In this document: in pieces, positions 1 through 64,000 of the stretch
Position numbering within the stretch: the first letter of the stretch is position 1
Layout: every line of letters begins with the position of its first letter
Assembly (NCBI GenBank): GCA_910577205.1
Contig: CAJTMA010000001.1
Span: 137,840-201,839 of the forward strand
Source of the DNA: an uncultured Alphaproteobacteria bacterium
GTDB taxonomy: Bacteria > Pseudomonadota > Alphaproteobacteria > RF32 > CAG-239
DNA length: 64,000 bases
Direction of reading: 5' to 3'
Notes under the pieces: generated by a model
The model's input: the letters and a program-made list of their open reading frames with translations, nothing else
The model's database searches: none
Told to the model about the DNA's origin: nothing
Program-made: the position numbers and the translations under genes

Positions 1-1
1 G

Positions 2-107
2 CGGGAAAAAGAATATGTCGCCTTGGCATTAAAACGCCTGGAACTGGCCGATGAAAATCCCGATATTCAGGGATACGAAAGCGGCATCTTTCGTGCCAGA
101 AACAGCT
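2..107 (+). CDS. 3' end of an upstream gene, product unknown. The C-terminal peptide reads ...REKEYVALALKRLELADENPDIQGYESGIFRARNS.
   Basis: An open frame runs in from the window edge and ends in TGA at 105-107. No motif I can name. Confidence 0.35.
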
Positions 108-178
108 GATTTACATTGAATTTCAATAATTTCTCCTTACATATGTGATGTAAACAACACACATAAGGAGAATGTGAT

Positions 179-286
179 ATGCTTCAGACCTCATCTCGTA
201 CACAGACAAAACCGGATAATGACCGCTCTGCACCGCAAGACGGCTGCAAAAGCTCATCAGAAAAGAAATGCGGCAAAGAAAATTAA
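179..286 (+). CDS. Small hydrophilic Ser/Lys-rich protein, 35 aa (MLQTSSRTQTKPDNDRSAPQDGCKSSSEKKCGKEN).
   Basis: ATG is preceded by AAGGAG at -8. Below the ORF-track length cutoff. First of three similar small ORFs. Confidence 0.4.
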   Translation: MLQTSSRTQTKPDNDRSAPQDGCKSSSEKKCGKEN

Positions 287-392
287 CCGATATAGCAAAC
301 AGTCTATAAACCCTGTTTTCCATCCATTTGAAGATTAATTTGATAATGCAGCAGGGAAAACCCCGCTGCGACATAAATTAAGGAGATAAATT

Positions 393-611
393 ATGGATAA
401 AACAAACGAAACTGAAAATATGAAATCTGCTGCCCCTACCGGCGCAGGGACATATTCTTCAACTTCACGCGATAAATCCTCTATGTCTGCTTCTCAATCC
501 AATTCTAAATCGTCAGACAATTTGGATGACGATGAAGAACTGGAAATTGATGAAGTAACATTTTCAGGCGGTTGTCCGTGCAGCGGATCTTCTGATTCGA
601 AGTCGTTCTAA
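393..611 (+). CDS. Small Ser-rich acidic protein, 72 aa, with a C-terminal GGCPCSGSS motif.
   Basis: ORF-track ORF. AAGGAG ribosome-binding site 8 nt upstream. Low-complexity S/D/E composition. Confidence 0.5.
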   Translation: MDKTNETENMKSAAPTGAGTYSSTSRDKSSMSASQSNSKSSDNLDDDEELEIDEVTFSGGCPCSGSSDSKSF

Positions 612-670
612 CCCGTCTTAATATTATTAACTCAACAATCAACTTAATTAACATTTTAAGGAGAAATACC

Positions 671-778
671 ATGGCTTGTGGAAACAGCAAAAATGCAAAA
701 TCAGCTTCTGGAAATTCTAATTCATCCAGCTCTCGTTCTTCTAAATCTTCTTCTGCTAAGAAAGAAAGCAGCAAATAG
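671..778 (+). CDS. Small Ser-rich basic protein, 35 aa (MACGNSKNAKSASGNSNSSSSRSSKSSSAKKESSK).
   Basis: ATG preceded by AAGGAG. Ends in TAG at 776-778 and is followed by a terminator hairpin. Confidence 0.4.
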   Translation: MACGNSKNAKSASGNSNSSSSRSSKSSSAKKESSK

Positions 779-804
779 TTCTTTCTAAATCCTCATAGCA
801 CCGA

Positions 805-840
805 ATCTCCCTTGCCATAGCGTAAGGGAGATTTTTTATT
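805..840 (+). terminator. Rho-independent terminator (atctccctt / aagggagat stem, then TTTTTTATT).
   Basis: GC-rich hairpin plus T-run read directly from the sequence. Confidence 0.6.
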
Positions 841-902
841 AGACTATTTGAAATTATAGATTATATTAATCAGGGTTCATTGTCATACATAAGGATAGCA
901 AG

Positions 903-1526
903 ATGAAAAAATCAATTTGGACTGCCGCTCTGGCTCTGATTTTATTGGCTGCCGCCCCGCTTAAGGCTCAGCAAAAAGAAAATCTGAAACAGATTGAAGA
1001 TTATCTGAACAACATTAAAACCATGCAGGCGGCTTTTGTGCAAACCGCCAGCAACGGCAATACCGCAGAGGGAATGCTCTATATTGCCAAACCCAATAAA
1101 ATCCGTATGGAATATAATCCGCCGGCGGATGTTCAGATTATCGGCGACGGTGATTATATCGTTTATTATGACAAAGAGCTCGACCAAGTTACCAATATTG
1201 ATTATGACGATATTCCGGCCAGCCTGATTTTGGCTAATGATGTTAAGCTGGACGGCAAAAAATTCAAAGTCAGCAATTACTATCATGATGCCGGCATTAC
1301 CACTGTCACCATCCAATATAAAGACAAAGGCGACATTGGCCCGATTACCTTAACTTTTAACAACAATCCGTTTGAACTCAAGCAGTGGAGCATTGTTGAC
1401 CCGCAAAGCGTGGAAGTGACGGTTTCTTTATATAACGCGCAAAAAGACATTGATTTGGACAAGTCGCTGTTTAAGTTCAAAAAAGCCAAGTCCGGACCGA
1501 AAAGCTATAACAAAGGGCGGCGCTGA
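903..1526 (+). CDS. lolA: Outer-membrane lipoprotein carrier protein LolA family.
   Basis: Signal peptide. LolA-like AAFVQ...G.lY...P.K.RmEY..P...ii.DG..v.yYD..L.QVT pattern. ~200 aa. Confidence 0.7.
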   Translation: MKKSIWTAALALILLAAAPLKAQQKENLKQIEDYLNNIKTMQAAFVQTASNGNTAEGMLYIAKPNKIRMEYNPPADVQIIGDGDYIVYYDKELDQVTNIDYDDIPASLILANDVKLDGKKFKVSNYYHDAGITTVTIQYKDKGDIGPITLTFNNNPFELKQWSIVDPQSVEVTVSLYNAQKDIDLDKSLFKFKKAKSGPKSYNKGRR

Positions 1527-1529
1527 TAA

Positions 1530-2342
1530 ATGGATGGCACGACTTTTAAGCTGGCGAGCTGGAACGTCAACTCTATTCGTATTCGTTTAGATTTGCTGAA
1601 AAAACTGATTGAGAGTGAAAATCCTGACATCATTTGTATTCAGGAAGTAAAAGCCAAAGAAGAAGATTTTCCTTTTGAGGAAATTGAGGCGATGGGGTAT
1701 CCGCATATCGCCCTGTACGGAATGCCCGGCTATAACGGCGTGGCGATTTTATCCAAAACCCGCTTGAACGCCGTCGACCGCAAGGACTGGGTCGGCAAAA
1801 GCGATGCTCGGCACATTACGGCGCAAATTTTTGACGATTTGGAAATTAATAATATTTATATTCCGGCAGGCGGGGACATTCCCGATCCGATAGTCAATCT
1901 TTCTTTTGCACATAAATTAACCTTTATGGATGATATTGCCGAATATTGGGAACAGCATAAAGATGATTACGGCCAGCGGAAACTGATTGTCTGCGGCGAT
2001 TTCAATGTTGCTCCGCGAGAGCATGATGTTTGGAATCACAAGCAGATGTTAAAAATCGTTTCCCACACGCCGGTTGAGATTGAACGGCTGACAAGATTGC
2101 AGCTCTCGCTGGACTTTGTAGATGTTTTGCGCCATTTTTATCCCGAACCGCAGAAATTATATTCCTGGTGGAGCTATCGAAATCCTAATTGGCAAACGAA
2201 TGACAAAGGGCGGCGGCTGGATCATATCTGGGTTTCGCCTAATATTGCAGACAGAATTGTCAGCGCCAAAATCTGCCGCTTCATGCGTGCGGAGCAACGT
2301 CCGTCTGACCATGTGCCGGTGGTTGTTGAAATTAAAAAATAA
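1530..2342 (+). CDS. xthA: Exodeoxyribonuclease III (AP endonuclease).
   Basis: LASWNVNSIR...ICIQE...GDFNV...SDH pattern characteristic of ExoIII/APE. 270 aa. Confidence 0.9.
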   Translation: MDGTTFKLASWNVNSIRIRLDLLKKLIESENPDIICIQEVKAKEEDFPFEEIEAMGYPHIALYGMPGYNGVAILSKTRLNAVDRKDWVGKSDARHITAQIFDDLEINNIYIPAGGDIPDPIVNLSFAHKLTFMDDIAEYWEQHKDDYGQRKLIVCGDFNVAPREHDVWNHKQMLKIVSHTPVEIERLTRLQLSLDFVDVLRHFYPEPQKLYSWWSYRNPNWQTNDKGRRLDHIWVSPNIADRIVSAKICRFMRAEQRPSDHVPVVVEIKK

Positions 2343-2420
2343 ACTAATATTTTAATAGGCATTGACGAGAACATAAACCCGTTTTACACTCAACGCAGAT
2401 TTAACCTTGAGGCCAGTCCA

Positions 2421-3548
2421 ATGAAATTTAAACTTTTTGCCTTATCCGCTTTGGCTTTGTTATGGCCTGTCCATACGCAGGCAGCTGATGCCGAATTTGT
2501 TTACAGCGGACGGGTTGATTCCCTTTATAGCTATAATATGCCGGACAGCCGGTATAAGCATAATGACCACCGCGACCATTGGGTTAATATTTTCTCTCTT
2601 AACCTTGGGATAGAAAAAGAATTTGCCGATGATTACCAGTTGGGGTTATATGCCGATTTTAACGCCGGTATCAACAAACGGCAGGATAATTTTAATAACG
2701 GCGACTGGGGACAGGAAGTCTACGGGATTATGGACAGCCCGTATGGCCGGATTATGCTTGGCGAAACCTACAACGTAGCCTATCAGTTTCAGGTTGGCGC
2801 GCCGCGCGTCGGGGCAATCGGGCTGAATGATTCCGACATTGTCAATTTCATGGCGAATCCCAACTGGGTGAAGACAAAGCACGAAACGGCCTACCGGACG
2901 CTAAATTCAACCTCGATGAATACTGACGGTGTCGCGCCGAAAATCAGTTATATCACGCCGGAAATCTATCGCACCAGTTTCGGGGTCAGTTTTACGCCCG
3001 ACACCTATGACCGGCGGGGACTAGTAAATAAGTTTGCCAAATATGCCGATGATACGGCTTATGTTTTCTCGCTCTACAGTGAACAGGATTTGGGGTTTGC
3101 CGATATGTCGGCCGCTTTGGGTTATGGTATTTTTAACCAAGATGACAAAGAATTTACGGCCGGGTTAAGCTTTTATAAGGGTGGCTGGACACTGGGTGCA
3201 AGCTACCGCAAGACTTATGTTGACGGCGGAGATTATAAAATTACACAGCAAAGCCTGAATCCTCGCCTGCCGGATTTGTTTGACAATTACCGCGAAGGAC
3301 AGGCTTGGGATGTTGGTTTGAAGTATGAAATCGGGCCGTTTCAAACCGCATTGTCATATTTGCACAGCGAGGCCAAGGACAGCCGCAACAAAGATGATAT
3401 TATTCTTCTTTCTAACCAATATCAGCTGAACAAATATGTTGACCTTTACCTTGTCGGCGCACAGGTTAATTTCCGCGGCGCAGACCGAACAATTGCCGAG
3501 AACAACAAAGGATACACTGTTGTTGCCGGTGTCGGCCTCCATTTTTAG
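2421..3548 (+). CDS. Outer-membrane beta-barrel protein, porin-like.
   Basis: Signal peptide ending AQA. Alternating amphipathic strands. C-terminal ...VVAGVGLHF with terminal Phe. Confidence 0.6.
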   Translation: MKFKLFALSALALLWPVHTQAADAEFVYSGRVDSLYSYNMPDSRYKHNDHRDHWVNIFSLNLGIEKEFADDYQLGLYADFNAGINKRQDNFNNGDWGQEVYGIMDSPYGRIMLGETYNVAYQFQVGAPRVGAIGLNDSDIVNFMANPNWVKTKHETAYRTLNSTSMNTDGVAPKISYITPEIYRTSFGVSFTPDTYDRRGLVNKFAKYADDTAYVFSLYSEQDLGFADMSAALGYGIFNQDDKEFTAGLSFYKGGWTLGASYRKTYVDGGDYKITQQSLNPRLPDLFDNYREGQAWDVGLKYEIGPFQTALSYLHSEAKDSRNKDDIILLSNQYQLNKYVDLYLVGAQVNFRGADRTIAENNKGYTVVAGVGLHF

Positions 3549-3553
3549 GGAAT

Positions 3554-4183
3554 ATGATTATGCCTGACGTTTTACTGCTTTCTGACAATCAGGGATTTGC
3601 CGATGACCTCGCCGGCCAAATCAGTTTATACACCCCGGAGTTCTCCGTTTACCGGCAAGATGGTGATAACCGGAATTTTGACGTCTATATTTTGGATGAA
3701 AAAAGCCCTTTGGCGGGTAAATTGCGCCAGGAGCACCATAAAGCGCCGATACTCTTACTGGAAAAAGCCGACAGTTCCGCAGATTTTGACCCGGAAATGA
3801 CTGTTTACAAGCCATTCAGCCTGAATGTCTTTTTAAATTTGCTGCGCTCTTGCATCAACCGTTTTGAAAACAGCAGCGACGGCTATTTGCGATTTAACAG
3901 TTATGAACTTCATCCGGCGGCAAAAGAAATTGTTAATTTGCAGAATGGCGAAACCGTCAAACTGACGGAAAAGGAAGTGGCGGTTATTAAATATTTATAC
4001 AAAGCCAAAGACAGAATCGTTTCAAAAAATGACTTGTTACACGATGTTTGGGATTATAATGCCGATGTGACAACACATACGATTGAAACGCATATCTATC
4101 GCCTGCGGCAGAAAGTTGAACATGACAATGCCGAAACGCCGCTGATTATGACCGAAGACGGCGGTTACAGACTTAAATTTTAG
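3554..4183 (+). CDS. OmpR/PhoB-type winged-helix transcriptional regulator with an atypical receiver-like N-terminus.
   Basis: C-terminal trans_reg_C-like segment (THTIETHIYRLRQKVE...GGYRL). N-terminus has D/D/K positions but a degenerate receiver. Confidence 0.55.
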   Translation: MIMPDVLLLSDNQGFADDLAGQISLYTPEFSVYRQDGDNRNFDVYILDEKSPLAGKLRQEHHKAPILLLEKADSSADFDPEMTVYKPFSLNVFLNLLRSCINRFENSSDGYLRFNSYELHPAAKEIVNLQNGETVKLTEKEVAVIKYLYKAKDRIVSKNDLLHDVWDYNADVTTHTIETHIYRLRQKVEHDNAETPLIMTEDGGYRLKF

Positions 4184-4186
4184 GAT

Positions 4187-5461
4187 TTACCGGGAATTTC
4201 CGCCGGGACGCGGGCGCGGTTTTGAACGCGGCTTAGACCGGGGTTTAGCCGGCTGGTTTGCCTGTATGGCTTTTTCCAAACGCTGTTTGGTTTGCGCGTC
4301 AATATTTTTCAAAAATGCCGGGGTTATTGACGGAGCGCCTTTGGTTTTCATTCGCGGCTGGGCTTCAAGACAGGCAATTAAAAGGCGGGCGCGGAATTCA
4401 TCATCTTCAATAGAGGCAAATTCAATCTGGCTGTTATCTTTTGCGGCCTTGGCAACCACATCGGCGAAATCCTTAACGCTCGGAATATCGTCTGTTCCGT
4501 CATCACGAACAACGCCCATGGATAAATTGTATTCGTTGTTGGCTTCCAGATTGAGCTTAGAACCGTCTGCACGAGTAATATCTGCCACAAAATTCGGATT
4601 TTTGGCATCTTCATGATATACAGCCTTATCCCTTGCCGCCACGGCCTGATAATGTTTGCGCCAGCCGTCTTTCCAATTGTCGTTGTTATGCGGCAGAACC
4701 GGCAGGGCATTATCATGCGACACGGCAACAGCTTTGACCAAGCCCGGCATATTTTCCAAAGTTGCGCGCATTGAAGCAATACACTCGTCACAAAACGGCG
4801 GCTGATTTTTCTTTTTGCGCTCCAGCCGCTCTTGTGTCAACCCGATATAACCGCTTTCGCCCATAATACATTTGTCATTGGTGCAGTGTGTGCCCAAATC
4901 CGCGTCATAATGCGTATTGCCCCTTTTGTCATGCGTGGCATTGAGAATATGCCCGAATTCATGCATAAAAATAGTGATAAATAATTCCTTATCATTACAG
5001 GTCTGGGTGGAGAGAACAGCATTAAGCTTTTCAATCCCGTAGCCATAAAAAGACGGTTCTAATTTCTCATTGAGAAGCGTCACAACCAAATCCTGCGAAC
5101 CAGTACGCATCATGTTTTCGGCTTTCAGCTGGCCGTATTTAGCCATATCAACGCCGTTTATGCCTTTTTTGCGATTTTCTGCGGAAGCGGCAAGCAGGTA
5201 CCACTGCTCGGAAGCATAAGGCACAAGATATTTGCCGTTGGGCAGTTTGATAAATTTTTGTTTATAGCCATCGTTCGGCAGGGAAACATATTCATTGACA
5301 TCAATTTCCGATTTATTCTGCGGGCGGCAGTCGCTGAACTCCGCCTTAAATGAGGATTTATATTCAGGAAACAGCGCCAGCATTTCCTCCGCGGCTTCTT
5401 TCGCCCAGAGCTTATATTTCGGATGAGTGCCTGCCGGTGTTTCTATGATTATTTTTTTCAT
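4187..5461 (-). CDS. Archaemetzincin-like zinc metallopeptidase with a ~200-aa C-terminal extension and basic KPRSKPRSKPRPRP tail.
   Basis: HEFGHILNATH (HExxHxxxxxH), then CTNDKCIM (Cx4CxM), then CDEC about 25 aa later. Start overlaps the upstream gene stop (ATGA). Confidence 0.6.
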   Translation of the reverse strand: MKKIIIETPAGTHPKYKLWAKEAAEEMLALFPEYKSSFKAEFSDCRPQNKSEIDVNEYVSLPNDGYKQKFIKLPNGKYLVPYASEQWYLLAASAENRKKGINGVDMAKYGQLKAENMMRTGSQDLVVTLLNEKLEPSFYGYGIEKLNAVLSTQTCNDKELFITIFMHEFGHILNATHDKRGNTHYDADLGTHCTNDKCIMGESGYIGLTQERLERKKKNQPPFCDECIASMRATLENMPGLVKAVAVSHDNALPVLPHNNDNWKDGWRKHYQAVAARDKAVYHEDAKNPNFVADITRADGSKLNLEANNEYNLSMGVVRDDGTDDIPSVKDFADVVAKAAKDNSQIEFASIEDDEFRARLLIACLEAQPRMKTKGAPSITPAFLKNIDAQTKQRLEKAIQANQPAKPRSKPRSKPRPRPGGNSR

Positions 5462-7368
5462 TTGTCTTTTCCTTTGGCGCGCAGCATTTTAAGCAGCGTC
5501 TTTTCTACCGGACGTTCAATCTGACATTTGTGTTTCATTTCTTCGGCATAGCGTTCGCCGATACGCGTTGAGGGGCGTTTGAAATCATTCAGTTTAAAAA
5601 TTTCGCAAACCAAATTGCCTGACACCATACGGCGGCGGCGATTGTCAAAGATGTCACCCAGTTTTCCGGCCTCATAATCAATTTCATCAGGATTTCTGCC
5701 ATCCTGCCGCAACCGCCGGCGGAGGGTTTCCGTTACCCGGCCTTCCGTTTCTTTGGAGGCATCAAACAGCTTAAAGGTATTCTGCCGCTGGCGCTGAATT
5801 AAAATATTATTGGCATCAAAGAAGTAGTCCTGCGCCTGAACATGGCTGAAATAGGCTTCAAAACCTTTGCGGTTAAATCCGGTTTCAGCAGAATTTGTCA
5901 GCTCGGCAAATAATGCAATCTGTTTGAACCAATCAGTTTTGTGATCACCGCATTGTTGTTCAAAATCACGGCTTTTCAGAATATTAGCGCTCTTTTTATC
6001 GCACCAGTAAAGCAAATCGACCATTGGCGGGGTTATGCCAATTTTTTGGGCTTCTATGCCGTCTATCAGCTTGTTATTCAAAACCGACAGAAATTCCCCA
6101 AACTGACGGGTGTCGTTTGTGTTGTCCATTGCCAATTGCCGCGACAAATTGTCTAGTTCTTTATCACCGGTCCGCGGCGCATGATTATTGCTCTTTTGCA
6201 TATTTTCCGCAATGGTTTGTATCAGGCCGGCAGCCGTTTCGCCGGTATCCTGATTAACAATCGTTTCGTATCGGCTGATATCCAGGTAGGCCGGCAAGAA
6301 ATCTTCAGATTGAACATTTTTCAAATCCCCGGCAATCAATGCGGCATTTTCATCGGCTGACGGCTTATCCCCTGACTTAGCGGCCTGATAGTAGTTAAGC
6401 ATATGTCCGACAAGCTCGCTGACACCGATGGTTTCACTGTGTATCATGTCCCTCAAACCGTTAAACTCCGCAACCTCAAGCTCTATCGCTTTGGTACGCA
6501 GAAGCTCCCGTTTGGTCATATCTGGTGTCGGAACTTCCTTCAAAATGCCCAAAGCCTCATTAAAACGGCGCGGCGACCATTCCGATGTGAGAATTTTATT
6601 ATTGTACCCTATCAGCCCATATTCGCCGAAAGCACAATCATGTTCGGCGGAAAGCGTGTTAAAATCAGGCGTTTTATTAATCATCGGAATGACATATTTT
6701 TCAAAACCTTCGGCCATCTCCGGCGTTAAATTGCCCTCATTGAGATAAGTCATGTCAATTTCTTCACAGACTTTAACGAGGGTTTGGGGGTCATCCAACT
6801 TTTGTATTGCCTTATTCACCATCCCCAAGCGGTTAAAATAGGCAGAGGGATTGTCTTGATAAAGCGAGCTAAAAACCTGCAATGCCAGCGGAAACTTGTC
6901 TTTCAGCCCCAGCCCGTTATCCGGAGAGGTTATTCTTTCAGCCGTAATCGCCATAAATTTATGCAAACTATCATCATTCAGACGCTCCGGCGCATAAGTC
7001 ACCATTGCTTTGGCAGACATTGCAAAAATTGCCCGACATAAGGCTTCATCTTTGGGTGTTTCAGTGTTAGGCATAACACGGTCTGCAAAAATCTCTGAAT
7101 AGCCGACTAACTCAGCCAGCTGTTGCGGCTCTAAGCGGTTAATTTCACAAAAGCGGCTGTTCCAATTGCGTGTGACCGCGCCCTCTTTTATTTCAGGGTC
7201 GAAATAACTGTCCATACCCAAATTATAAGCGATTTCAGCCATATTTTTGGCCGCAGAAGCTGCCGCTCCGGCACTTATTCCGGGATGTTGCCGTTTCATC
7301 TCCTCTATGGCTTCTTTGGCCGGAGCTGTTCTTATAAAAACGGCATATAATTCATCAAAATCGCTCAT
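5458..7368 (-). CDS. Hypothetical protein, 636 aa. No motifs I recognise. Translationally coupled to the metzincin gene.
   Basis: Long uninterrupted ORF. 4-nt overlap with the downstream gene. Confidence 0.65.
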   Translation of the reverse strand: MSDFDELYAVFIRTAPAKEAIEEMKRQHPGISAGAAASAAKNMAEIAYNLGMDSYFDPEIKEGAVTRNWNSRFCEINRLEPQQLAELVGYSEIFADRVMPNTETPKDEALCRAIFAMSAKAMVTYAPERLNDDSLHKFMAITAERITSPDNGLGLKDKFPLALQVFSSLYQDNPSAYFNRLGMVNKAIQKLDDPQTLVKVCEEIDMTYLNEGNLTPEMAEGFEKYVIPMINKTPDFNTLSAEHDCAFGEYGLIGYNNKILTSEWSPRRFNEALGILKEVPTPDMTKRELLRTKAIELEVAEFNGLRDMIHSETIGVSELVGHMLNYYQAAKSGDKPSADENAALIAGDLKNVQSEDFLPAYLDISRYETIVNQDTGETAAGLIQTIAENMQKSNNHAPRTGDKELDNLSRQLAMDNTNDTRQFGEFLSVLNNKLIDGIEAQKIGITPPMVDLLYWCDKKSANILKSRDFEQQCGDHKTDWFKQIALFAELTNSAETGFNRKGFEAYFSHVQAQDYFFDANNILIQRQRQNTFKLFDASKETEGRVTETLRRRLRQDGRNPDEIDYEAGKLGDIFDNRRRRMVSGNLVCEIFKLNDFKRPSTRIGERYAEEMKHKCQIERPVEKTLLKMLRAKGKDK

Positions 7369-7529
7369 CTGCAGTTCCTTAAACTTTCTTTGCTTTAATG
7401 TAACATAATATGAAAATTTTGTCTAGAATCAAAATACCCCGGAAAGGGTTAAAAAATTGTGTAAAAATCCGCTCCATACGTTGATATCTTTAAATTATCG
7501 CTTGGTGATTATGAAATTCTGCTATATGA

Positions 7530-10010
<2,481 letters not shown>

Positions 10011-10040
10011 ATATTATTAGGAATATCTGACAAACAAAAA

Positions 10041-10070
10041 AGGAAAGCAAGAAGTGCTTTCCTTTTTTTA
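10041..10070 (+). terminator. Rho-independent terminator after gyrB.
   Basis: aggaaagca ... tgctttcct hairpin followed by TTTTTT. Confidence 0.7.
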
Positions 10071-10368
10071 TAAGGCATGGGCAGATGTATATACTCAGCC
10101 CGTCAGTCCGGTTGGCGAAGCCTTGAAGCCTGGAGAAAACGTTTCGGAAGGGTTAATACCTGCTGTGCCATCCGGCGGATGTTTATGGATGTTTCACTTC
10201 TCAGCATATTCTGCACGAATAAAATATTTTATACCCAAATAATACAGTCCAAACTATTTACTTCCATTAGCCAAAAATAAACCCTACGCCCATAATTGTT
10301 TGACACTTTGCAGCGCGTATGATATTCTAAATTCAGGTTTTGATTTAGTAATATCTACGAGGTGTGCT

Positions 10369-11172
10369 ATGAAAATGTCCCTGTTCGTTTCTGTCTTTTG
10401 TTGTGCAACGTCCTATTCTCTTATGGCTCAAGCTGACTGTGTGCCAGCGCCGAATTGTGAGGAACTGGGCTTTACTGTGGATGCCTCAAAATGTTCCGGA
10501 GCGGCTCTTAAATGCCCGTGGGATTTATCCAAAGCGGCCTGTAAGGAAAAAGAAGAAATAGAAATTGGTTCAATTCTCTATGGCGATGGGACGGTGGCGA
10601 GCGGTGTCGTAACCGGTAAAACGCCGATAGGTGTGGTCTTTGATGTTGAAAATCGTTTGGCTGTAGCATTAACAAATGTAAAGAAAGATGGTACAGCTGG
10701 AAGTGAAAATATGTATTGGTCAAGTAGTTATTGTGATACGCAGGGATTACAAAATTGCAGCTCTTCAGAGATTTCACTAGGTACAGATTTAATCCCGATT
10801 ACTTGTGGGGTGGATGGACGATTGAATACCAATGCGATATTAGCAAGTACTTGTAACGGCACAACTTATGCAGCTAACGCTACCAACGACTACCAGCCGG
10901 CAGGCTGCACAAAAGACTTTTGTAAAAAGAGCAAGTGGTTTTTACCCAGTTTGAGAGATTTGCAGAATATTTATTTACAAAAAACACAAATTGATGCGTC
11001 ATTGACACTTTTGAACAGTAATGGCGCAACAACTATAAGGAATAGAAATTATTGGTCCTCTACCGAGTGCAATATTAGTGGCGCGTGGGACTTCGGTATG
11101 AGTAATGGTTATAGAAACAACGACTATAAGTACACTGGCAATCTCTTCGTCAGACCGGTTCTCGCTTTTTAA
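10369..11172 (+). CDS. Secreted Cys-rich protein with a C-terminal DUF1566 (Lcl C-terminal-like) domain. Paralog of 49396 and 50447.
   Basis: Signal peptide MKMSLFVSVFCCA...AQA. CxPxCExLG N-terminal motif shared with 50447. WFLPS..DL..IY ... YWSSTE ... VRPV C-terminal pattern. I chose the start at 10369 in preference to the ORF-track 10300. Confidence 0.6.
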   Translation: MKMSLFVSVFCCATSYSLMAQADCVPAPNCEELGFTVDASKCSGAALKCPWDLSKAACKEKEEIEIGSILYGDGTVASGVVTGKTPIGVVFDVENRLAVALTNVKKDGTAGSENMYWSSSYCDTQGLQNCSSSEISLGTDLIPITCGVDGRLNTNAILASTCNGTTYAANATNDYQPAGCTKDFCKKSKWFLPSLRDLQNIYLQKTQIDASLTLLNSNGATTIRNRNYWSSTECNISGAWDFGMSNGYRNNDYKYTGNLFVRPVLAF

Positions 11173-11186
11173 CCGTATAGCTCAAA

Positions 11187-11229
11187 ATAATCCCCCCTAT
11201 TCTCAAGGGGGGGGGATTATCTTTTTATT
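11187..11229. terminator. Bidirectional terminator hairpin between convergent genes.
   Basis: aatcccccc...ggggggggatt stem flanked by A/T runs. Confidence 0.6.
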
Positions 11230-11575
11230 GCATAGGTTGAGTTGTCGTGGTTGAGATTGTTTCCTGAATCATATAAGCATTGCCTGTTGCAGGGGCTTGC
11301 GGCTGCGGCTGATTACCATCCGGCAGCGGCGCAACGTCTACGCCGGGATCACCGGGCAGCGGCTGCATTGCATTTTCTGAAGCGGCCGCGCCTGACGGAG
11401 CAATCGGCTGAATCGGATCTACAACCGTATAGCCTTCTTGGATGATTAAAGTATTAGTCCCCTGCGGCGAACCGACATCTGCGGAAACCTGATTGGCCTG
11501 CGCATTGGCATTACGGCTGTCGCAACCCATCAGGGCAAGCGCGGACACGCTTAAAGCCATCATTATTTTTTTCAT
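11225..11575 (-). CDS. Small lipoprotein, hypothetical.
   Basis: MKKIMMALSVSALALMGC lipobox. Pro/Gln-rich. 116 aa. Confidence 0.5.
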   Translation of the reverse strand: MKKIMMALSVSALALMGCDSRNANAQANQVSADVGSPQGTNTLIIQEGYTVVDPIQPIAPSGAAASENAMQPLPGDPGVDVAPLPDGNQPQPQAPATGNAYMIQETISTTTTQPMQ

Positions 11576-11701
11576 GTTTCATTCCCCTTGTTTTTATATT
11601 TCTTACCTTATAGATATAACCGGAGGCTGCCGTTTTTCAACAATGACAGTTGACGAACTTTGTTTATCTGTTAGTATTATCAAGTTTGATGTAATTAGAA
11701 T

Positions 11702-12394
11702 ATGGAGACAGAAGTGATATTAGGCAAAAAGAATATTATCTGGGATTTAGATAACACCTTATACCGTATTACCCCGGAATTTGCTGATATATTGGATGAG
11801 GCTACGGCTATTGCCGCGATTGAAGATTTGGGCGTTCCGCTTGATTTTGAAACCGCAAAAGCCAAAGTCAAAGAATCCTACCGCGTTTATCGGGATGGCG
11901 GCGAAATTTTTGTAAAAGAATATGGTATCGACCCCAAAGATATTTTTTTGGCTTATCATAAGCGCAAGCCGGTGCACCCGATTGTCCCCTATGAGAATCT
12001 GCTGGAAAAGTTAGAAGCCCTGCCTTGCGAACAATACATCTTTTCTACCAGCACCCGCGATGTTTGTGAAAAAATTTTGAAACATATCGGCTTGTATGAC
12101 TTTTTTAAAGGGCGTTTTTACTCGGTTGAAGATTTTGACACGTTTAAGAAAAATGAAAGCGCCGATGTTTATCTGCAGCTTTGCCAGAGGATTAATGTTG
12201 ATCCCAAAGACTGCATTTTTGTAGATGACAGCTATTCTAACTTAGAATTTCCTAAAGAAATCGGCATGACAACCGTGCGGATTTTCTATAACGAAAATTC
12301 AGCCAAAGACAAAACCTATATCGATTTTGCTTATAAAGGCATTCACAGCTTTTTGGAAGCTTGCCAACAGCAGCCTAGCGAAGTTTGCGGTTAA
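11702..12394 (+). CDS. HAD-superfamily hydrolase, nucleotidase-like.
   Basis: IWDLDNTLY motif I plus downstream HAD motifs. 230 aa. Confidence 0.6.
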   Translation: METEVILGKKNIIWDLDNTLYRITPEFADILDEATAIAAIEDLGVPLDFETAKAKVKESYRVYRDGGEIFVKEYGIDPKDIFLAYHKRKPVHPIVPYENLLEKLEALPCEQYIFSTSTRDVCEKILKHIGLYDFFKGRFYSVEDFDTFKKNESADVYLQLCQRINVDPKDCIFVDDSYSNLEFPKEIGMTTVRIFYNENSAKDKTYIDFAYKGIHSFLEACQQQPSEVCG

Positions 12395-13076
12395 ACGCCC
12401 GACAGGTGTCGCTTTCCTTTTGGTAATTGCTGCGGCTGTCCAGTTTGCGCTGCTCTTCCAAAATCTGGTCGCGCAAGCGATTTACCAAAGGCGTTACGGC
12501 ATTATAGAATTTCTGGGTCAATTCCGCAGAAACTTTGTCTTCGGAATCCATCCGCCCCACATATGCGGGCGGAATTTTTTTTACTTCTTCGGATAATTCG
12601 CGGCGGATTATCGGTATAAAATATTCTAATGCCTGCTTGTTTATTTGTTGATGCACCTGCTCATGGCGGAGAACCAAGTTATAATTGCAGCTGCCGGGAA
12701 CTAATTCTTTCGCCATGTAAATAACCGGACGGGAAAAACCAATATAGACACTCAGGCGCAGAGGCAGAATACAGCGGTCATTATTGCTTAGCGTTTTGGT
12801 CTGGGTGTTTAATTCATATTCGGAATTAATATTAACCAAGGCCAGCCCTGCCGCAAAAACGCCTTGTTCAAAGATTCCGGCCTGTTGTGCCATACGGCTT
12901 AATTCTTCACGCCCCATCGAGAAATCATAAATCAGTTTTCCGTAAGATGTTGTAAAAACAATCTCGGGCACAAAGGACAAGTTTTCACATTCCTGCTTCG
13001 CTGTTTCTTCAGCCGGTGCTGACGAAGCAGAAAGGAAAATCACGCTGATTATTAATACAAAAAAAAGCTTTTTCAT
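12375..13076 (-). CDS. Secreted protein with an HExxH motif (HEQVH), DUF922-like.
   Basis: Signal peptide. LRHEQVHQQI motif. Family call is tentative. Confidence 0.45.
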   Translation of the reverse strand: MKKLFFVLIISVIFLSASSAPAEETAKQECENLSFVPEIVFTTSYGKLIYDFSMGREELSRMAQQAGIFEQGVFAAGLALVNINSEYELNTQTKTLSNNDRCILPLRLSVYIGFSRPVIYMAKELVPGSCNYNLVLRHEQVHQQINKQALEYFIPIIRRELSEEVKKIPPAYVGRMDSEDKVSAELTQKFYNAVTPLVNRLRDQILEEQRKLDSRSNYQKESDTCRAFNRKLR

Positions 13077-13134
13077 GATATATATGGTATAAGTTATTTA
13101 TTAATATTGCGTTATAATTGCGGAGAAACAGCAG

Positions 13135-14073
13135 ATGAACAAATTAATCTTCGGCGGAATGCTTATCCTTTTAGGTTCTGTGTCGACACTTGTTTATGCC
13201 CAACATCCCGGAAGTTATATGCGTAAACCTTTGCCTGCACCTAACTTTTTTGTACCGCAGAAAGCCCTGCCCCAACCGGAAAAGCTGCCACCGTTTAATA
13301 TGCCGGAGCAGGAAGAGAATATTCCGGCGGAAGTTGTTCACAAACCAAGCACCCCGGCCCCGACCATTACTTTTGAGCGCGAAGAAGAAACCACTCCTGA
13401 GAAAAACTCGCCGGCGGAAGAATTTAATCCCAAGCTTGACGTTTCGCTGCCTGAACCGGAGGAAACCACCGCACCGAAATACAAGCAGGAATATGACGCT
13501 TATGTCAAAGACTTAAAAGCCATTGCCGAAACCGGCAAAGCTCCGGCTAATCCTGAGCTGGAAAAAGATTTGGAAAAGCTAAACAGCGAAGACCGCTTGA
13601 AAGTTGATGAAGAAGGGCGCATTACCGAAGTTTTTCAGCAATCGCAGCTGATTAACCCTATGGCTTCCGGCAGAGAATATGGCGGCACGACTGTTCAGAT
13701 TCTGGAGCAGGCAGAGATAGACCGCAGCAGCTCTTTTGTATCTGAAGAAGCGCATAATCCCTTTGCAGACGGCAAGGAAGTTGAAGCAATGTCGCCAGAA
13801 ACCGCCGCTTATTTTGGCGGAACAAACCCGTTTTATGACGGAGATGTCATTTCATATGACGAAGAAGAAGACAGTGACAAAGAAAAGCAAATAGAAAGGC
13901 CGACTTCTGAAATACAGGCCGAAGCCGCTCCCGAAGAGGAAGCAGCTCAACCCGAGCCCGAAGCCTATACACCGCCCGAACCCAAAAAAACACATAGTTC
14001 CGGTAACAGAAACCGCGGCCGCAGAGCAAACAGCGCGGCTTCGTTTAATCTCGGCCCGAATATGGTTCGCTAA
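13135..14073 (+). CDS. Secreted Pro/Glu-rich low-complexity protein, hypothetical.
   Basis: Signal peptide. Acidic PE-rich repeats. 312 aa. Confidence 0.5.
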   Translation: MNKLIFGGMLILLGSVSTLVYAQHPGSYMRKPLPAPNFFVPQKALPQPEKLPPFNMPEQEENIPAEVVHKPSTPAPTITFEREEETTPEKNSPAEEFNPKLDVSLPEPEETTAPKYKQEYDAYVKDLKAIAETGKAPANPELEKDLEKLNSEDRLKVDEEGRITEVFQQSQLINPMASGREYGGTTVQILEQAEIDRSSSFVSEEAHNPFADGKEVEAMSPETAAYFGGTNPFYDGDVISYDEEEDSDKEKQIERPTSEIQAEAAPEEEAAQPEPEAYTPPEPKKTHSSGNRNRGRRANSAASFNLGPNMVR

Positions 14074-14077
14074 GCTG

Positions 14078-15211
14078 TCAGAAATAATTTTTAATAAAAT
14101 CCCGGTAGATGACTTCAAGTAAATAAATATCTTCAACCTTGGCAGCTTCATTCATTCGGTGCACCAAGGTATTTGTCAGCCCGAATTCGATAACCGGGCA
14201 ATAGCTGCTGATGAAGCCGGCGGAAGTTGAAGAACCATCTGTTCCGCAAGAGGGAATAATTCCGGAAGCCCGCTCTATCACTTCTTTCAGCAATGACATT
14301 TCCCGTTCCGGGGTATTGTAATAGATATTTCTGTCTTTTTCATATTTAAGCTCAAATTCCCCCTTGGCAAAGGAAACATTCCTCTGTACCCAAGACACGA
14401 TGTTTTCCGGGCGGTGGTTGTTGTTATATAATATCTGCACCATTGCCGTCGCCGTCATAGGGAAATTGCTGTACAGCCCGTTTTCAGACCGTAAGGACAT
14501 AATTTGCAGAGTTGACGGGGAAAAGTTTTCATTACCGTTATCCAAGGCGGTGGCTTTAAGCTTATTAAGCAAGTCCAGCAAATTATGAAGCGGATTTTGA
14601 CTGGCTGCGTGATATGCCGGATGGCCGCTCCGGCCAAAAGATTTTATTTCAAACCAAAGGCTGCCGCGAGCACCGATTTTAATTGCTTCGCCCATGCGCT
14701 TAGGGTTGCTCGGGCTGCCGAAGATACAAAAATCAAACTTCTCGCCCTCTGCGGTTAATTGTTCAAGCATCTTCTGCACGGAATGACCGCCGCATTCTTC
14801 TTCATCGCTGCTAAGCAGCAGGCTCACCCGCCCCGGCAGGCCTCCTTCTTTCACCAGGCTTTCACAAGCTGAAATAAAGCCCGCCACAGCTCCTTTCATA
14901 TCGCAAATGCCCCGGGCATACAGCAGGCCGTCGTCAACCGTTCCGCCAAACGGGGAATAACGCCATTCCTCCTCGGCCTGAGGGGTTGCTATATCCAAAT
15001 GTCCGGCGAATAAAAGATGTTTTCCTCCCTGTCCCATAGAGGCAAACAGTCCGGGAGTTTTTGCGTGATTATCATTTTCCAGGTCAAACAGCCTGACGTT
15101 AAAGCCATCGGCTTCAAGATATGTTTTGAGGTAAGAAAAAACAGGAAATAATTGAGGGGAGTGTGAGCGGTATTGGACAAGTTTCTGCGCCAACTCGATT
15201 ACATTAGTCAT
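14078..15211 (-). CDS. dapE: Succinyl-diaminopimelate desuccinylase (M20 peptidase).
   Basis: Collinear with DapE. VIELAQKLV..SHSP N-terminus. GH.D..P, GDMKG and SDEE motifs. Confidence 0.8.
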   Translation of the reverse strand: MTNVIELAQKLVQYRSHSPQLFPVFSYLKTYLEADGFNVRLFDLENDNHAKTPGLFASMGQGGKHLLFAGHLDIATPQAEEEWRYSPFGGTVDDGLLYARGICDMKGAVAGFISACESLVKEGGLPGRVSLLLSSDEEECGGHSVQKMLEQLTAEGEKFDFCIFGSPSNPKRMGEAIKIGARGSLWFEIKSFGRSGHPAYHAASQNPLHNLLDLLNKLKATALDNGNENFSPSTLQIMSLRSENGLYSNFPMTATAMVQILYNNNHRPENIVSWVQRNVSFAKGEFELKYEKDRNIYYNTPEREMSLLKEVIERASGIIPSCGTDGSSTSAGFISSYCPVIEFGLTNTLVHRMNEAAKVEDIYLLEVIYRDFIKNYF

Positions 15212-15316
15212 AAGTCATTCCTAAAATCAGGTTTATATACGATTGCGTATAAAAGTAGATAAAAAAGATATAATCCTTTTTATGCAGATTTAAACCTTTG
15301 GGAATTCTAAAACAGA

Positions 15317-18010
15317 CTAAGCGGCTTGTTTGGAACTCAGTGATTTCAGTTCATAAAGCTTTTCTAAGGCCTCGCGCGGGGACAGGTCGTCAGGGTTCAG
15401 GCTTTCCATAAATTCGGCCAGCTCTGATTTGACCGGAATAACTTCCTCCCGCGGTTTAAGCGATGCAAAAAGCGGCAAATCATCTGCCAGTTCAGCAACA
15501 TTCTTATGGCTGCTATCGCTTTCTAATGATTGCAGCACCTGTTCGGCACGTTTGATTACCACTTTCGGCAAGCCCGCCAGTTTGGCAACATGAATACCGT
15601 AAGAACGGTCAGCCGCCCCGTTAATCACCTCGTGCAGGAAAACCACTTCCTCATTGAACTCTTTAATTTTCATGCAATGCAGGCTCATGCGCGGCAATTT
15701 TGACACCAAGCTGGTTAATTCATGGTAGTGGGTGGCAAACAAAGCCCGGCAATGATTAGCCTCGTGCAAATGTTCAATCACCGCCCAGGCAATCGACAAG
15801 CCGTCAAAAGTCGCTGTGCCGCGGCCGATTTCATCCAAAATAACAAAAGAGCGTTCATCCGCCTGATTCAAAATGCTGGCGGTTTCAACCATTTCCACCA
15901 TAAAGGTCGAGCGGCCGCGCGCCAAGTCATCACTCGCGCCGACACGCGAGAAAATCTTGTCAATAATGCCGATATGCGCGGATTTACAAGGGACAAAAGC
16001 TCCCATTTGCGCCATAATGGCAATAATGGCGTTTTGGCGCAGGAAAGTGGATTTACCGGCCATATTCGGACCGGTCAGCAACCAAATCAGATTATCTTCA
16101 TCCAGCACGCAGTTGTTGCCGACAAAAGCGCCGCCATGCTCTTTTTTTATCGCATATTCAACAACCGGGTGGCGGCCGTCAACAATCTCAAAAGCCAGCG
16201 AATTATCCAACTGCGGGCGGCAATAGTTATTTTCCACCGCCAAATCGGCCAAAGCCGCGCCAACATCCAGTTCCGCCAAAGCTTTAGCCGTGCGGGAAAT
16301 GTCATCAGAAGCGGCCAGCACTTCCTTAACCATATTGTCAAACAGCTCTAATTCCATTGCCAGAGATTTTTCAGCTGCGCCGCGAATGCCGTTTTCCAGT
16401 TCGGTCAGCTCAACCGTGGTAAAGCGGGCAGCATTTAAGACGGACTGGCGATGGATAAAATCTTTGTTTTCCAACATTTCGGTAGCAAATTTGCTTTGAA
16501 CCTCAATAAAATAGCCGATGACATTGTTGTATTTGATTTTTAAATTGGGAATATTGACGGCTTCAGCATATTTGTTCTGTAATTCAAGAATAAGCTTATG
16601 GCTGTCTTCCTTCATTTCTTTTACGGCATCCAAGGGAGGATAGTATCCCGGGCGGATAAACCCGCCGTCACGCGCTAAAAGCGGCAGTTCTTCGTCAAGC
16701 GCCCGATTAAAGGTATCAACCATGGTTTCATGAAACCCCAAACGTTTCATAATCGCGGCAACAGCTGCCGGAAGTTCCTGCTCGACAGACGCACCGGCTG
16801 TTTGGTTGAAGCCGGCAAGCAATATTTTCAGTTGCGGAATGACCGACAAAGTGGTTTTGATATTTGCCAAATCACGCGGGCCTCCGCGGCCAAGGCTTAA
16901 ACGCGATACGGCACGTTCCATATCCGGACAAGATTTGAGCAAATCGCGAAAGTCTTCCCGCAAGCGAGGGTGGTTAATAAAGAACTCAATCACGTCCAAA
17001 CGCTGGTTAATCTCCGGCAAATCGACCAGCGGGCTGGCAACCCGTCCGGCAAGCAAACGCCCGCCGACTGCGGTAACCGTGCGATCCATTACCGAAAGCA
17101 GGGTTGCTCCCTTATCTCCGGTCAGGGATTCCAGCAGTTCCAAATTCTTGCGGGTAGCGCCGTCAATTTCCATAACCTTGTTTTCATAGACTTTAACCGG
17201 TTTTTCAATCCGCGGCATTTGCCCTTTTTGCGTATTTTCCACATAATCCAGCAAAATCCCGGCGGCGGTGGTTTCCGTGCGGCTGAAATTGCCAAAGGCA
17301 TCCAGTGTTTCAACTTTGAAAATATCCTGCAAACGGCGGCGGGCATTTTCACTGTTAAAGCGCGCCTGCGGCAAAACCGACAGCTTTTCGCGGTATTCAT
17401 TAAGCAGGCCAAACAACCGCTGATTTTGCAGATAAGCGTCTGACACCAGAATTTCTACCGGGCTTAACCGGGCTAACGCCGAGCTTAAAATGACCGCTTC
17501 GTCTTTGTCTTTCAGGCTGATTTCCTGCGTGTAGAAATCGCCGGTTGACAAATCCAGCCATGCCAACCCCAGATTATCGTTCAATTTGGCAAGGCTGAGA
17601 ATGAAGTTGTTGCGCTTGGAATCCAACAGATTGTCTTCGGTCAGTGTTCCCGGCGTTACCAGACGGATAACATCGCGCTGAACAACCGCTTTATAGCCGC
17701 GTTTTTTCGCTTCTTTCGGATCTTCCGTCTGCTCGCAAATTGCCACTTTATAGCCTTGGCGGATGAGTTTAGCCAAGTAGCTTTCATAAGCATGAAACGG
17801 CACGCCGCACATAGGAATATCCTGCCCGTCGTGTTTGCCGCGTTTGGTAAGGGCGATATCCAAAGCCTTGGAAGCGGTGACGGCATCGTCAAAAAACATC
17901 TCATAGAAATCACCCATGCGGTAAAACAACAGGTAATCTTGGTGTTTGCTCTTAATGTCAAGGTATTGCGCCATCATCGGCGTTATCGGGGCTGCGGTAT
18001 TTTCAGTCAT
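15317..18010 (-). CDS. mutS: DNA mismatch repair protein MutS.
   Basis: MutS domains I-V and Walker [11 protein letters not shown] chose MTENTAAP as the start; the ORF-track N-terminal extension to 18088 is probably not translated. Confidence 0.93.
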
Positions 18011-18103
18011 TTTTCTCAGATTATTTATCAAATTTAAACTATCTGTATCATAATCTATTTTAAGGTATCGTCCAGAGTTTTTTAGCATTTATGGAACCAT
18101 AGG

Positions 18104-19531
18104 ATGTTTAAACGCAGCAACAATTATTACAAATTTGAAAAAAACAACAAATTTGCCGACCGTGTTTTGGTTTTATCTCTGCCGTCGGCACTGGTTTTTA
18201 TTATGCTGGTTGCTTTGCGGTTGCTGCCACCGTCAATGGCTGTCATTTCCTATGCGGCAATTATCATATTCAACATAGTCTTTTTGCTGCCGATTTCCTT
18301 TGAAATGCAGCAGCTGAAAAACTATGTCAAAAATCTGTCGCAGGGCGAAGTTCCGGGTGAAGGAAGCATTGAGTTATCAGAAAAAGATGCCAAAGAAATC
18401 GTGGAAGCCGTCAATGCCATGCACCGTTTCTGGGCTGCTAAGACAGACACGCTTGAGGCTCAGACTATTTCCGACACCGCCGTATTGGACACCCTGCCCG
18501 ACCCGATTATGATGATTGACCGCTCCGGCAATGTTATCGGGGCTAATTTGTCCTCCCGCACTATCTTTGGCAAAGAAATAACCGATAAAAACATCGAAAA
18601 GATTATCGATTCAAATAATTTTATTGAAGCCGTATCTCGCGTACTCAAAAAAGAAAGCGAATCCGAAAACCTGATTTTTTATGTGAAATCGCCTTTAGAC
18701 CAGAAGCTTTATGCCCATATCAAACGCCTGCCTTATTTATCCAAAGGGCGTGCCGTTGCGGTTATTTCGCTTTATGACCTGACCAAAGCGATGAAAATTG
18801 AAAAAATGCAATCAGATTTTGTGGCAAATGCCAGCCATGAACTGCGCACGCCGCTGGCGATTATCTCCGGTTTTATCGAAACGCTGCAAACCGCCGCAAA
18901 AGACGATGAAGAAGCCCGCGACAAATTTTTGAAGATTATGCAAGAGCAGGCGGAATATATGTCTTCACTGATTGAAAACCTGTTGTCGTTATCTAAAATT
19001 GAGATGAGTCAGGATATGCCGCCGGAAGACAAAGTGGATGTCAGCAAAATTATTGAAGAAGTCAGCGATGCGCTGTCGCTCAAAGCACAAGCCAGAGAAA
19101 TTGAGATTCACACATTTATGGAAACTGATTTGCCCGAAATCACTGCTGATGCGCGGCAGGTTAAACAAGTGATTCAAAACCTGACGGATAATGCGGTCAA
19201 ATACGGTGTGGCAAAAAGCGATTTATTAATCAAAGCCAGAGTGGCAGACAGCATTCCTTTATCCAAAAGTTTTCAGGTTGCCAAAGGCAAAGCCGTGGCT
19301 ATTTCCATTAACAACAAAGGCCCCAAAATCTCCCCCGAAAATCTGGCACGTTTGACCGAACGTTTTTACCGGATGCAGGAACACAAAGATTTGAATATTA
19401 AGGGAACAGGTTTGGGTTTGGCGATTGCCAAGCATATTATCTTGCGCCACAAAGGCAATTTGACGGTGACCTCCACCGCTTATAACGGCACAACGTTTAC
19501 CATTTATCTGCCGGTTTCTTTAACCCAGTAA
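18104..19531 (+). CDS. Two-component sensor histidine kinase (2 TM, PAS, HisKA, HATPase), PhoR-like.
   Basis: H-box ANASHELRTPL. N, G1 (DNAVKYG) and G2 (GTGLGLAI) boxes. Confidence 0.8.
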   Translation: MFKRSNNYYKFEKNNKFADRVLVLSLPSALVFIMLVALRLLPPSMAVISYAAIIIFNIVFLLPISFEMQQLKNYVKNLSQGEVPGEGSIELSEKDAKEIVEAVNAMHRFWAAKTDTLEAQTISDTAVLDTLPDPIMMIDRSGNVIGANLSSRTIFGKEITDKNIEKIIDSNNFIEAVSRVLKKESESENLIFYVKSPLDQKLYAHIKRLPYLSKGRAVAVISLYDLTKAMKIEKMQSDFVANASHELRTPLAIISGFIETLQTAAKDDEEARDKFLKIMQEQAEYMSSLIENLLSLSKIEMSQDMPPEDKVDVSKIIEEVSDALSLKAQAREIEIHTFMETDLPEITADARQVKQVIQNLTDNAVKYGVAKSDLLIKARVADSIPLSKSFQVAKGKAVAISINNKGPKISPENLARLTERFYRMQEHKDLNIKGTGLGLAIAKHIILRHKGNLTVTSTAYNGTTFTIYLPVSLTQ

Positions 19532-19556
19532 ACGCGGAGGTTTCTGTAAGGCAACA

Positions 19557-19588
19557 ATAAAAAAGCCGCCCAATCAGGCGGCTTTTTT
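19557..19588. terminator. Bidirectional terminator between the sensor kinase and dnaK.
   Basis: aaaaagccgcc caatca ggcggcttttttg. Confidence 0.7.
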
Positions 19589-19602
19589 GCAGTTAAACAC
19601 TC

Positions 19603-21513
19603 TTATTTAACTTCTTCAAAGTCAGCGTCAACGACTTTTTCATCGCTACTGCCTGACTGAGCCTGTCCGGCATCAGCACCGGCTTCCGCGCCGGCTGCAC
19701 CGGCAGCTTCAGGCTGCTTGTACATAGCTTCGCCAAGTTTCAGAGAAGCCTGCATCAAGCTTTCGGTTTTTTCCTTAATAACAGCCAGGTCATCGGCTTC
19801 AATAGCGGTTTTCAAGGCTTTCAGTTCATCTTCGATTTTGGTTTTCTCTGCCGGGGAAACCTTATCGCCATGTTCTTTCAAAGTCTTTTCGGTCGCATGA
19901 ACCAAACCTTCAGCCTGGTTTTTGGCTTCAACCAATTCTTTCTTCTGTTTATCAGCCTGAGCATTGGCTTCAGCGTCTTTAACCATCTTTTCGATATCTG
20001 CGTCAGACAAACCACCGCTGGCCTGAATACGGATAGCCTGTTCTTTGTTGGTTGCTTTATCTTTAGCAGAAACGTTAACGATACCGTTGGCGTCAATATC
20101 AAAGGTTACTTCAATCTGCGGCATACCGCGCGGTGCAGGCGGAATACCGACCAAGTCAAACTGTCCGAGCAGCTTGTTGTCTGCTGCCATTTCGCGCTCG
20201 CCTTGGAAGACGCGGATGGTTACGGCTGTTTGGCCGTCTTCCGCAGTTGAGAAGACCTGAGATTTACGGGTCGGAATAGTGGTGTTGCGGTCAATCAAAC
20301 GAGTGAAGACACCGCCTAAGGTTTCAATACCCAATGACAACGGGGTAACGTCAAGCAACAGAACATCTTTGACATCGCCCATCAAAACACCGCCCTGAAT
20401 GGAAGCGCCGACAGCGACAACTTCATCCGGGTTTACGCCTTTGTGCGGCTCTTTACCAAAGATTTCTTTTACTTTTTCCTGTACTTTCGGCATACGGGTC
20501 ATACCGCCGACCAAAATGACTTCGCTGATTTCATTGGCTTTCAAGCCTGCGTCAGACAAGGCTTTCTGGCAAGGAGCAACCGTGCGGTCAATCAAATCTT
20601 CAACCAGAGATTCCAATTTGGCGCGGGTCAATTTGATGTTCAGGTGTTTCGGACCGGTGGCATCTGCGGTAATAAACGGCAGGTTAATTTCGGTCTGAGT
20701 GGTTGAGGACAATTCAATTTTGGCTTTTTCAGCAGCTTCTTTCAAGCGTTGCAGAGCCAAACGGTCGTTTTTCAAATCAATACCGGATTCTTTCTTAAAT
20801 TCTTCGGTCAGATATTCAACCAAACGCTGGTCAAAGTCTTCACCGCCCAGGAAAGTATCGCCGTTGGTGGATTTTACTTCGAACACGCCGTCGCCGATTT
20901 CCAGAATGGAAATATCGAAAGTACCGCCGCCCAAGTCATAAACGGCAATCGTGCCGTTGGCTTTTTTATCCATACCATAGGCCAAAGCCGCAGCAGTCGG
21001 TTCGTTGATGATACGCAGAACATCCAAACCGGCGATTTTACCGGCATCTTTGGTTGCCTGACGCTGAGAGTCATTGAAGTATGCCGGAACGGTAATAACC
21101 GCTTTTTCAATTTTTTCACCGAGATAGCTTTCGGCATATTCTTTGATTTTTTGCAAAACGATGGCAGAAATCTGTGACGGCGCATATTTCTGGCCTTTGA
21201 CTTCAACCCAAGCGTCGCCGTTATCGCCATCAACGATTTTGAAAGGCACAAGTTTCTTGTCTTTTTCGACTTCCGGCGAATTATAGCGGCGGCCGATTAA
21301 GCGCTTAATGGCAAACAAAGTGTTTTCAGGATTGGTAACGGCCTGACGTTTTGCCGGAAAACCGACCAGACGCTCGGTGTCGGTAAAAGCTACCATAGAC
21401 GGCGTGGTGCGTGCGCCTTCAGAGTTTTCAAGAACTTTGGCTTCGCCGCCTTCCATCACTGCAAAGCAGGAGTTGGTCGTACCCAAGTCAATACCAATAA
21501 CTTTATTGCTCAT
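19603..21513 (-). CDS. dnaK: Chaperone DnaK (Hsp70).
   Basis: [18 protein letters not shown], and so on. 636 aa. Confidence 0.97.
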
Positions 21514-21568
21514 GTTTTTTCATCCTTATTGTTGTCTAAAAACGGTATTAAAATATTTCTACCAAGTT

Positions 21569-21597
21569 ATATAGGAAGTAGATTAAACAGAAGCAAG
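21569..21597 (-). promoter_or_regulatory. Putative sigma-32 (RpoH) heat-shock promoter for dnaK: CTTG-N18-CCTATAT.
   Basis: Minus strand reads cttg cttctgtttaatctactt cctatat. Matches the alphaproteobacterial RpoH consensus CTTG-N17/18-CYTATNT. About 55 nt upstream of the start codon. Confidence 0.55.
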
Positions 21598-21613
21598 ACT
21601 ATATCTTATTTTT

Positions 21614-22582
21614 TTAATATTTTTTCAGTTGTGCGGATGTATGGGCGTTTTTCGCAAGCGCCAAAGAATAATTTTTTTTGAAACTATCGTCAATTGCTGC
21701 CGACAGGCGTTCAACTTCCAAAGTGCAGCGGCCGTTGTTCAAGGGTATTTCCCCGCTACGGCAGCAATGGATAAAATGGCGGTGCTCATTGGCCAAAGGA
21801 TTGCCGCCGGAAATTATAAGACTGCCGTTTTTGCGGAGTTCACAAGCAACATAGTCCAATTGATATAAGTTTCCGATATCATCGCAGATTTCTGCACGAC
21901 GAACAACTTTATCCTTGCTGACCTGCGCCAACAAATCAACGTCCGCGTTATTTGAGCCTTGAAATGAAACATGGGCATAACTTTGAAGATTACGCTGAAT
22001 ATCCACTCCAATTTGCAAGCCTTTCATTTCATCGGCTTTGATCCCCGTCAGGTAATGCAAGACAGACAAATCATGCGACATTAAATTAGGAACAATAGTC
22101 GTATCTGTATTGCTGCCGAAAGACAAAGTTTCACGCACAGCATGATAAGAAGTGACTACCTGGTTCTTCAGCTCCTTTTTCAAAGCAACAACTGCAGGGT
22201 TGAAAACCTCTTGATAACCAATCATCAGGGGTGTCTTATTTTTTTCTGATAAGAGAATAAGCTCCATGCATTCGTTTTCATTCAGGGCAAAGGGCTTTTC
22301 AACCAAGCAAGGGATTCCACGCCCAAGCAGATAAGCAGCATAATGGGCATGATAAGAGGCCGGGGTGGCAATTATGGCAAGGTTAACCCGTGCAGGGTTG
22401 ACATCTTCAAGTTGTTTAAAATATCCGGTTTTAAAAATTTCGGCAGCAACGGCAGATGACTGCGGCGTAGAATTCATAATTCCGACAACTTCAACATCCG
22501 CGGCAGCAAATTCGCGCAAAACCTTTAAATGCTTAGCTCCCATGTTTTTACAACCAAAGATTGCTGCTTTATATTTTTCCAT
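21614..22582 (-). CDS. Gfo/Idh/MocA-family NAD(P)-dependent oxidoreductase.
   Basis: N-terminal Rossmann AIFGCKNMGAKH. 322 aa. Confidence 0.7.
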   Translation of the reverse strand: MEKYKAAIFGCKNMGAKHLKVLREFAAADVEVVGIMNSTPQSSAVAAEIFKTGYFKQLEDVNPARVNLAIIATPASYHAHYAAYLLGRGIPCLVEKPFALNENECMELILLSEKNKTPLMIGYQEVFNPAVVALKKELKNQVVTSYHAVRETLSFGSNTDTTIVPNLMSHDLSVLHYLTGIKADEMKGLQIGVDIQRNLQSYAHVSFQGSNNADVDLLAQVSKDKVVRRAEICDDIGNLYQLDYVACELRKNGSLIISGGNPLANEHRHFIHCCRSGEIPLNNGRCTLEVERLSAAIDDSFKKNYSLALAKNAHTSAQLKKY

Positions 22583-22596
22583 TTAAGCCCTTTTCG

Positions 22597-24096
22597 TTAG
22601 TAATTGCTCGGGCGGCCGGAGATTTCATAGCCGGTATAGCCGTCAACCACCGAGTTGGCATAGGCAAAATCCGTGGAGTTGCAGGAATGAATCCGATACA
22701 AAGTTTCCCCCTGCTCGACCGTATCGCCCACTTTTTTCAGCAAGTCTAATCCAGCACCGGGATATTGCCCCGCCCCTGCCCAAACGCCGATTTTATTAAT
22801 GCGCGAATTATCGATGGCTTCCACCACGCCGCTGACGTTAGAAACAATATCCCTCGTCAAATGCCCAACCTGCGGCTGCGGCGCTTTGCCTTGGGCATGG
22901 ATGATTTTATTAATCATCTCCAAAGCGCGTCCGGAGGTTAAAATTTCTTTGGCAACTAAATATCCCTGTCCGCCGCGCAATTTGGGATCAAACTCTAATA
23001 TCCGTCCGGCCAAGAATAAAGATTTCTCCAGCAAATCCTGCGGCGCGTCTTCTTTATTGCGCAGGACTTTCATCACATCCCGGGCTTCCAGAACCGCGCC
23101 AACGCCGTTGCCAATCGGCTCGCTGCCGTCGGTAATGACAACATCAATTTCCATAGACAGCATATCGCCGACATATTCTATCAGCTTGCGCAGGCGCATG
23201 GCTTCATTGGTGCTTTTGATGCGGGATTTCGGCCCGACCGGAATATCAAGAAGCAAATGCGTGACACCAGCGGCAAGCTTTATCGCCAAAATGGAAGATG
23301 TGATATGTTCCTGCTGAGTCAGTCCGATTTGGCGCTCAACCGAAGAAATCATTTTGCTGGCCGCGGCTATATTTAATCCGTCATAGCAGGCAACTGCCGC
23401 ACGGTTTTCTTTTACCAGTTTCTTAAATGTTTTATCATCAATGTCAACATTGGTCAGCACGCTCATGGTGTCGGCTACGCCGGCGCAGGAAGTCAGCGAT
23501 CGAGAAGCTGTTTTGGGAATAGGTAGGCCGTAAGCACCGACAATTGCCGTAATGATAATGTCGGTCTTATTGCCGGGCACGCCGCCCAGGCAATGGTGAT
23601 CAACAACTATTCCTTCGTTGTCCCAGTGAAAAACATTGTCCCCGACCAGCGCTTCGGTCATCGACAGGACTTCCGGCGCACTCATGAATGAGCCGCTGGC
23701 AACCAGAAACGAGGCAATGTCCATATTGGAGTAGCGTTTAGCCGTGATGTCATTGATGATGGAGCTGTATTCGCCGGAGCTTAAAATATTGCCGGCAATT
23801 TTGCGTTTGACCGAAGCTAAGCTCGGCGGCGGCGTCGACAGCGAAATCGACAGGTTCGCCCCCTCGGGCAAGTTGATTTGTTTAAAGGCTTCGTTGTTTA
23901 AGGCAATTTCTGTCGGCTTAACCAGTTTGGCATCATCGACAACCTGCAAAAAAGCATAGACTGGCTTAACGCCGCCGTGGATTTCTATTTTAGTCAGCGT
24001 CGAGATGTCATCAACTTTATAGGCCGCGCAATCTTTATGCAAATAAGCCAGATTTTCGTTAAATGAGCTTAACGGAAGATGTTTTAAACTCAGCAT
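22597..24096 (-). CDS. Thymidine/pyrimidine-nucleoside phosphorylase family, ~500-aa type with N-terminal extension.
   Basis: Glycosyl transferase family 3 core (HSCGGVPGNKT, TASRSLTSCAGVADT) plus PYNP C-terminus. Confidence 0.75.
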   Translation of the reverse strand: MLSLKHLPLSSFNENLAYLHKDCAAYKVDDISTLTKIEIHGGVKPVYAFLQVVDDAKLVKPTEIALNNEAFKQINLPEGANLSISLSTPPPSLASVKRKIAGNILSSGEYSSIINDITAKRYSNMDIASFLVASGSFMSAPEVLSMTEALVGDNVFHWDNEGIVVDHHCLGGVPGNKTDIIITAIVGAYGLPIPKTASRSLTSCAGVADTMSVLTNVDIDDKTFKKLVKENRAAVACYDGLNIAAASKMISSVERQIGLTQQEHITSSILAIKLAAGVTHLLLDIPVGPKSRIKSTNEAMRLRKLIEYVGDMLSMEIDVVITDGSEPIGNGVGAVLEARDVMKVLRNKEDAPQDLLEKSLFLAGRILEFDPKLRGGQGYLVAKEILTSGRALEMINKIIHAQGKAPQPQVGHLTRDIVSNVSGVVEAIDNSRINKIGVWAGAGQYPGAGLDLLKKVGDTVEQGETLYRIHSCNSTDFAYANSVVDGYTGYEISGRPSNY

Positions 24097-24178
24097 GACA
24101 AAGCCTCACGGTTAACAGTCGTAAAATTTTACTAAATATATGGCTATTGTGGTTTATGTTTCGTTAATATGCAAGTTT

Positions 24179-26956
24179 TTAATGCGCTTCGGCCCAATTG
24201 TCGCCCACACCGACTTCGGCAATAAACGGCACTTCATAATTAACAACATTCTGCATACTTTGTTTAATCAGTTCAGAAACAGCAGCCACTTCTTCTTCCG
24301 GCGCTTCAAAAACCAGTTCGTCGTGCACTTGCAACAGCATACGGGTTTTGAAACCACCGGCTTTTAATGCTTTAAATACAGTGTTCATCGCCATTTTGAT
24401 AATATCGGCAGCACCGCCTTGTATCGGCGCATTGATTGCGGCGCGCTCGGCGTTCATGGCCAGGCGTTTGTTTTTATCATTAATGCCATTGACCGTACAT
24501 TTGCGGCCGAACGGTGTCAGGACATAGCCGTTCTTGCGAGCAAACTGAATAGTGTCATCCATATATTGCTTGATTTCGGGCATTTCACGGAAATAAGCAT
24601 CAATATAAGCTTTGGCTTCCTCGTTACTGACATCAATCTGTTTTGCCAAACCAAACTGGGAAATGCCGTAGACAATGCCGAAATTAATCGCTTTGGCGTG
24701 GCGGCGCTGGTTTGGCGTTACTTCATTCAGCGGCACGCCGAAAACACGGGAAGCCGTGGCGGCATGAATATCCTGATTTTCGGCAAAAGAATGTTTCAGC
24801 CCCTTTACATCCGCAACCACCGCCAGCAAGCGCAGCTCAACCTGTGAATAGTCTGAGGCAATAATCTTATGTCCCGGTTTGGCAATAAAGCTTTCACGGA
24901 TTTTCTTTCCCTCTTCGCTGCGAATGGGAATATTTTGCAGGTTGGGATTGTTAGAAGCCAAACGCCCGGTTGAGGTATTAATCTGATTATAGGTGGTGTG
25001 CACGCGGTCTTGCTTATCAAGCAGAGCCAGCAAAGCGTCGGTATAGGTTGATTTGAGTTTGCTCAATGCCCGCCAATCCAGAATTTTGGCGGCAAGCTCA
25101 TTGCCTTCGGCAGCCAAATCTTCCAAAATATCTGCGCCGGTTTGCCAAGCACCGGTCGGGGTTTTCTTGCCTTTAGCCCCGAGTTTGCTAAACAAAATAT
25201 CGCCGATTTGTTTGGGTGAACCTAAGTTAAATTCTTCGCCGGCTAAACGGTAGCTTTGCTGCTCATAATCACGCATTTTTAATTCAAAATCGCGGCTTAA
25301 ACCTTGCAGCGCTTTGGTATTGACGCAAATTCCCGCATCTTCCATTGATTTGAGAATATTAATCAGCGGGCGGTCTAAATCTTCATACACGCTGACCTGG
25401 TGCTCGGCAAACAGGCGCGGCTTGAATAACTGATAAAGCCGCAAGGTATAATCAGCATCCTCAGCAGCATATTCCAAGGCCTTATCCAAATCAACTTTAT
25501 CAAAGGTTATTTTATTTTTGCCGCTGCCGCAAACTTCTTCATAGGCAATCATTTTATGGTCTAAATAAAGCTTTGCCAATTCATCCAGCCCATGGCCGTG
25601 CTCGGTACCGTTCAGAACATATGACAATACGGCAGTATCGTCTATAGGTTCGACAAGGGTGTCCTCGCCCCAGACTTGTTCCATAAAATGCAAATCAAAT
25701 TTGATATTATGGCCGATTTTCAGAATAGATTTGCTGGTAAACAGCGGTTTGAGGATTTTTGACACCTGTTCAAAGCTTAATTGCGGTGCCAGCGGGCTTT
25801 GCTGCTCGCTAAACAAATCCAGATTTTCGCCTGACGGCAGGCCGCAGAGATGACCTAACGGCACATAACAAGCTTCTCCCGGCGCGGCCGATAGCGAAAA
25901 GCCGACAATTTCATCAAACTGCGGATTTAGCCCGTTCGTTTCCGTATCAAATGCAACATATCCGGCCTGACGTATTTTATCTGCCCAGCGTCTTAAGCCG
26001 GCTTCGTTTTGAATAAGTTCATAGTGGGTTTCAATCTCGGGCACTGCCGGTTTAAATACAGTGTTATCTTCTCCGTCCGGCAAGCTTAAACATTGTTCAG
26101 CCACCCATTTTTCGACCCGCGGGCGGATAGAATTAAAGCCATAGCGGGCAACAAAATCCAACATGGTTTGCAAGTCCGGTTTCCGGCAGGCAAATTCTTC
26201 TATGTCGTGCATTACCGGAACATCCGGCTTTAATGTAACCAGCTGCAAAGATATTCTGGCTTTATCGGCATTTTCAATCAAGGTTTCGCGGCGCTTGTTT
26301 TGTTTGATTTCCGGCGCGCGGGCTAAAACCTCTTCCAGCGAGCCAAACTGGTTAATCAATTCCGCCGCGGTTTTCAATCCAATGCCGGGAACGCCGGGAA
26401 TATTATCCGTGCTGTCGCCCGCCAAAGCCTGGACATCAACCACTTTATCCGGATAAACGCCGAATTTCTCCTTAACATCTTCCGGCGTAAAATATTTGTC
26501 TTTCATCGGGTCAAAAAATTCTACCCCCGGGCGGATAAGCTGCATTAAATCTTTGTCAGCGGAGATAACCGTTACCTCGTAGCCCTCTTTTAAAGCCTTA
26601 TCGGCATAAGTGGCTATCAGGTCGTCTGCTTCATAGCCTTCCATATCCAGATAATGCAGGTTCAGCTTCTCCACTGCCTGATGGATAATGTCAAACTGGG
26701 GAATCAAATCCTCAGGGATTTCCTTGCGCGTCCCTTTATAATCGGGAAAAATATCATTGCGAAAATTCTGGCGCTTGGCATCAAACAACACCAGCGAGTA
26801 ATCGCATTTGATTTTCTGAGTGAGGCGCATGAACATATTCGTAAAGCCGTAAACGGCATTAACCGGAATTCCGTCCGGGCTGGTTAATGGCGGCAAAGCA
26901 TAGAACGCCCGGAAAATATAACCAGAACCGTCAATTAAACATATTCTTTTGCTCAT
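24179..26956 (-). CDS. polA: DNA polymerase I.
   Basis: 5'-3' exonuclease, 3'-5' exonuclease and family A polymerase motifs (DYSQIELR, QVHDEL). 925 aa. Confidence 0.97.
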   Translation of the reverse strand: MSKRICLIDGSGYIFRAFYALPPLTSPDGIPVNAVYGFTNMFMRLTQKIKCDYSLVLFDAKRQNFRNDIFPDYKGTRKEIPEDLIPQFDIIHQAVEKLNLHYLDMEGYEADDLIATYADKALKEGYEVTVISADKDLMQLIRPGVEFFDPMKDKYFTPEDVKEKFGVYPDKVVDVQALAGDSTDNIPGVPGIGLKTAAELINQFGSLEEVLARAPEIKQNKRRETLIENADKARISLQLVTLKPDVPVMHDIEEFACRKPDLQTMLDFVARYGFNSIRPRVEKWVAEQCLSLPDGEDNTVFKPAVPEIETHYELIQNEAGLRRWADKIRQAGYVAFDTETNGLNPQFDEIVGFSLSAAPGEACYVPLGHLCGLPSGENLDLFSEQQSPLAPQLSFEQVSKILKPLFTSKSILKIGHNIKFDLHFMEQVWGEDTLVEPIDDTAVLSYVLNGTEHGHGLDELAKLYLDHKMIAYEEVCGSGKNKITFDKVDLDKALEYAAEDADYTLRLYQLFKPRLFAEHQVSVYEDLDRPLINILKSMEDAGICVNTKALQGLSRDFELKMRDYEQQSYRLAGEEFNLGSPKQIGDILFSKLGAKGKKTPTGAWQTGADILEDLAAEGNELAAKILDWRALSKLKSTYTDALLALLDKQDRVHTTYNQINTSTGRLASNNPNLQNIPIRSEEGKKIRESFIAKPGHKIIASDYSQVELRLLAVVADVKGLKHSFAENQDIHAATASRVFGVPLNEVTPNQRRHAKAINFGIVYGISQFGLAKQIDVSNEEAKAYIDAYFREMPEIKQYMDDTIQFARKNGYVLTPFGRKCTVNGINDKNKRLAMNAERAAINAPIQGGAADIIKMAMNTVFKALKAGGFKTRMLLQVHDELVFEAPEEEVAAVSELIKQSMQNVVNYEVPFIAEVGVGDNWAEAH

Positions 26957-27117
26957 GATTTTGTTTCTTTCCCCGATAATTTATTTGGTAAGAATATATA
27001 CTGCTTTTAGCAAAATACCAAGTCATAAGCATCATCTTGGGGAGAAACCGGCAGCGCAAGAAGTTTATGCACTTTAAGACAAACCCCGGAAGATTATTCC
27101 GGGGTTTGTGCGAATAC

Positions 27118-27321
27118 TTATTCTGCGGCGGAGAAAAAGAAAGAACGCTCCAGAGATGAAACACTATTCAAATCAGTATTGTAAACGTCTTCGCAGTTTT
27201 CGACATATTCAGCCACAGCCAGTTCAAGGCTGTCTTCGACCGTGCGCCCGCTTTTAAGCGACAAGCTTTGCAGTTTTTTATATAATTCCGCCGGGAGGGT
27301 TACTGATATATCAGACATCAA
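27118..27321 (-). CDS. Ribbon-helix-helix (CopG/antitoxin-like) small DNA-binding protein.
   Basis: ISVTLPAELYKKLQ...GRTVEDSLELAVAEYVE beta-alpha-alpha pattern. 67 aa. No partner toxin nearby. Confidence 0.5.
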   Translation of the reverse strand: MMSDISVTLPAELYKKLQSLSLKSGRTVEDSLELAVAEYVENCEDVYNTDLNSVSSLERSFFFSAAE

Positions 27322-27370
27322 TTTTCCTTTAACTTCTTTGTGATAAGTTATGGTTTAGTTTTAAGATATT

Positions 27371-29209
27371 TTGCGAATCGGCGCAAGGGCTTATGTGATG
27401 GCGAAAGTTACCAAGAAAAAGAAAACCGTAAAAAAAAGAAAAAAAAGAGAGTCAAAACAAAGAGTTGAGAATCGGCGGCTGCTCTTAAAGTTTATTGCGG
27501 CGCTGGTGATAACTTTTGCAGCCTGTCTGCTGTATTGTTTTCTGACCCTGCCGGATATTGAACAGGCTGTTTCGCGCACCAGACAGCCCTCCACGACCAT
27601 TACCGCAGAAAACGGCAATGAAGTCGCGACTTATGGGCAGATTTATTCCGCAGTGGTTATGCCCGACTATTTGCCGAAGCACGCGACAGAAGCGATTATT
27701 GCCACAGAAGACCGGCGGTTTTATCATCATTTCGGGTTTGACGTTATCGCTTTCACCCGGGCGATGGCCGTTAACCTCATTAAAGGGCGCTATGCCCAAG
27801 GCGGCAGCACGATTACGCAGCAGGTTGCCAAAAACCTGTTTTTAACGCCTAATAAAAATATCAAACGCAAAGTTCAGGAATTGCTGCTGGCTTTTTGGCT
27901 GGAACACAAATTCACCAAACAACAGATTATGGCGCTTTATTTGAACCGGGTATATCTCGGGGCGGGAACTTACGGCATAGAAGCGGCAGCCAATAAATAT
28001 TTTCAGAAAACTTCTGCGGATTTAAACTTAAAGGAAGCGGCTATTCTTGCCGGAATGCTTAAAGCCCCGACACGTTATAATCCGGCGGCAAATCCGGAAC
28101 AGGCCGAAAAACGGGCAAGAATTGTTTTGCAAAATATGGTGGATGAAGGCTATATCAGCGAGGCTGAACGGCAAAAGGCTCTGAATATGCCAACCGGCGC
28201 GTTGATATCCGATAAAGTCGAGGGCGGAAAATATTTTGCTGACTGGGTTTATAATGACGTCAACGCCTATATCGGCGAGCGGGAAAATGATATTTATGTT
28301 TATACAACCCTTGACCAGCATATTCAGGAAGCCGCGGATAAAATTCTGACGGAAAGCATTAAAGCCAACAAAAATAAAAATGTTACCCAAGGGGCGATAG
28401 TCGTTTTAGATAAATCAGGCGGCGTTAAAGCTTTAATCGGCGGTGTCAATTATCAAAAAAGCCAATTTAACAGGGCTATTCATGCCTTGCGGCAGCCAGG
28501 GTCGTCATTTAAGACTTTTGTTTATCTGACGGCGCTGCAAAACGGCTATAAACCAAGCGATATCATCGGTGATTTTCCGATAAGTATCGGCGATTGGCAG
28601 CCGGAAAACATCGACAAGAAATATCACGGCGAAGTCAGCCTGACCGAAGCTTTGGCAAAGTCTTACAATCTGGCAACTATTAATCTGGCGCAGTCGCTTT
28701 CTAAGTCTGAAATTATCCGAACCGCTCAAAAAATGGGCATTACCACCCCTATTCAAAATACGCCGTCTTTGGCTTTGGGGGCTTTTGAGGTTAAGGTTAT
28801 CGATATGGCCGTGGCTTATTCGGCGATTGCCAATGGCGGCTATGCGACTTGGCCTTATGCCATTAAAGAAATTTACAGCCGTGACGGCTATCAACTGTAT
28901 ATGCGCGAAAATGACGACAACAATCAAATTCTTGACCGCCGGGCAGTTAAAGACATGGCAAAAATGCTGGAGCGCGTTATCCAAACCGGAACGGGGCGCA
29001 AAGCCAAACTGCCGTTTTTTGCTGCCGGAAAAACAGGAACATCACAAGATTACCGCGACGCGTGGTTTGTCGGCTTCACGGATAAATATATTGCCGCGGT
29101 ATGGGTGGGCAATGACGATAATTCACCCATGAAAAAAGTCGGCGGAAGCTCTCTGCCTGCTGAAATCTGGCGCAAAGTCATGCTGGCGGCTCATGAAAAC
29201 CACGACTGA
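27371..29209 (+). CDS. Class A penicillin-binding protein (GT51 transglycosylase plus transpeptidase).
   Basis: EDRRFYHHFGFD (GT51), SSFK (SxxK), KTGT. Start may be the internal ATG at 27398. Confidence 0.85.
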   Translation: MRIGARAYVMAKVTKKKKTVKKRKKRESKQRVENRRLLLKFIAALVITFAACLLYCFLTLPDIEQAVSRTRQPSTTITAENGNEVATYGQIYSAVVMPDYLPKHATEAIIATEDRRFYHHFGFDVIAFTRAMAVNLIKGRYAQGGSTITQQVAKNLFLTPNKNIKRKVQELLLAFWLEHKFTKQQIMALYLNRVYLGAGTYGIEAAANKYFQKTSADLNLKEAAILAGMLKAPTRYNPAANPEQAEKRARIVLQNMVDEGYISEAERQKALNMPTGALISDKVEGGKYFADWVYNDVNAYIGERENDIYVYTTLDQHIQEAADKILTESIKANKNKNVTQGAIVVLDKSGGVKALIGGVNYQKSQFNRAIHALRQPGSSFKTFVYLTALQNGYKPSDIIGDFPISIGDWQPENIDKKYHGEVSLTEALAKSYNLATINLAQSLSKSEIIRTAQKMGITTPIQNTPSLALGAFEVKVIDMAVAYSAIANGGYATWPYAIKEIYSRDGYQLYMRENDDNNQILDRRAVKDMAKMLERVIQTGTGRKAKLPFFAAGKTGTSQDYRDAWFVGFTDKYIAAVWVGNDDNSPMKKVGGSSLPAEIWRKVMLAAHENHD

Positions 29210-29220
29210 TACTAATTGTA

Positions 29221-29258
29221 AAACAAAACCGTCCGGCGGATAAACCGGACGGTTTTCA
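29221..29258. terminator. Bidirectional terminator (ccgtccggcggataaaccggacgg with flanking T/A runs). Part of inverted-repeat arm A.
   Basis: Hairpin with U-tracts on both strands. Confidence 0.7.
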
Positions 29259-30016
29259 GATGACGGTAAGCTGTGCCTTATTTTGAAAGTTCAGTTATCC
29301 GCTTTGCCGCAATCCGTCCCCGAAAATTCTCTCACTTTTTTCAGGGATAAAAACTTTATCAGGCTTCCAAAACCACGCTGACATTAAGCTGATAATAGTC
29401 CAGCAGATAACCGATATCCATATTGGTTATGGCGGCGCGTCCGCTTTCGATTTTCTCTAGACTTTTAAAGTTGACTTTGGTTTCGCGGCAGACTTGCTCC
29501 CGGCTGATGTTGCGCTGCGAGCGTATCATTAGCAGCCAAATGCCGAGCGTCCGCCCGATGGTGGTTTGCAAATCTTTGGGTGTGATTTGCAGCGTTACTT
29601 TTTCTAACATTCCAAGCTCCTGTTTTGTTTTGGGATATCATAAAATCCCTACCTAACAATTCCGACTATATTTGCTGTTTCGGCAGCTGTCGCAACCTCA
29701 CAACAAAAAGTCTCATTGCTTATCTCAACAAAACAATTTTCAAATTGTTTTGTTTTCGCAGCCCCTTAATTTTAAGGGGAGGTTAGGTAGGGATTAATTT
29801 CTCCAAACCCTGTAAATTAAAACAAAAACCGCCTTAAATTTTAAGGCGGAGGAGCTGAAAAACTGCCAATAACAGTCAGTCTTATTCGTGCTTACGCCTT
29901 ATATCGACCACTCCCCCGAAAAGGAGGATATTTTTTTATTGGAGATGTTTTTCAGACACCACAACCGATCTCCCGGCTGCGAGAATTATATTAGGTGATT
30001 ATTTTTATTTTGCAAT
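29222..30016. repeat. Arm A of an imperfect large inverted repeat. Contains an XRE HTH gene plus ~400 bp upstream. Roughly 85-90% identity to the reverse complement of 36339-37270.
   Basis: Aligned by eye: terminator, HTH gene, gagcttggaatg start context, and upstream attgcaaaataaaaata...ggttgtggtgtctgaaaaacatct block. Confidence 0.75.
29359..29610 (-). CDS. XRE-family helix-turn-helix transcriptional regulator, 83 aa, copy A.
   Basis: ISREQVCRETKVNFKSLEKIESGRAAI HTH. 79 of 83 residues identical to the 36878-37129 product. Confidence 0.75.
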   Translation of the reverse strand: MLEKVTLQITPKDLQTTIGRTLGIWLLMIRSQRNISREQVCRETKVNFKSLEKIESGRAAITNMDIGYLLDYYQLNVSVVLEA

Positions 30017-30184
30017 CAAAATATTGCGATTGTTTGGTTGGGAGGAAAGTCGGCCAATGGGGGGAATATTGGGAAAGGCTGAGGTCGCAGCAGAAAAAAG
30101 CGGCGCGGAGAGAGGTGAAGAATGTAAAGCCGAGTAACGATAACAGGCTGCTCAAAGACATGGCAACAGATACGGAGATATTTA

Positions 30185-30658
30185 TCAGAAATAGTTGTCA
30201 ATTATCGGGGCAAAGACTTCCACCATCTGTTTATATGCATCTTTTTTTACGCTCCAGACCAAATCCGGCGTTTCGCGGATATCAACCCAGCGGTATTCCT
30301 TAAACTCCGGTTCAGCTGTCTGCAAATTGATTTCTGTTTCGCTGCCTGTCAGATAGAACAATGACCAATATTGTTCCTGTCCATCGGTTAAAATACCGCG
30401 CTGGCTAAAAATATTTTTAACTTCCGGCGGAAATTCATAGCGTATCGGCTTTTCAATTCCGGCAATCCATTTTACGCTGTGCAACGAGGTTTCTTCAAAC
30501 AATTCGCGGGCTGCTGCCTGCTTAGGCGTTTCACCGGCTTCTATGCCGCCCTGCGGAAACTGCCAAAGATTGCCCTCGCCATTAATGCGGGCGCAAACCA
30601 AAACTTTTTTATCGTCCCGAAAAACGACCACCGCTGCATTTTTGCGAAAATTTGCCAT
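30185..30658 (-). CDS. rppH: RNA pyrophosphohydrolase (Nudix).
   Basis: Nudix box GG.E.GETP..AA.REL.EE. Alphaproteobacterial RppH-like N-terminus. 157 aa. Confidence 0.85.
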   Translation of the reverse strand: MANFRKNAAVVVFRDDKKVLVCARINGEGNLWQFPQGGIEAGETPKQAAARELFEETSLHSVKWIAGIEKPIRYEFPPEVKNIFSQRGILTDGQEQYWSLFYLTGSETEINLQTAEPEFKEYRWVDIRETPDLVWSVKKDAYKQMVEVFAPIIDNYF

Positions 30659-30660
30659 GC

Positions 30661-31833
30661 TTATTCCGCCACCAGATTAGAAACCGGAACTAAAGCAAAG
30701 GGTTTGGCAATCTCAGAAATGTTTTTCTCTTTCATTTCCTCATAACTTAATTGCGGCGAAAAGCTTTTTATCCATTCGCTTAAAGCCAAAACAACCACTG
30801 GCTTGGGTTCGGTTACGATAATCACCCGTCCTTTGTCACGGGCAATTTGTTCTGCCTGTTGCAATTTTTCTTCGGTTGACTGGCGGGAGTAATCGTTTTC
30901 GATAACAATATCAGCTTTTGCGCGGACTAAACGATCGATTTTAAGCTGAGCCAAACCGTCATGGTTTACAGAATCAATAACCAGCAAACCGCGATTTTTT
31001 AACTCTTGCATAAGTGTTGCCAATTGTTCGGCATTGCTTTCATCTGCAACGCCTGAGCGAACAATGATACCGCCGGAGGGTACTTTTGCGCCGATAACTT
31101 TTTCAAGCCGGCTGCGATTTTCATCAAGGCTGGCCGTCAAACTCATGGAAAGCGGTCCGCTGTCTGATTTCAGATAATCTTCTGACGGCAGCAGAAAGTC
31201 CATATAGGTTTCGTGTCCCTCTGTTCTGGCTTCCGCCAATTGTTTTTCCAAAACCGGGGCATAAGGCGAAAAGGAGAAGCTGACTTCCGCAGGCAGCCCT
31301 TTGTTTATCAGACGGGCGTGGGCTGGGTTAGCCCCCAGATTGGCAATCACCACCGCAACACGGTTAAAACGGGGCATAACCTGAACTTTGCGGCCATAGG
31401 TTTCCCATGGGCGCTCTTTGCCGTCTGTCTTCGGCAGCAGCAATCCGTTTTTTTCTTCAACCAAATTATCTCTTGGCTGAATGTCCGGCAAAGGCTTTTG
31501 CCCATCGGCATCGCCCAGTTTTCCCAAATTAGGAATACGGCTTAAAACAGCTTCAAGGCTGTGCGGATTTTCCGAGGCGGCCTCTGCCTGCGCTTCTTGG
31601 GTTGGCGCATTTTTCACTTTTTCAGGCGTTTCTTGTTTTTTTACCCTGTCTGGCAGCGTGATTATGTATTTGGGCGATTTGTTATGCGTGTCATACATAA
31701 TCCTGTCAATTTTTGACAGATAAACTGGTTCGCTTTTCTTGCTGGCAAACAAATATCCCAGTCCGGCCATTCCCGCCAAAGTCAGCAGGATAACCAGAAA
31801 CAGCGTTTGTTTTTGCCGCAGAGTTTCAATCAA
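30661..31833 (-). CDS. Divergent polysaccharide deacetylase family protein (YibQ-like).
   Basis: RVAVVIANLG block and position downstream of ctpA, as in many alphaproteobacteria. N-terminal TM. Confidence 0.6.
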   Translation of the reverse strand: MIETLRQKQTLFLVILLTLAGMAGLGYLFASKKSEPVYLSKIDRIMYDTHNKSPKYIITLPDRVKKQETPEKVKNAPTQEAQAEAASENPHSLEAVLSRIPNLGKLGDADGQKPLPDIQPRDNLVEEKNGLLLPKTDGKERPWETYGRKVQVMPRFNRVAVVIANLGANPAHARLINKGLPAEVSFSFSPYAPVLEKQLAEARTEGHETYMDFLLPSEDYLKSDSGPLSMSLTASLDENRSRLEKVIGAKVPSGGIIVRSGVADESNAEQLATLMQELKNRGLLVIDSVNHDGLAQLKIDRLVRAKADIVIENDYSRQSTEEKLQQAEQIARDKGRVIIVTEPKPVVVLALSEWIKSFSPQLSYEEMKEKNISEIAKPFALVPVSNLVAE

Positions 31834-31836
31834 CGT

Positions 31837-33150
31837 TTAGTTTCCTTTTTCTTCCAAGCCCTGATTGTATAAATTCAACGCCTTAACCAAATCAATTGCG
31901 CGGGACAACTGGTAGTCTTTTGCCAGTTCTTCGGCTTCAGCTTTTCTTTGGTCTGCAGTTTTGCCTTTTTTATCGCCGGCGGTTTCGTTTTTCAGCGCGT
32001 TGCTGAATTCGGCCTCGCTGAAACCAACGCCGGTGTCGATAATTTCAACTTTAGCCGGTTTGACCTCAATATCGGGTTCAATGCCTTTGGCCTGAATAGA
32101 ACGTCCGGACGGCGTATAATAGCGGGCAGTGGTTAATCTCATCGCGCCGAATTTGCCAAGCGGGATAACTGTCTGCACCGAACCTTTGCCGAAAGATTTT
32201 TCGCCAAGGATAATGGCGCGTTTATGGTCTTGCAATGCACCGGCAACAATTTCAGAAGCAGAGGCTGAGCCGTCATTAATCATAACCACTATCGGCAGTC
32301 CTTTGGCAATATCACCCTCTTTGGCGGTGTATTTGACGGTGTCTTCCTCATTGCGTGACCGGGTGGAAACGATTTCGCCTTTGTCAAGGAACAAGTCTGA
32401 AACATTAACCGCCTGATCTAACAAACCGCCGGGATTATTGCGTAAATCAATAACCACGCCTTTTAATTTCTCGCCGTGTTTTTTCTTGGCTTCCTTAATT
32501 GCTTTGGCAATCATATTGTCAACATCATCGCTGAAAGATGAAATGCGGATATAAATCACGTCATCAGCTTTAATGCTGTGTTTGACGGATTGGATTTTGA
32601 TTTCCTCGCGTTTGAGGGTAACTTCCAGCGGCTTCTCATTAAGACGGCGGATTGTCAGCTTGACTTTGCTGCCGATTTTGCCGCGCATTTTATCTACCGC
32701 GTCGTTTAAGGTCATGCCCATAACGGCTTCATCATCAATATTCGTAATGTAGTCACCGGGCTTTAATCCGGCTTTGGAAGCAGGGGTGTCGTCTATCGGC
32801 GACACGACTTTTACCACGCCGTTTTCCATGGTGACCTCAATTCCCAAACCGCCGAATTTGCCTTTGGTTTGTTCGCTCATGTATTTGAAGCTCTGGTCGT
32901 CTAAAAAGCTGGAATGCGGATCTAATGCCGATAACATCCCGTTAATCGCAGATTCAATCAGTTTTTTATCTGTAACATCTTCCACATAGGACACTTTTGC
33001 CCGCTCCATAACCTCGCCAAAGAGATTTAACATCTCGTAGGTGTCGGCATCGGCTGCCGGAGTTTTAGCATTTTTTGCCGCTTGTGACATCGGCGATGCC
33101 ATCATCAGGCATAAGAGTGAAACAGTAAATAATGATATTCTTTTCCGCAT
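31837..33150 (-). CDS. ctpA: Carboxy-terminal processing protease (S41).
   Basis: PDZ plus S41 motifs (GGLGIE, RNNPGG, SASASE). I chose MRKRISLF as the start in preference to the ORF-track extension. Confidence 0.9.
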   Translation of the reverse strand: MRKRISLFTVSLLCLMMASPMSQAAKNAKTPAADADTYEMLNLFGEVMERAKVSYVEDVTDKKLIESAINGMLSALDPHSSFLDDQSFKYMSEQTKGKFGGLGIEVTMENGVVKVVSPIDDTPASKAGLKPGDYITNIDDEAVMGMTLNDAVDKMRGKIGSKVKLTIRRLNEKPLEVTLKREEIKIQSVKHSIKADDVIYIRISSFSDDVDNMIAKAIKEAKKKHGEKLKGVVIDLRNNPGGLLDQAVNVSDLFLDKGEIVSTRSRNEEDTVKYTAKEGDIAKGLPIVVMINDGSASASEIVAGALQDHKRAIILGEKSFGKGSVQTVIPLGKFGAMRLTTARYYTPSGRSIQAKGIEPDIEVKPAKVEIIDTGVGFSEAEFSNALKNETAGDKKGKTADQRKAEAEELAKDYQLSRAIDLVKALNLYNQGLEEKGN

Positions 33151-33163
33151 ATTTTTTTCCTTA

Positions 33164-34426
33164 CTAATTTGCAAACCACGAAACCGGGTTAACCGGGTGA
33201 TTTTGTTTACGCAGTTCCATATAAAGCTTGGCATCGCTGTCACCAGGCATTAAGCCGACGGGCTCTCCTGCCAGCAGCAGCTGCCCCAGTTCACAATCTA
33301 TCGTATCCAATCCGGCCAGCAAAGAGGTGTAGCCTTTGCCGTGTTCGATAATAATCAGATTGCCGTAACCGCGGAACGGACCGGCAAAGATGACTGAGCC
33401 GTCAAACGGCGCGATAACCTGCGCCTGCGGACGGGTTTTGATAATAATGCCTTTGGAGCTGACGCCTTTGGCGGTTTCCTGTCCGTAAGCCGTGACAATC
33501 TGCCCTCTGGCCGGCCGCGACAGTTTACCCCGCGCTTTTACAAAATTATCCCCGATTTCATTTATAACCTCGGGTTTGAATTTAATCAAGTCGGCAGTTT
33601 TCACTTGTTCACGCTTTTGATTTTCCTCAGCTTCTTTTCTTCTCTGCTCTTCAAGCGCAGCCAAACGCCGGCGTTCTTCTTCCTGTTTGCGGCGCTTTTC
33701 CTGCTGTTGCTTTTCCAGACGGCTGAGCAAATCGCGCAAGTTTTGTGCTTCGCCGGCTAATTTTTGAACTTTTTTCTTAGCTTGTTCGCTTTTGACTTCC
33801 ACCACATTTCGCAGCTTGGATTTTTTCTGAACCAGCGTTTTCATTTGTTCATGCTCGGCTTCCAAGTTTTTTTTCTGCTTAACAATACGGGCTACTTGGG
33901 CTTCCACACGTTTTTTCTGGAGTTCGATTTTTTCCAACTCCTTACGCAAGCGGGAGGCGTTCTCTTCCAAATATGGCACTGTTTCGCGCAGCAGCATGGC
34001 ACTGCGGATGATTTCCACCGGGCTCAGGGGCTGCACAAACAAAGCTTCTGTCGGCTTGAGCGCCAAGTTTTGCAAAGCAGCCAGTGTTTTTATCAGGTTT
34101 TCGTCTTCTGAAGAAAAGTTGCTTTCCGCCGTTTTTAAATCTGCTGAAAGCTGTTCAAGCTCCGCCTCCATTTTGGAAAGCGTTTCTTCGTTATTCTGTA
34201 TCAGCTTGGCAGACCTAATCATCTGCTGGTTAACTTTTTTCAATTCATCGTTAATCTGGGTGGCTTGCTCCTGCAATCGCTGATGTTCCAGATTTTGCGC
34301 TTTAACCTGCTGCTCAACCTGCTCCAAGTCCTGACGAGAAATTTTTTCGGCGCGAACTGACCCAAGCATGAGGCCAAACAGCCCCATACTTACCATAATC
34401 AGTCTGTTCAAGCGCCGAAAAGTCAT
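33164..34426 (-). CDS. Murein hydrolase activator EnvC-like (coiled coil plus M23/LytM domain).
   Basis: Long coiled coil (QQ/EE/KK-rich). C-terminal M23 fold (GIII...G..V.A...G.V). Confidence 0.8.
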   Translation of the reverse strand: MTFRRLNRLIMVSMGLFGLMLGSVRAEKISRQDLEQVEQQVKAQNLEHQRLQEQATQINDELKKVNQQMIRSAKLIQNNEETLSKMEAELEQLSADLKTAESNFSSEDENLIKTLAALQNLALKPTEALFVQPLSPVEIIRSAMLLRETVPYLEENASRLRKELEKIELQKKRVEAQVARIVKQKKNLEAEHEQMKTLVQKKSKLRNVVEVKSEQAKKKVQKLAGEAQNLRDLLSRLEKQQQEKRRKQEEERRRLAALEEQRRKEAEENQKREQVKTADLIKFKPEVINEIGDNFVKARGKLSRPARGQIVTAYGQETAKGVSSKGIIIKTRPQAQVIAPFDGSVIFAGPFRGYGNLIIIEHGKGYTSLLAGLDTIDCELGQLLLAGEPVGLMPGDSDAKLYMELRKQNHPVNPVSWFAN

Positions 34427-34430
34427 GCCG

Positions 34431-35966
34431 TTAGTTCTTAACCAGCAAAGAGTGTCCGTTCATTTCAGCCGGTTCGGGAATATCCAGCAACTGCAGCAAA
34501 GTCGGCGCAATGTCAGCCAAGCGCCCGTCTTTCATGGCGGTTACGTCTTTCGGACCGTTAACCAAAACAGCCTGAACTTTGCCGACAGTGTGAGCGGTGT
34601 AAGGTTCGCCGGTTTTCTCGTCAACCATCTTTTCGGCATTACCGTGGTCTGCGGTTACCAACAAGACACCGTCAACATCCTTAATGGCTTTAACGACGCG
34701 GCCGAGGCATTCGTCAACAGCGGCAACGGCTTTCAAAACCGCGTCCATTTTGCCGGTGTGCCCAACCATATCGCCATTGGCAAAATTACAGATAATCACG
34801 TCGAATTTTTTATTTTCAATCGCGTCAACCAGATTATCGGTTACTTCATAAACGCTCATTTCCGGCTTTAAGTCATAAGTAGCAACTTTCGGGCTGGGAA
34901 CAAGTATCCGGCTTTCGCCCGGAAATTCTTTTTCTTCGCCGCCGTTAAAGAAAAACGTGACGTGGGCATATTTTTCGGTTTCGGCAATGCGCAGCTGGGT
35001 CAAACCGTTTTCTGCAACAACTTCTCCGAAGATGTTTTTCAGAGCTTCCGGCCCAAACATGGTTTTCATGAAACGGTTATGGTCGACAGAGTATTCGGTC
35101 ATACCGACAGCCATTGATAAAGCAAAAGTTTTTTTGCGGGCAAAACCGTCAAATTCTTTATCTGCCAAGGCATATAAAATTTCACGGGCGCGGTCGGCGC
35201 GGAAATTCGCCATCAGAACTGCGTCACCGTCTTCAAAACCTTTATAGTCGCCGATAATGCAAGGAACGACAAATTCGTCAGTCACGCCGTCTTTATAAGA
35301 GGCTTCAACAGCTTCGGCAGAGGTTGCCGCGTGTTTGCCCTCGCCTAAGGCAATCGCATTATAGGCCGCTTCAACACGATCCCAGCGTTTATCGCGGTCC
35401 ATGGCATAAAAACGCCCGGAAACCGTCGCAACTTTTACACCGTTTAAGCCGGCAATGGCTTTTTCAAATTCTGCCAGATATTCTTTAGCAGATGACGGCG
35501 GGGTGTCACGGCCGTCCAAAAAGGCATGAACGTCTGTTTTGATATTGTTTTCTGCCAAAACTTTGCATAAAGCAACAATATGCTCCATTGAAGAATGCAC
35601 GCCGCCCGGGGACATCAAGCCCATCAAATGGCAGGTTTTGCCATTAGCCTGCAAATCGGCAATCAATTTTTGCAAAACAGAATTATCTTTAATGCTGCCG
35701 TCTTTAATGGCCTGGTCAATTCTCGGCAAATCCTGCATAACAACGCGGCCAGCACCCAAATTCATATGTCCGACTTCAGAGTTGCCCATCTGGCCTTCCG
35801 GCAAACCAACTGCCAGTCCATAGGTTTCAATCAGGCTGTGCGGATATTCATTCAGGCAGTTATGCCAGTTAGGCGTATGACCGTTTTCAATAGCGTTGTC
35901 AGCCGTCTTAGGTTCACGATAGCCCCAACCGTCCAGAATCAGCAGCATTACAGGTTTCTGTTTCAT
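34431..35966 (-). CDS. gpmI: 2,3-bisphosphoglycerate-independent phosphoglycerate mutase.
   Basis: LLILDGWG N-terminus, metalloenzyme core, ADHGN. 511 aa. Confidence 0.95.
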   Translation of the reverse strand: MKQKPVMLLILDGWGYREPKTADNAIENGHTPNWHNCLNEYPHSLIETYGLAVGLPEGQMGNSEVGHMNLGAGRVVMQDLPRIDQAIKDGSIKDNSVLQKLIADLQANGKTCHLMGLMSPGGVHSSMEHIVALCKVLAENNIKTDVHAFLDGRDTPPSSAKEYLAEFEKAIAGLNGVKVATVSGRFYAMDRDKRWDRVEAAYNAIALGEGKHAATSAEAVEASYKDGVTDEFVVPCIIGDYKGFEDGDAVLMANFRADRAREILYALADKEFDGFARKKTFALSMAVGMTEYSVDHNRFMKTMFGPEALKNIFGEVVAENGLTQLRIAETEKYAHVTFFFNGGEEKEFPGESRILVPSPKVATYDLKPEMSVYEVTDNLVDAIENKKFDVIICNFANGDMVGHTGKMDAVLKAVAAVDECLGRVVKAIKDVDGVLLVTADHGNAEKMVDEKTGEPYTAHTVGKVQAVLVNGPKDVTAMKDGRLADIAPTLLQLLDIPEPAEMNGHSLLVKN

Positions 35967-36494
35967 GTGTTTCTCTCTTTCAAAATGTTAGCCAGCGCAG
36001 ATTATACGCCGTTTTTTATCATCTAAAACTTTTTCGTATTATATATAATAAATGAGAATAAAAAAGCACTATTTTTATGCTTTATGCAGAAAATAAAACA
36101 TCTTACCCCAATAAATATATTTACGAGCGCTGAACGAATCAGGCTGATTAAACGGCGGTTGGGATGCGGACGAAAAATGTAAGCTAACAGCGACGGGGCT
36201 TGGGAATAACATTTTTCCCCTTAATTTTAAGGGGAGATAAAGAGAGGTTTAATATGAATAAAGTCTATTTTGCATGGATTCTTCGTCGCACAGCTTCTCA
36301 GAATGACGTTTTAGGAGGGGAGAGCAACCATAAAATATATTGCAAAATAAAAATATTCACCTAATATAATTTTCGCAGCCAAGAGATTGGTTGTGGTGTC
36401 TGAAAAACATCTTTCTTACTAAAATATCCTCCTTTCGGGGGAGTATACGATATAAGCCATTGGTCGAATAAGTATGACTGTCGTGAACAGTTGC

Positions 36495-36762
36495 GACCTA
36501 AAATATTCCCTTAAAACAATATTTAGCAAATAAGAAAAGTTTATAATGCGCCGTGCTTTTTAGCAGGCGCTACTGAGCGTTAGCGTCAATAAAAAGGACA
36601 AGCAGAATGAGCTTTTCTTGTTTGTCCTTCGGATTTGTGGTTAAAAAGTATCTGCGTCAGAAAACTCCTTGCAGGTAGCAGCAACTATCTGCGGCGTCGT
36701 TTTCTTAGCAGCTGACTTTTTACTCGCAAACTAAATGTTATTTTAAGGGAATATTTTAGGTC
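36495..36762. mobile_element. MITE-like non-autonomous element, 268 bp, with 32-bp terminal inverted repeats.
   Basis: gacctaaaatattcccttaaaacaatatttag (36495-36526) against ctaaatgttattttaagggaatattttaggtc (36731-36762). Absent from the corresponding site in arm A. TTGC on both flanks could be a target-site duplication. Confidence 0.55.
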
Positions 36763-36877
36763 ATTGCTCCTCCACCTTTTTCTAAAAAGGTGGTTTTGTT
36801 TTTAAAATCCTTTCTCTGCCTCCCCTTAATTTTAAGGGGAGGTATGGAGGGGATTAATAAACCTAAAGGAGCTTGGA

Positions 36878-37129
36878 ATGTTAGAAAAAGTAACGCTGCA
36901 AATCACACCCAAAGATTTGCAAACCACCATCGGGCGGACACTCGGTATTTGGTTGATGATGATACGCTCGCAGCGCAACATCAGCCGGGAGCAAGTCTGC
37001 CGCGAAACCAAAATTAATCCGAAAAGTCTGGAGAAAATTGAAAGCGGCCGTGCTGCCATAACCAATATGGATATCGGTTACCTGCTGGATTATTATCAGC
37101 TTAACGTCAGCGTGGTTTTGGAAGCCTGA
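36878..37129 (+). CDS. XRE-family helix-turn-helix transcriptional regulator, 83 aa, copy B.
   Basis: Near-identical paralog of 29359-29610. RBS aaaggag. Confidence 0.75.
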   Translation: MLEKVTLQITPKDLQTTIGRTLGIWLMMIRSQRNISREQVCRETKINPKSLEKIESGRAAITNMDIGYLLDYYQLNVSVVLEA

Positions 37130-37230
37130 TAAAGTTTTTATCCCCGAAAAGCGGGAGAGAATTTTCGGGGACGGATTGCGGCAAAGCGATAACTGAACGT
37201 TCAAAATAAGGCACAACTTACCGCAATCTG

Positions 37231-37270
37231 AAAACCGTCCGGTGTTATCCGTCGGACGGTTTTGTTTTTA
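37231..37270. terminator. Bidirectional terminator shared by the HTH gene (+) and recR (-).
   Basis: ccgtccggtgttatccgtcggacgg hairpin with T-runs on both strands. Confidence 0.7.
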
Positions 37271-37861
37271 TAACAACTTACGAGAATTCAGCGCCAGCTG
37301 TATTGTGCCTTCATCCATATAATCCAGTTCAGCACCCATCGGGATACCTTGAGCCAGGGTGGTGATTTTTACCCCGCTGTCTTTTAAGCGAGAAACCAGA
37401 TAGTGGCAGGTTATCTGCCCGTCAACTGTTGCAGGAAGCGCCAGAATAATCTCCGACACTTCATCGCGCGCCACACGCGAGAGCAGGCTGTCAATATTCA
37501 AATCTTCAGGCGCAACGCCGTCCAATGCTGACAGAATACCGCCCAGCACATGGTATTTACCCTTAAAAAAGGATACTCTTTCCATCGCCCACAAATCTGC
37601 CACATCTTGAACAACGCATAATTGTCGGCCGTCACGCTTATCTGACGCGCAGACAGAACAAGGGCTTTGTGTATCAAAATTGCCGCAAATTTCGCAGGTT
37701 TGCACTTTTGTTGCCACCTCGTTAAGAGATTCAATCAGCGGCAAAAGCAGATTTTCGCGCTTTTTCAGCAATTGCAGCACAATCCGCCGGGCTGAACGCG
37801 TTCCCAGAGATGGCAGTTTGGCGATTTGTTTCGCCAGTTTTTCAATTTCTTTTCCGGCCAC
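37268..37861 (-). CDS. recR: Recombination protein RecR.
   Basis: C4 zinc finger CxxC...CxxC plus Toprim. 197 aa. Confidence 0.95.
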   Translation of the reverse strand: MAGKEIEKLAKQIAKLPSLGTRSARRIVLQLLKKRENLLLPLIESLNEVATKVQTCEICGNFDTQSPCSVCASDKRDGRQLCVVQDVADLWAMERVSFFKGKYHVLGGILSALDGVAPEDLNIDSLLSRVARDEVSEIILALPATVDGQITCHYLVSRLKDSGVKITTLAQGIPMGAELDYMDEGTIQLALNSRKLL

Positions 37862-37873
37862 GGCTGTATTCTC

Positions 37874-38194
37874 TTAAAATGGCAGTTTCAGACCGCCCAG
37901 ATTTAAGCCGCCGGTTACATCTTTCATGCCATCGGCCATAACCGTGTCAACTTTGGCGTGGGCATCATTATAGGCCGCCAAAATCAAATCTTCCAGAATG
38001 TCAACTTCTTCAGGGACAAGCAGGGATTTATCCAATTCTACTTTTTTAGCTTCAAATTTGCCGTTCAGGGTCACTTTAACCAAACCGCCGCCGCTTGTTC
38101 CGGTAATTTCCTGCTGCGCCAGTTTCTCCTGAGCTTCTTCCATTTTTTTCTGCATCATTTGCGCTTGTTTCATTATTCCCTGAATATTCATCAT
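37874..38194 (-). CDS. ybaB: Nucleoid-associated protein YbaB/EbfC.
   Basis: MMQKKMEEAQEKL...GGGLVKVTLNG pattern. Sits between dnaX and recR. Confidence 0.9.
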   Translation of the reverse strand: MMNIQGIMKQAQMMQKKMEEAQEKLAQQEITGTSGGGLVKVTLNGKFEAKKVELDKSLLVPEEVDILEDLILAAYNDAHAKVDTVMADGMKDVTGGLNLGGLKLPF

Positions 38195-38196
38195 GT

Positions 38197-39915
38197 TTAA
38201 TTTTCCTCATCATAAATGATTTCATTATTATCGGCACCGAAATCCAAATCTGACGAATCGTCATCAGTTTCGGTCATTTTGCGGGTTGCGGTTTCGATTT
38301 TGGCGCCTTTAAATTCCGCCATAATCGCTTTAACCAACGGATATTCCATAATGTTACGTTTTTCTTCTTCCTCTGCCGCTTTTTCCATATCGGCCAGTGT
38401 CACGCCCAATGCGCCGCGGGTAAGTTCAATTTTCCACGTCAGGCCGGTGGCCTCCGTCAGCGTTTTATGCAGATTGAGAATAAAATCGGGGTGGATTTTC
38501 TCGGATACGGCCATTTTTATCAGGCCGTTGCTGAATTCGGAAATTGAAACATCATTCTTAATGGCATATTCAACCAGAAGCATTTTTTTCTGCTCAAGGT
38601 AAGCAACCAAATCGCTGACTTGGTTAAACACCAGTTTATCCCCGGTTGGCTGAATAGCGGAGGCAGGCTCCGCAGCCGGAGCCGCCCTAAAAACCGGTGT
38701 TGTTCCCGGAGAACGGACAGAGGGAACTACAGCACTTAAATTAGAGTTTTTTTTTACGTCGTTCAAAAGCTCGTATGGCGTTGGCAAATTAGCAGAGTAA
38801 GCCACGCGAATCAAAATCATTTCCAACGCGTCAATCTGCACCGGAGCAACCTGTAATTCGCCCAGCCCTTTAATCATCATCTGCCAGATTTTTGACAAGA
38901 CGGCAATTGAAACTTTGGCGTTCAAACGCTGGCAAAGTTCTCTTTCGGCTTCGCTTAAAGACGAATCGTTGATAAAGCTGGGAACAAGTTTAGTTTTCGC
39001 CAACAGATGGGTAATATTTATTAAATCTTGCAACAGAGAGGTCGGGTTTGCCCCGTTTTTATATTGCTCCTGCAATTTGAGAATGGTTTCTTTAGTGTCG
39101 CCGCTGACAAGCTTTTCAAAGAGTTCAAAAGTCTGGTTGCGGTCGGCCAAGCCAATCATCTCTTTAACGACATCGGTTTTAACAACGCCGGCACCGAGAG
39201 AGATTGCCTGATCAAGCAAAGACAAACCGTCACGCGCCGATCCGTCAGCCGCTTTGGCAATAATATGCAATGCTTCGTTATCGGCTTTCAAATTTTCGGC
39301 AGCAACAATCTTATTAAAGAGCTTCATCAGGTCTTCTATTGTCAGGCGTTGCAAATCAAAGCGCTGGCAACGTGACAAGACAGTTACCGGAACTTTGCGG
39401 ATTTCGGTCGTGGCAAAAATAAACTTAACGTGCGCCGGCGGCTCTTCCAGCGTTTTCAGCAAAGCGTTAAATGCGTTTTTGGAAAGCATATGAACTTCGT
39501 CGATGATATAAATTTTATAGCGGGCATTGGTCGGCTTATAACGTACGCCGTCCAAAATCTCGCGGATATCATCTACGCCGGTACGAGAAGCCGCGTCAAG
39601 CTCCAAAACGTCAATATGGCGGTCAGCGGCAATAGCTTTACAATTCTCACACACGCCGCAGGGATGAATCGTCGGCCCACCATTGCCATCAAGCCCCGTA
39701 CAGTTCAAAGCGCGGGCAATCAGACGGGCGGTGGTGGTTTTGCCCACGCCGCGGATACCGGTTAAAATGTAAGCATGGTGCAAACGGTTGTTTTTAATGG
39801 CATTGGTAAGGGTTTGCACCAAGGCATCCTGCCCAAGCAAGTCATTAAAACTCTGCGGGCGGTATTTGCGGGCCAGAACCACATATTGATTATCTTTATT
39901 TTCTTCTTCTGCCAT
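38197..39915 (-). CDS. dnaX: DNA polymerase III subunits tau/gamma.
   Basis: AAA+ GIRGVGKTT, zinc module CGVCENC. I chose MAEEENK as the start because the ORF-track extension runs through the SRP RNA gene. An A9 run at 38747-38755 is a possible frameshift site. Confidence 0.93.
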   Translation of the reverse strand: MAEEENKDNQYVVLARKYRPQSFNDLLGQDALVQTLTNAIKNNRLHHAYILTGIRGVGKTTTARLIARALNCTGLDGNGGPTIHPCGVCENCKAIAADRHIDVLELDAASRTGVDDIREILDGVRYKPTNARYKIYIIDEVHMLSKNAFNALLKTLEEPPAHVKFIFATTEIRKVPVTVLSRCQRFDLQRLTIEDLMKLFNKIVAAENLKADNEALHIIAKAADGSARDGLSLLDQAISLGAGVVKTDVVKEMIGLADRNQTFELFEKLVSGDTKETILKLQEQYKNGANPTSLLQDLINITHLLAKTKLVPSFINDSSLSEAERELCQRLNAKVSIAVLSKIWQMMIKGLGELQVAPVQIDALEMILIRVAYSANLPTPYELLNDVKKNSNLSAVVPSVRSPGTTPVFRAAPAAEPASAIQPTGDKLVFNQVSDLVAYLEQKKMLLVEYAIKNDVSISEFSNGLIKMAVSEKIHPDFILNLHKTLTEATGLTWKIELTRGALGVTLADMEKAAEEEEKRNIMEYPLVKAIMAEFKGAKIETATRKMTETDDDSSDLDFGADNNEIIYDEEN

Positions 39916-39934
39916 TAAAATTCTTCTTAAAAAA

Positions 39935-40025
39935 GGTGGAGGACGAATGACCTTAACCGCTTTCGTTACGGCTGCTTCCTTCCGGACCTGACCGGGTTGG
40001 CGAAGAGTTAACCCACCATCCTCCA
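39935..40025 (-). ncRNA. ffs: Signal recognition particle RNA (4.5S RNA).
   Basis: Minus strand contains GGUCAGGUCCGGAAGGAAGCAGCC (conserved domain IV). 5' ggaggatgg pairs with 3' cgtcctcc. Followed by TTTTTT. Classic position upstream of dnaX. Confidence 0.85.
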
Positions 40026-40127
40026 TAAATGTGATTTTCAGCCTTAAACGCCGGAAATCCTGACGGGATTAATATCGTTCATATCCGGCGATTTTTCAAG
40101 GAAAAAATCAATAATTAACACCTGAGC

Positions 40128-41597
40128 TTAATCAGGGACGACAATATTAAGCTTTTTCAGCCCTTCTTTGACGATTTCCCGCTCCTGCGCTCCCGGCACA
40201 TAATCCAGCGGCTGGCTCTCTAACCCTAAAGGACGGCCGTAAATTAAGGTTTGGGCGGTGTTGGTATCTTTGCCGAAAATATGCGGCGCTTGATAGCCTG
40301 CTTCAGGAATAAAGCTATCAGCCATATCAGCGGCATCTCCAGCATTAAACTTTTTCGGCGCGTCATCAACAATTACGTCACCCGCCGGGCGGACTTCGAC
40401 AATATCCAGGCTATGCTGGTTTTGACCGTTATCCAACAGGCGGAATGCGCCGTTAATTCCGACATAGCCATCCGAATTGGCAATGGTTTCATTTAAATCG
40501 CCGCCGCTTTTCTTTGACAATGCCGAAGCCAAAGCCACGGCATCGTAGCCCATAGAATACAAGCTGCTGGGGCGCTCGCCGAACAGCTCGGTATATTTGT
40601 TGGCAAAATAGCCGCTATGCGACCGGGACAAAGCCGGATACCAAGCGCCCCGCAATGTGGATTCCGTATTGAGGCGGGTGTTTTCCCACACTGATGTTCC
40701 TATAAACTTAACCTGTGGCGCATATACGTCATAGTAGCCAAACATTGCCACCGCAGCTTTTAACCCAGCGCCGGATTCAGGGATTAACACCGTGTCAAAA
40801 TCAACTTCGCCCAATGTATCGGTCTTGTTCAGGCGTTCCAGCACTTTTGCGGCAGAACCGTCACCGGCAGCCGCTTTGTTTTTTAAGCCGGCTTTCAGGT
40901 TTTGCAGGCGGCCGGTTCGCGTATTATAATCCGACATTTGTTTGGTTACGGCAGAAAAGTCGGTTGTTCCCGGCGTATAAAAGCCGATACGGGTAATTTT
41001 AACGCCGTTTTTAGCCGCAGATTTTACAGCGGCGCGGGCAACGGCTATTCCGGTTTTGTTATCGGGAATCAACAAGGCAAAACGGGAGCGCCCCTGCGCA
41101 GCGGTATAAGAAATTATGCGGTCGACCTGTTCTTCGACCATCAGCCCTAACGTATAAATTCCCGGCTGAAGCACATTAGAACCGGTGTTAAACGCAATGA
41201 CCGGAATGTTGTGGGATTTGGCCTGTTCCGCAACAGCTTCAACCGATGAGCTTTTTAACGGGCCGATAATCAACTTGCTTTTTTGGTTAATTGCATTGGC
41301 AACGGCAACCCTCGCCCCTTCCGGCGTACCCTTGGTGTCATAATATTGCAGAATCAGATTAGGTTCGCGGACATCTTCCAAGGCTATCATGGTCGCATTT
41401 TTTAAGCCGTTCCCCTGCCGAGCCGCATCCCCGCTCAAGGGCAGCAAAACGCCGACGCGGAAATTGCCGTCCGTTCCCAGATTAACTTCGCTGATTTCGG
41501 TAGAGGACACATCGGCACCGCCATTGGTGCTGACCGTTGTCCGGCAGCCGGCAAGCAGCCCGAAGGCTATTAGAAAACTTATTTTTTTTAACACTTG
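40128..41597 (-). CDS. LpoA-like lipoprotein (penicillin-binding protein activator/LppC family, periplasmic-binding fold).
   Basis: Lipobox LLAGC after a GTG/TTG start near 41594-41600. Type I PBP fold. Divergent from rsmI with yraN downstream, as in the E. coli lpoA-rsmI-yraN locus. ORF-track N-terminal extension is probably false. Confidence 0.55.
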   Translation of the reverse strand, partial: QVLKKISFLIAFGLLAGCRTTVSTNGGADVSSTEISEVNLGTDGNFRVGVLLPLSGDAARQGNGLKNATMIALEDVREPNLILQYYDTKGTPEGARVAVANAINQKSKLIIGPLKSSSVEAVAEQAKSHNIPVIAFNTGSNVLQPGIYTLGLMVEEQVDRIISYTAAQGRSRFALLIPDNKTGIAVARAAVKSAAKNGVKITRIGFYTPGTTDFSAVTKQMSDYNTRTGRLQNLKAGLKNKAAAGDGSAAKVLERLNKTDTLGEVDFDTVLIPESGAGLKAAVAMFGYYDVYAPQVKFIGTSVWENTRLNTESTLRGAWYPALSRSHSGYFANKYTELFGERPSSLYSMGYDAVALASALSKKSGGDLNETIANSDGYVGINGAFRLLDNGQNQHSLDIVEVRPAGDVIVDDAPKKFNAGDAADMADSFIPEAGYQAPHIFGKDTNTAQTLIYGRPLGLESQPLDYVPGAQEREIVKEGLKKLNIVVPD

Positions 41598-41667
41598 CAA
41601 TTTATCCCAAAATAGAAAATCATATACCAAAGAAACTAGCTTAAAAATTTTTGAATGTAAAGTACAG

Positions 41668-42507
41668 ATGATGAAAAACGGCTTATATATCGTGGCAACA
41701 CCTATCGGCAATTTGGCGGATATTTCAGCCAGAGCCAAAGAGGTTTTGGCTGAGGCAGACGCAATTGCCTGCGAAGACACCCGCGTGACCCGCAAACTAT
41801 TTTCCCTTTTGGGGTTAAGCGCCGCAAAGCCCTTTATCACCTGCCAGGATCACAATGAAGAACAACAGGCGCAATCCCTTATTGATTTGGTCAAGGAAGG
41901 AAAAACGCTGGCGCTTGTCAGCGATGCCGGATCCCCGCTGATTTCTGACCCGGGGTATAAGCTTATCCGCCGCTGCCGCGAGCAAGGCGTTAAAGTCTGG
42001 ACAGTGCCGGGCTGCTGCGCGGTTATATCCGCCTTGCAATTATCCGGTTTGCCAACCAACCGCTTTATGTTCGCCGGTTTTATCCCTAATAAAGATAAGG
42101 CCAGATCAGACCTTTTCAATGAGCTGAAGAATATTAACACAACCCTGGTATTTTATGAAACAGCCCCGCGAATTGTTAAGACGCTTACGGCGGCGGCCGG
42201 CGTCTTCGGCAACAGAGAAATTGCCGTTGCCCGGGAAATCACCAAACTATACGAAGAATGTGTCAATGGCACGGCGGAAGAGCTTATTGCCCATTTTGAA
42301 GAAAATCCGCCCAAAGGGGAGATGGTGCTGATGGTTGCGCCGCCGGAAGAGATTGACCGCGAAAAGATTGATACTGACGCTTTGCTGCGGGAGAAACTTG
42401 GCCTGATGCCATTAAAAACCGCCGTCAAGGAAGTGGTGGAACAGACAGGCCTGAACAAAAATGATGTTTATGCGCAAGCTTTGAAAATTAAAAATGAAAA
42501 CCTGTAA
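41668..42507 (+). CDS. rsmI: 16S rRNA (cytidine1402-2'-O)-methyltransferase.
   Basis: LYIVATPIGNL N-terminus. Tetrapyrrole-methylase fold. Start taken at the MMKNG codons. Confidence 0.9.
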   Translation: MMKNGLYIVATPIGNLADISARAKEVLAEADAIACEDTRVTRKLFSLLGLSAAKPFITCQDHNEEQQAQSLIDLVKEGKTLALVSDAGSPLISDPGYKLIRRCREQGVKVWTVPGCCAVISALQLSGLPTNRFMFAGFIPNKDKARSDLFNELKNINTTLVFYETAPRIVKTLTAAAGVFGNREIAVAREITKLYEECVNGTAEELIAHFEENPPKGEMVLMVAPPEEIDREKIDTDALLREKLGLMPLKTAVKEVVEQTGLNKNDVYAQALKIKNENL

Positions 42508-42844
42508 AACCGGAAAATTTGCCGAGCGGTTGGCGTGTTTATATCTGTTTTGCAAAGGCTACAACATTGTCGCCCGCAATCAGATAACAGGAAAAGGAAC
42601 AGGCGCAGGAGAGGTTGACATTGTTGCCCGCAGAGGCAAAACCTTGGTTTTTATTGAAGTGAAGAAAAGGCAAAACGGCGAAAAAGCCGCTTATGCTATT
42701 TCCGAGCAGCAGAAAGCGCGAGTTCGCCGGGGTGCGGAAGCTTTTCTTAACCGTCATCCGGAACTGCAAAATTCAGATATTCGTTTTGATGCAGTTTTAG
42801 TGGTTTTTCCTTTTTCGTTTACTCATATAAAAAATGCTTTCTAA
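42494..42844 (+). CDS. yraN: YraN family (UPF0102) endonuclease-like protein.
   Basis: GE.DI.A......VFIEVK.R motif. Overlaps the rsmI stop. Confidence 0.8.
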   Translation: MKTCKTGKFAERLACLYLFCKGYNIVARNQITGKGTGAGEVDIVARRGKTLVFIEVKKRQNGEKAAYAISEQQKARVRRGAEAFLNRHPELQNSDIRFDAVLVVFPFSFTHIKNAF

Positions 42845-43037
42845 AAACCAACAAAAATACAACCTATGAGAGCAAAATAAAATATTCCAAAAAAGTATAA
42901 ACAAGCGTGAGCATGACTTACACCCCTGTTTGGTTAGCTTGTTGATATAATTTTCTTTTTCAATTCTAAGTTAATTCCCTATTTTTTCTAAATATTGTAC
43001 TTATATTAGAGGTTAGTCATATAGAAAGGATAAAACC

Positions 43038-43502
43038 ATGATTGTCACAAGTTCTGCAATTCAAAATGGCTATTTTAACGACAAATACGGCAAAAGAGGA
43101 ACAGAAATTATAAAGAAAATACCTCTCGTTTCCTTTCCGTTCACTATCAGCGAAGCGCCGGAAGGCACAAAATCTTTTGCCTGGCTTCTGGAAGATGAAG
43201 ACGCTATTCCTGTTGCCGGTTATTCGTGGATTCACTGGATGGCGGTTAATAACACCTGTCCCGATGTGCCAGAAGATTACAGCCGGGAGGCCACCGATAT
43301 TGTTCAAGGCATAAACAGCTGGAATAAAATCGGTTATGGCGGAATGACCCCGCCCAACAAAACGCACCGTTATGATTTGCACGTTTATGCGTTGGATACG
43401 GAATTAGACCTTAAACCGGGATTTAGAATCGAAGATTTCTATCGGGCTGTCGATAAGCATATGCTTGCCAGCTATACGCTAAGCGGAAAATATACCTATT
43501 AA
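43038..43502 (+). CDS. YbhB/YbcL family PEBP-like protein.
   Basis: HRYDLHVYALD motif typical of bacterial PEBP. 154 aa. Confidence 0.75.
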   Translation: MIVTSSAIQNGYFNDKYGKRGTEIIKKIPLVSFPFTISEAPEGTKSFAWLLEDEDAIPVAGYSWIHWMAVNNTCPDVPEDYSREATDIVQGINSWNKIGYGGMTPPNKTHRYDLHVYALDTELDLKPGFRIEDFYRAVDKHMLASYTLSGKYTY

Positions 43503-44245
43503 TCCAAGCTGTTTTCAATCAAACGGTCAAGATTAATCCGTTCGCTGCTATTGTAGCCGTCAAAGTTTTCTTGAATTTTTTCAGGCTGTTTGGCGGTTTC
43601 TTTTGCTTTTTTGGATTTAACCTGAGGCTGAGCCAGCTTTTCAAACAATTCATCAGCGTCATTTGATTTTTTAGGCGCTTCTTTTTCTTCGGCTTTTTTA
43701 TCTTCCTCTTCAACCGTTTTGCCGCTGACTTCTGCAGCCTTATTGCGAATGGTATCCAAGGTTTCTTTCGGAATCAGGTTTTCAATCGGTTTGGCAAATT
43801 CGCCGGCCAGTTGGAAATAGCGGGAGTTTTTAAAGGTTTCCGGCTGGCGGTCTTTAGGCATCATCCAGCTGATGAGAATGTTTAGCAGAATAACCAGTAA
43901 AAAGGCGCGCATAATGCCAAAAAACAAGCCCAAAACCCGGTCAACCGAGCTTAACTTGCTGGAACGGACTTTACCGACAATATTTCCGGTCAGCAAAATC
44001 CAGATTACCATAAATAAAATCAAGATAAAAATAGACGTAACAACGCCGGCAATCATCCCGTTGGAGATATATTCGCGGGTTATCGGCGTGAAAACCGGCA
44101 GCAGATAGATGATGGCGGCAGAACCAAGCACCCAGCCGATAATCGACAGCACTTCTTTTATCAAACCGCGGCTTAAGGCTATCAGCGCCGATAAACCAAG
44201 GATGATTAAGATAATAATATCAAGATTATTCAAAGGCTGAGACAT
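43499..44245 (-). CDS. cvpA: CvpA family membrane protein.
   Basis: N-terminal TM helices DIIILIILGLSALIALSRGLIKEVLS. Sits upstream of radA. Confidence 0.75.
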   Translation of the reverse strand: MSQPLNNLDIIILIILGLSALIALSRGLIKEVLSIIGWVLGSAAIIYLLPVFTPITREYISNGMIAGVVTSIFILILFMVIWILLTGNIVGKVRSSKLSSVDRVLGLFFGIMRAFLLVILLNILISWMMPKDRQPETFKNSRYFQLAGEFAKPIENLIPKETLDTIRNKAAEVSGKTVEEEDKKAEEKEAPKKSNDADELFEKLAQPQVKSKKAKETAKQPEKIQENFDGYNSSERINLDRLIENSLD

Positions 44246-44254
44246 TTTTCTATC

Positions 44255-45625
44255 CTAGTTAAACCAATTAATTAAGCGTTGGACATTGCCGATTTCGTAA
44301 CAGGTCATATCCAAACTGTGTTTCTTTTCTTTGCTGTGGGTCGGCGGCGTAATAGCGCTGGCGAATCCTAATTTATGCGCTTCCTTTAACCGTGAATTAG
44401 GCTGGCTGACGGCGCGGATTTCGCCAGATAAGCCGATTTCTCCAAAAATAACCGTATCTGCCGGCAGCGGCTTGTTTGTCAAAGAAGAGATTACAGCCAT
44501 CGCAACCGCCAAATCTGCCGCCGGTTCAGAAATTTTCAGCCCTCCGGCAATATTCAGGTAAACATCCTGCGAGCTTAAATTCATGCCGCAGCGGGCTTCC
44601 AGAACAGCCAAGACCATTGCCAGACGGTTGGAATCCCAGCCGACGACAGCACGTTTCGGACTGGCGTATCCCGTGGGACTGACTAGAGCCTGGATTTCTA
44701 CCAAAACCGGGCGCGACCCTTCTATTCCAGCAAAAACGCAAGAGCCGGAAATGTTTCCCTGACGTTCGGCCAAAAACAGCGCCGACGGATTTTCGACTTC
44801 TACCAATCCTTGATCCTGCATTTCGAAAACGCCGATTTCATCCGTTGCGCCATAACGGTTTTTAACCGCGCGCAAAATACGGAAATGGTGGCCGCGTTCA
44901 CCCTCAAAATAAAGCACCGTATCAACCATATGCTCCAGAACACGCGGGCCGGCAATTGCCCCCTGTTTGGTAACGTGCCCGACTAAAAACAAGGCAAAGC
45001 CCTTTTTCTTAGCCAGTTTAATCAGCTCATAGGCGCAGGCACGCACTTGAGATACGCTGCCGGGGGTGGATTCAACTTCATCCAAATACATGGTTTGAAT
45101 CGAATCGATAATCACCACTGCGGCGTTTGATTCCTCCAGAGTGGTGATAATATCCTTTACGCTGGTGGCGCTGGTTAATTTGACCGGAGATTGCTCAAGT
45201 TGTAAGCGTTTGGCACGAATCCGCACCTGATCAATCGCTTCCTCTCCGGAAATGTAATAACATTCTGGATGTGACGGCAGATTTGAAATGCTGGCACAGG
45301 CTTGAAGCAATAACGTTGATTTGCCGATGCCGGGATCGCCGCCGACTAAAATGGCTGAACCAGGAACTAAGCCGCCACCGCAGACGCGGTTTAATTCTCT
45401 AATGCCTGTTACCAGGCGGGTTAAGGCTTCCTGTGAACCGCTAAGAGGAACAAAGTCCAACATACGCCCTTTCTTTTTCGGGGTCAGGTTAGAAAAACCT
45501 TCGCCGCCGACTTTTTCCTCCATAATGGTATTCCATTCGCCGCAGGCATCGCATTTGCCCTGCCATTTGGGATAAACAGCGCCGCAGCCTTGGCATACAA
45601 ATTCACTTCCGCCTTTTTTTGCCAT
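44255..45625 (-). CDS. radA: DNA repair protein RadA/Sms.
   Basis: C4 zinc finger CQGCG...CDACGEW. Walker A GDPGIGKST. KNRYG. Lon-like C-terminus. Confidence 0.95.
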   Translation of the reverse strand: MAKKGGSEFVCQGCGAVYPKWQGKCDACGEWNTIMEEKVGGEGFSNLTPKKKGRMLDFVPLSGSQEALTRLVTGIRELNRVCGGGLVPGSAILVGGDPGIGKSTLLLQACASISNLPSHPECYYISGEEAIDQVRIRAKRLQLEQSPVKLTSATSVKDIITTLEESNAAVVIIDSIQTMYLDEVESTPGSVSQVRACAYELIKLAKKKGFALFLVGHVTKQGAIAGPRVLEHMVDTVLYFEGERGHHFRILRAVKNRYGATDEIGVFEMQDQGLVEVENPSALFLAERQGNISGSCVFAGIEGSRPVLVEIQALVSPTGYASPKRAVVGWDSNRLAMVLAVLEARCGMNLSSQDVYLNIAGGLKISEPAADLAVAMAVISSLTNKPLPADTVIFGEIGLSGEIRAVSQPNSRLKEAHKLGFASAITPPTHSKEKKHSLDMTCYEIGNVQRLINWFN

Positions 45626-45626
45626 T

Positions 45627-46391
45627 TTAGACCTCTACTTTAATCGGTCCTTGAGAACAGCCGTTGATAAACTGGCGGACGTAAGGATTATCCGTTTTAT
45701 CCATCTCTTTGACAGTGCCCTGCCAAATGATTTTTCCTTTATAAAGCATAGCGATTTTATCGGCAATCTTACGCGCCGAGGCCATGTCATGGGTAATTGT
45801 CAGCGCAGTCGCTCCCAGCCCTTTAACGGATTCAATAATTAAATCATTAATCACATCAGACATAATCGGATCAAGGCCGGTGGTCGGTTCATCAAAAAAG
45901 ATGATTTCAGGACGAGTGGCAATCGCCCGGGCCAAACCAACGCGTTTCTGCATACCGCCGGAAAGTTCGGAAGGCGATAAATCGGCAACATCAGGCGCTA
46001 AACCAACTTGGCGCAAAACGCGAACAGCTTCGTTTTTTGCCTGTTTTTTAGGCATATCGCGGTTTTCAATCAGTCCGAATGCGACATTTTGCCAAACACT
46101 CAAGCTGTCAAACAATGCGCCTCCCTGAAAAAGCATTCCCATTTTGGTATGCATGGCTTCAACCTGTTTGCGCGGCGCGCCGACAACTTCGTCGCCGTCA
46201 ATTTTAATTGACCCGCTGTCAGCATTCAGTAAACCCTGAATACATTTAATCAACACGGATTTACCGGTACCAGACCCACCGATAACCACCAGAGATTCCC
46301 CGCGTTTGATATCAAGGTCAATGCCGTCTAAAACGACTTTTTTACCAAAAGCTTTAGAAAGATTGCGGATTTCAATTTTATTATCATTCAT
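45627..46391 (-). CDS. mlaF: ABC transporter ATP-binding protein, MlaF-like.
   Basis: Walker A GGSGTGKS, signature LSGGMQKR. Adjacent to the MlaE permease. Confidence 0.8.
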   Translation of the reverse strand: MNDNKIEIRNLSKAFGKKVVLDGIDLDIKRGESLVVIGGSGTGKSVLIKCIQGLLNADSGSIKIDGDEVVGAPRKQVEAMHTKMGMLFQGGALFDSLSVWQNVAFGLIENRDMPKKQAKNEAVRVLRQVGLAPDVADLSPSELSGGMQKRVGLARAIATRPEIIFFDEPTTGLDPIMSDVINDLIIESVKGLGATALTITHDMASARKIADKIAMLYKGKIIWQGTVKEMDKTDNPYVRQFINGCSQGPIKVEV

Positions 46392-46409
46392 TTTCTGTCT
46401 TCCTTTTGC

Positions 46410-47201
46410 TTATTTGGTAAAGAACATACCGGTAATGATGTAGTTGAAAATCAAAATCAAGATGGATGAAGCGACCACGGCGTTGGTCGTTGCTTCACCC
46501 ACGCCCTGAGCACCACCTTTGGATTTATACCCGTTGTAGCAGCCCATCAAAGCAATAATAAAGCCGAATACAGCCCCCTTGGTGACACCGGTAATAATAT
46601 CAATTGCCTGCAATTCATTAATCGTAGAATTGATATAGTTGGCCGGGTTAAAACCCAACTGATAAATAGAAACGACATAACCGCCGAAAATGCCGATAAC
46701 ATCGCCAATCAAAACCAGTAAAGGCAGCACAATCAAACCGGCAAGCAAGCGCGGAGCAACCAGATATTTAAACGGATTGGTCGATAATGTTACCAAAGCG
46801 TCAATCTGCTCGGTGACGCGCATTGTTCCGATTTCAGCTGCCATCGCCGCACCAATTCGCCCGGCAACCATCAAACCGCAGAATACCGGCGCTAATTCCC
46901 GCGTAACGGAAATCAGCACAACGGAAGCCACCGCGCTTTCTGCACCAAAGCTGGAAAAACCGGAATAGGTTTGCAGAGCAATTACCATACCGGCAAAGAT
47001 TGTGGTCAGCGCAACAACCGGAAGCGAATAAAAGCCAATGTCTAAAAACTGGCGGCCAACCAGCTTCAGATAAAACGGCGGTGTGACCGTATGATACAGC
47101 GCCTGCGCAATAAACAGTGACAATTGGCCGAGGCGGGACACAAATGTTACCAGCGGTTTACCGAGTTTTCGTAAAAAATTTTCAACGATATTTCCAGACA
47201 T
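46410..47201 (-). CDS. mlaE: ABC transporter permease MlaE (YrbE) family.
   Basis: MlaE-like TM architecture with conserved TRELAPV and EIGTMRVTEQIDAL blocks. Confidence 0.8.
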   Translation of the reverse strand: MSGNIVENFLRKLGKPLVTFVSRLGQLSLFIAQALYHTVTPPFYLKLVGRQFLDIGFYSLPVVALTTIFAGMVIALQTYSGFSSFGAESAVASVVLISVTRELAPVFCGLMVAGRIGAAMAAEIGTMRVTEQIDALVTLSTNPFKYLVAPRLLAGLIVLPLLVLIGDVIGIFGGYVVSIYQLGFNPANYINSTINELQAIDIITGVTKGAVFGFIIALMGCYNGYKSKGGAQGVGEATTNAVVASSILILIFNYIITGMFFTK

Positions 47202-47264
47202 GGGATATTTCTTTCGTAGATTAATCTGATTTTGCGCACATCTTAGAGCTTTTAAGCTGAAAAA

Positions 47265-47693
47265 TCAACCGGCTTCTGATTTTTCATCACAAGCTAAAGT
47301 TAATTTATGAGCCGCGGACAATTCAAAGGGATAAAGTTTTATTTTTTTTACGGGATACCCACAGATAAGCGTTGTTTCCGGCGCAGGCAAGCGCTCGATT
47401 TCCGCCAGGGAGGAAACCAATTCCGCAACAAGAAAGACTTCTGTTTCAGCTTGTGCCGGAGGGGTGACAATCCCAACGCCCCGCACTTCCAACAATCCTT
47501 TGATTGTTTCGGGACAAGAGGCAACCGGCCGGTTTGCCCCGCGGCGGATATCCGTGCGGTCATCAGCAATCAGAACAGCCCCTTTTTCTAAAATCATCCG
47601 CAAGGCCAAATCTGATTTGCCGCTGCCGGAAGCGCCGGTCAAAAGTATTCCCCGGTTATTCAGCGCAATACAGGTCGCGTGGATGTTTTCCAT
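47265..47693 (-). CDS. hprK: HPr kinase/phosphorylase, short alphaproteobacterial form (C-terminal domain only).
   Basis: GILLTGASGSGKSDLAL P-loop and LEVRGVGIV motif. 142 aa. Confidence 0.75.
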   Translation of the reverse strand: MENIHATCIALNNRGILLTGASGSGKSDLALRMILEKGAVLIADDRTDIRRGANRPVASCPETIKGLLEVRGVGIVTPPAQAETEVFLVAELVSSLAEIERLPAPETTLICGYPVKKIKLYPFELSAAHKLTLACDEKSEAG

Positions 47694-47694
47694 A

Positions 47695-48147
47695 TCAGGC
47701 CTTCAATTTTTCAAAACGCGCCAAGCGTTTGGCATCAGAGCAATCCAAAGTTATTTTACGCCCTGAATTTTCCGGCGTGATGGTTATCTTAAGACAGCCG
47801 CGCGGAATGTATCCGCCCATTTTTTCCGGCCACTCAATCAAACAAACGCCGCTGTACATGGCTTCCTCAATGTTCAGTTCAAAAATTTCCTCCGCTGATT
47901 TCAGACGGTAAAGGTCATAGTGAAAAATTTCAAACTCCGGAGCATCATAAGTTTGCAGCAAGGTAAAGGTCGGGCTGGGCACATCTTCTACCGCCGTCAA
48001 AGACTGAATAAAAGCTCTTGCCAAAACAGATTTTCCCATGCCTAATGTGCCATATAAGGCAAAAACATCTCCGGTTTGGGCAACAGAGGCTAATTTTACA
48101 GCCAAATCAGCCGTTGCCTGCTCGTCGGGGCAAATAAATTCCAACAT
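47695..48147 (-). CDS. tsaE: tRNA threonylcarbamoyladenosine biosynthesis protein TsaE.
   Basis: LYGTLGMGKS P-loop and SPTFTL motif. Confidence 0.85.
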   Translation of the reverse strand: MLEFICPDEQATADLAVKLASVAQTGDVFALYGTLGMGKSVLARAFIQSLTAVEDVPSPTFTLLQTYDAPEFEIFHYDLYRLKSAEEIFELNIEEAMYSGVCLIEWPEKMGGYIPRGCLKITITPENSGRKITLDCSDAKRLARFEKLKA

Positions 48148-48150
48148 TCT

Positions 48151-49227
48151 TTACATCCCAAAGAAATTTTGGCGGCGTTTTTTAGGTTTGATGACTTTGA
48201 TTTTGGGTTTTTGAGCCTGTAAAGCCCGCCAATCCCAAGGTTTGTAAAACTTACCCTGCCATAAACCGTTGCCGTTTGCCTGCGCCTGTTGTTCATAAGG
48301 AACGTAAATATCCGTGTATTTTGTGTAGGCAAAAGCCCAGCCGGCATTTACCAAAGCAGCGCCGAGGTCATATTCGCCCAAAGAGCAAGTTCCGACCATG
48401 TTGCCTTTGCTGTCCTGCTGCATAATGCGGCATTCCAAAATATTATCGCCAATCCAGCCTTTGAGCCATAAAGCAGCCTGACGGCCACAGTTATAAGAGC
48501 GGCCGGATTTATCGGCGCAAGTTTGATTGGCTTCCGGCGCATCAATACCATAAAGCTTAAAATAACGTCCCTGAATTTGCAGCGTGTCGCCGTTAATCAC
48601 GCGGGCAGCGCTGTTAAATGTCGGTAAAGCGGCCGGATTCATTTCCTGATTGCCGCCGGCTTGTCCGCCGCCCAAGGAACTCATCAGCTGCTGGAACATA
48701 TTACCTTCTTCCCGGGGCGCGTTAACCGGTGCTGGCGCTTGCGGCTGCTCGTAGGCGGCATTTTCGCCGACAGATGATCCGAAATTTTCATCCAGAGCAG
48801 GCGCTAATTCTGTTTCCTCGGCAAGCGGACGATTATCTGCCTGCTGTTGCGCGGCCATGATAGCCTGTTGCTGGCGGCCGAGGAAAATTTGCAGATTACG
48901 CCCTACCCCGCCGATACCATTATTAAATGCGCCAATCGCATAAAGGATGAAGACAACAATGCCTATTACCACAATAAATGACGGCAGACACCCCATCGCG
49001 CGCCAGGCCATTTTGGTAAAAATATAGAGAGCTATCAAACCGATGATTAAGCCGATAAAACCACCGCCCTGTAAAATAATATTGCTGCTTTGAGTTCCGC
49101 TGCCTCCAGCCAAAATCAACACCAAAGCCCCTAGACCCAATAAAAATTTTTTAAGAAATAGCATCTCTGTTTTCCTCTGGTTGAATCTGCATTCATTAGA
49201 ACACATCCACTTACAAAAATCCACCAT
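48151..49227 (-). CDS. Membrane-anchored protein with a Gly/Gln-rich linker and a C-terminal thermonuclease (SNase-like) domain.
   Basis: GDTL..QGR..KLYGIDAPE...GR.Y.CG......L...I.......C.......G..VG.C SNase pattern. N-terminal TM helices. True start may be the internal MLFLKKF. Confidence 0.6.
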   Translation of the reverse strand: MVDFCKWMCSNECRFNQRKTEMLFLKKFLLGLGALVLILAGGSGTQSSNIILQGGGFIGLIIGLIALYIFTKMAWRAMGCLPSFIVVIGIVVFILYAIGAFNNGIGGVGRNLQIFLGRQQQAIMAAQQQADNRPLAEETELAPALDENFGSSVGENAAYEQPQAPAPVNAPREEGNMFQQLMSSLGGGQAGGNQEMNPAALPTFNSAARVINGDTLQIQGRYFKLYGIDAPEANQTCADKSGRSYNCGRQAALWLKGWIGDNILECRIMQQDSKGNMVGTCSLGEYDLGAALVNAGWAFAYTKYTDIYVPYEQQAQANGNGLWQGKFYKPWDWRALQAQKPKIKVIKPKKRRQNFFGM

Positions 49228-49395
49228 AAAATTTTAATAGCCTTTGGTAAAGATATAGTTACTCCAAAACATAATTCTTTTAGTCTACTCCTTTTAGCCA
49301 TAAAAAAAAGCAACCCTTATTGAGTATTGACAAATATAGATAGCTATGGTACATTGAGAACAGGCTTTGATTCAGTTATATTTGTGAGGTGTATT

Positions 49396-50316
49396 ATGAA
49401 AATAATCAGCAAACCTTATCAATTGTCTTTGGCATTCTCCTTAGTTCTGCCTCTGACAATTTTTGCATTTTTATCTTCGGCATATGCCTTCCTCGTAGAT
49501 ACAAGCCAAAACCAAGCCTTTGAATCACGGCCTCAGGCCGCCGCAAATTCAAAGCGGCCTGTTTCTTTTCCTGCTTTTAAATTAGCTTCCGTCAATTTTA
49601 TTACCGGTGGCGGAAACCTTGTTTTTTCAGCGCCAGACTTTACGGATAAATCCGTTGAAACCTGTAAATCTCTTGGATTTAATAAGACTTCCTGTGCTTC
49701 CGGCGTGCCGGGAAACACCTGCCCTTACAACTCTTCTTATTTTTCTCAATGCTGCGATGAACGTTACAAATACTCAAAATCCAAATGCGTTTATCCGAAT
49801 ACTATCAGCGGTGATTCCTGCGGCGGTAAATATATGTGCTACTGTGACCGCAGTTTATACAAAGTGACGGCTTCTTCTTGCAAAGCACCGTTAGTTCCGG
49901 CTTCCGGCAGCGGCAACAGCTGTGTTGAAGACGGCGTGATTTACTATTCTTCCTGTGTTTGTCCGGCAACTTATACGCAAGTTTGCAACGGAAATAATAT
50001 GGAAGGCACGGGCCAAGGTTGCACCATCGGCGGAATAACCAAATATATATCTTGCCAATGCAAAGCCGGATACAATCTGACCTGCGCCAATTCTACCCCG
50101 GAAAATGCATCTGATTATTGCCTGAAAGACGGCATTAAATATTACAGCCGCTGCAAGACCTGCCCTAATGCCTGCAAGTTGAACAGCTGCCCGGCAGGCG
50201 TGAGCTGCAGCAAAGAGGAATGCTCGGGAAAATATTGTGCCAATAGCTGTTCAACCGGATATGTGGATTTAGAAAATTACTGGTGTAACGGCGCTTTGAA
50301 GTGTTTGCTCCGCTGA
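49396..50316 (+). CDS. Secreted Cys-rich repeat protein. Paralog of 10369 and 50447.
   Basis: Signal peptide. Repeated C..DG..YYS.C.C modules. The 5' leader is near-identical to that of gene 10369. Confidence 0.6.
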   Translation: MKIISKPYQLSLAFSLVLPLTIFAFLSSAYAFLVDTSQNQAFESRPQAAANSKRPVSFPAFKLASVNFITGGGNLVFSAPDFTDKSVETCKSLGFNKTSCASGVPGNTCPYNSSYFSQCCDERYKYSKSKCVYPNTISGDSCGGKYMCYCDRSLYKVTASSCKAPLVPASGSGNSCVEDGVIYYSSCVCPATYTQVCNGNNMEGTGQGCTIGGITKYISCQCKAGYNLTCANSTPENASDYCLKDGIKYYSRCKTCPNACKLNSCPAGVSCSKEECSGKYCANSCSTGYVDLENYWCNGALKCLLR

Positions 50317-50446
50317 CAGAATATTTGGGGCAAATGAGGGAAATCCAAGCAGAAACCGTCACAAGGTTGAGATAGTGCCGCTTTAGCGTTAGATGCCTCA
50401 CTTCGTTCAGCATGACGAAGAGAAATAAAAAAAGAAAAGGAGAAAG

Positions 50447-51466
50447 ATGATGAATAAAATATGTAGTTTAAATTTGGGGACGGCTTTGCTGGTTTCGTCG
50501 GTATTCTCTCCGGCTCAAATTGTTCTGGCACAGAGCTGCACTATTCCGCCGACCTGTGAAAGTTTGGGATATGACAAGAATCCCAGTGATTGTGTTGACA
50601 AAGCCATTTTGAAATGCCCGCTAGATAAAACCAAAATTTTTTGCTCTAACGGCGTGGCCGACGGTGTTGCTCCTGATGACGGAAATAATCCTCTTATGGT
50701 TGGTTCTATCGCTTATTCTGACGGATCATGGTCGACTAAACCTAAGTCTGACAAAATACCTATCGGCGTTATATTTGATATATCCGGTTTAGCTGTTGCT
50801 TTAGACAATTATACATTGGTAAACTACTCTTGTTCCAATCCATGCCAAAGTTTTACGCCAACAGTATGTTCCGGATATTCTGCGGGAGGACTTAATTTAT
50901 GGAAAAATCCGACTTTGCAGCAATTGCAATTAATGTATGATAAAAAAACCAAATTGGACAGTGTTCTTTCTGCTCTTTCAGCCAGACCTTTGGCTTCTTC
51001 AAAATTGGTTTATGGCACAGATGGGAGTCGAGTGGCCTATCTTGAATTTGATAAGGGGACTATTGGCACATCATTTACAGAAACACCTATTCGCTGCGTT
51101 ATTGACATCTCATCCATTAACGCAGCACCTCCCCCAACCACTCCTTACAAAGTTGGGGATACCTATTATAAAAACGGAATAGCTTGCGGCAAAATTGCAA
51201 AACTTGACAGCACCGGGAAACACGGAACAGTAATTACTTCCGGTGCTTATGTGGGAACACAAAGCGAAACATCTAATTACTGCATCAACAAATCGACCTG
51301 CGGACTAGACTGGGGTATCGCTTCGCCGGAAAGTATAAAAAACACAGTGGACTTCTGTAGCTATTTTTACACATCAGCGGGGTGCTGCCACCTTTGCGGC
51401 GGTCAATCCAATAGAGTTTGCGGAATTAGTGGTTGCACAAGCGGGTACTGTGAAGCTTCTTTTTAA
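50447..51466 (+). CDS. Secreted Cys-rich protein with a DUF1566-like segment. Paralog of 10369 and 49396.
   Basis: CTIPPTCESLGYD...KCPLD N-terminal motif matches gene 10369. IGSIAYSDG...PIGVIFD...LAVAL block is shared. WKNPT..QL..MY ... IRCV follows. Confidence 0.6.
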   Translation: MMNKICSLNLGTALLVSSVFSPAQIVLAQSCTIPPTCESLGYDKNPSDCVDKAILKCPLDKTKIFCSNGVADGVAPDDGNNPLMVGSIAYSDGSWSTKPKSDKIPIGVIFDISGLAVALDNYTLVNYSCSNPCQSFTPTVCSGYSAGGLNLWKNPTLQQLQLMYDKKTKLDSVLSALSARPLASSKLVYGTDGSRVAYLEFDKGTIGTSFTETPIRCVIDISSINAAPPPTTPYKVGDTYYKNGIACGKIAKLDSTGKHGTVITSGAYVGTQSETSNYCINKSTCGLDWGIASPESIKNTVDFCSYFYTSAGCCHLCGGQSNRVCGISGCTSGYCEASF

Positions 51467-51587
51467 CGAAAACGCCATTTAGTCTTTATTGCGCATTTTT
51501 TGGCGACAGAGAGCAATTTTGAATTATCATGGGTGTTTTATCAAAAAACTTGCAATACACCACTCAGTGCTCAAATTTTAAGAACAA

Positions 51588-51620
51588 CAAAAAAGCAGGA
51601 AGTTTATTCCTGCTTTTCTT
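51588..51620. terminator. Bidirectional terminator between the Cys-rich gene and parB.
   Basis: aaaaaagcaggaa gtttatt cctgcttttctt. Confidence 0.7.
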
Positions 51621-51641
51621 ATATAAATCAATATGTTATCT

Positions 51642-52664
51642 TTAATCAATTACTTTGATTGAAAATTTACCGTTTGCAGACGGGGCCGCAGCGGCGACAG
51701 AAGACTGCGGCGCAAACGTGCCGTGTTTCTCCCCTGCCCGTTTTTGTTCCAGTATATCGATAATCATATCCAGTTCTGCCGGCGAAGCATATTGCAATAC
51801 GACTTTGCCGCCTCCCTGTTTACTTGGAGAAATTTTTATTCTCAGGCCAAGGTTCTTATTTAAATCTTTTTCAATGTCAGCAATGTCAGAATCTTTTTCA
51901 GCTTTTGCGGCCGTTTCTTTTTTGCCTTCTTTTTGTTTGGCAACCAATTCTTCAACTTGACGGACATTTAAATCCTTGGCTATAATTCGTTCAGCTAAAG
52001 CTTCGGCATTTTCTAATCCTACCAAAGCCCGAGCATGACCGGCACTGAGTCTGCCTTCTTTTACCAGAAGCTTAACGGCTTCCGGAAGATTAAGCAGGCG
52101 CAGCGTGTTTGCTATGTGACTGCGGGATTTGCCAATAATCTGCGATAAAGCTTCCTGTGTGTGGGAAAATTCGTCAATCAGACGCTGCAATCCTTCAGCT
52201 TCCTCAATGGCTGACAGGTTTTCTCTTAATAAGTTTTCCACCAATGCCACTTCAAGAACTTCTTTGTCAGAAAGATCTTTTTCAATGACCGGAACTTTAT
52301 CAAGGCCTGCCAGTTTAGAAGCACGCCAGCGGCGTTCACCAGCAATAATCTCAAAACCCATTCCGTCGCGCCGGACCAAAAGGGGCTGCAATACGCCCTT
52401 TTCTTTGATGGATTCAGCCAATGAGTTTAAGGCTTCTTCATCAAATTCGGTTCGGGGCTGAAACTTCCCGGGTTTAAGTAAATCTATATCAATCAAACTG
52501 GCTGAAGTGGTTGACGGCGCTAAAGAGCTTAAATCTTCAACACTGTTCAAATCCAAATCATCTTCACCCAGCAGCGCACCAAGGCCACGACCAAGGCTTT
52601 TGCGCTTGTGATTATTTTCAGAGGGGGCGCTGTTCAGCATTTTATTTATTTCATTTTCTAGCAT
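51642..52664 (-). CDS. parB: Chromosome partitioning protein ParB.
   Basis: GERRWRA ParB box and HTH. Start taken at MLENEINK, overlapping the parA stop. Confidence 0.93.
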   Translation of the reverse strand: MLENEINKMLNSAPSENNHKRKSLGRGLGALLGEDDLDLNSVEDLSSLAPSTTSASLIDIDLLKPGKFQPRTEFDEEALNSLAESIKEKGVLQPLLVRRDGMGFEIIAGERRWRASKLAGLDKVPVIEKDLSDKEVLEVALVENLLRENLSAIEEAEGLQRLIDEFSHTQEALSQIIGKSRSHIANTLRLLNLPEAVKLLVKEGRLSAGHARALVGLENAEALAERIIAKDLNVRQVEELVAKQKEGKKETAAKAEKDSDIADIEKDLNKNLGLRIKISPSKQGGGKVVLQYASPAELDMIIDILEQKRAGEKHGTFAPQSSVAAAAPSANGKFSIKVID

Positions 52665-53437
52665 GCCAGCAATTCCTTCTCTCTTTTCAGAACTTCTCCG
52701 GTCAGGCTGATGTAGGCCTGTGATCCGGGACATTTAAAATCATATATCAATACAGGTTTGCCATGTGAGGGGGCTTCTGAAATACGAACATTCCGCGGAA
52801 TGACCGTTTGGTATACTTTTTTACCAAAGAAGCTGCGCACATCGTCTTCAACCATCTGTGTCAGGTTATTACGCTTGTCGTACATTGTCAGCACAACACC
52901 CTGTAATTCAAGTTTGGGATTAAATTTCTTTTTAATCTGGTTGATGTTGCGAATTAAATCGGTAATGCCTTCCAATGCCAGAAACTCACATTGCAAGGGA
53001 ACAATGACAGCGTCCGCAGCAACCAGGGCGTTAATAGTCACCAAGCTTAATGACGGCGGACAATCAATTAAGATATAGTCATAATTAACGGCATCACGAT
53101 ACAAGGCTTTTTTCAACGCAAATTCGCGATTGGCAATTTCAACCAATTCAACTTCTGCTCCCGCCAAATCAGGGGAAGAGGGAATCAAAGAAAAGTTAGG
53201 GATGTCTGTCCAGACAACAGCTTCAGAAATTCTTTTGTCACCCAAAAGCACTTCGTAAGAAGAAGCCATCCGCCCGCTTTTGTTAACGCCCATTGAGGTG
53301 GTGGCATTTCCCTGCGGGTCTAAATCGACAACCAAAACTTTTTTGCCGGTGGCAGCCATAGCTGTCGCAACATTTACCGTTGTCGTGGTTTTTCCGACTC
53401 CGCCTTTTCGGTTGGCAATGGCAATAATTCTTGGCAT
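52658..53437 (-). CDS. parA: Chromosome partitioning ATPase ParA.
   Basis: KGGVGKTT deviant Walker A. 259 aa. Confidence 0.95.
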   Translation of the reverse strand: MPRIIAIANRKGGVGKTTTTVNVATAMAATGKKVLVVDLDPQGNATTSMGVNKSGRMASSYEVLLGDKRISEAVVWTDIPNFSLIPSSPDLAGAEVELVEIANREFALKKALYRDAVNYDYILIDCPPSLSLVTINALVAADAVIVPLQCEFLALEGITDLIRNINQIKKKFNPKLELQGVVLTMYDKRNNLTQMVEDDVRSFFGKKVYQTVIPRNVRISEAPSHGKPVLIYDFKCPGSQAYISLTGEVLKREKELLAC

Positions 53438-54063
53438 TATTTAACTCCCTTAAGTTTGCTTAGATTATTGATTAACAAAATGACACCCTCATCGCTATAT
53501 TCGCTGGGCATGGCTTGACAGTCAAATTTCCAGTGCTTGCGTGCTTCGGCGATTTCTTCTGCATATTTTTTGCCTTTAGGAAATATACAAAGCGTTTTTT
53601 TACCGCAGAACGGAAATGCATAACCGAGCAGCCCATCCAAAGCAGTCATCGCTCTTGAGGTAATAACATCAGCTTTTTGACGAGGCAGATTTTCGATTCG
53701 CTCATTCAAAACCTCGACGTTTGCACCTGTCAATTCAGCGACGTGTTTTAAATACAGTGTTTTCTTCTTTATACTTTCTATAAGGTTCACTTTTAAATAC
53801 GGTGTTTTTTCTTTAGCCATTATAGCAAGAACCATTCCCGGAAAGCCAGCGCCAGAGCCAAAGTCATAAAGGGTTTGCGCGTCTTGGGGGATATATCTAA
53901 ACAGCTGCATCGAGTCTAAAAAATGCCGATTCCAGCTATCTTCCAATGACGCAGAGCTAACCAGATTAAACTTATTTTGCCACTCGCGCAGAGAGGCTTC
54001 ATAAGCTTTTAAATGCTCAATTGTTTCACGTGAAACACTATATTTTTCTGCAATATTTTTCAT
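53437..54063 (-). CDS. rsmG: 16S rRNA m7G527 methyltransferase RsmG (GidB).
   Basis: DFGSGAGFPG SAM motif. Sits between parA and mnmG as in canonical loci. Confidence 0.93.
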   Translation of the reverse strand: MKNIAEKYSVSRETIEHLKAYEASLREWQNKFNLVSSASLEDSWNRHFLDSMQLFRYIPQDAQTLYDFGSGAGFPGMVLAIMAKEKTPYLKVNLIESIKKKTLYLKHVAELTGANVEVLNERIENLPRQKADVITSRAMTALDGLLGYAFPFCGKKTLCIFPKGKKYAEEIAEARKHWKFDCQAMPSEYSDEGVILLINNLSKLKGVK

Positions 54064-54236
54064 ATGATTTTTATATAATTTTTATATTAAATTTAAAACC
54101 CTAAAAACAGAGTTATAAACACCTTATTATCAATTTTTAAAATTTATTTTAAATACAAACAATTAAACATCAATCTTGACTCAGAATATCAAGATTTTAT
54201 CAACATTTAAATACACTGTTTGGGTAGTATAAAGTT

Positions 54237-54854
54237 CTATTTGATGATTTGCAGAAATTGGTAGGTATCACACTGGCATTTGTTGTCGATGGTCGTCTTC
54301 AGATAAGTTACGATTTGTCGCAGAGAGTATTCTTGTTGCGCCGAGAGTTGATAACGCGAAGTAATGCCTTCAATGCGTTGCTCAGGTGTCACGCAACTTA
54401 GGCCTTCAAAAAACATATCGGCATATTGGATAATTAAATCATAGTCACTATAGATAAGCGGTTTTAACAAGCTGCGACATTCATCAAGCCAGTGGTCCGG
54501 ATAGGAATAATCTTCATTTGAAAAATCTTTGTTAACAAAAGTATGCGTCAGGCAGATTTGAGCAACGTCGGTATACCCCTGCGACAACATATCCCGGTAG
54601 CCAAGGATACCGTGAAAACAATCTTGCTGCCTTTCATCTTGGCGCTTACCATGATCATGCAGCAGACCCAAAACATAAGCTTTTTCCTCGTTCAATGACA
54701 TCTTTTGGGCGAGTAATTCACTTAATTTGGCAACACCTTGCGTATGGAAAATATACTCCTTGTCAATTTGCGGTGATTTGACGTGGTGGGCGCGGGAATA
54801 ATCTATTCCCTGCTGCCAGATTATTTCAGCGTCATATCGATTGGGATAAGACAT
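54237..54854 (-). CDS. HD-domain phosphohydrolase family protein, paralog 1 of 3.
   Basis: H...LGLLHDHGK...FHG...LTH...YAD pattern. C-terminal KCQCDTYQFL motif is shared by all three. Confidence 0.65.
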   Translation of the reverse strand: MSYPNRYDAEIIWQQGIDYSRAHHVKSPQIDKEYIFHTQGVAKLSELLAQKMSLNEEKAYVLGLLHDHGKRQDERQQDCFHGILGYRDMLSQGYTDVAQICLTHTFVNKDFSNEDYSYPDHWLDECRSLLKPLIYSDYDLIIQYADMFFEGLSCVTPEQRIEGITSRYQLSAQQEYSLRQIVTYLKTTIDNKCQCDTYQFLQIIK

Positions 54855-55474
54855 TAATGAATTCCTAAAAGGGTATAGATATCACAGCCGCATTTTTCAT
54901 CAAAATATTGCTTAAGCTTTTCAGCGGCGTTCATATGTGCTTGTAAAAAATCTTCCTGAAAAGGGTATCTTTGAGCCAATGACTGGCAACGATAACTTAA
55001 TGTGCAGCTTTTTCCCCGGTCATTCAACATATCCGCTAACTGGAGCAATTTGTCATAATTATCATAATCAAGCTGAGAGATTATTTGTTTGCAGCGCAAA
55101 AGGTCTTGATGTGCCTGAGGATATAAATCCGGATTAAAATCTTTATTCAAGAAGCAGTGGGTGAGGGATATCCGGGCAATTTCATTCCAACCTTGAGACT
55201 TCATCAACTCATAGCCTGTCCAGCCATGGAAGACATTTTCGCTTTTTTCGTCTTTGATACGCCCGCAATCATGAAGCAAACCTGAAAGATATGCGCGTTC
55301 AGGGTTTAAATACGCTGTTTTTGCAGCTATTGTCGAGGCAATTTCAGCAACAGTTCGGCTATGAGCACGAAACTCTTTTTCCCATTGCGGCAAAAAAGGG
55401 CAGGGACTGTTATTACGGCTGGTTATTACATATTCAAGAAAAGCTTCGGCTTCTTGTCTGGTTGGCAATGGCAT
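54854..55474 (-). CDS. HD-domain phosphohydrolase family protein, paralog 2 of 3.
   Basis: LSGLLHDCGR...FHG...LTH...LAD...KCGCDIYTLL. Start taken at MPLPTRQ (GGGAG RBS), immediately after the stop of paralog 3. Confidence 0.6.
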   Translation of the reverse strand: MPLPTRQEAEAFLEYVITSRNNSPCPFLPQWEKEFRAHSRTVAEIASTIAAKTAYLNPERAYLSGLLHDCGRIKDEKSENVFHGWTGYELMKSQGWNEIARISLTHCFLNKDFNPDLYPQAHQDLLRCKQIISQLDYDNYDKLLQLADMLNDRGKSCTLSYRCQSLAQRYPFQEDFLQAHMNAAEKLKQYFDEKCGCDIYTLLGIH

Positions 55475-55475
55475 T

Positions 55476-56099
55476 TCAGGCAACTCCCAAAAGCTTGTAG
55501 ATATCGCAACCGCATTTGTCATCAAAATACTTTTTTAACAGCAAAGCTTCGCGGTATTTTTTCTTTACCAAAGCGACAGGCAGTCGGTAAGTATTTTGAA
55601 TAAACTTCATACGCTCTTTAATATTATATGTTACGCCGACAGACAAGCGGTCACAAAGTTGAATCAGGCGATCATAGTCGTCAAATGGCAGCTTGTTTAG
55701 TAACTGTTTGCAATGGCGCATTTCCCAAGGATTATAGGAAGCATATTCTCTTAAATTTAATTCCTGCTGATAAAAAGTGTGGGTCAGGTTAATTCTGGCA
55801 AGTTCATCATAGCCTAAATTTTTGAGGAATTTATATCCCTCCAAGCCGTGAAATTTATCGGAAACTTCATCGTTATACACTAATTTTCCGAAGTCATGAA
55901 ACAAGCCCATCAAATAAGCTTTCTGCCCATCAATTTCCGGCAGCCGTGATGCAATAATTTCAGCGCAGACAGCAACCATTGCCGAATGAATCCTTTGCCC
56001 TTTTGCCCGGCCATATTTGAAACGGGATGATTCCTCGCAGCGCTTATCTAACGTTTCTTCATAAAGCTTTAGAGCTTCTTTCATGCTTGGCATTGTCAT
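55476..56099 (-). CDS. HD-domain phosphohydrolase family protein, paralog 3 of 3.
   Basis: LMGLFHDFGK...FHG...LTH...LCD...KCGCDIYKLL. Confidence 0.65.
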   Translation of the reverse strand: MTMPSMKEALKLYEETLDKRCEESSRFKYGRAKGQRIHSAMVAVCAEIIASRLPEIDGQKAYLMGLFHDFGKLVYNDEVSDKFHGLEGYKFLKNLGYDELARINLTHTFYQQELNLREYASYNPWEMRHCKQLLNKLPFDDYDRLIQLCDRLSVGVTYNIKERMKFIQNTYRLPVALVKKKYREALLLKKYFDDKCGCDIYKLLGVA

Positions 56100-56102
56100 G
56101 GG

Positions 56103-57956
56103 TCACCTCTTAACAAATCCCAAAATAGCAGTTATTGCCGCCGGCGTTACCCCGGGTATGCGGGAAGCTTCACCAACGGTCGACGGGCGGACTTTAGACA
56201 GTTTTTGCACCATCTCACGCGATAAGCCGCCAATTTGGCTGTAATCAATGTCTTCCCTAATTTTTAAGTTTTCATCTTTATGGAACACGTCAATATCTGC
56301 TTGCTGGCGCTTCAGATAGCCGGCATATTTTGCTTCAATTTCGATTGCTTCGTAAACATCGTCCGGCATAGAAGATAATTCTGGCCAAAGCTGATTGATT
56401 GTTTCACGTGAAACAGTGTCATAAGACATGAGGTTAAAAGCAGTGCGTTTAGTGCCGTCATGTTTGGTTTTGATACCGGCTTCATCAAGACGGTTTTGTT
56501 TGGCAAACAACTCTTCACAAAGGCTGCGGTAATGTTTAATCTTGTCATATTTTTCTTTAAATACAGTGTATCTATCATTCCCGACACAACCAATTTGCCA
56601 GCCTTTTTCCGTCAGGCGGGCATCGGCATTGTCTGCGCGGAGCAACAAACGATATTCCGAGCGGGAAGTAAACATCCGGTAAGGCTCATCCACGCCTTTG
56701 GTAATTAAATCGTCTATCATAACACCAATGTAGGCTTCGCTGCGGTCTATGGTGAATTCACGGCCTTTGCCTTCAGCAAACAAGGCCGCATTGACACCGG
56801 CAACCAAGCCTTGGGCGGCAGCTTCTTCATAACCTGTCGTACCGTTTATCTGCCCTGCCAGATATAATCCCGGAACTTTTTTAACTGCCAGTGTCCGATT
56901 CAGCTCCTGCGGGTCAACATAATCGTATTCGATAGCGTAGGCATAACGCAGGATTTCAACATCTTCTAATCCGGCAATGGTATGAATAAACTGCTCTTGT
57001 ACATCAGCGGGCAGGGAGGTCGAAATGCCGTTAGGGTAAACAACATCTGTTGTCAGACCTTCGGGTTCAAGAAAAATCTGGTGGCTGGTGCGATCAGCAA
57101 ACTTGACTAGCTTATCTTCAATACTGGGGCAGTAACGCGGCCCGACACCTTTAATCAGCCCGGAGAAAAGCGCACATTTGGAAAAATTATCGCGGATAAT
57201 CTGGTGCGTTTTTTCATTGGTGTGAGTTATATAACACTGAATTTGCGGATTAGTAATTTCTTTAGTTAAATAAGAAAAAGGCTGGGGCGGAAAATCTCCG
57301 TCTTGGGCATCAAGCTTATCCCAATGGATAGTTTTGCCGTTTAAGCGAGCAGGCGTTCCGGTTTTCAAACGCCCGACAGTCAAACCACGCTGTTTTAAAT
57401 ACGGTGTTATACCTGAACAACTGACATCATCTATACGACCGCCGACAGTTGTTTCATGTCCGACAAACATCACACCATTTAAGAAAGTACCGGAGGTCAG
57501 GATAACGGCTTTGGCTTGGATTTCTGTTCCGTCCGCAAGAATTACGCCGCTCGCCTTGTCGCCCTCAAAAAGCAATCCCTCGGCTGCCGCCTCAATAATA
57601 TCCAGGTTTGGCTGCGCCTGCAATGCTTCAAGCATAAATTTTTTATAAAGTTCTCTGTCTGCCTGAGCACGCGGTCCTCTGACAGCAGGGCCTTTAGATT
57701 GGTTTAGCATACGAAACTGTATACCGCCTTTGTCAATGACCCGTCCCATAAGACCGTCCAGAGCATCTATTTCGCGCACCAAATGCCCTTTGCCTAATCC
57801 GCCGATAGCGGGATTGCAAGACATAGCGCCTATGGTTTCAATTTTATGAGTAATTAACGCGGTTTTTGCACCGGTTCTGGCCGCCGCGGCACAGGCTTCA
57901 CATCCTGCATGGCCGCCGCCAATGACAACAACATCATAGTTTCTATTTTCAGTCAT
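56103..57956 (-). CDS. mnmG: tRNA uridine 5-carboxymethylaminomethyl modification enzyme MnmG (GidA).
   Basis: FAD-binding [12 protein letters not shown] and the conserved MnmG core. 617 aa. Confidence 0.96.
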
Positions 57957-58055
57957 ATATTCAGCCTTACGTTCTGGCCTCTAACAGGCAGATTCCTACT
58001 TATGCATATCGTAGCATATAAAAGATTAGCAAGCCGTTAATAACAGCCTCTCATT

Positions 58056-58087
58056 TAAAAGCAAAACCTGCCTGATTTTCAGGCAGG
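58056..58087 (-). terminator. Rho-independent terminator after the hypothetical gene (acctgcctga ttt tcaggcaggt plus T-run on minus strand).
   Basis: Hairpin plus TTTTGCTTTT on the minus strand. Confidence 0.65.
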
Positions 58088-58095
58088 TTATAGGC

Positions 58096-58587
58096 TTAAA
58101 TGACACATTCCTTACGGAGGTTGCGGAGGTAATCATAAACTTCGGCACGCTGTAAAAGTGTCGGACAAATACTGAAAATAGACAAGACATATACCGCAGC
58201 GACATGAGCAGAATAAGATTTATCATCTTCCAGCAGCTTAATAGCCGTATGCATGAAGTTAGAAAGACTAGTCAGCAATTGGTTAACAAAAGCATCGTTT
58301 TCACTATTCAGATGAAGATAAAAAAGATTATTTTCATATTCATCAAACTTTTCAAAAAGATTTTTGAAGCAGTAAATCATGCCTGTCAGAGCCGGCCGAT
58401 AAGTTTCATTAACATCCGAAAAATCGCCGCTTGATGCTATGGCATAACCACAGAGGACAGAGATATTACGACCGATTAAACACTGCAAACTGTCATTGTT
58501 GGGATTAAAGTTTCTGTTCATAAAAATAAATTTTAAGTTAATAATAAATTTATAGTGTTTTTTTAGTCCATTTCTGCAAAAAGTCAA
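58096..58587 (-). CDS. Hypothetical protein, AT-rich, inserted between mnmE and mnmG.
   Basis: ORF of 163 aa (or ~141 aa from MNRNF). No motif I recognise. Own terminator. Confidence 0.5.
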   Translation of the reverse strand: MTFCRNGLKKHYKFIINLKFIFMNRNFNPNNDSLQCLIGRNISVLCGYAIASSGDFSDVNETYRPALTGMIYCFKNLFEKFDEYENNLFYLHLNSENDAFVNQLLTSLSNFMHTAIKLLEDDKSYSAHVAAVYVLSIFSICPTLLQRAEVYDYLRNLRKECVI

Positions 58588-58590
58588 GTT

Positions 58591-59934
58591 TTATTTGCCA
58601 ATACAGAACGACCCAAAGATTTTATCCAGGATATCGTCTACTTCAATCCGTCCGGTAATTTTGCCTAATCCGCGGGCTGCCAGACGAATATCTTCCGCTG
58701 CCAATTCTATCTCTTTATCCAGACTAAATTGCCGCAAAGTTTCCAGGGTTTCCTGTAGAGCTTCGCGATAACGGGCACGGGTAATCAACACATCAGAATT
58801 TGCGGTAAATTTGTTTTCTATCTGCTTGGTTATTTCGGCCAGAAGCATATCTAATCCCTGGCGTTGCTTTGCAGCAATAATCAGGCAGTTCCGGCACCTC
58901 AATTCATCAATCTGTTCAGCTGACAGCTTATCGGCTTTATTAGCGACAAGCAGCATTTTGTCAGATATTGTTTTTCGCAGATTATCAAAGAGGTGAACAG
59001 TGTCCTGTGATGCATCAAACAAACATATTACCAAATCTGCTTCTGCAATTTTATGGTAGGCTATTTCAATGCCGCGTTTTTCAATGGCATCTTCAACTTC
59101 ACGCAGCCCGGCCGTATCAGTAAACATGACCGGATAGCCTTTTAAATCGAGGTGAACGTCAACCGCGTCACGGGTTGTTCCGGCAATGTTAGACACGATT
59201 GCCGCTTCCCGGTTTACTACAGCGTTCAGCAAACTTGATTTGCCGGCATTCGGCGGTCCGACAATAACAACCCGAAACCCTTCGCGCAGGCGTTCGCCGA
59301 TTTTATCGCCGGATAAATGGGCTGAAATAGCCTCACAAAGTTTAAATACATTGTTTTCAAGTTTAAATACAGTGTCCTGAGGAATATTTTCATCCGGGAA
59401 ATCAATATAAGCTTCAAGATGAGCCATCACAGTCAATAATTCGTCACGCCAACTTTCATACAGATTTTTTAATCCGCCCTCCATTTGGCGCATGGCATAT
59501 TTCTGTTGCTCGGCTGTTTCGGCGTCAATTAAGTCAGCCAGCCCTTCTGCTTGGGTCAAATCCATTTTGCCGTTATAGAATGCGCGTTTGGAAAACTCAC
59601 CGGGTTCTGCCAGACGAAACCCAGGAATTTGCGCCAATGAAGAAATGACTCCGGAAATTACGGCTCTGGAACCGTGAATCTGAAATTCGACAATATCTTC
59701 CCCCGTAAAAGAAAAAGGTGCCTTAAAATAAAGCAAAAGGCATTTATCAAGCAACTGACGTTCCGGAACAGAATACAAGTTTGCAAAATAAGCATAACGG
59801 GGTTTTAAGCGGCCGATATCAATGTCTGTCATTCGGCAAATCGTTTCGCGCGCTTCAGCGCCGGAAACGCGAATAACCGCTACTCCGGATTTTCCCATTA
59901 CCGTCGATAAAGCATAAATGGTTTGATTATCCAT
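58591..59934 (-). CDS. mnmE: tRNA modification GTPase MnmE (TrmE).
   Basis: G-domain GPPNAGKSSLLN, DTAG, NKAD. C-terminal CIGK. 447 aa. Confidence 0.96.
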   Translation of the reverse strand: MDNQTIYALSTVMGKSGVAVIRVSGAEARETICRMTDIDIGRLKPRYAYFANLYSVPERQLLDKCLLLYFKAPFSFTGEDIVEFQIHGSRAVISGVISSLAQIPGFRLAEPGEFSKRAFYNGKMDLTQAEGLADLIDAETAEQQKYAMRQMEGGLKNLYESWRDELLTVMAHLEAYIDFPDENIPQDTVFKLENNVFKLCEAISAHLSGDKIGERLREGFRVVIVGPPNAGKSSLLNAVVNREAAIVSNIAGTTRDAVDVHLDLKGYPVMFTDTAGLREVEDAIEKRGIEIAYHKIAEADLVICLFDASQDTVHLFDNLRKTISDKMLLVANKADKLSAEQIDELRCRNCLIIAAKQRQGLDMLLAEITKQIENKFTANSDVLITRARYREALQETLETLRQFSLDKEIELAAEDIRLAARGLGKITGRIEVDDILDKIFGSFCIGK

Positions 59935-60057
59935 AATCTCTTCCTGTCAAAAATCTTAAAATTGTCGACAGTATAATTCAAATTGGTAAAAAATGCGATA
60001 AAAATTAGCCCATTAAAATTAAGGCCTATTTTGGACTTGCTGAGCGTATTTTAATTT

Positions 60058-60825
60058 TTGCTTAAGTGTTATCCTATAAACTATGCGAAATTCTATTGTA
60101 CGGGCTTCCTGCGGACTCATTTTTTTCTACTGAAAGTATATAAAGTGACAGAAAACTCTAAAAAATTAATTATCTGGGATTTTGACGGTGTTTTGGCTGA
60201 TACGGAAAAGCTTTGGCTGGAAAACCGCAGGCAAATGATTAACGAAACTTTCGGATTTAATTGGGATTTTGCTATGACAAACTGTCATTTAGGCGGAATG
60301 AGCGACAAAACCAAACGGTTAAATTTAGACAAGCTTGGCCTTGAAACAACTGATGCCTTTTGGGATGAATGCGCAAAGCGAGATATGGCCGTAATGGAAC
60401 TTGGATTTGAAGCAACGCCCGATGTTGAAGATATACTGAAATGCCAAGAACTTAAGCAATGCGTTGCAACCGGCGGTGTTTTATCAAAAAGTATTGAAAA
60501 ACTCAAAACAATCGGATTTTGGAATAAATATATCACAAAAAATAATCTTTTTACCGCAGATATGGTCGAACACGGAAAACCCGAACCTGATTTATTTTTG
60601 CTTGCAGCCCGGAAAATGGGGGCTGAGCCAGAAAATTGCGTTGTCATAGAGGATTCTCTCGCAGGCATGAAAGCCGGTCTTAAAGCGAATATGAATGTCA
60701 TCGCCTTTATTGGCTGCGAAATGAACAATTCACCAGAATATATAAATAAAATCAAAGAGTTAGGTGTTAAGAATATTTTTAGCAGAATGTCTGACATAAA
60801 AGATTTTTTAGCGGTGTGCAAATAA
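60058..60825 (+). CDS. HAD-IA family hydrolase (beta-phosphoglucomutase-like).
   Basis: IWDFDGVLADTE motif I and downstream HAD motifs. True start may be GTG near 60145. Confidence 0.7.
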   Translation: MLKCYPINYAKFYCTGFLRTHFFLLKVYKVTENSKKLIIWDFDGVLADTEKLWLENRRQMINETFGFNWDFAMTNCHLGGMSDKTKRLNLDKLGLETTDAFWDECAKRDMAVMELGFEATPDVEDILKCQELKQCVATGGVLSKSIEKLKTIGFWNKYITKNNLFTADMVEHGKPEPDLFLLAARKMGAEPENCVVIEDSLAGMKAGLKANMNVIAFIGCEMNNSPEYINKIKELGVKNIFSRMSDIKDFLAVCK

Positions 60826-60897
60826 TATTTGACAAAATATTTCGAAAAAGGCATACTCTTTTAAAATTTTATTATTATAAATTAAAAACTTTTTATT

Positions 60898-61317
60898 ATG
60901 AAAGCAGAAAATTTTCTTGGGGTTGTCGTTACTGTAGCTGCAACATTTGTTCTCATCTTTGGCCATTGTGAAACCATTATCTGGAAGTATGAACTCCTCT
61001 CTTGGGCGACTGGATTGTTGTTTATTCTCCTCTATAATTTGGAAATCTTCCGGCCAAAGAGCAAAAAGTTCAACTTTATTGTCAGTTATATCGGCCTGTC
61101 GATTGCGGTATATTTAGGGCAATATATGATGACAGAGCATTCGGCAATTATCGTGGCGGTTTTGTTTGGAACACCCATCATTCTCAGCCTTTTGACGGCA
61201 TATGTTCCCAAGATTGCACATCAGTTTGCTTACAGGACGCCTAATCACCCGGTTTTCCCATGCAAAACTTTTGTCTTATTCTCATGGGCAATTGTTCAGA
61301 TGGCAATTCTATTTTAA
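60898..61317 (+). CDS. Small integral membrane protein, hypothetical.
   Basis: Four predicted TM helices. 139 aa. Followed by a terminator. Confidence 0.5.
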   Translation: MKAENFLGVVVTVAATFVLIFGHCETIIWKYELLSWATGLLFILLYNLEIFRPKSKKFNFIVSYIGLSIAVYLGQYMMTEHSAIIVAVLFGTPIILSLLTAYVPKIAHQFAYRTPNHPVFPCKTFVLFSWAIVQMAILF

Positions 61318-61320
61318 TAA

Positions 61321-61350
61321 AAACCCCGGAAAATTCCGGGGTTTTTGTTT
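61321..61350. terminator. Bidirectional terminator (ccccgga aaatt ccggggtttttgttt) shared with the rho 3' end.
   Basis: Hairpin plus T-run. Confidence 0.75.
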
Positions 61351-62602
61351 AGCTGTTCATGGTATTAAAGAAATCATGATTGTCTTTGCTCATCCGCAAT
61401 TTATCAAGCAGGAATTCCATACCGTCGGTCATGCCCATCTGCATCAACACGCGGCGCAAAACCCACATTTTGGAAAGGGTCGCTTTGTCAACCAGCAGCT
61501 CTTCCTTACGCGTTCCTGAACGGGTAATATCAATGGTCGGGAATAAACGCTTGTCCGTCAGCTTACGGTCAAGGATAATTTCAGAGTTACCTGTTCCTTT
61601 GAATTCTTCAAAAATAACTTCATCCATGCGAGAACCGGTATCAATCAAAGCCGTCGCAATAATTGTCAGCGAGCCGCCTTCTTCAACATTACGAGCCGCA
61701 CCGAGAATACGTTTCGGGCGTTGCAAAGCATTGGCATCGACGCCACCGGTCAAGACTTTGCCTGAAGAAGGGATAACCGTATTATAAGCACGCCCCAGAC
61801 GGGTAATCGAATCCAAAAGAATGATAACGTCTTTTTTGTGCTCAACAAGGCGTTTGGCTTTTTCAATAACCATTTCGGCAACCTGAACGTGACGGGCAGC
61901 CGGTTCATCAAAGGTTGAAGAAATAACTTCGCCTTTAACCGAGCGGGTCATATCGGTTACTTCTTCCGGACGTTCGTCAATCAACAGCACCATAAGGTAA
62001 GCTTCCGGATGATTTTCGGCAATCGCATGAGCGATGTTTTGCAGCATAACCGTTTTACCGGTACGCGGCGGCGCCACAATCAGGCCGCGCTGGCCTTTGC
62101 CTTGCGGCGAAATCAAGTCAATAACGCGGCAGGTGTAGTCTTTATCTCCGCAGATAATGTCAAAATTAAGTTTTTCTGTCGGATATAATGGCGTCAGGTT
62201 GTCAAAGTTAACGCGCAGTTTTGATTTTTCAGGATCATCAAAGTTAATGGTGTTAATTTTGGTTAAAGCAAAATAGCGTTCGTTATCACGCGGACCGCGG
62301 ATTTCACCCTCGACAGTGTCGCCGGTGCGCAGGCCGAATTTTTTAACCTGGGACGGGGAAACATAAATGTCGTCCGGTCCGGCCAAGTAGTTTGATTCGG
62401 CAGAGCGAAGAAAGCCAAAGCCGTCCGGCATAACTTCAATCGTGCCTTCGCCGTTAATGACAATATCGTCATCTGCCAGTTTTTTGAGAATAGCAAACAT
62501 TAAATCCTGTTTGCGCATTGAAGAAGCATCTTCAATTCCTAAATCTTCCGCCTGGGTTAATAACTCGGTCGGAGACTTCTGCTTGAGTTCTTTTAAATTC
62601 AT
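61349..62602 (-). CDS. rho: Transcription termination factor Rho.
   Basis: Cold-shock-like RNA-binding domain, Walker [16 protein letters not shown], RecA-like core. 417 aa. Confidence 0.97.
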
Positions 62603-63115
62603 GTGAACCTGATCTGATTATAAAAAATGAAGTGAATGGTTGAAAGGGTAAAAAGATGAACTATATGTTCATGGCATAAGCTTTATATATGATTTAAATT
62701 ATAAAGTGTCAAACAAAGAATAGAGATTTTTTCATGGCAGTTTTATGCACATCTTCCCTGCCCATATAATATTTTTTTAAAAGTTAGTAGTAGATTGTAT
62801 ATGCCTGTGACTGATGTGGATAAGTTCTTTAACACAAAGTTATGCAGAGCAGGCGGGGATGTTTATAAGATTGTGGGGGAAAGTTAACCCTTTCTTAACG
62901 AATCGTTAAAAATTTATTAACACAAAATGTAAACCTAAAAATTGCCCGTTTGTGCGTAACTTTTTTATCCCCAGATTTGGGATAAAATATGAGCTTGTGC
63001 GTAAGTGGGTATATTAGATTTTACTTTATGGTGATTAATCTGTATAAACTTAGTAAACAGCGGAGTTATGCACAGAAAAGGGCACTTCTGTTGATAACTG
63101 CCTTAAGCCTTTGAT
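62603..63115. promoter_or_regulatory. AT-rich intergenic region with a perfect DnaA box, DnaA-like boxes and two tandem CtrA boxes. Candidate chromosomal replication origin and/or CtrA-regulated promoter region.
   Basis: TGTGGATAA at 62815-62823. TTATCCCCA at 62965-62973. TGTTGATAA at 63089-63097. TTAA-N7-TTAAC at 62884-62899 and 62906-62921. Confidence 0.45.
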
Positions 63116-63127
63116 TTGGAGTTTAAA

Positions 63128-63712
63128 ATGAAAATAGTTGCCATAACGGGTTCTATCGGCTGTGGGAAAACCACTTTGGCGCATTTGGTTCGCGATTTGG
63201 GATATACGGTTTATGATGCCGATGGCTGGGTACGGCGCTTATATTATCAAAAAGATTTTATTGCGGCGGTTGGCAGGCAGTTTCCTGAAGTGATTGAAAA
63301 CGGCAAAGTTAACAAACGCCGGCTGCGGGATATTGTTTTTAGTGACAACAGCCGCTTAAAAGTGCTGGAAGCTCTGGTTCATCCTTTTCTGAAGCAAATG
63401 TTTAAAAAACTGAAAAAGCGCAATGCCGGTTATGACGATTTGTTTTTTATTGATGTCGCTTTGCTGTTTGAGATGGGATGGGATAAATTCTGTGATTATG
63501 TGATTGTGGCTGATGTGGCGTATGAGTTGCAAAAACAAAGAGTGATGAAAAGAGATAATATCAGCAGTGAAGATTTTGAGAAAATCAATAAAGTTCAGAT
63601 GAGCAATGAAGCCAAAAAACAGCTTGCCGATGCGGTTATTAACACGGATAAGCCGCTGAATTTGCTGAAAGCAAGCTTGTTGTGCGTCATTAGTGAAATT
63701 GAGGATTGCTGA
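63128..63712 (+). CDS. coaE: Dephospho-CoA kinase.
   Basis: KIVAITGSIGCGKTT P-loop. ~195 aa. Alternative TTG start at 63116. Confidence 0.9.
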   Translation: MKIVAITGSIGCGKTTLAHLVRDLGYTVYDADGWVRRLYYQKDFIAAVGRQFPEVIENGKVNKRRLRDIVFSDNSRLKVLEALVHPFLKQMFKKLKKRNAGYDDLFFIDVALLFEMGWDKFCDYVIVADVAYELQKQRVMKRDNISSEDFEKINKVQMSNEAKKQLADAVINTDKPLNLLKASLLCVISEIEDC

Positions 63713-63714
63713 AA

Positions 63715-64000
63715 ATGGTCAGAGAGATTGTATTCGATACGGAAACCACGGGTTTTAAAGTTAATGAGGGTGACAGGCTGGTTGAAATCGGTGCGGTGGA
63801 ATTAATAAACCATATGCCAACCGGCGTGACTTATCACCAATATATTAACCCGGAGAGAGATGTTCCGGATGACGCGTTTAAAGTTCACGGGTTAAGCTAT
63901 GACTTTTTGAAAAGTTATCCGACTTTTAAACAAGTGGCCGATGAATGGCTGGACTTTGTCGGGGATGCCGTTTTGGTCGCGCATAATGCGTCTTTCGATA
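63715..64000 (+). CDS. dnaQ: DNA polymerase III epsilon subunit (3'-5' exonuclease), 5' partial in window.
   Basis: REIVFDTETTG Exo I motif and VAHNASFD Exo II. Runs off the window end. Confidence 0.88.
   Translation, partial: MVREIVFDTETTGFKVNEGDRLVEIGAVELINHMPTGVTYHQYINPERDVPDDAFKVHGLSYDFLKSYPTFKQVADEWLDFVGDAVLVAHNASFD

What the first reader, a model, noticed from the sequence alone, without database searches (positions are those of the whole stretch)
4187..7368. Translationally coupled operon: unknown 636-aa protein plus archaemetzincin-like protease with a long C-terminal extension
The 424-aa product carries the full archaemetzincin signature: HEFGHILNATH, then Cx4CxM, then CxxC.

It is embedded in a much larger protein with a basic KPRSKPRSKPRPRP tail.

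It is coupled through an ATGA overlap to a 636-aa protein with no recognisable motifs.

Archaemetzincin-type proteases are uncommon in bacteria. A two-gene module of this kind beside gyrB could be a toxin or effector, or a processing pair.
Basis: partly seen in the sequence, partly recalled or inferred. Interest (0 to 1): 0.6.

Follow-up and report, generated by a model that had tools for sequence, protein, structure and literature searches.

The report
Modular archaemetzincin-like protease with orphan partner
An uncultured gut alphaproteobacterium carries, beside gyrB, a two-gene operon for an orphan all-helical protein and a divergent archaemetzincin-type zinc protease fused to a new "plug-in" domain with a basic tail, an architecture that resembles a secreted effector, although no secretion was shown.

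Summary
The ORFs 5458..7368(-) (636 aa) and 4187..5461(-) (424 aa) overlap by ATGA and lie divergent from gyrB.

- **Protease domain.** The 424-aa protein has an N-terminal metzincin domain. By profile-profile comparison this is a remote archaemetzincin (M54) relative (hhalign 94.5%, E 8e-8). It keeps HExxH, the Met-turn and all four Cys, but has a 15-residue insertion. The invariant H192, not H177, aligns with the family's third His. It fails the curated M54 thresholds.
- **C-terminal extension.** It is a confidently folded ~150-aa α/β domain (CTD) followed by a basic tail. The CTD is a shuffled module. In relatives it is fused to ankyrin repeats, Ppx/GppA-like domains and unknown domains, nearly always with a basic "...GGR" C-terminus and never with a signal peptide.
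- **Locus history.** A CTD gene sits beside gyrB throughout this uncultured gut lineage. The 636-aa gene is a late, fast-evolving addition found only where gyrB is at least 91% identical.
- **Partner protein.** The 636-aa protein is all-α and has no sequence or fold relatives.

The best reading is a non-Sec modular effector-like protease with a clade-specific accessory protein. No secretion system was found. This is a new variant of a known protease kind, joined to a new module.

The parts
5458..7368 (-). Gene 1: a 636-aa orphan all-alpha protein with no signal peptide or TM segment. It is the first gene of the operon.
   Evidence: ORF. 25 homolog clusters, all unnamed. AF2 pLDDT 86.7, all helices. 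No PDB or BFVD fold match. No family hits.
6604..6645 (-). Invariant loop EHDCAFGEYGLIGY (aa 242-255) of the 636-aa protein. It is the most conserved segment yet has low model confidence.
   Evidence: Invariant columns in alignment A2. pLDDT below 50 at residues 244-248. Coordinates verified.
5458..5461 (-). ATGA stop/start overlap (translational coupling). A Shine-Dalgarno-like AAAGGAAAAG lies just upstream.
   Evidence: In relatives the two genes are 1-5 nt apart.
4187..5461 (-). Gene 2: a 424-aa protein made of an M54-like metzincin domain, the CTD module and a basic tail.
   Evidence: ORF. 33 homolog clusters. AF2 pLDDT 89.7, pTM 0.80.
4727..5461 (-). N-terminal metzincin catalytic domain (aa 1-245). 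It is a remote archaemetzincin (M54) relative.
   Evidence: hhalign A1 against solved archaemetzincins: 94.5%, E 7.7e-8. Profile A4 against PDB. Foldseek finds a metzincin fold, with BaP1, ADAM17 and fragilysin at E 5e-5 to 1e-3.
4949..4963 (-). HEFGH: two catalytic zinc ligands (H167, H171) and the general base E168.
   Evidence: H167 114/114, E168 112/114 and H171 114/114 across relatives.
4895..4939 (-). 15-residue insertion (ATHDKRGNTHYDADL, aa 175-189) relative to archaemetzincins. It is predicted to form a beta-hairpin and contains the non-conserved H177.
   Evidence: Gap in the alignments to 2x7m, 3zvs and 3lmc. Strands 183-186 and 190-193. H177 conserved in 46 of the 117 aligned relatives.
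4862..4888 (-). HCTNDKCIM: invariant H192 (probable third zinc ligand), C193 and C198 (half of the Cys4 site) and the Met-turn M200.
   Evidence: H192 113/114, C193 112/114, C198 113/114, M200 109/114. Aligns to the archaemetzincin 'HCx4CxM'.
4781..4792 (-). CDEC: C224 and C227, the second half of the Cys4 zinc-finger-like site.
   Evidence: C224 113/114 and C227 114/114. Cys4-Zn is described for archaemetzincins in PMC3427221.
4670..4705 (-). Invariant linker motif LPVLPHNNDNWK between the protease domain and the CTD.
   Evidence: L253, P257, H258, N259, W263 and K264 are invariant in A1. The motif is not conserved in CTDs fused to other domains. This is the lowest-pLDDT block of the folded part.
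4256..4699 (-). CTD: a ~150-aa alpha/beta module (aa 255-402) with the signature EFxARL[LM]IACLE. It is shuffled among many architectures.
   Evidence: pLDDT about 90. CTD-only matches in dozens of multidomain proteins. Fusions to Ppx/GppA and ankyrin repeats. No Pfam or PDB match.
4190..4255 (-). Disordered basic tail QPAKPRSKPRSKPRPRPGGNSR (the last 25 residues carry net charge +8).
   Evidence: pLDDT 45-64. Across 98 CTD proteins the mean charge of the last 25 aa is +3.2, against +0.4 in controls, and 58/98 end in [GNS][RK]x0-2.
7369..7568 (.). 200-bp divergent intergenic region shared with gyrB (presumed promoters).
   Evidence: Sequence. Promoter-like sites on the minus strand at 7432-7405 and 7425-7397, but not more than chance would give.
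7569..10010 (+). gyrB, the syntenic anchor. A CTD-bearing gene lies divergent from it throughout the lineage.

Best explanation
This is a lineage-specific operon of an uncultured, host-gut alphaproteobacterium. Its gyrB is 96% identical to that of Candidatus Scatocola faecipullorum.

**Gene 2** encodes a three-part protein.
1. An active-looking zinc metalloprotease domain that is a divergent branch of the archaemetzincin (M54) lineage. HExxH, the Met-turn and the Cys4 site are intact. A 15-residue hairpin is inserted before the conserved third His (H192).
2. A ~150-aa alpha/beta module (CTD).
3. A disordered, strongly basic tail.

The CTD plus tail behaves as a portable unit. In this lineage it is attached to interchangeable 'warheads': the metzincin, Ppx/GppA-like domains, ankyrin repeats and several unknown domains.

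My inference is that the CTD plus tail is a shared delivery or targeting signal for Sec-independent export. The closest analogy is the bipartite C-terminal signal of type IV secretion substrates. On this reading the metzincin domain cleaves a protein in the recipient (host or competitor) cell.

**Gene 1** (636 aa, all-alpha, orphan) was added at the promoter-proximal position in one sub-clade and is translated in step with the protease. I infer that it is a clade-specific accessory protein: a cofactor, regulator, 'metaeffector' or co-delivered partner.

**What is shown:** gene structure, coupling, fold, M54 homology, residue conservation, modularity of the CTD, tail properties, absence of signal peptides, and phylogenetic distribution.

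**What is inferred:** secretion, the role of the CTD as a signal, protease activity, and any physical or functional interaction between the two proteins.
For: **Structure and homology**
- AF2 pLDDT 89.7 and a metzincin fold.
- hhalign against archaemetzincins gives 94.5%, E 7.7e-8. Profile A4 hits the four solved archaemetzincins at E 6e-12 to 5e-10.
- The catalytic and metal residues are near-invariant in 117 relatives.

**Modularity of the CTD**
- The exhaustive profile search found 463 hits, including dozens of CTD-only multidomain proteins.
- Fusions include Ppx/GppA, ankyrin repeats at E 7e-50, and a recurrent 350-aa 'WKLHLD' domain placed before or after the CTD.
- At the same gyrB-adjacent locus the N-terminal domain is swapped between clades.

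**Signal-like features**
- Basic tails are kept whichever folded domain comes last: mean +3.2 against +0.4, and 58/98 end in '..GGR'-type termini.
- None of 103 CTD proteins and none of 25 636-family proteins has a signal-peptide-like or TM-like segment.

**Evolution and context**
- Divergence is fast relative to neighbours: metzincin 36-73% and 636-aa protein 50-64%, against gyrB 81-96%.
- CTD genes are scattered singly among housekeeping genes.
- The 636-metzincin adjacency (0-5 nt) holds in every locus with a 636-aa homolog, down to 50% identity.
- Functional precedents for 'conserved C-terminal domain plus disordered basic or Q-rich tail' as a T4SS signal are given in PMC8740702.
Against: - No secretion system was found in the window or in any fetched flank. 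Whether these genomes encode a T4SS could not be tested.
- The CTD matches neither the XVIPCD Pfam model nor any solved structure. Its predicted topology (α-β4-α-β-α3) differs from both XVIPCD (ααβββ) and BID (four-helix bundle).
- The locus is vertically inherited in the core, origin-proximal chromosome, with normal GC. That fits a cellular function equally well.
- Known archaemetzincins are cytosolic, and one bacterial homolog (CarG) is a transcription co-factor (PMC3427221).
- Most clades carry the protease without the 636-aa gene, so the partner is not required for basic function.
- A 636-aa protein is atypical for a secretion chaperone or an immunity protein.
Confidence: 0.42

Rival explanations
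1. A cytoplasmic, lineage-specific regulatory or housekeeping protease. The M54-like domain acts inside the cell, proteolytically or as a CarG-like zinc-dependent co-regulator. The CTD is an intracellular targeting or partner-binding domain. The basic tail binds nucleic acid or an acidic surface, possibly in connection with the conserved neighbour gyrB and the origin-proximal region. The 636-aa protein is a substrate, scaffold or regulator.
For: - Archaemetzincins are cytosolic, and CarG is a transcriptional co-factor (PMC3427221).
- There is no signal peptide.
- Synteny with gyrB is strict across gyrB identities of 81-100%.
- The chromosomal context is core, with normal GC.
- No secretion genes are nearby.
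- pTM 0.80 suggests the CTD packs against the protease domain in a defined way.
Against: - A housekeeping role does not explain fusion of the same CTD to ankyrin repeats, Ppx/GppA-like and several unknown domains, or the domain swapping at one locus.
- Divergence is very fast next to slowly evolving neighbours.
- The catalytic Glu is retained (112/114), unlike CarG, which has HQxxH.
- The conserved terminal '...GGR' tails look like a signal rather than a nucleic-acid-binding surface.
Confidence: 0.33
2. An interbacterial toxin-immunity pair. The metzincin-CTD protein is an antibacterial effector, analogous to Xanthomonas X-Tfe proteins, which carry a C-terminal XVIPCD. The upstream, co-translated 636-aa protein is its cognate immunity protein or inhibitor.
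For: - The operon is bicistronic and tightly coupled, with the partner upstream. [quoted passage not shown]
- The architecture is modular, with a C-terminal domain and tail.
- The partner evolves fast (50-64% identity).
Against: - Most clades encode the same protease with no partner gene at all.
- A 636-aa all-alpha protein is far larger than typical immunity proteins.
- There are no PADLOC or Pfam toxin or immunity hits.
- The XVIPCD Pfam model is not matched.
- No polymorphic arrays or orphan immunity genes were seen.
Confidence: 0.1
3. An adamalysin/reprolysin-type (M12B-like) or fragilysin-like secreted metalloprotease, rather than an archaemetzincin relative.
For: - The top Foldseek PDB hits are snake-venom metalloproteinases, ADAM17 and B. 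fragilis toxin (E 5e-5 to 1e-3).
- 19 of 28 family members give sub-threshold Reprolysin_5 hits, and none of 28 hits Peptidase_M54.
- The window protein reads HEFGHILNATHD, which resembles HExxHxxGxxHD.
Against: - All reprolysin hits fall below the gathering thresholds.
- Profile searches rank archaemetzincins about 7 orders of magnitude ahead of ADAMTS, and the direct hhalign gives 94.5%.
- The four invariant Cys follow the archaemetzincin Cx4CxM...CxxC pattern.
- H177 and D178 are not conserved in the family.
- There is no signal peptide or pro-domain.
Confidence: 0.08

Closest known systems
Archaemetzincins (MEROPS M54; Pfam PF07998; structures 2x7m, 3zvs/4a3w, 4axq, 3lmc; AMZ-tk; human AMZ1/2)
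   Same: - Metzincin fold with a HExxH active-site helix.
- A His-Cys pair followed by Cx4CxM (Met-turn) and a downstream CxxC, giving four invariant Cys like the Cys4 zinc finger (PMC3427221).
- No signal peptide.
- Profile-profile homology.
- AMZ-tk shows that such enzymes can be real zinc proteases (PMC4681839).
   Different: - A 15-residue insertion lies between HExxHxx(G/N) and the HC.
- Gly is replaced by Asn in the window protein.
- The M-to-CxxC spacing is 23 residues, not 17.
- The N-terminal sub-domain is larger, with extra helices (aa 44-120).
- The domain is fused to a 150-aa CTD and a basic tail (424 aa, against about 160-210 aa).
- It fails the curated thresholds: no PF07998 hit, and NF033823 scores 16 bits against 145.
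CarG of Myxococcus xanthus (a bacterial archaemetzincin homolog acting as a transcription co-factor)
   Same: A bacterial, cytoplasmic M54-type protein with a non-canonical role (as cited in PMC3427221). It is a precedent for the rival cytoplasmic-regulator reading.
   Different: CarG has Gln in place of the catalytic Glu. The family here keeps Glu in 112/114 relatives. CarG lacks the CTD and tail. It was not compared directly by sequence here.
X-Tfe effectors with the XVIPCD domain (Xanthomonadales antibacterial T4SS)
   Same: The logic is the same. Variable N-terminal enzymatic domains are joined to a conserved C-terminal domain of about 120-150 aa, followed by a disordered tail with Q-rich and positively charged zones. 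That signal is needed for VirD4 recognition and translocation (PMC8740702). The effectors are often bicistronic with a partner gene.
   Different: - There is no sequence match to the XVIPCD Pfam model.
- The predicted topology is α-β4-α-β-α3, against ααβββ.
- The taxon is different (Alphaproteobacteria).
- No T4SS has been shown.
- In some proteins the CTD is internal and is followed by another domain.
Bartonella Bep effectors (BID domain plus positively charged tail) and Agrobacterium VirF/VirE2 C-terminal Arg-rich signals
   Same: These are alphaproteobacterial T4SS substrates with a modular N-terminal effector domain, a conserved C-terminal domain and a basic disordered tail (as discussed in PMC8740702).
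   Different: BID is a four-helix bundle, whereas the CTD is predicted to be mixed alpha/beta. No homology was detected, and secretion is untested.
Adamalysin/ADAM and fragilysin catalytic domains (M12B, M10C)
   Same: These are the best overall fold matches (TM to target 0.45-0.54). Weak reprolysin-like Pfam hits also occur.
   Different: Those enzymes are secreted with signal and pro-peptides and use disulfides where this family has a Cys4 pattern. Their sequence-profile support is much weaker than for M54.

Membership tests
Archaemetzincin (M54) | HExxH with a catalytic Glu and two His ligands | tested here: met
   HEFGH at aa 167-171. H167 114/114, E168 112/114 and H171 114/114 in relatives.
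Archaemetzincin (M54) | Contiguous extended signature HExxHxxGxxHCx4CxMx17CxxC (PMC3427221) | tested here: not met
   The window protein reads HEFGHILN-ATH-(x14)-HCx4CIM-x23-CxxC. Gly is replaced by Asn, there is a 15-residue insertion relative to 2x7m, 3zvs and 3lmc, and the Met-to-CxxC spacer is longer.
Archaemetzincin (M54) | Four conserved Cys (Cys4 zinc finger) and a Met-turn | tested here: met
   C193, C198, C224 and C227 are each conserved in at least 112/114 relatives, and M200 in 109/114. Metal binding itself cannot be tested here.
Archaemetzincin (M54) | Score above curated family thresholds (Pfam PF07998 GA 24.4; NCBIfam NF033823 cutoff 145) | tested here: not met
   There is no PF07998 hit for the window protein or for any of the 28 family members. 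NF033823 scores 16.3 bits, over aa 191-228 only. Two stand-alone relatives, P0160 and P0161, do pass PF07998.
Archaemetzincin (M54) | Detectable homology to solved archaemetzincins | tested here: met
   hhalign of family A1 against 2x7m, 3zvs and 3lmc fragments gives probability 94.5%, E 7.7e-8. Profile A4 against PDB gives E 6e-12 to 5e-10.
Archaemetzincin (M54) | Archaemetzincins are the closest solved folds | tested here: inconclusive
Adamalysin/reprolysin (M12B) | Pfam Reprolysin-family score above the gathering threshold; HExxHxxGxxHD; secretory pro-enzyme | tested here: not met
   The best hit is Reprolysin_5 at 22.1 bits, below 27. In the family, 19/28 members have sub-threshold hits only. 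H177 is conserved in 46 of the 117 aligned relatives. There is no signal peptide.
XVIPCD T4SS translocation domain (X-Tfe) | Match to the XVIPCD sequence model; ααβββ core followed by a Q-rich or basic tail | tested here: not met
   The CTD has no Pfam hit at E up to 5 and no PDB sequence hit. Its predicted secondary structure differs (against PMC8740702). Only the 'domain plus basic tail' logic is shared.
BID domain (Bartonella Bep / relaxase T4SS signal) | Four-helix-bundle domain followed by a positively charged tail | tested here: not met
   The CTD is predicted to contain five beta-strands. The tail criterion is met. There is no sequence hit.
T4SS (or other Sec-independent) effector in general | The genome encodes the cognate secretion machine, and the protein is translocated | not testable with these tools
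   No secretion genes appear in the window or in the fetched flanks.
Anti-phage defence / phage-encoded protein | Match to PADLOC or PHROG models, or presence on viral contigs | tested here: not met
   There are no PADLOC hits and no PHROG hits. Neither the CTD nor the 636-aa family has relatives on IMG/VR contigs.

The most novel reading that the evidence does not exclude
The CTD together with its basic '...GGR' tail may be a previously unrecognised translocation signal. It would define a whole repertoire of Sec-independent effectors in abundant, uncultured gut Alphaproteobacteria: metzincin, ankyrin-repeat, Ppx/GppA-like and 'WKLHLD'-domain proteins. On this reading the window protein is the first archaemetzincin-type effector protease, and the 636-aa orphan is its co-delivered regulator (metaeffector) with a new all-alpha fold.
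Probability: 0.3. Interest if true: 0.8.

Novelty: new variant of a known kind. Interest (0 to 1): 0.52.

Why it matters
Archaemetzincins are a metzincin family whose biological role remains largely unknown. [quoted passage not shown] This locus shows a bacterial branch of that family with a remodelled zinc-site region, fused to a portable domain.

That portable domain and its conserved basic C-terminus mark dozens of otherwise unrelated multidomain proteins, including ankyrin-repeat proteins. All the carriers that could be traced to an organism are uncultured gut and rumen Alphaproteobacteria, which are common in human and animal metagenomes. One 636-aa variant alone was seen on 212 contigs.

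If the module is a delivery signal, it gives a sequence handle for cataloguing a complete and so far invisible effector set of a common gut lineage. It would also give archaemetzincins a testable function. If instead the module is an intracellular targeting domain, it is still a new protein-interaction module, tied to a conserved gyrB-adjacent hot-spot of domain shuffling. The 636-aa partner adds a confidently predicted fold with no match in the PDB or BFVD.

Tried and rejected
- **Single-sequence and family-profile searches against PDB sequences.** Searches with the 424-aa protein found nothing relevant. Only a profile that included stand-alone relatives and hhalign revealed the M54 link.
- **Rosetta-stone test.** I asked whether the 636-aa family is related to any domain fused to the CTD elsewhere. 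HMM and hhalign comparisons against the X, Y, Z, CTD and N-domain profiles were all negative.
- **The 'WKLHLD' (X) domain.** Only weak RamC_N hits were found (E 0.004-0.02), and there was nothing in Pfam or PDB with profiles. It is left unassigned.
- **Defence system or phage origin.** Rejected: PADLOC, PHROGs and IMG/VR were all negative.
- **Horizontal-transfer island.** Rejected: GC is normal, the context is core and synteny is conserved.
- **CTD-profile word-index search.** It recovered mostly fragments.
- **Metagenome scan.** It added only 13 loci, consistent with the earlier picture.
- **Literature searches.** Searches on the lineage (RF32) and its secretion systems gave nothing usable.

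Full report
**1. Observation**

The window contains the two ORFs exactly as described: 5458..7368(-) for 636 aa and 4187..5461(-) for 424 aa. The stop of the first and the start of the second overlap as ATGA at 5458..5461, preceded by AAAGGAAAAG. The first gene has its own TAAGGAA ribosome-binding site.

gyrB (7569..10010, +) is divergent across 200 bp. The promoter-like matches there are no more frequent than chance. Downstream, the 424-aa gene converges on an OmpR-type regulator gene, with only 3 nt between the two stop codons.

GC content is unremarkable. The rest of the window is core, origin-proximal chromosome: gidB-parAB, polA, dnaK, mutS and radA. Both ORFs are real genes, with conserved families (33 and 25 clusters) and confident AlphaFold models (pLDDT 89.7 and 86.7).

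**2. Organism**

Every relative comes from an uncultured Alphaproteobacteria MAG or a metagenome from human, chicken, Hadza, deer-rumen or cattle-rumen samples. The closest named genome is Candidatus Scatocola faecipullorum, with gyrB 96% identical. Public sources call the proteins only 'hypothetical protein'.

**3. The protease domain**

Single-sequence scans give only sub-threshold hits:
- Reprolysin_5 scores 22 bits against a cutoff of 27.
- NCBIfam 'archmetzin' scores 16 bits against 145, and covers only aa 191-228.
- None of the 28 family members hits Pfam Peptidase_M54, whereas 19 of 28 touch Reprolysin_5 weakly.

Foldseek with the whole model returns metzincin catalytic domains: BaP1 at 4.7e-5, ADAM17 and fragilysin, with TM to target 0.45-0.54.

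An exhaustive profile search of 1.84 billion representatives found 463 hits. Among them are many stand-alone proteins of about 200-260 aa that match the catalytic core. Two of these pass the Pfam M54 threshold.

A profile built from the window N-domain plus 12 such relatives hits all four solved archaemetzincins at E 6e-12 to 5e-10, against 7e-4 for ADAMTS-5. Direct hhalign of the 28-member family against the solved archaemetzincin sequences, without the intermediates, gives 94.5% probability and E 7.7e-8.

Both alignments place a 13-15-residue insertion between HExxHxx(G/N) and the 'HC'. Conservation over 117 relatives is:

| Residue | Conserved in |
|---|---|
| H167 | 114/114 |
| E168 | 112/114 |
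| H171 | 114/114 |
| H192 | 113/114 |
| C193, C198, C224, C227 | at least 112/114 each |
| M200 | 109/114 |
| H177 | 46 of the 117 aligned |

The family-wide third His is H192, homologous to the His of the archaemetzincin 'HCx4CxM' (signature from PMC3427221). Which His binds zinc in this particular protein cannot be decided without coordinates.

My conclusion is that this is a divergent, insertion-bearing branch of the archaemetzincin lineage. It is catalytically intact by sequence but falls outside the curated family thresholds.

**4. The C-terminal extension is a mobile module**

Residues 255-402 are predicted with about 90 pLDDT as α-β4-α-β-α3, followed by a disordered basic tail.

In more distant genomes the gene beside gyrB encodes other CTD-bearing proteins:
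- An 1144-aa protein: metzincin, a ~730-aa insert, then the CTD (L022).
- An 1132-aa protein: Ppx/GppA (Pfam 9e-15), then the CTD, then a 350-aa 'WKLHLD' domain (L026).
- 1165-aa and 1348-aa variants (L045 and L047).
- A 760-aa protein: metzincin, CTD, then the WKLHLD domain (L027).

Elsewhere the CTD is fused to ankyrin repeats (P0114, E 7e-50), to Ppx/GppA-like domains (L025 and P0138) and to at least two further unknown domain families. Such genes lie singly among housekeeping genes.

The CTD has no Pfam, PDB, PADLOC or PHROG match and no viral relatives.

Across 98 full-length CTD proteins the last 25 residues carry a mean net charge of +3.2, against +0.4 in control ORFs. In 58 of them the C-terminus ends in a G/N/S-R/K motif, typically GGR(S/P), whether the last folded domain is the CTD or the WKLHLD domain. 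None of 103 CTD proteins has a signal-peptide-like or TM-like segment.

**5. The 636-aa partner**

It is all-alpha (pLDDT 86.7). It has no match in any of these searches:
- PDB fold search (best E 0.26) and BFVD fold search.
- Pfam, NCBIfam, PADLOC, PHROG and PDB-sequence searches.
- A search for relatives on viral contigs.
- HMM and hhalign comparisons with any domain fused to the CTD elsewhere.

Its most conserved segment, EHDCxFGEYGLIGY, is a low-confidence loop.

**6. Distribution of the pair**

A CTD-bearing gene lies divergent from gyrB in every locus where both could be seen. The exceptions are CTD paralogs located elsewhere (L025, L031, L032, L046).

The 636-aa gene is present in every locus with gyrB at least 91% identical to the window's. 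These loci hold 636-aa homologs at 99%, 64%, 56-58% and 50-51% identity, always 0-5 nt upstream of the metzincin gene. The gene is absent from every locus with gyrB at or below 86% identity. The partner is therefore a late addition to an older locus.

Rates of divergence from the window differ sharply:

| Protein | Identity to window |
|---|---|
| gyrB (loci carrying the 636-aa gene) | 91-96% |
| porin | 73-83% |
| regulator | 64-72% |
| metzincin-CTD protein (same loci) | 57-73% |
| 636-aa protein | 50-64% |
| metzincin-CTD protein (where gyrB is 81-86%) | 30-47% |

**7. Mechanism**

The evidence establishes a probably active M54-like zinc protease joined to a portable domain and a conserved basic C-terminus, with no Sec signal. 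It evolves fast and is subject to 'warhead' swapping at a fixed locus.

The best-fitting known logic is that of type IV secretion substrates, in which a conserved C-terminal domain plus a disordered basic or Q-rich tail is the translocation signal (XVIPCD, BID and VirF; PMC8740702). Ankyrin-repeat fusions fit an effector repertoire; that association rests on established knowledge, not on a test made here.

I therefore favour a Sec-independent modular effector protease, with the 636-aa protein as a clade-specific accessory (confidence about 0.4). Secretion, the signal role of the CTD, protease activity and any interaction between the two proteins are all inferred.

The main rival (about 0.33) is an intracellular regulatory or housekeeping role. 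It is supported by the cytosolic nature of known archaemetzincins, by the CarG precedent, by the strict core-genome synteny with gyrB and by the absence of any secretion genes in the sequence examined. A toxin-immunity pair (about 0.1) is weakened because most clades lack the partner gene. An M12B assignment (about 0.08) is weakened by the profile evidence.

**8. Novelty**

The protease is a new variant of a known kind: an M54-like enzyme with an insertion and a new fusion. The CTD module and the 636-aa fold have no described relatives.

Interest is moderate as things stand. It would be high if the CTD and tail prove to be a delivery signal that defines an effector set in a common gut lineage.

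Noticed in passing
window 3554..4183 (+) and 2421..3548 (+): A 209-aa OmpR-type regulator has a clear Trans_reg_C domain (1.4e-19), but its N-terminal half gave no Pfam receiver-domain hit, so the receiver is atypical or degenerate. It is always paired with the adjacent Porin_4 gene in related genomes. Relative to gyrB, that pair sits on different sides in different clades. The regulator's stop codon is 3 nt from the convergent metzincin gene's stop codon.
   Followed up: partly
window 4670..4705 (-), aa 253-264 of the 424-aa protein: The linker motif LPVLPHNNxxWK between the protease and the CTD is invariant, and it is specific to metzincin-CTD proteins. It falls in the lowest-confidence block of the folded region. 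It could be a latency ('His-switch') segment or a processing site. This could not be tested without model coordinates.
   Followed up: no
L027 8916..11198; L026 3067..6465; L045 and L047: A recurrent ~350-aa domain (consensus GWKLHLDVVPNRNDP...HGGENGKGMTIYVG) accompanies the CTD in 28 proteins. Three of them give only weak RamC_N (lanthipeptide-synthetase lyase-like) hits, and there is no PDB match.
   Followed up: partly
L025 1987..3699 and 5014..6525: One CTD paralog (Ppx/GppA-like domain plus CTD, 503 aa) lies near a large serine recombinase rather than gyrB. This hints that some copies may sit on integrative elements. Searches of viral contigs for the CTD were negative.
   Followed up: partly
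window 10300..11172 (+): A 290-aa protein with a sub-threshold Lcl_C (Legionella collagen-like protein C-terminal) domain and a Cys-rich N-terminal region. It is conserved next to gyrB in close relatives.
   Followed up: no
window 43499..45625 (-) compared with L005/L006: In relatives that lack the 636-aa gene, the metzincin gene is followed directly by cvpA-radA-mlaEF-hprK-tsaE...parBA-gidB. In the window those genes lie about 38 kb away, which indicates a clade-specific rearrangement around gyrB.
   Followed up: partly
proteins P0144-P0208: There is a sizeable group of stand-alone proteins of about 200-260 aa with HExGHxxG...GxHCx3-4CxM...CxxC. They appear to bridge this family and the canonical archaemetzincins. 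Most of those tested are below or near the Pfam M54 threshold, so they may form an under-annotated bacterial M54-like clade.
   Followed up: partly

Follow-up and report, generated by a model that had tools for sequence, protein, structure and literature searches.

The window analysed here, a 64,000-nt stretch of DNA from an uncultured alphaproteobacterium (RF32, CAG-239), contains three genes for Cys-rich proteins (A, B, and C) that can be understood as two units of a head/partner system, each placed behind a copy of a common cassette, with a head tip of the type rewritten by diversity-generating retroelements (DGRs). Taken as a whole, we consider this explanation quite likely to be right. 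The two transcription units would belong to a lineage-specific, many-copy family with relatives in Candidatus Scatocola and CAG:495, and each appears to open with the same ~110-nt cassette, composed of a TTTAGCCAAA box, a promoter, a short unstructured 5'UTR, GAGGTG, and ATG. The canonical unit would comprise a Cys-rich 'B' protein followed by a 'head' (Sec signal, Cys module, and Lcl_C/DUF1566 domain), the two being sometimes fused; unit 2 (B then C) would be such a pair with a degenerate head, while unit 1 (A) would be a solo head. The proteins would be exported through Sec and presumably disulfide-bonded in the periplasm; display at the surface of the cell or release from it would be most likely, and there the lectin-like head may bind a ligand. 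The tip of the head would correspond to a DGR variable region, as shown in related genomes by an A-type gene followed by bAvd, an Asn-codon-rich template repeat (TR), and a reverse transcriptase (RT). For annotation, three 'hypothetical proteins' would become a head/partner system, and with this defined set of genes one can ask in what way a gut alphaproteobacterium that is uncultured and has a small genome varies its surface recognition.

Genes A, B, and C and the cassette upstream of A and B

A previous reading of this DNA, made from the sequence only, had pointed to ORFs at 10369, 49396, and 50447 that encode proteins with dense Cys patterns and signal peptides. The Cys content was indeed 5.2% for A, 9.5% for B, and 5.9% for C, compared with a median of 1.0% for the ORFs of at least 200 aa in the window. 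All three proteins have, as judged by eye, a signal-peptide-like N-terminus of the basic-hydrophobic-AxA type, in agreement with the earlier claim. The signal appears to end with SLMAQA (followed by DC) in A and with VLAQS (followed by C) in C, and a canonical lipobox ([LVI][ASTVI][GAS]C), which we looked for at these two ends, was absent from both. The genes and their parts are as follows.

10369-11172 (+): gene A, solo 'head' protein, 267 aa
10369-10434 (+): signal peptide of A, read from the sequence
10438-10542 (+): 5-Cys module of A, C..P.C..LG[FY]..C..KCP.D..C
10552-11169 (+): Lcl_C/DUF1566 C-type-lectin-like domain of A
49396-50316 (+): gene B, Cys-rich partner protein, 306 aa
Residues 1-31 of B (+): signal peptide, followed by a conserved N-terminal region of low confidence
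Residues ~86-306 of B: disulfide-rich core of beta-hairpins, 29 Cys
50317-50446 (+): B-C intergenic spacer, with an AAGGAG SD ahead of C
50447-51466 (+): gene C, degenerate 'head' protein, 339 aa
50537-50644 (+): Cys module of C, the same as in A, preceded by a signal peptide
50696-51112 (+): shortened CLec/DUF1566-like domain of C, without the hypervariable tip
51143-51463 (+): second small domain of C (VGDTY..G..G.V...D.TG.HG) and Cys-rich tail

Gene A lies next to gyrB on one side and to a convergent small ORF and a HAD hydrolase gene on the other, while the B-C pair is bordered by a divergent gene for an SNase-domain protein and by a convergent parB. Both loci belong to the core chromosome and not to an island. 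The small ORF that converges with A (11225-11575, minus strand) encodes 116 aa, with a Pro/Gln-rich body behind a lipoprotein-type signal (..ALMGC); Pfam gave no match, and the synteny of this ORF is kept in loci L001 and L213.

The cassette was found ahead of A and ahead of B, with the following elements.

10257-10368 (+): cassette copy 1, ahead of A (promoter scan)
10267-10281: upstream box of copy 1, TTAGCCAAAAATAAA
10300-10305: -35 element of copy 1, TTGACA
10320-10328: TG-extended -10 element of copy 1, TGaTATTCT
10342-10353: 5'UTR box of copy 1, GATTTAGTAATA
10359-10364: SD of copy 1, GAGGTG
49283-49395 (+): cassette copy 2, ahead of B
49294-49308: upstream box of copy 2, TTAGCCATAAAAAAA
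49327-49332: -35 element of copy 2, TTGACA
49347-49355: -10 element of copy 2, TGgTACATT
49369-49380: 5'UTR box of copy 2
49386-49391: SD of copy 2, GAGGTG

The ~90 bp upstream of these two genes had been described as almost identical, but they are only 67% identical over positions -110 to -1, as compared with 47 +/- 6% for random pairs (~67-70% overall), and the best stretch reaches 81% over 32 nt, with a single-sequence E of about 1e-3. The likeness nevertheless survived proper alignment. A profile made from the cassettes of other genomes only gave exactly two matches in the window, upstream of A (E 7e-10) and of B (E 4e-11), and the cassette was found in other MAGs when the profile was built from the two copies of the window. 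The TTGACA element that had been noticed ahead of 10369 and 49396 is present in both copies, where a 17-nt spacer separates it from the TG-extended -10. The 28 distinct cassettes that we compared have a clear block consensus, with blocks kept at 90% or more, namely TTTAGCCAAA, TTGACA, TATG.TA, TT.AGT.ATA (in the 5'UTR), GAGGTG, and ATG, in this order, and the start of the TTTAGCCAAA box stands at a fixed distance of 33 nt ahead of the -35.

In every readable case, across many genomes, the cassette is followed by an A-type, a B-type, or a fused gene of the family. The likeness between the upstream regions of A and B stops 8 nt into the coding sequence. Since A and B are not homologous (see below) and the cassette precedes A-type, B-type, and fused genes alike, we rejected the earlier proposal that gene and regulatory region had been duplicated as one. 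Scanning metagenomes with the promoter pattern yielded many chance matches, and the full cassette was found in 23 of 117 stretches after filtering with the profile. In 11 of these 23 metagenome contigs the assembly ends 3-15 codons past the ATG of the cassette, which indicates that the cassette is an assembly-breaking repeat with divergent continuations. The human-gut contigs that end 3-8 codons after this ATG are L099, L145, L162, L197, L109, L166, L161, L112, and L169.

In our reading, the cassette would be a strong sigma-70 promoter that has a box upstream, either protein-binding or UP-like, and is followed by an open translation-initiation region; transcription is predicted to start at about 10335 and 49362. 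It might instead be a regulatory RNA (riboswitch or attenuator) or an invertible, phase-variable promoter, a possibility for which one may invoke the conservation at 90% or more of the 5'UTR box TT.AGT.ATA in the 28 cassettes and the multi-copy nature of the family, which recalls phase-variable surface families. However, an Rfam scan of the whole window showed nothing at the leaders, and the folding of five leaders revealed no structure in excess of shuffled controls (z-scores of -0.7 to +0.8), so that the riboswitch/attenuator idea was dropped. An invertible promoter was rejected because no inverted repeats flank either cassette, and no recombinase adjoins them. It is thus very improbable that the cassette is anything of this kind rather than a plain promoter with its translation-initiation region. 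The sole Rfam match in the window was a small SRP RNA (RF00169, 60.9 bits) at 39932-40027 on the minus strand.

Head domain, Cys-rich partner, and the two-gene unit

A and C share, as had been noticed, a Cys block of the CxPxCExLGy...KCP.D type, and their N-terminal ~110 aa are 37% identical (BLASTP E 2e-13). When profiles of the two families were compared with hhalign, residues 2-216 of C aligned with the A family with a probability of 99.7% (E 1.9e-25), which shows that both proteins consist of a small Cys module and the same domain, shortened in C. The nature of this domain was indicated by Pfam PF07603 (Lcl_C), which matched residues 171-264 of A with 30.4 bits (E 5.1e-7), a score that falls short of the gathering score of 34.9 bits. 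Lcl_C was also matched by all 22 aligned members of the A family (best E 1.3e-14) and, weakly, by 9 of the 21 members of the C family, while B and C themselves gave no match with the Lcl_C HMM. Structure prediction agreed with this assignment: the AF2 model of A (pLDDT 79.8, residues 60-267 confident) retrieved with Foldseek 4EPS (E 4e-5) and 8Q4E, the Lcl C-terminal domain (E 4e-4), followed by C-type lectin-like domains, and 4EPS and 8Q4E were also reached from A by sequence profile. From these models and profiles, we conclude that the domain of A has the Lcl_C/DUF1566 C-type-lectin-like fold.

Because the Pfam family matches, the fold, and the profile comparisons concur, the domain assignment stands for A and, by homology, for C, but not for B. 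Accordingly, the DUF1566 segments that the sequence-only reading had recognised hold up in A (a sub-gathering match, with all 22 relatives matching) and in C by profile-profile comparison only, and the idea of a secreted or surface-located, ligand-binding DUF1566-like family is retained for A and C, with 22 of 22 Lcl_C matches and the 4EPS/8Q4E fold, and given up for B. The grouping of the three proteins as one family of paralogs fails for the same reason: A and C are homologous, but B is unrelated to them. We had considered B as a paralog or a distant DUF1566 relative of A and C and rejected this, BLASTP giving E > 0.7 and hhalign a probability of 6.8%, at one short motif. No further paralogs were found in the window by tblastn.

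B does contain the repeated Cys modules that had been described in it: hairpin repeats of the type C..[DG]G...Y..C.C are present at residues 176 and 209, with a variant at 242. Its AF2 model is confident over residues 80-260 and gave no structural match in PDB or BFVD, and its sequence matched no Pfam family. An exhaustive profile search retrieved 463 cluster representatives among 1.84 billion. As far as sequence and model comparisons go, B is a Cys-rich protein for which no relatives of known function or fold were detected. Some other B proteins end with the Cys module of A and C (E ~1e-10); a mini-HMM of this module gave no significant match with the B protein of the window.

The family is confined to MAGs of uncultured gut Alphaproteobacteria (human, chicken, and deer sources), among them Candidatus Scatocola and CAG:495, with 12-14 copies per single MAG among the loci returned. 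A B-type domain lies directly upstream of an A-type domain in 32 of the 40 loci with enough upstream sequence, and in five loci the two are found in one ORF (fused examples of 539-723 aa). From these natural fusions, the two proteins would be predicted to form a complex directly with each other. The succession of B and C in the window thus represents the canonical two-gene unit, and B and C together are one unit of a type that is conserved across related genomes. Searching the B-C spacer (50317-50446) disclosed neither the family cassette (profile search) nor an intrinsic terminator on the plus strand, and the two genes are probably co-transcribed. A has a cassette to itself and is a solo head, an arrangement seen also in L018 and in every close homolog that was fetched.

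Other arrangements were also observed. L203 encodes on its minus strand (9649-11088) a 479-aa protein with an Lcl_C match, its own cassette, and possibly two head domains, 7 kb from another gene of the family. Two solo heads lie 4 kb apart in L205-L208, in which a gene for an XRE-type HTH protein is found directly upstream of a family gene. Some paralogs are mosaic: L007 and L024 are 99% identical over positions 1-150 of the CDS and 57% identical after it, and the corresponding values for L009 and L021 are 96% and 59%. Such 5' ends point to recombination among paralogs.

The variable region of A and retroelements in related genomes

Homologs of A that are otherwise near-identical differ completely in the last ~35 aa, apart from the fixed scaffold WSSTE-x5-AW-x-F-x-M-xx-G-x-R-x4-K-x6-VRPV. 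The features at this end of A are the following.

11053-11148 (+): DGR-type variable region (VR) of A, scaffold WSSTE..AW.F.M..G.R....K with 20 variable codons
11149-11172 (+): conserved 3' end of the VR, GTCAGACCGGTTCTCGCTTTTTAA, at the IMH position of DGR targets
11188-11216: G+C-rich hairpin, which begins about 16-19 nt past the stop codon of A

At the nucleotide level, the scaffold reads TGGTCCTCTACCGAG(N15)GCGTGG...GTCAGRCCGGTTCTCGCTT. In the last ~35 codons of A, all 20 variable codons are NNY, for which the chance is ~7e-7 at the third-position composition of the body of the gene. Variation was clear in a homolog cluster of 964 members (P0074), in which each of the 15 sequences sampled had a unique VR on an identical body. 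In 64 VR segments, 73% of the 4-fold codons end in C or T, as compared with 39% in the gene bodies (Fisher p 7e-51), and 69% of the Ser codons are AGY, as compared with 48%. This is a signal at synonymous sites, which selection on the amino acids cannot produce. Strain-level hypervariation and assembly breaks are to be expected at 11053-11148. No hypervariable tip was seen in C, and the VR scaffold pattern had 0 matches in viral contigs.

The stretch 11149-11172 is invariant among the VR variants and aligned with the ends of the TRs of relatives, which suggests that this GTCAGACCGGTTCTCGCTTTTTAA end acts as the IMH of A. The hairpin at 11188-11216 is a terminator and possibly serves also as a DGR target-recognition hairpin. 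In active targets that adjoin a TR, the GC hairpin has a loop of 4 nt and lies 24-27 nt past the stop codon; as the loop is longer in A than in these hairpins, their equivalence is uncertain.

DUF1566 proteins are a recognised class of DGR targets ('CLec2'), exemplified by LdtA of Legionella (PMC5758913, PMC4159848). When we looked for Asn-rich copies of the scaffold, six loci proved to have template repeats at a distance of 600-800 nt downstream of their A-type genes, with bAvd (E 4e-18) and an RT (RVT_1, E 6e-18) encoded by the ORFs that lie between and after these TRs. In eight MAG loci, tblastn placed Avd and/or RT after the A-type gene. Adenine-specific mismatches between TR and VR were verified in five loci (L010, L023, L025, L028, and L044), with counts at TR adenines of 24/26, 20/22, and 23/26, the exceptions lying past the stop codon. 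What these loci of related genomes contain are DGRs of the canonical type, with targets of the DUF1566/'CLec2' class. Remote targets were found in two genomes. One of them is BRZ_RR__bin74, where the TR is also fitted by a second VR, located on another contig, with 25 adenine mismatches and one other, and in BRZ_MQ__bin8, which has two tandem TRs, at least seven VRs fit one TR with three or fewer non-adenine mismatches. The tandem TRs of BRZ_MQ__bin8 (L044) are located at 4521-4637 and 4795-4912, and each of them matches a different subset of remote VRs. We found no paper linking DGRs with RF32.

In the 64-kb window, an adenine-tolerant scan found no TR for A, and tblastn found neither RT nor Avd (best E 0.04). 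The same scan showed no TR within +/-10 kb of the homologs P0013, P0017, and P0005, and a scan for Asn-rich motifs showed none in loci L201-L213 (which include P0006, P0010, and P0003). In sum, these six close homologs of A had no TR within 6-10 kb. A bears the full footprint of a DGR, but TR, Avd, and RT are absent from the 64 kb, which makes it either a remote target of a DGR situated elsewhere in the genome or a relic target.

The VR of A was identical in the two full-length variants (P0001 and P0315; 14 contigs). A different allele was present in a conspecific contig (L213), which has the same gyrB-A-HAD synteny and is 97.3% identical over 10.5 kb of flanking sequence. Its A allele is 84% identical, with differences along the gene body and 43 mismatches in the 120 nt of the VR, and it differs also at some third-codon C/T positions; one TR alone does not explain these differences. 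The lack of DGR machinery near A and its homologs, the single VR of the two variants, and the L213 allele argue against A being a live target. A has clearly been rewritten in the history of the species, and a DGR elsewhere in the genome may still act on it, or recombination among paralogs may now prevail.

Could ordinary evolution account for these genes, without any retroelement? A, B, and C would then be Cys-rich DUF1566 adhesins paralogous to each other, produced when a gene was duplicated along with its promoter. The kinship of A and C, the lack of DGR machinery in the window, and the invariance of the VR of A in P0001 and P0315 are in line with this, but B has the cassette though it is unrelated to A and C, the homology of the cassettes ends at codon 3, the synonymous NNY bias is seen in the C-terminal segment only (p 7e-51), and homologs carry verified TR-VR-RT-Avd cassettes. 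We therefore regard this alternative as improbable.

Another possibility, which deserves more credit although we would not favor it, is that A is a fossil target that has lost its DGR or its IMH, and that its alleles vary by recombination or gene conversion among paralogs, with the conserved cassette and 5' coding ends as homology anchors. This would agree with the L213 allele, which differs over the whole length of the gene (84% versus 97.3% for the flanks) and at third-codon C/T sites, with the mosaic paralogs (99% versus 57% for L007/L024; 96% versus 59% for L009/L021), with the repeat-like breaking of 11 of 23 metagenome contigs just past the cassette ATG, and with a VR that is static across 14 contigs. 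Against it, NNY is intact at 20/20 positions in A, suggesting recent rewriting or strong constraint, and sister genomes have remote targets on other contigs.

The preferred explanation, two head/partner units with a DGR-type head tip, can be extended to a bolder proposal, which we put forward tentatively and hold to be rather unlikely in its entirety. These gut Alphaproteobacteria would encode a dozen or more two-part surface receptors, each made of a lectin-like head and a Cys-rich stalk whose fold has no known relatives, and expressed from one conserved promoter cassette, and a single chromosomal DGR, with two TRs in some cases, would rewrite several of the heads in trans, A being a remote target. 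If true, this would represent a co-regulated, hypermutable repertoire of receptors, and through the cassette its members could be regulated in common or recombine with each other.

Comparison with known systems and other features of the window

Among the hypervariable proteins of the human gut microbiome, DUF1566 proteins diversified by DGRs are the commonest, and, to our knowledge, their ligands and cellular context are mostly unknown. The proteins described here are of a kind that is already known, the CLec2/DUF1566 DGR variable proteins. The Cys module, the obligate and sometimes fused Cys-rich partner without known fold, the common cassette, and the multi-target DGRs with two TRs in sister genomes are new in this family.

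The closest parallel is with the LdtA class of DGR proteins (DUF1566/DUF823/Fib_succ_major, 'category d', CLec2; PMC5758913), which likewise have a C-terminal VR on a DUF1566-type lectin-like fold, with AAY-templated NNY codons between fixed scaffold residues. The relatives of A resemble them further by carrying bAvd, TR, and RT directly downstream and by their adenine-specific TR/VR mismatches. LdtA of Legionella pneumophila is, however, a lipoprotein, whereas A has, as read from its sequence, a signal of the signal-peptidase-I type and no lipobox. A differs also by its additional N-terminal Cys module and conserved disulfide-type cysteines, and its family by the two-gene unit with a Cys-rich partner; furthermore, there is no DGR in the window.

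The C-terminal domain of the Legionella collagen-like adhesin Lcl (PDB 8Q4E) is an extracellular, glycosaminoglycan-binding trimer with a C-type-lectin-like fold and no disulfides (PMC11162425). A matches it through Pfam Lcl_C and in its fold, but lacks collagen repeats and scores 14.8 bits with the NF046116 equivalog, for which the cut-off is 500; the Lcl domain differs further in its lack of disulfides and of hypervariation. In structure, A was matched best by the Bacteroides ovatus 'fimbrial protein' BACOVA_04982 (4EPS; 260 columns, E 4e-5), in which N-terminal domains of the fimbrillin type take the place of the Cys module and the B partner, and which shares 15% sequence identity. 4EPS has served as a template for DUF1566-type DGR targets of the gut (PMC4159848).

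As in BRZ_MQ__bin8, several paralogs that are not adjacent are targets of one chromosomal DGR in the case of TvpA of Treponema denticola (PMC4891356, PMC5758913). TvpA has a CLec fold of the FGE-sulfatase type and not of the DUF1566 type, and it is not known to have two tandem TRs, a common promoter cassette, or a Cys-rich partner gene. The arrangement of many divergent genes behind one conserved promoter/5' region can be compared with that of the Borrelia erp and mlp loci. These are multigene surface families with a common 'upstream homology box'; the comparison is an analogy only, the organism, the proteins, and the sequences being unrelated.

Other features were noticed in the window. A 636-aa ORF without Pfam family (5458-7368, minus strand) adjoins a 424-aa ORF (4187-5461, minus strand) that has weak matches with reprolysin-like metalloproteases (E ~2e-4, below the cut-off). 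An inverted repeat of ~380 nt, with arms at 29244-29621 and 36867-37243 that are 93% complementary, surrounds a 7.2-kb housekeeping block. The two arms code for one and the same 83-aa protein of the XRE-type HTH kind, at 29359-29610 (minus strand) and at 36878-37129 (plus strand), with weak matches to HTH_31 and HTH_19. Near these arms, a short palindromic element, TCCCCTTAATTTTAAGGGGAG, is present in three copies, at 29761-29808, 36216-36263, and 36821-36868.

Follow-up and report, generated by a model that had tools for sequence, protein, structure and literature searches.

Two copies of a dispersed helix-turn-helix unit bracket a 6-kb operon, probably inverted by recombination between them, in an uncultured gut alphaproteobacterium

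Introduction

Inversions between inverted paralogues or repeats have been described for tufA and tufB of Salmonella, for rrn operons and for IS copies. Between inverted tufA and tufB, RecA-dependent recombination yields gene conversion as well as inversion (PMC8262849). The locus reported here, from an uncultured gut alphaproteobacterium, is like these cases in that long inverted homology brackets a block of genes and the breakpoints lie exactly on the repeats; as in inversions of the tufA/tufB type (PMC8262849), what looks like gene conversion between the copies is found alongside the inversion. It is unlike them in that the repeat, instead of a universal housekeeping gene or an insertion sequence, is a lineage-restricted small regulator unit, present at at least six sites in one species, and in that the inverted block measures only 6 kb.

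The unit also recalls mobile insertion cassettes and MITE-like elements, being multi-copy and intergenic, with a small non-transposase ORF and a common 3’ end, and being present or absent between close relatives (two of its sites are empty in a sister species). Unlike those elements, it lacks terminal inverted repeats, a target-site duplication and an identifiable partner transposase, and its 5’ boundary varies, with tandem 146-nt repeats and a pyrimidine-rich stretch. Its leader RNA resembles leaders of the riboswitch or attenuator type: it lies directly 5’ of the ribosome-binding site, has two mutually exclusive predicted folds, contains an anti-SD segment that covaries with the SD, and is provided with a terminator after the structured domain. 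It differs from them in matching no Rfam 15 family and in that the terminator stem is left free by both predicted folds, with which it does not compete.

The predicted fold of the encoded protein matches that of small XRE-family helix-turn-helix (HTH) proteins such as HipB antitoxins, restriction-modification C-proteins and ClgR. However, no toxin gene, restriction-modification gene or other partner lies next to it, and each site has its own flanking genes. Type III toxin-antitoxin systems (ToxIN-like) show the same order of promoter, structured RNA, intrinsic terminator and small protein gene, but the leader RNA is not a tandem-repeat antitoxin, and the protein is an HTH protein instead of an endoribonuclease. 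A toxin-antitoxin module, whether HipB-like or type III, was rejected, there being no conserved neighbouring ORF and no tandem repetition of the leader, and PADLOC returned only weak generic HTH matches.

Results

The window, which is the whole 64-kb stretch of DNA analysed, contains an inverted repeat with an HTH gene in each arm, as established by repeat search, MAFFT and blastn, and both genes point outward (Table 1). A first-pass annotation of this DNA had noted both, and had described one match at 85-90% identity running through terminator, ORF and leader. All three regions do match, but in two blocks with non-homologous DNA between them, about 250 nt long in arm A and 385 nt or so in arm B; nor is the identity uniform. 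The first block, 29220-29621 against 37268-36867, consists of the ORF, 3’UTR and terminator (403 nt, 92.6% identity), and the second, 29872-30016 against 36481-36339, of promoter and leader (145 nt, 84% identity); repeat search, MAFFT and blastn of the window against itself, the last a comparison of the kind that the annotation had suggested, all gave these blocks, with similarity reaching beyond the ORF. The arms agree without a mismatch over 73 bp at most (29549-29621 versus 36867-36939, blastn), and in the MAFFT alignment they differ at about 7% of positions. No other direct or inverted repeat with E<=1e-10 was found across the 64-kb window by blastn self-comparison, and a 32-nt pattern from the promoter region occurs exactly twice, against 0 occurrences expected by chance. 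Arm A, for which an upper limit of 30016 had been given, reaches further upstream, to about 30165, as becomes visible solely by comparison with other genomic copies.

Table 1. Features of the two arms and of the segment between them (window coordinates).
Feature	Position	Strand	Basis
Arm A, complete HTH transcription unit	29220..30165	-	comparison with five further genomic copies by blastn and MAFFT
Arm A 3’ bidirectional terminator hairpin, AAAACCGTCCGG-N8-CCGGACGGTTTT	29225..29256	.	sequence; common 3’ end of copies
HTH_A, 83-aa XRE-type HTH protein	29359..29610	-	Pfam HTH_31 26.5 bits; dN/dS; AlphaFold2 and Foldseek
Variable spacer, leader terminator to ribosome-binding site	29611..29818	-	repeat search, copy comparison
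Intact structured leader RNA, helices P1-P5 and anti-SD segment	29819..29983	-	covariance model R1 182.5 bits; covariation
Conserved promoter-like element	29986..30015	-	conservation; consensus promoter scan not passed
Pyrimidine-rich (69% C+T) upstream extension, common to copies at other sites	30017..30165	-	copy comparison
Inverted segment: rppH, yibQ-like, ctpA, envC-like, gpmI	30185..35966	-	Pfam; synteny with L112, L111, L119, L021
Remnants 5’ of arm B	36216..36307	+	repeat search, copy comparison
Arm B, HTH transcription unit copy, 5’-truncated, without pyrimidine-rich stretch	36339..37268	+	copy alignment
Promoter-like element of arm B	36340..36371	+	pattern search
Arm B leader RNA 5’ part: P1, 5’ strands of P2 and P3, P4, P5	36372..36494	+	R1 99.7 bits
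268-nt MITE-like insertion, 32-nt terminal inverted repeats	36495..36762	+	inverted repeat; strain presence/absence
Arm B leader 3’ part: anti-SD segment and intrinsic terminator (36772-36793)	36763..36803	+	terminator scan, R1
~50-nt palindromic hairpin element, CCTCCCCTTAATTTTAAGGGGAGG core, just 5’ of ribosome-binding site	36806..36868	+	repeat search
HTH_B, 83-aa XRE-type HTH protein	36878..37129	+	Pfam HTH_31 30.9 bits
Arm B conserved 3’UTR and bidirectional terminator hairpin (37231-37263)	37130..37263	+	copy alignment, terminator scan

Pfam bore out the identities proposed for the genes between the arms, namely gpmI, an M23 envC-like gene, S41 ctpA, a Polysacc_deac_2 yibQ-like gene and NUDIX rppH; the flanks are PBP1 on one side and recR-ybaB-dnaX on the other. 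Arm A fills the entire gap from the PBP1 stop codon (29209) to the rppH stop codon (30185). Its terminator hairpin, where all copies of the unit end, starts about 15 nt past the PBP1 stop codon, while the homologous hairpin of arm B, called by the terminator scan, finishes at most a few nt away from the stop codon of recR. The unit consists of a promoter-like element, a leader RNA with its terminator, the HTH gene, a 3’UTR and a bidirectional terminator that is shared with the convergent neighbouring gene.

The conservation of the element upstream of the arm A leader suggests that it is promoter-like; it reads TTGCAA, followed after 16 nt by TAATAT or after 19 nt by TATAAT. The arm A leader is intact and ends in an intrinsic terminator (29829-29849, terminator scan), and its minimum-free-energy fold, computed from the single sequence, equals the consensus fold (z = -3.95). 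The spacer that follows contains a palindromic hairpin element of about 50 nt (29761-29808) and a 30-nt AT-rich palindrome (29726-29755), and minimal copies of the unit do without it. In arm B, the leader is split by the 268-nt insertion, which sits in the 3’ strand of P2 and disrupts the structure. This insertion is present or absent at one and the same site depending on the strain and, among the fetched loci, is confined to module leaders. The sequence of helix P3 is CCAATAA in arm A but TTCTTAC in arm B, where moreover its 3’ strand is mutated (CGTGAA in place of the required GTAAGAA, from the helix-sequence table). The upstream parts are also unlike. Remnants 5’ of arm B are a palindromic hairpin element at 36216-36263 and, at 36272-36307, 36 nt of the 146-nt unit that stands in tandem repeats upstream of other copies.

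The two HTH proteins are identical at 80 of 83 residues, one more than first counted, and differ by L27M, V46I and F48P. Their ORF, the sole conserved ORF of the unit, is a real gene under purifying selection, with dN/dS between copies of 0-0.11 at dS 0.12-0.33. The Pfam HTH_31 match exceeds the cut-off of 27 bits in arm B (30.9 bits) and falls just short of it in arm A (26.5 bits). In the AlphaFold2 model (pLDDT 82.8), the predicted helix-turn-helix comprises residues 37-55, and the Foldseek matches listed were almost all XRE-type HTH proteins (probability 0.97-1.0, TM-score ~0.5). The protein is probably a DNA-binding regulator, and possibly an autoregulator. Its sequence family is small, with 14 clusters only among 5.8 billion proteins.

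Each unit opens with an RNA leader some 135 nt long, behind which stands an intrinsic terminator. The leader structure is real and has very strong covariation support: 97.9% of its base pairs are canonical across 16 sequences, including leaders from six other related-group contigs, 99.8% of cells are paired, and compensatory changes occur in 14 pairs (48 cells), whereas none of 500 shuffles attained the observed values for paired percentage, compensatory cells or covariation score. Furthermore, covariation links the anti-SD segment to the ribosome-binding site downstream of it. Cognate anti-SD/SD pairs reach a mean complementarity of 6.69 bp versus 4.93 bp for non-cognate pairs, and the observed total was attained by only 3 of 100,000 permutations. 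The leader may control translation of the HTH gene as well as termination. In related gut Alphaproteobacteria, it also precedes other genes. The only Rfam 15 family at or above its gathering threshold in the window is SRP RNA, with none for the leader, and permissive Rfam scans of three copies gave nothing reproducible, the best being sRNA-Xcc1 in one copy (30.6 bits, threshold 53).

Searching same-species contigs for the exact HTH proteins placed the unit at at least six unrelated intergenic sites: rppH/PBP1, gpmI/recR, the S41 peptidase/rpmG side, M20 peptidase/NMO, S49 peptidase/short-chain dehydrogenase and DnaJ/smpB. It is a dispersed repeat family, restricted to a single species among uncultured gut Alphaproteobacteria. 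The sister species has no unit at either of two homologous sites (L112, L021), and a more distant relative carries one copy, seen at a single locus only (relA-DUF2062). The 3’ end is identical in position across all copies, while the 5’ ends are ragged. Neither terminal inverted repeats nor target-site duplications were found at the ends of six copies or against the empty sites of L112, the latter a weak comparison, since the sister species’ intergenic DNA has diverged too far to be aligned past the gpmI promoter; Pfam, run on the ORFs from PBP1 to ybaB, found no transposase in the unit. Arm B is 96.3% identical overall to a copy at another site (site 3), and over the 3’ block the copy at a further site (site 2) shares about 95% identity with each arm. 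Given the 92.6% between them, the arms are not each other’s closest relatives. Across strains (metagenome assemblies), the ORF alleles at residues 27, 46 and 48 (LVF, MIP, LIP) are shuffled between sites, while one leader helix sequence remains linked to its 5’ flank, which is the pattern that gene conversion between copies would give.

A synteny comparison with relatives, as the first-pass annotation had proposed, showed the bracketed operon in opposite orientation and the modules absent. In L112, a contig of the sister species, PBP1→gpmI→envC→ctpA→yibQ→rppH is followed by a convergent recR (gpmI 90% and recR 91% aa identity to the window), and the two junction spacers, of 214 and 158 nt, are HTH-free. 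The PBP1→gpmI junction is also present in L111 and L119, and in L021 a convergent rppH lies 40 nt after recR; none of the related contigs L112, L111 and L119 has a module at these junctions. The opposite order in these contigs implies that the gpmI–rppH segment of the window was inverted in place, exactly between the arms, and the junctions in L112, L111, L119 and L021 place both inversion breakpoints at the arms.

The comparison data are nearly all short-read metagenome assemblies, which break at the repeat or may mis-join across it, and many compared contigs end inside the module. Besides the window, rppH-module-PBP1 occurs in about ten distinct contigs and gpmI-module-recR in about eight, whereas rppH-module-recR and PBP1-module-gpmI were never seen in same-species contigs spanning the arms (assemblies, not raw reads). 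The check for both orientations of the 30-36 kb segment, which the first-pass annotation had proposed, thus gave a single one in these assemblies, and in the population sampled the inversion is fixed and does not switch. Five hybrid junctions (L007, L010, L015, L020, L106) are indistinguishable from assembly chimeras.

Discussion

We consider it quite probable that the arms are two copies of a dispersed family, that homologous recombination between them flipped the 6-kb operon once, and that the arrangement is not a working switch. Starting from an ancestral order of PBP1→gpmI→envC→ctpA→yibQ→rppH with a convergent recR, one copy of the unit would have come between PBP1 and gpmI, and a second, in opposite orientation, between rppH and recR. 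A RecA-type homologous crossover in the ORF/3’ block of about 400 bp would then have inverted the operon in place, resulting in the present layout with its outward HTH genes. With 403 nt at 92.6% identity and an exact stretch of 73 bp, the arms have the homology that RecA-type recombination requires. This mechanism and this order of events, insertions first and inversion second, are what we infer; the intermediate that the order predicts, with modules present and the segment un-inverted, is seen in none of the contigs.

The nearest contender, which we regard as unlikely, is a one-step replicative inversion, in which the rppH/recR copy, mobilised by a transposase encoded elsewhere, attacked the PBP1-gpmI spacer, so that the second inverted copy and the inversion were created together in a single event. 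It would give the same final arrangement, and the junctions fit, those of the module’s 5’ end with rppH and of its 3’ end with recR being old and the PBP1 and gpmI flanks new. Moreover, the unit has clearly multiplied in the species, with a precise 3’ end common to all copies. However, the search turned up neither a transposase nor terminal inverted repeats or target duplications, and the 5’ ends of the copies are ragged. The leader helices and upstream parts of the arms also differ, which is unexpected for fresh twins unless these were later converted, and which favours two separate insertions and a crossover over a one-step replicative copy.

The first-pass annotation had offered two readings. 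One, an old inverted duplication of a regulator-plus-promoter module, proves too narrow, as the arms are two of at least six dispersed copies. In its strict form, in which one regulator gene was duplicated locally and in inverted orientation, with the arms as direct twins, the gene order ancestral and no inversion, it is very improbable: the two arms are indeed adjacent and inverted, but the same unit stands at four further sites, the arms are closer to other copies than to each other, and three related contigs with the bracketed operon in opposite orientation contradict it. The other reading, a repeat pair mediating inversion, holds for a past event, given the synteny of the relatives, but not for an active switch, given the single orientation. 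Hence we see hardly any room for a programmed invertible segment (an inverton, a Hin/Fim-type switch or a shufflon) that flips between two orientations and so alters expression of the HTH genes or of the operon. While inverted repeats bracket the segment and promoter-like elements face both inward and outward, one orientation is found in all same-species contigs across either arm, Pfam reveals no serine or tyrosine recombinase in or next to the segment (all ORFs between PBP1 and ybaB, these two included), a housekeeping operon makes up the cargo, and the arms, at 0.4-0.9 kb, are homologous modules found at four further loci as well rather than short recombinase sites of tens of bp. Just as implausible is an assembly artefact, in which the window would be falsely joined through the repeat and the DNA would in truth have the sister-species order plus two inserted modules: short-read assemblies often break in the repeat and a few hybrid junctions exist, but the arm divergence of about 7% is enough for unique assembly, and identical joins were obtained from independent samples and by different assemblers, the alternative joins never being seen.

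If the operon was flipped once by recombination between dispersed copies, then the inverted repeat, rather than being a programmed switch, is today a scar and a recombination substrate.

An inverted repeat at both breakpoints of an inversion

The inverted repeat read by the first-pass annotation is real, as a repeat search, a MAFFT alignment of both arms and a blastn comparison of the window with itself agree, the last of these returning no other repeat, direct or inverted, in the 64 kb at E<=1e-10. The repeat consists of two blocks. The first spans 403 nt at 92.6% identity and holds the ribosome-binding site, the 83-codon ORF of an XRE-type HTH protein, about 130 nt of 3' UTR and a terminator hairpin, while the second spans 145 nt at 84% identity and includes a 32-nt pattern that occurs exactly two times in the window, with none expected. 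The longest exact stretch common to both arms is 73 bp. The similarity thus does reach beyond the ORF, into the 3' UTR, the terminator and an upstream block, but the match is not continuous: its middle, about 250 nt in arm A (between PBP1 and rppH) and about 385 nt in arm B (between gpmI and recR), is unalignable. The two HTH proteins differ at 3 of 83 residues, rather than at the four implied by the 79 identical positions first counted. Pfam bears out the gene names, with rppH, a Polysacc_deac_2 (yibQ-like) gene, an S41 ctpA, an M23 envC-like gene and gpmI on the minus strand between the arms, and PBP1 on one outer flank and recR-ybaB-dnaX on the other. On this latter flank, an SRP RNA gene shares its strand with the longest dnaX ORF and covers the initial ~95 nt of it; dnaX itself probably starts downstream of the position called for the 609-aa product.

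A scan of species-representative genomes with the HTH protein came back empty, and synteny was supplied by a scan with RecR. The RecR-anchored loci place the source among uncultured gut alphaproteobacteria, putatively in the group named RF32 in GTDB; the nearest records are MAGs with the labels 'uncultured Alphaproteobacteria', 'proteobacterium' or 'Azospirillum sp.'. In L112, a metagenome contig of a sister species (amino-acid identity to the window 90% for gpmI, 91% for recR and 88% for PBP1), the order is PBP1→gpmI→envC→ctpA→yibQ→rppH→, followed by convergent recR, ybaB and dnaX, and the HTH gene is absent from both spacers (214 and 158 nt). The PBP1→gpmI junction is also found in L111 (gpmI 90%) and L119 (gpmI 81%), and in L021 (RecR 85%) a convergent rppH lies 40 nt after recR. 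In the window, the gpmI–rppH block is reversed between the same two neighbours, with one copy of the module at each breakpoint; the sole intergenic DNA that aligns between the species is the gpmI promoter region, of about 130 nt. As history, therefore, the suggested inversion holds. The rsmI-recR block is rearranged further in more distant relatives. When L021 and L023-L059 are compared with window positions 37268-48147, a convergent cvpA-radA-mlaFE block follows recR in most relatives, and lies on the other side of rsmI-lppC-dnaX-ybaB-recR in the window and L021, an arrangement suggesting that this clade has also undergone an older inversion, that of the rsmI-recR block.

For a segment that still switches, as had also been proposed, we found no evidence: same-species contigs show one orientation only, and Pfam places no recombinase gene near the segment. 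The roughly ten distinct contigs spanning arm A read rppH-module-PBP1, with a single hybrid (L106) as exception, and all of the roughly eight that span arm B from the gpmI side read gpmI-module-recR; neither rppH-module-recR nor PBP1-module-gpmI occurs among the same-species contigs spanning the arms. Many contigs stop within the module, a repeat at which short-read metagenome assemblies of this organism break or go astray. Five junctions (L007/L197, L010, L015, L020 and L106) combine flanks of different sites, 5' from one and 3' from another, as in M20-module-PBP1 or rppH-module-smpB, each in just one or two contigs. Either strains have really been rearranged via the repeats or the assemblies are chimeric. 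We rejected these junctions as evidence that rearrangement continues, and did not count them, since each is rare and comes from short-read assemblies in which different copies can have almost the same ORF block.

A dispersed family of regulator units

Same-species contigs, from metagenomes and MAGs, were retrieved by exact-sequence look-up of both HTH proteins and the neighbouring genes. On these, the unit is present in at least six flanking contexts, and the two arms are thus members of a dispersed family. The 5' and 3' flanks of the sites are, respectively: rppH and PBP1; gpmI and recR; an S41 peptidase and two small ORFs followed by rpmG; an M20 peptidase/112-aa ORF and NMO; an S49 peptidase and a short-chain dehydrogenase; and a DnaJ-domain protein and smpB. 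All copies share a 3' end directly after the hairpin AAAACCGTCCGG-N8-CCGGACGGTTTT, adjoining the stop codon of a convergent gene. Their 5' side is ragged, most copies having a pyrimidine-rich stretch of about 230 nt, upstream of which lies a 146-nt unit in 1 to 4.6 tandem copies. Arm A retains the pyrimidine-rich stretch, to ~30165, and arm B just a 36-nt fragment of the 146-nt unit. The copy number of this unit varies among sites, the array upstream of the module at another site, in L002, reaching 4.6 copies with 90% matches. An alignment of the copy ends, together with the empty sites of the sister species, revealed neither terminal inverted repeats nor a target duplication.

The HTH protein family comprises 14 clusters, 69-99% identical, among 5.8 billion proteins. 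It has no relative in 185,579 species-representative genomes, in which the window's species and its repeats are evidently absent or were not assembled, and none in viral contigs. In a related species, an HTH gene that is 72-78% identical (87 aa in its intact form) is seen only between relA/spoT and DUF2062-acpS-lepB-rnc-era. Because promoter, leader, ORF and 3' terminator at this locus are all homologous to those of the window's unit, the repeat is a whole transcription unit. This locus has no pyrimidine-rich stretch, no tandem repeats and none of the small insertions. As such, the gene would appear to be an ordinary single-locus gene in the relative and to have multiplied in the species of the window. 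The unusual part is the repeat itself, a self-contained, lineage-restricted regulator unit that spread without recognisable transposition machinery. One contig of the related species, L202 (contig_22824), is a near-perfect palindrome centred on the HTH gene, with era-rnc-lepB-acpS-DUF2062 inverted on one side and DUF2062-acpS-lepB-rnc-era on the other, the genes of one side being frameshifted. This is probably a long-read assembly artefact, and low-quality assemblies of this kind are the source of the frameshifted protein variants P0007, P0009 and P0010.

A structured leader RNA

Downstream of a conserved TTGCAA...TA(A)TAT element, each unit carries a structured leader RNA of about 135 nt, closed by an intrinsic terminator, and minimal copies have their ribosome-binding site no more than ~20 nt further on. 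Transcripts are predicted to start near 29983 on the minus strand in arm A and near 36372 on the plus strand in arm B. The consensus fold obtained with RNAalifold from nine distinct copies contains a helix P1 capped by a GAGA loop, a long-range 12-bp P2, a 7-bp P3 whose sequence is wholly different per lineage and always complementary, and, as remaining elements, P4, P5 and the terminator. In this fold 99.8% of cells are paired, and compensatory changes occur in 14 pairs (48 cells). In none of 500 shuffles was the percentage paired, the number of compensatory cells or the covariation score as high as observed, and register-shifted controls had at most 10 compensatory cells. Furthermore, the minimum-free-energy fold of arm A alone gives the same structure (z = -3.95). 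Searches of Rfam 15 at the gathering threshold and at a permissive threshold (three copies) gave nothing reproducible; sRNA-Xcc1 (30.6 bits, in one copy only) and RAGATH-25 (15.6 bits) were treated as chance matches. In the 3' UTR, hairpins are predicted with covariation too thin to claim a functional RNA.

A covariance model of the leader, R1, scores arm A at 182.5 bits and arm B as two fragments of 99.7 and 41.9 bits. Elsewhere in the group, other species yield six loci with strong matches (80-110 bits), plus four with weaker ones, and the window's species itself has one more copy, ahead of a 28-codon ORF. Loci from other bacteria, 1.22 Mb in all, contain no match. Among the genes that follow the leader in the other species are a pilin-like gene and genes for small XRE-like and secreted Cys-rich proteins. 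Since P3 differs completely between copies yet stays paired, we considered it as a per-copy specificity code. The same RNA has further members in related genomes, however, and therefore stem variation combined with conversion of paralogous leaders is the simpler reading.

Canonical pairs make up 97.9% of the total when 16 diverse sequences are aligned by fitting to the model. When 13 sequences were aligned independently with MAFFT, an alternative fold emerged that draws on the same conserved segments. Immediately 5' of the terminator, a segment complements the downstream Shine-Dalgarno (SD) region and covaries with it. The anti-SD and SD sequences are AGCUCCU and AGGAGCU, UUAGCUCC and GGAGCUAA, GAACUCCC and GGGAGUUC, AACUUCC and GGAAGUU, and GAACAUCC and GGAUGUUC; in each leader homologue the segment matches its own ribosome-binding site. 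Cognate pairings average 6.69 bp versus 4.93 bp for non-cognate ones, and only 3 of 100,000 permutations reached the observed total. In the simplest model, the 5' strand of P2 and the SD would compete for the anti-SD. The leader is a candidate new cis-regulatory RNA family upstream of various genes in an uncultured gut lineage. It is a well-supported structured RNA outside Rfam, and a concrete, testable candidate for a regulatory RNA class.

Within the window, the leader of arm A is intact, with about 208 nt of extra DNA between it and the ribosome-binding site, including a ~50-nt palindromic hairpin element. The leader of arm B is split within the 3' strand of P2 by a MITE-like insertion of 268 nt, whose terminal inverted repeats are 32 nt long, and the leader has lost the pairing of P3. 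In other strains arm B lacks the insertion, the presence of which varies at the same site. All occurrences of the insertion are at least 98.9% identical, and in L005 just a fused remnant of its two terminal repeats is left. We do not accept it as an independent mobile element, as it was seen only inside module leaders in the fetched loci. The ~50-nt hairpin element (core CCCCTTAA-NN-TTAAGGGG) sits between leader terminator and ribosome-binding site in two of its three window copies; such elements could be small repeat elements or putative binding sites of the HTH protein. A palindrome overlapping the -35 element is another candidate binding site.

Coordinates of features in the window and in comparison loci
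Feature	Sequence	Position	Strand	Basis
Repeat block 1	window	29220-29621 vs 37268-36867	inverted	
Repeat block 2	window	29872-30016 vs 36481-36339	inverted	
Leader terminator, arm A	window	29829-29849	-	terminator scan
Leader terminator, arm B	window	36772-36793	+	terminator scan
268-nt insertion, arm B	window	36495-36762		
Palindromic hairpin element	window	29761-29808		
Palindromic hairpin element	window	36216-36263		
Palindromic hairpin element	window	36806-36868		
146-nt unit, fragment	window	36272-36307		
SRP RNA	window	39932-40027	-	Rfam, 60.9 bits
Longest dnaX ORF	window	38197-40026	-	
Tandem 146-nt array	L002	8857-9521		
Palindromic contig	L202	1-10261		
Leader, related species, strain 1	L204	4817-4977		
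Leader, related species, strain 2	L205	79-247		
Leader homologue	L052	18151-18311	-	R1
Leader homologue	L024	66-225	-	R1
Leader homologue	L040	4678-4847	+	R1
Leader homologue	L043	11974-12137	-	R1
Leader homologue	L039	1769-1929	-	R1
Leader homologue	L065	5093-5243	-	R1
Leader homologue	L006	18821-18984	+	R1
Weaker leader homologues	L049, L113, L061, L038			R1

The HTH protein

Between copies, dN/dS is 0-0.11 at a dS of 0.12-0.33, which marks the ORF as a genuine gene kept by purifying selection; judged in this way, the non-coding blocks, which are equally conserved, are constrained as well. Pfam matches to HTH_31/HTH_19 are borderline, and a sequence search of the PDB gave nothing below E = 0.4. 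The AlphaFold2 model has four helices (pLDDT 82.8), and the PDB matches listed by Foldseek are nearly all XRE-type HTH proteins (HipB, restriction-modification C-proteins, ClgR), with probabilities of 0.97-1.0 and TM-scores of about 0.5. No conserved partner gene adjoins the HTH gene across sites. A phage or defence origin was rejected, as viral contigs hold no relative and PHROGs, PADLOC and NCBIfam gave weak generic HTH matches only.

Probable recombination between copies

How did the two arms come to flank an inverted segment? Inversion by homologous recombination between inverted repeats is an already known kind of phenomenon, and for the inverted tufA/tufB pair, RecA-dependent recombination yields both conversion and inversion (PMC8262849). 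In a table of all copies, the leader helix sequence is linked to the 5' flank, and the ORF allele (LVF, MIP or LIP, read at residues 27/46/48) varies between strains at the same site; for arm A, the window has LVF, L013 has MIP and L008 has LIP. Gene conversion between copies would be expected to leave such a pattern. As a separate observation, two strains of the related single-locus species (L204 and L205) are ~100% identical over promoter, ORF, 3' UTR and flanks, and have the central ~95 nt of the leader swapped for a ~30% diverged version with every helix compensated, which looks like a conversion tract from another leader copy. A one-step replicative copy would yield the second arm and the inversion together, but it fits less well with arms that differ in their leader helices and in their upstream parts; judged from these differences, two separate insertions followed by a crossover would fit better.

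We consider it possible, if rather doubtful, that the leader founds an undescribed, riboswitch-like anti-SD/terminator class of cis-regulatory RNA specific to uncultured gut Alphaproteobacteria, where it lies ahead of XRE regulators, pilin-like genes and genes of secreted Cys-rich proteins, and that leader and HTH gene together make up a new non-autonomous, self-regulating gene cassette. If true, this cassette would spread without a recognisable transposase, reshaping the chromosome by recombination between its copies. The locus itself offers a clean natural case of a small chromosomal inversion with both breakpoints exactly on dispersed repeats; here a regulator gene unit supplies these repeats, in place of insertion sequences or rRNA operons. 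As such, the multiplication of a lineage-specific gene can restructure a genome, and the distinction of gene family and mobile element becomes less sharp.

Follow-up and report, generated by a model that had tools for sequence, protein, structure and literature searches.

A MITE-like palindromic insertion in the structured leader of a repeated HTH-gene cassette of an uncultured alphaproteobacterium

The stretch of 64,000 nucleotides analyzed here, which we refer to as the window, contains a 268-bp non-coding palindromic element within one of two copies of a cassette that encodes a small helix-turn-helix (HTH) protein. The explanation we prefer, with a probability of roughly 0.6, is one recent MITE-like palindromic insertion into a structured leader, which gene conversion between paralogous cassettes later spread to some copies and removed from others. 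All 13 copies of the element occupy the same nucleotide position, share the same junction and keep the same orientation relative to the HTH gene. The transposition of the element is unproven and there is no sign of ongoing transposition.

The two arms of the inverted repeat, arm A (~29244-30016) and arm B (~36339-37243), align at 87-93% identity over blocks that are 322, 103 and 56 nt long. They are two copies of a ~0.9-kb cassette composed of a promoter-like box, a structured leader, a terminator and an XRE HTH gene. The features that the following discussion relies on are:

29244-30016, minus strand: arm A, the cassette with an empty site, with TTTCA at 29856-29860 and the HTH gene at 29359-29610
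36340-36370, plus strand: promoter-like box TTGCAA...TAATAT/TATAAT of arm B, near-invariant in all copies
36374-36492, plus strand: 5' part of the leader, from a consensus fold and pair counts over 12 empty leaders
36375-36394, plus strand: leader helix 1, followed by the helix-2 5' strand (36395-36408), a hairpin (36427-36442), helix 4 and P3 (36477-36491)
36493-36494, plus strand: left junction GC, which together with the right ATT stands in place of the TTTCA of empty sites
36495-36526, plus strand: left terminal inverted repeat GACCTAAAATATTCCCTTAAAACAATATTTAG, from inverted-repeat analysis and a mismatch scan
36527-36624, plus strand: internal hairpin A, with arms 36527-36549 and 36602-36624 enclosing smaller hairpins
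36634-36730, plus strand: internal hairpin B, with outer arms 36634-36649 and 36715-36730
36731-36762, plus strand: right terminal inverted repeat, complementary to the left arm at 30 of 32 positions
36763-36765, plus strand: right junction ATT, from the comparison of filled and empty sites
36766-36803, plus strand: remainder of the helix-2 3' strand (GCTCC) and leader terminator, with its stem at 36772-36793 and a T-run to 36803
36806-36855, plus strand: palindromic hairpin module with core CCCCTTAATTTTAAGGGG, between terminator and ribosome-binding site
36878-37129, plus strand: 83-aa XRE-type HTH gene of arm B, with Pfam matches HTH_31, HTH_19 and HTH_3
37231-37263, plus strand: terminator closing the cassette, from a terminator scan

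An earlier note on this DNA, made from the letters alone, described the element as interrupting arm B exactly where arm A is continuous. Arm A is indeed uninterrupted at the insertion point; the arms are otherwise not collinear, with one 21-nt and one ~105-nt segment of arm A missing from arm B. The ~105-nt segment (29657-29761, minus strand), which is also found in another locus (L026), lies within the palindromic module between leader terminator and ribosome-binding site. It holds a palindrome of its own, AAAACAAAACAATTTGAAAATTGTTTTGTT, and differs from the 268-bp element; an 8-mer, GTTGCGAC, is common to it and the left junction of the element.

The spacer between leader terminator and gene is a mosaic of 50-250 nt, usually with the palindromic module, a unit of ~50 nt whose palindrome CCCCTTAATTTTAAGGGG occurs three times (29762-29779, 36217-36234 and 36822-36839). 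Two module copies, 36216-36250 and 36806-36840, flank the entire arm B leader, and the module is present in some cassettes and absent from others. It attracts a weak Rfam match to whalefall-1, and a CCCTTAA/TTAAGGG core is common to it and the terminal repeats of the element. Resemblances of a terminal-repeat arm to this module and to the promoter box of the cassette (19/24) were considered and set aside as within chance for AT-rich sequence. The box itself reads TTGCAA...TATGAT in the outgroup species; its promoter function is putative, since it falls below the threshold of a consensus scan.

Between the arms lie gpmI, a gene for an M23 peptidase, ctpA, a polysaccharide deacetylase gene and a NUDIX gene, and beyond arm B follow recR, ybaB and dnaX, whose product carries an alphaproteobacterial DUF3646 tail. 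The 90% cluster of RecR includes proteins named from "Azospirillum sp. 47_25" and "Candidatus Scatocola faecipullorum", which we take to be names of uncultured gut lineages.

The terminal repeats of the element are real, as the earlier note had proposed: two arms of 32 nt each, 94% complementary and separated by 204 nt. Of the inverted repeats in the entire 64-kb window that are 24 nt or longer and fall within 600 nt, theirs is the best, and a search with the 32-mer at up to three mismatches returns only these two arms in 64 kb, with 0.00 matches expected from 100 shuffles. The interior, said to be without an open reading frame, has none above 23 codons, and gene callers placed no gene in the element at any locus. 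This longest frame, MSFSCLSFGFVVKKYLRQKTPCR (36606-36677, plus strand), has an AGGA 8 nt upstream; it was rejected as a gene and is likely due to chance. Its hydrophobic stretch is not long enough to form a membrane helix, and it varies very little between copies. What had been noted as a single interior hairpin turned out to be two long imperfect ones, hairpins A and B, the latter including a weak terminator-like stem (36669-36694). As RNA, the plus strand is predicted to fold at -118.1 kcal/mol, compared to -59.7 for shuffled sequences (z = -13.3), and the minus strand at -103.6 kcal/mol, so that the plus strand is better by 14.5 kcal/mol. A consensus scan found no promoter-like site inside the element.

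What does such an insertion interrupt? The leader is ~160 nt long and ends in an intrinsic terminator. Its consensus was derived from 12 distinct empty leaders, one of them from a more distant species, and comprises five helices in which 98.7% of the cells are paired, compared to 37-55% when the partners are slid. None of 500 shuffles attained the 22 double-change cells of this fold. Helices 1 and 4 and the long-range helix 2 all show compensatory changes, and the terminator stem alternates among copies between CCACC/GGTGG and CCGCC/GGCGG. Because the helices covary and the terminator stem alternates in paired form, we regard the leader as a selected RNA structure, and it is a candidate for an undescribed cis-regulatory RNA. 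An antiterminator pairing of the helix-2 5' strand with the terminator was also considered and rejected, because that strand shows no covariation with the CCACC/CCGCC variants of the terminator.

Helix 2 consists of GGTGTCT[G/C]AAAAAC pairing with GTTTTT[C/G]AGCTCC. Its switch between G-C and C-G (7:4) is the TTTCA/TTTGA polymorphism of the empty sites, which is the very stretch replaced by the element. The insertion thus falls in the helix-2 3' strand, just upstream of the leader terminator. For an empty leader, the predicted pair probabilities of the helix-2 core reach 0.98 or more; in the filled leader of the window those pairs that can still form stay at 0.07 or below, and the element is predicted to fold into a three-part hairpin of its own. 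The insertion spares helix 1 as well as the small hairpins, the leader terminator and the gene for the HTH protein.

The comparison of filled and empty sites also defines the junctions. An empty site reads CAGTT-TTTCA-GCTCC and a filled one CAGTT-GC[element]ATT-GCTCC; five bases (TTTCA) are replaced, not duplicated. TTGC does stand on both flanks, flush with the left end (36491-36494) and one base off the right end (36764-36767), and had been suggested as a possible target-site duplication. This suggestion fails, because the empty sites read TTTCA, TTTGA or TTCA and TTGC occurs in 0 of 41. The pre-insertion site that it predicts, CAGTTGCTCC, was never found among the cassette sites examined, and a duplication shared across copies did not emerge either: the 13 filled sites all read GC[element]ATT with the TTTCA-type sequence replaced.

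These counts derive from 55 cassette sites, namely those of the window and of 50 loci from independent assemblies; ~130 kb of the genome of the host organism were inspected directly. The element is present at 13 of the 55 sites and a 36-nt remnant at one (L022). Among the others, 25 are empty with TTTCA, 13 are empty with TTTGA, and three, from the outgroup species, are empty with TTCA. In that species the site reads CAGTT-TTCA-GCTCC, the leader is conserved, the HTH protein is 69-72% identical and the chromosomal context is different. With 41 of 55 sites empty, including those of the more distant species, the insertion is the derived state.

Filled sites are confined to two cassettes, one on the iPGM side, which is arm B of the window, and one on the M20 side. 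Both are filled on one contig in L002 and L004 (shHF8_20), and four other cassettes of the same genome lack the element. Across 12 loci from independent assemblies and the window the element is 98.9-100% identical. Copies on the iPGM side carry T37 and those on the M20 side C37, with one further copy showing two extra SNPs. T37C (window position 36531) is the only SNP between the two locus alleles and turns a G.U pair of hairpin A into G-C. Most loci stem from short-read metagenome assemblies, in which mis-joins are possible at 0.9-kb repeats; the element is nevertheless real and not an assembly artefact, and its placement is taken as real because the locus-specific SNP recurs across many assemblies. 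Occupancy at the two loci is about 13 of 20 sampled copies, with empty sites in other strains on both the iPGM side (L007, L018) and the M20 side (L025, L032, L033, L036). The element being derived, variable between strains at the same locus and nearly identical among its copies, the proposal of a recent insertion stands. Further copies, for which the earlier note had suggested searching, exist only in part: a second one, 99.6% identical, resides in the same genome, and none lies away from the cassette position, either in the 64-kb window, in the flanks of the 50 loci or in the global searches for exact matches described below.

How, then, did the element come to reside in two cassettes? According to the preferred explanation, a 268-bp non-coding palindromic segment would have entered one cassette copy once, in the recent ancestry of the species. 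By landing in the helix-2 3' strand it would have exchanged TTTCA for GC, the element and ATT. Homologous recombination, mostly in the form of short-patch gene conversion, would later have copied it into a second cassette and removed it from others among the six or more paralogous cassettes. The simplest account of an odd junction that is identical in both cassettes is a single insertion, copied afterwards by recombination. At the M20-side locus represented by L031 (filled) and L032 (empty), ~940 nt are identical except for the element and changes that start 51 nt to its left, and the window differs from L007 in the P3 loop, the element and the terminator loop. This linkage of presence or absence to flanking substitutions points to recombination between cassettes, as opposed to transposition or excision. 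Neighbouring variable sites moreover occur in all combinations among cassettes, which indicates that they exchange short patches. The P3 loop, which lies a mere 7-14 nt away from the junction, is not the same in the two filled cassettes, so that conversion needs a very short tract or a later patch repair; two site-specific insertions would also fit this difference.

The fate of the filled leaders may be pictured along the same lines. The element would be co-transcribed with the leader and fold into a very stable three-part hairpin, which would abolish helix 2 and probably alter or disable the regulatory fold of the two filled leaders. Several other cassettes encode the identical protein, and such a disturbance could be tolerated on that account: the presence of at least four other cassettes with the same protein would explain why the insertion is both tolerated and common. 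Records of the identical 83-aa HTH protein span 376 contigs. Should read-through into the HTH gene be under the control of the leader, one would expect the two filled cassettes to be altered or locked, and the long double-stranded stem could, by analogy to Correia elements, be a target of RNase III.

Two copies of one element in one genome can also be read as the work of a non-autonomous transposable element, such as a true MITE, that is active and strictly site-specific. A transposase or recombinase from elsewhere in the genome would mobilize it and direct it to this one position of the leader, and it would have inserted independently into two cassettes. Its form speaks for this reading: 32-bp terminal inverted repeats, small size, no ORF, AT-richness and a stable hairpin transcript fit the published description (PMC10969869). 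The two copies also sit in different P3-loop backgrounds, both of which exist empty as well, and presence varies between strains at both loci. We nonetheless hold it to be unlikely, as there is no target-site duplication, TTTCA/TTTGA being replaced rather than duplicated, no copy was detected outside one cassette position in 55 cassette copies, the window and the flanks of 50 loci, and flanking substitutions accompany presence and absence. The exact repeat core is furthermore absent from species genomes, bar one chance match, and from viral contigs, with only single-arm chance matches in JGI metagenomes. Still less favored is the idea that the element is an exapted or purpose-built RNA domain, which provides a new regulatory input or processing through RNase III cleavage or premature termination and is kept by selection. 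Its precise location within a covariation-supported helix of a conserved leader, the high frequency at the two loci, the more stable plus-strand RNA and the pair preserved by T37C are all in line with such a role, and MITE stems are known RNase III targets (PMC10969869). With only three variable positions among 13 copies, no Rfam family match, and neither the outgroup nor four further cassettes of the same genome carrying the element, we think it quite improbable. More speculative again, and about as doubtful, would be a homing module that specifically recognizes the long-range helix of the leader and, by putting its own giant hairpin in place of that helix, reprograms the expression timing of those cassette copies.

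Could the empty sites instead represent loss from an ancestral part of the leader? The remnant in L022 shows that loss by internal deletion is possible. It is a 36-nt derivative of the element, GACCTAAAATATTCCCTTAAAACAATATTTTAGGTC (~2900-2940, iPGM context), with a 13-bp stem and the same GC/ATT flanks, and is explained by a deletion between 7-nt AATATTT direct repeats in the two arms; seen as a precursor, it would demand that the complementarity of CCCTTAAAA and TTTTAAGGG between the two arms be coincidence, and this option was discarded. Such a deletion leaves a 36-nt scar with GC/ATT, whereas the 41 empty sites show intact TTTCA/TTTGA that covaries with the helix-2 5' strand. Moreover, the outgroup species is empty, and element copies are 98.9-100% identical as opposed to host leaders differing by 10-20%, all of which renders an ancestral origin very improbable. 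Least credible of all is an invertible DNA switch for phase variation, in which a site-specific recombinase flips the 204-bp interior between the 32-bp repeats. The arrangement of inverted repeats around a short stretch of non-coding DNA that precedes a regulator gene is what the element has in common with the fimS and hin-type promoter switches. It departs from them in that the interior has one orientation relative to the HTH gene in 13 of 13 assembled copies, no recombinase gene is adjacent (the neighbours gpmI, M23 peptidase, ctpA, recR, ybaB and dnaX are housekeeping genes), no promoter-like site lies within the element and recombinase sites are typically shorter than its repeats. In addition, a terminator stands between the element and the HTH gene.

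The global searches for relatives and for a parent insertion sequence relied on exact 20-22-mers, which would miss relatives that have diverged or a parent whose ends match imperfectly. Within this scope, the exact 20-nt repeat core produced one chance match in coding sequence (L011) and no other in 185,579 species-representative genomes. The core and two interior 22-mers had no exact match in viral contigs, and in JGI metagenomes the exact core uncovered no other element and six single-arm chance matches. None of these three collections yielded, with the exact 20-mer, an insertion sequence carrying the same terminal repeats, which the earlier note had suggested looking for. By blastn, neither the element in phage records nor the leader together with the element in plasmid records matched anything. 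An Rfam cmscan of 29000-37500 with E-values up to 1 yielded nothing on the element or the leader. Elsewhere in this interval, Rp_sR47 (Rickettsia sRNA47) gives a sub-threshold Rfam match at 32161-32294 on the plus strand (50.9 bits where the gathering score is 60, E = 7e-11); the match runs antisense within the coding sequence of ctpA, an S41 peptidase gene, and probably reflects conserved coding sequence.

In form, the element is closest to bacterial MITEs and Rickettsia palindromic elements. MITEs are defined by terminal inverted repeats, small size, no ORF, AT-richness and a stable hairpin transcript, and their stems, including those of Correia elements, are RNase III targets (PMC10969869). 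The element has terminal inverted repeats at both ends, is 268 bp long (below ~500 bp), contains neither a transposase nor a real ORF and is AT-rich, with a transcript predicted to form a stable stem-loop. With the Correia element of Neisseria, ERIC and MITEAba12 (PMC10969869) it shares the length of a few hundred base pairs, the long terminal inverted repeats, the lack of coding sequence, the AT-richness, the very stable stem-loop transcript and an intergenic, presumably transcribed position. It differs from bacterial MITEs in lacking a target-site duplication, in its 0-2 copies per genome, in having all copies at one homologous position of one repeated cassette, in that no parent insertion sequence with matching ends emerged from the exact searches, and in a spread that is explained by recombination and not by transposition. 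The designation as a non-autonomous transposable element holds as far as the non-coding, AT-rich and hairpin-forming character is concerned; no insertion at an independent site was found. Because the duplication and multi-site criteria fail, we call the element MITE-like and do not file it as a MITE.

Rickettsia palindromic elements are 100-150 bp long and number in the tens per genome, scattered over many unrelated locations and often lying in frame within proteins. Like these, the element is a palindromic, hairpin-forming insertion in an alphaproteobacterium without recognisable duplication or transposase, and is tolerated inside a functional structured gene product. At 268 bp and with a single type of site it is set apart from them, and it is likened to them by description, not by sequence. 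They have been counted among the small palindromic repeats (PMC10969869).

For the host cassette the nearest counterpart is the tandem of Brt small RNA and Trp HTH genes in Bartonella henselae, for which the leader is proposed to control read-through into the HTH gene (PMC5387305). Both systems combine, in multiple copies, a highly structured RNA of ~160-200 nt ending in a terminator-like stem with a small downstream XRE-family HTH gene without a promoter of its own, and both are found in plastic genome parts of an alphaproteobacterium (PMC5387305); structured leader, terminator and XRE HTH gene, present in multiple copies, are all found here. The HTH protein of the cassette has 83 aa compared to 108-152 aa for Trp, the spacer between terminator and gene 50-250 nt compared to 10-18 nt, no insertion like that of the filled cassettes is reported for Brt, and the host here is not a Bartonella. 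Local alignment scores with Brt stayed within the range of shuffles, for a comparison that covers the published primer and probe fragments of Brt only, and a search for homologues of the HTH protein returned 14 proteins. The cassette hence resembles Brt/Trp in architecture only; homology could not be established.

The chromosomal sites of the cassette add a further layer. At least six contexts exist, with iPGM, NUDIX, M20 peptidase, DnaJ, S41/RNB and S49 on the upstream sides and RecR, PBP, NMO, SmpB, the L33 side and SDR on the downstream sides. Neighbours are re-paired between assemblies, for example M20+RecR, M20+PBP, S41+RecR and DnaJ+SDR (L005, L010, L023, L025 and L038 as compared to L002, L004, L019 and L001). 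The cassettes thus look like breakpoints of chromosomal rearrangements, with short-read mis-joins being possible. Among the loci examined, none had the 6.3-kb segment that separates arms A and B in inverted orientation. The outgroup cassette (L058, 1-5300) is flanked by inverted duplicates of DUF2062-ACPS-S26 genes, and repeat units of ~130-140 nt, tandem or inverted, are found upstream of cassettes in the S41 context (L019, ~830-1530) and in the outgroup (L058/L059, ~2300-2800).

Taken by itself, the element is a minor, lineage-restricted palindromic insertion, and the host cassette with its leader is the more interesting part. It serves as a natural marker showing that HTH cassettes exchange short patches and act as apparent rearrangement breakpoints. 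Should the doubtful homing alternative hold true, it would represent a mobile RNA-structure cassette on a new, Brt/Trp-like class of riboregulators in gut alphaproteobacteria. As a natural mutation, it breaks one helix of a conserved leader without an Rfam match, and strains with and without the insertion offer ready material for comparison in studies of Brt/Trp-like leaders.
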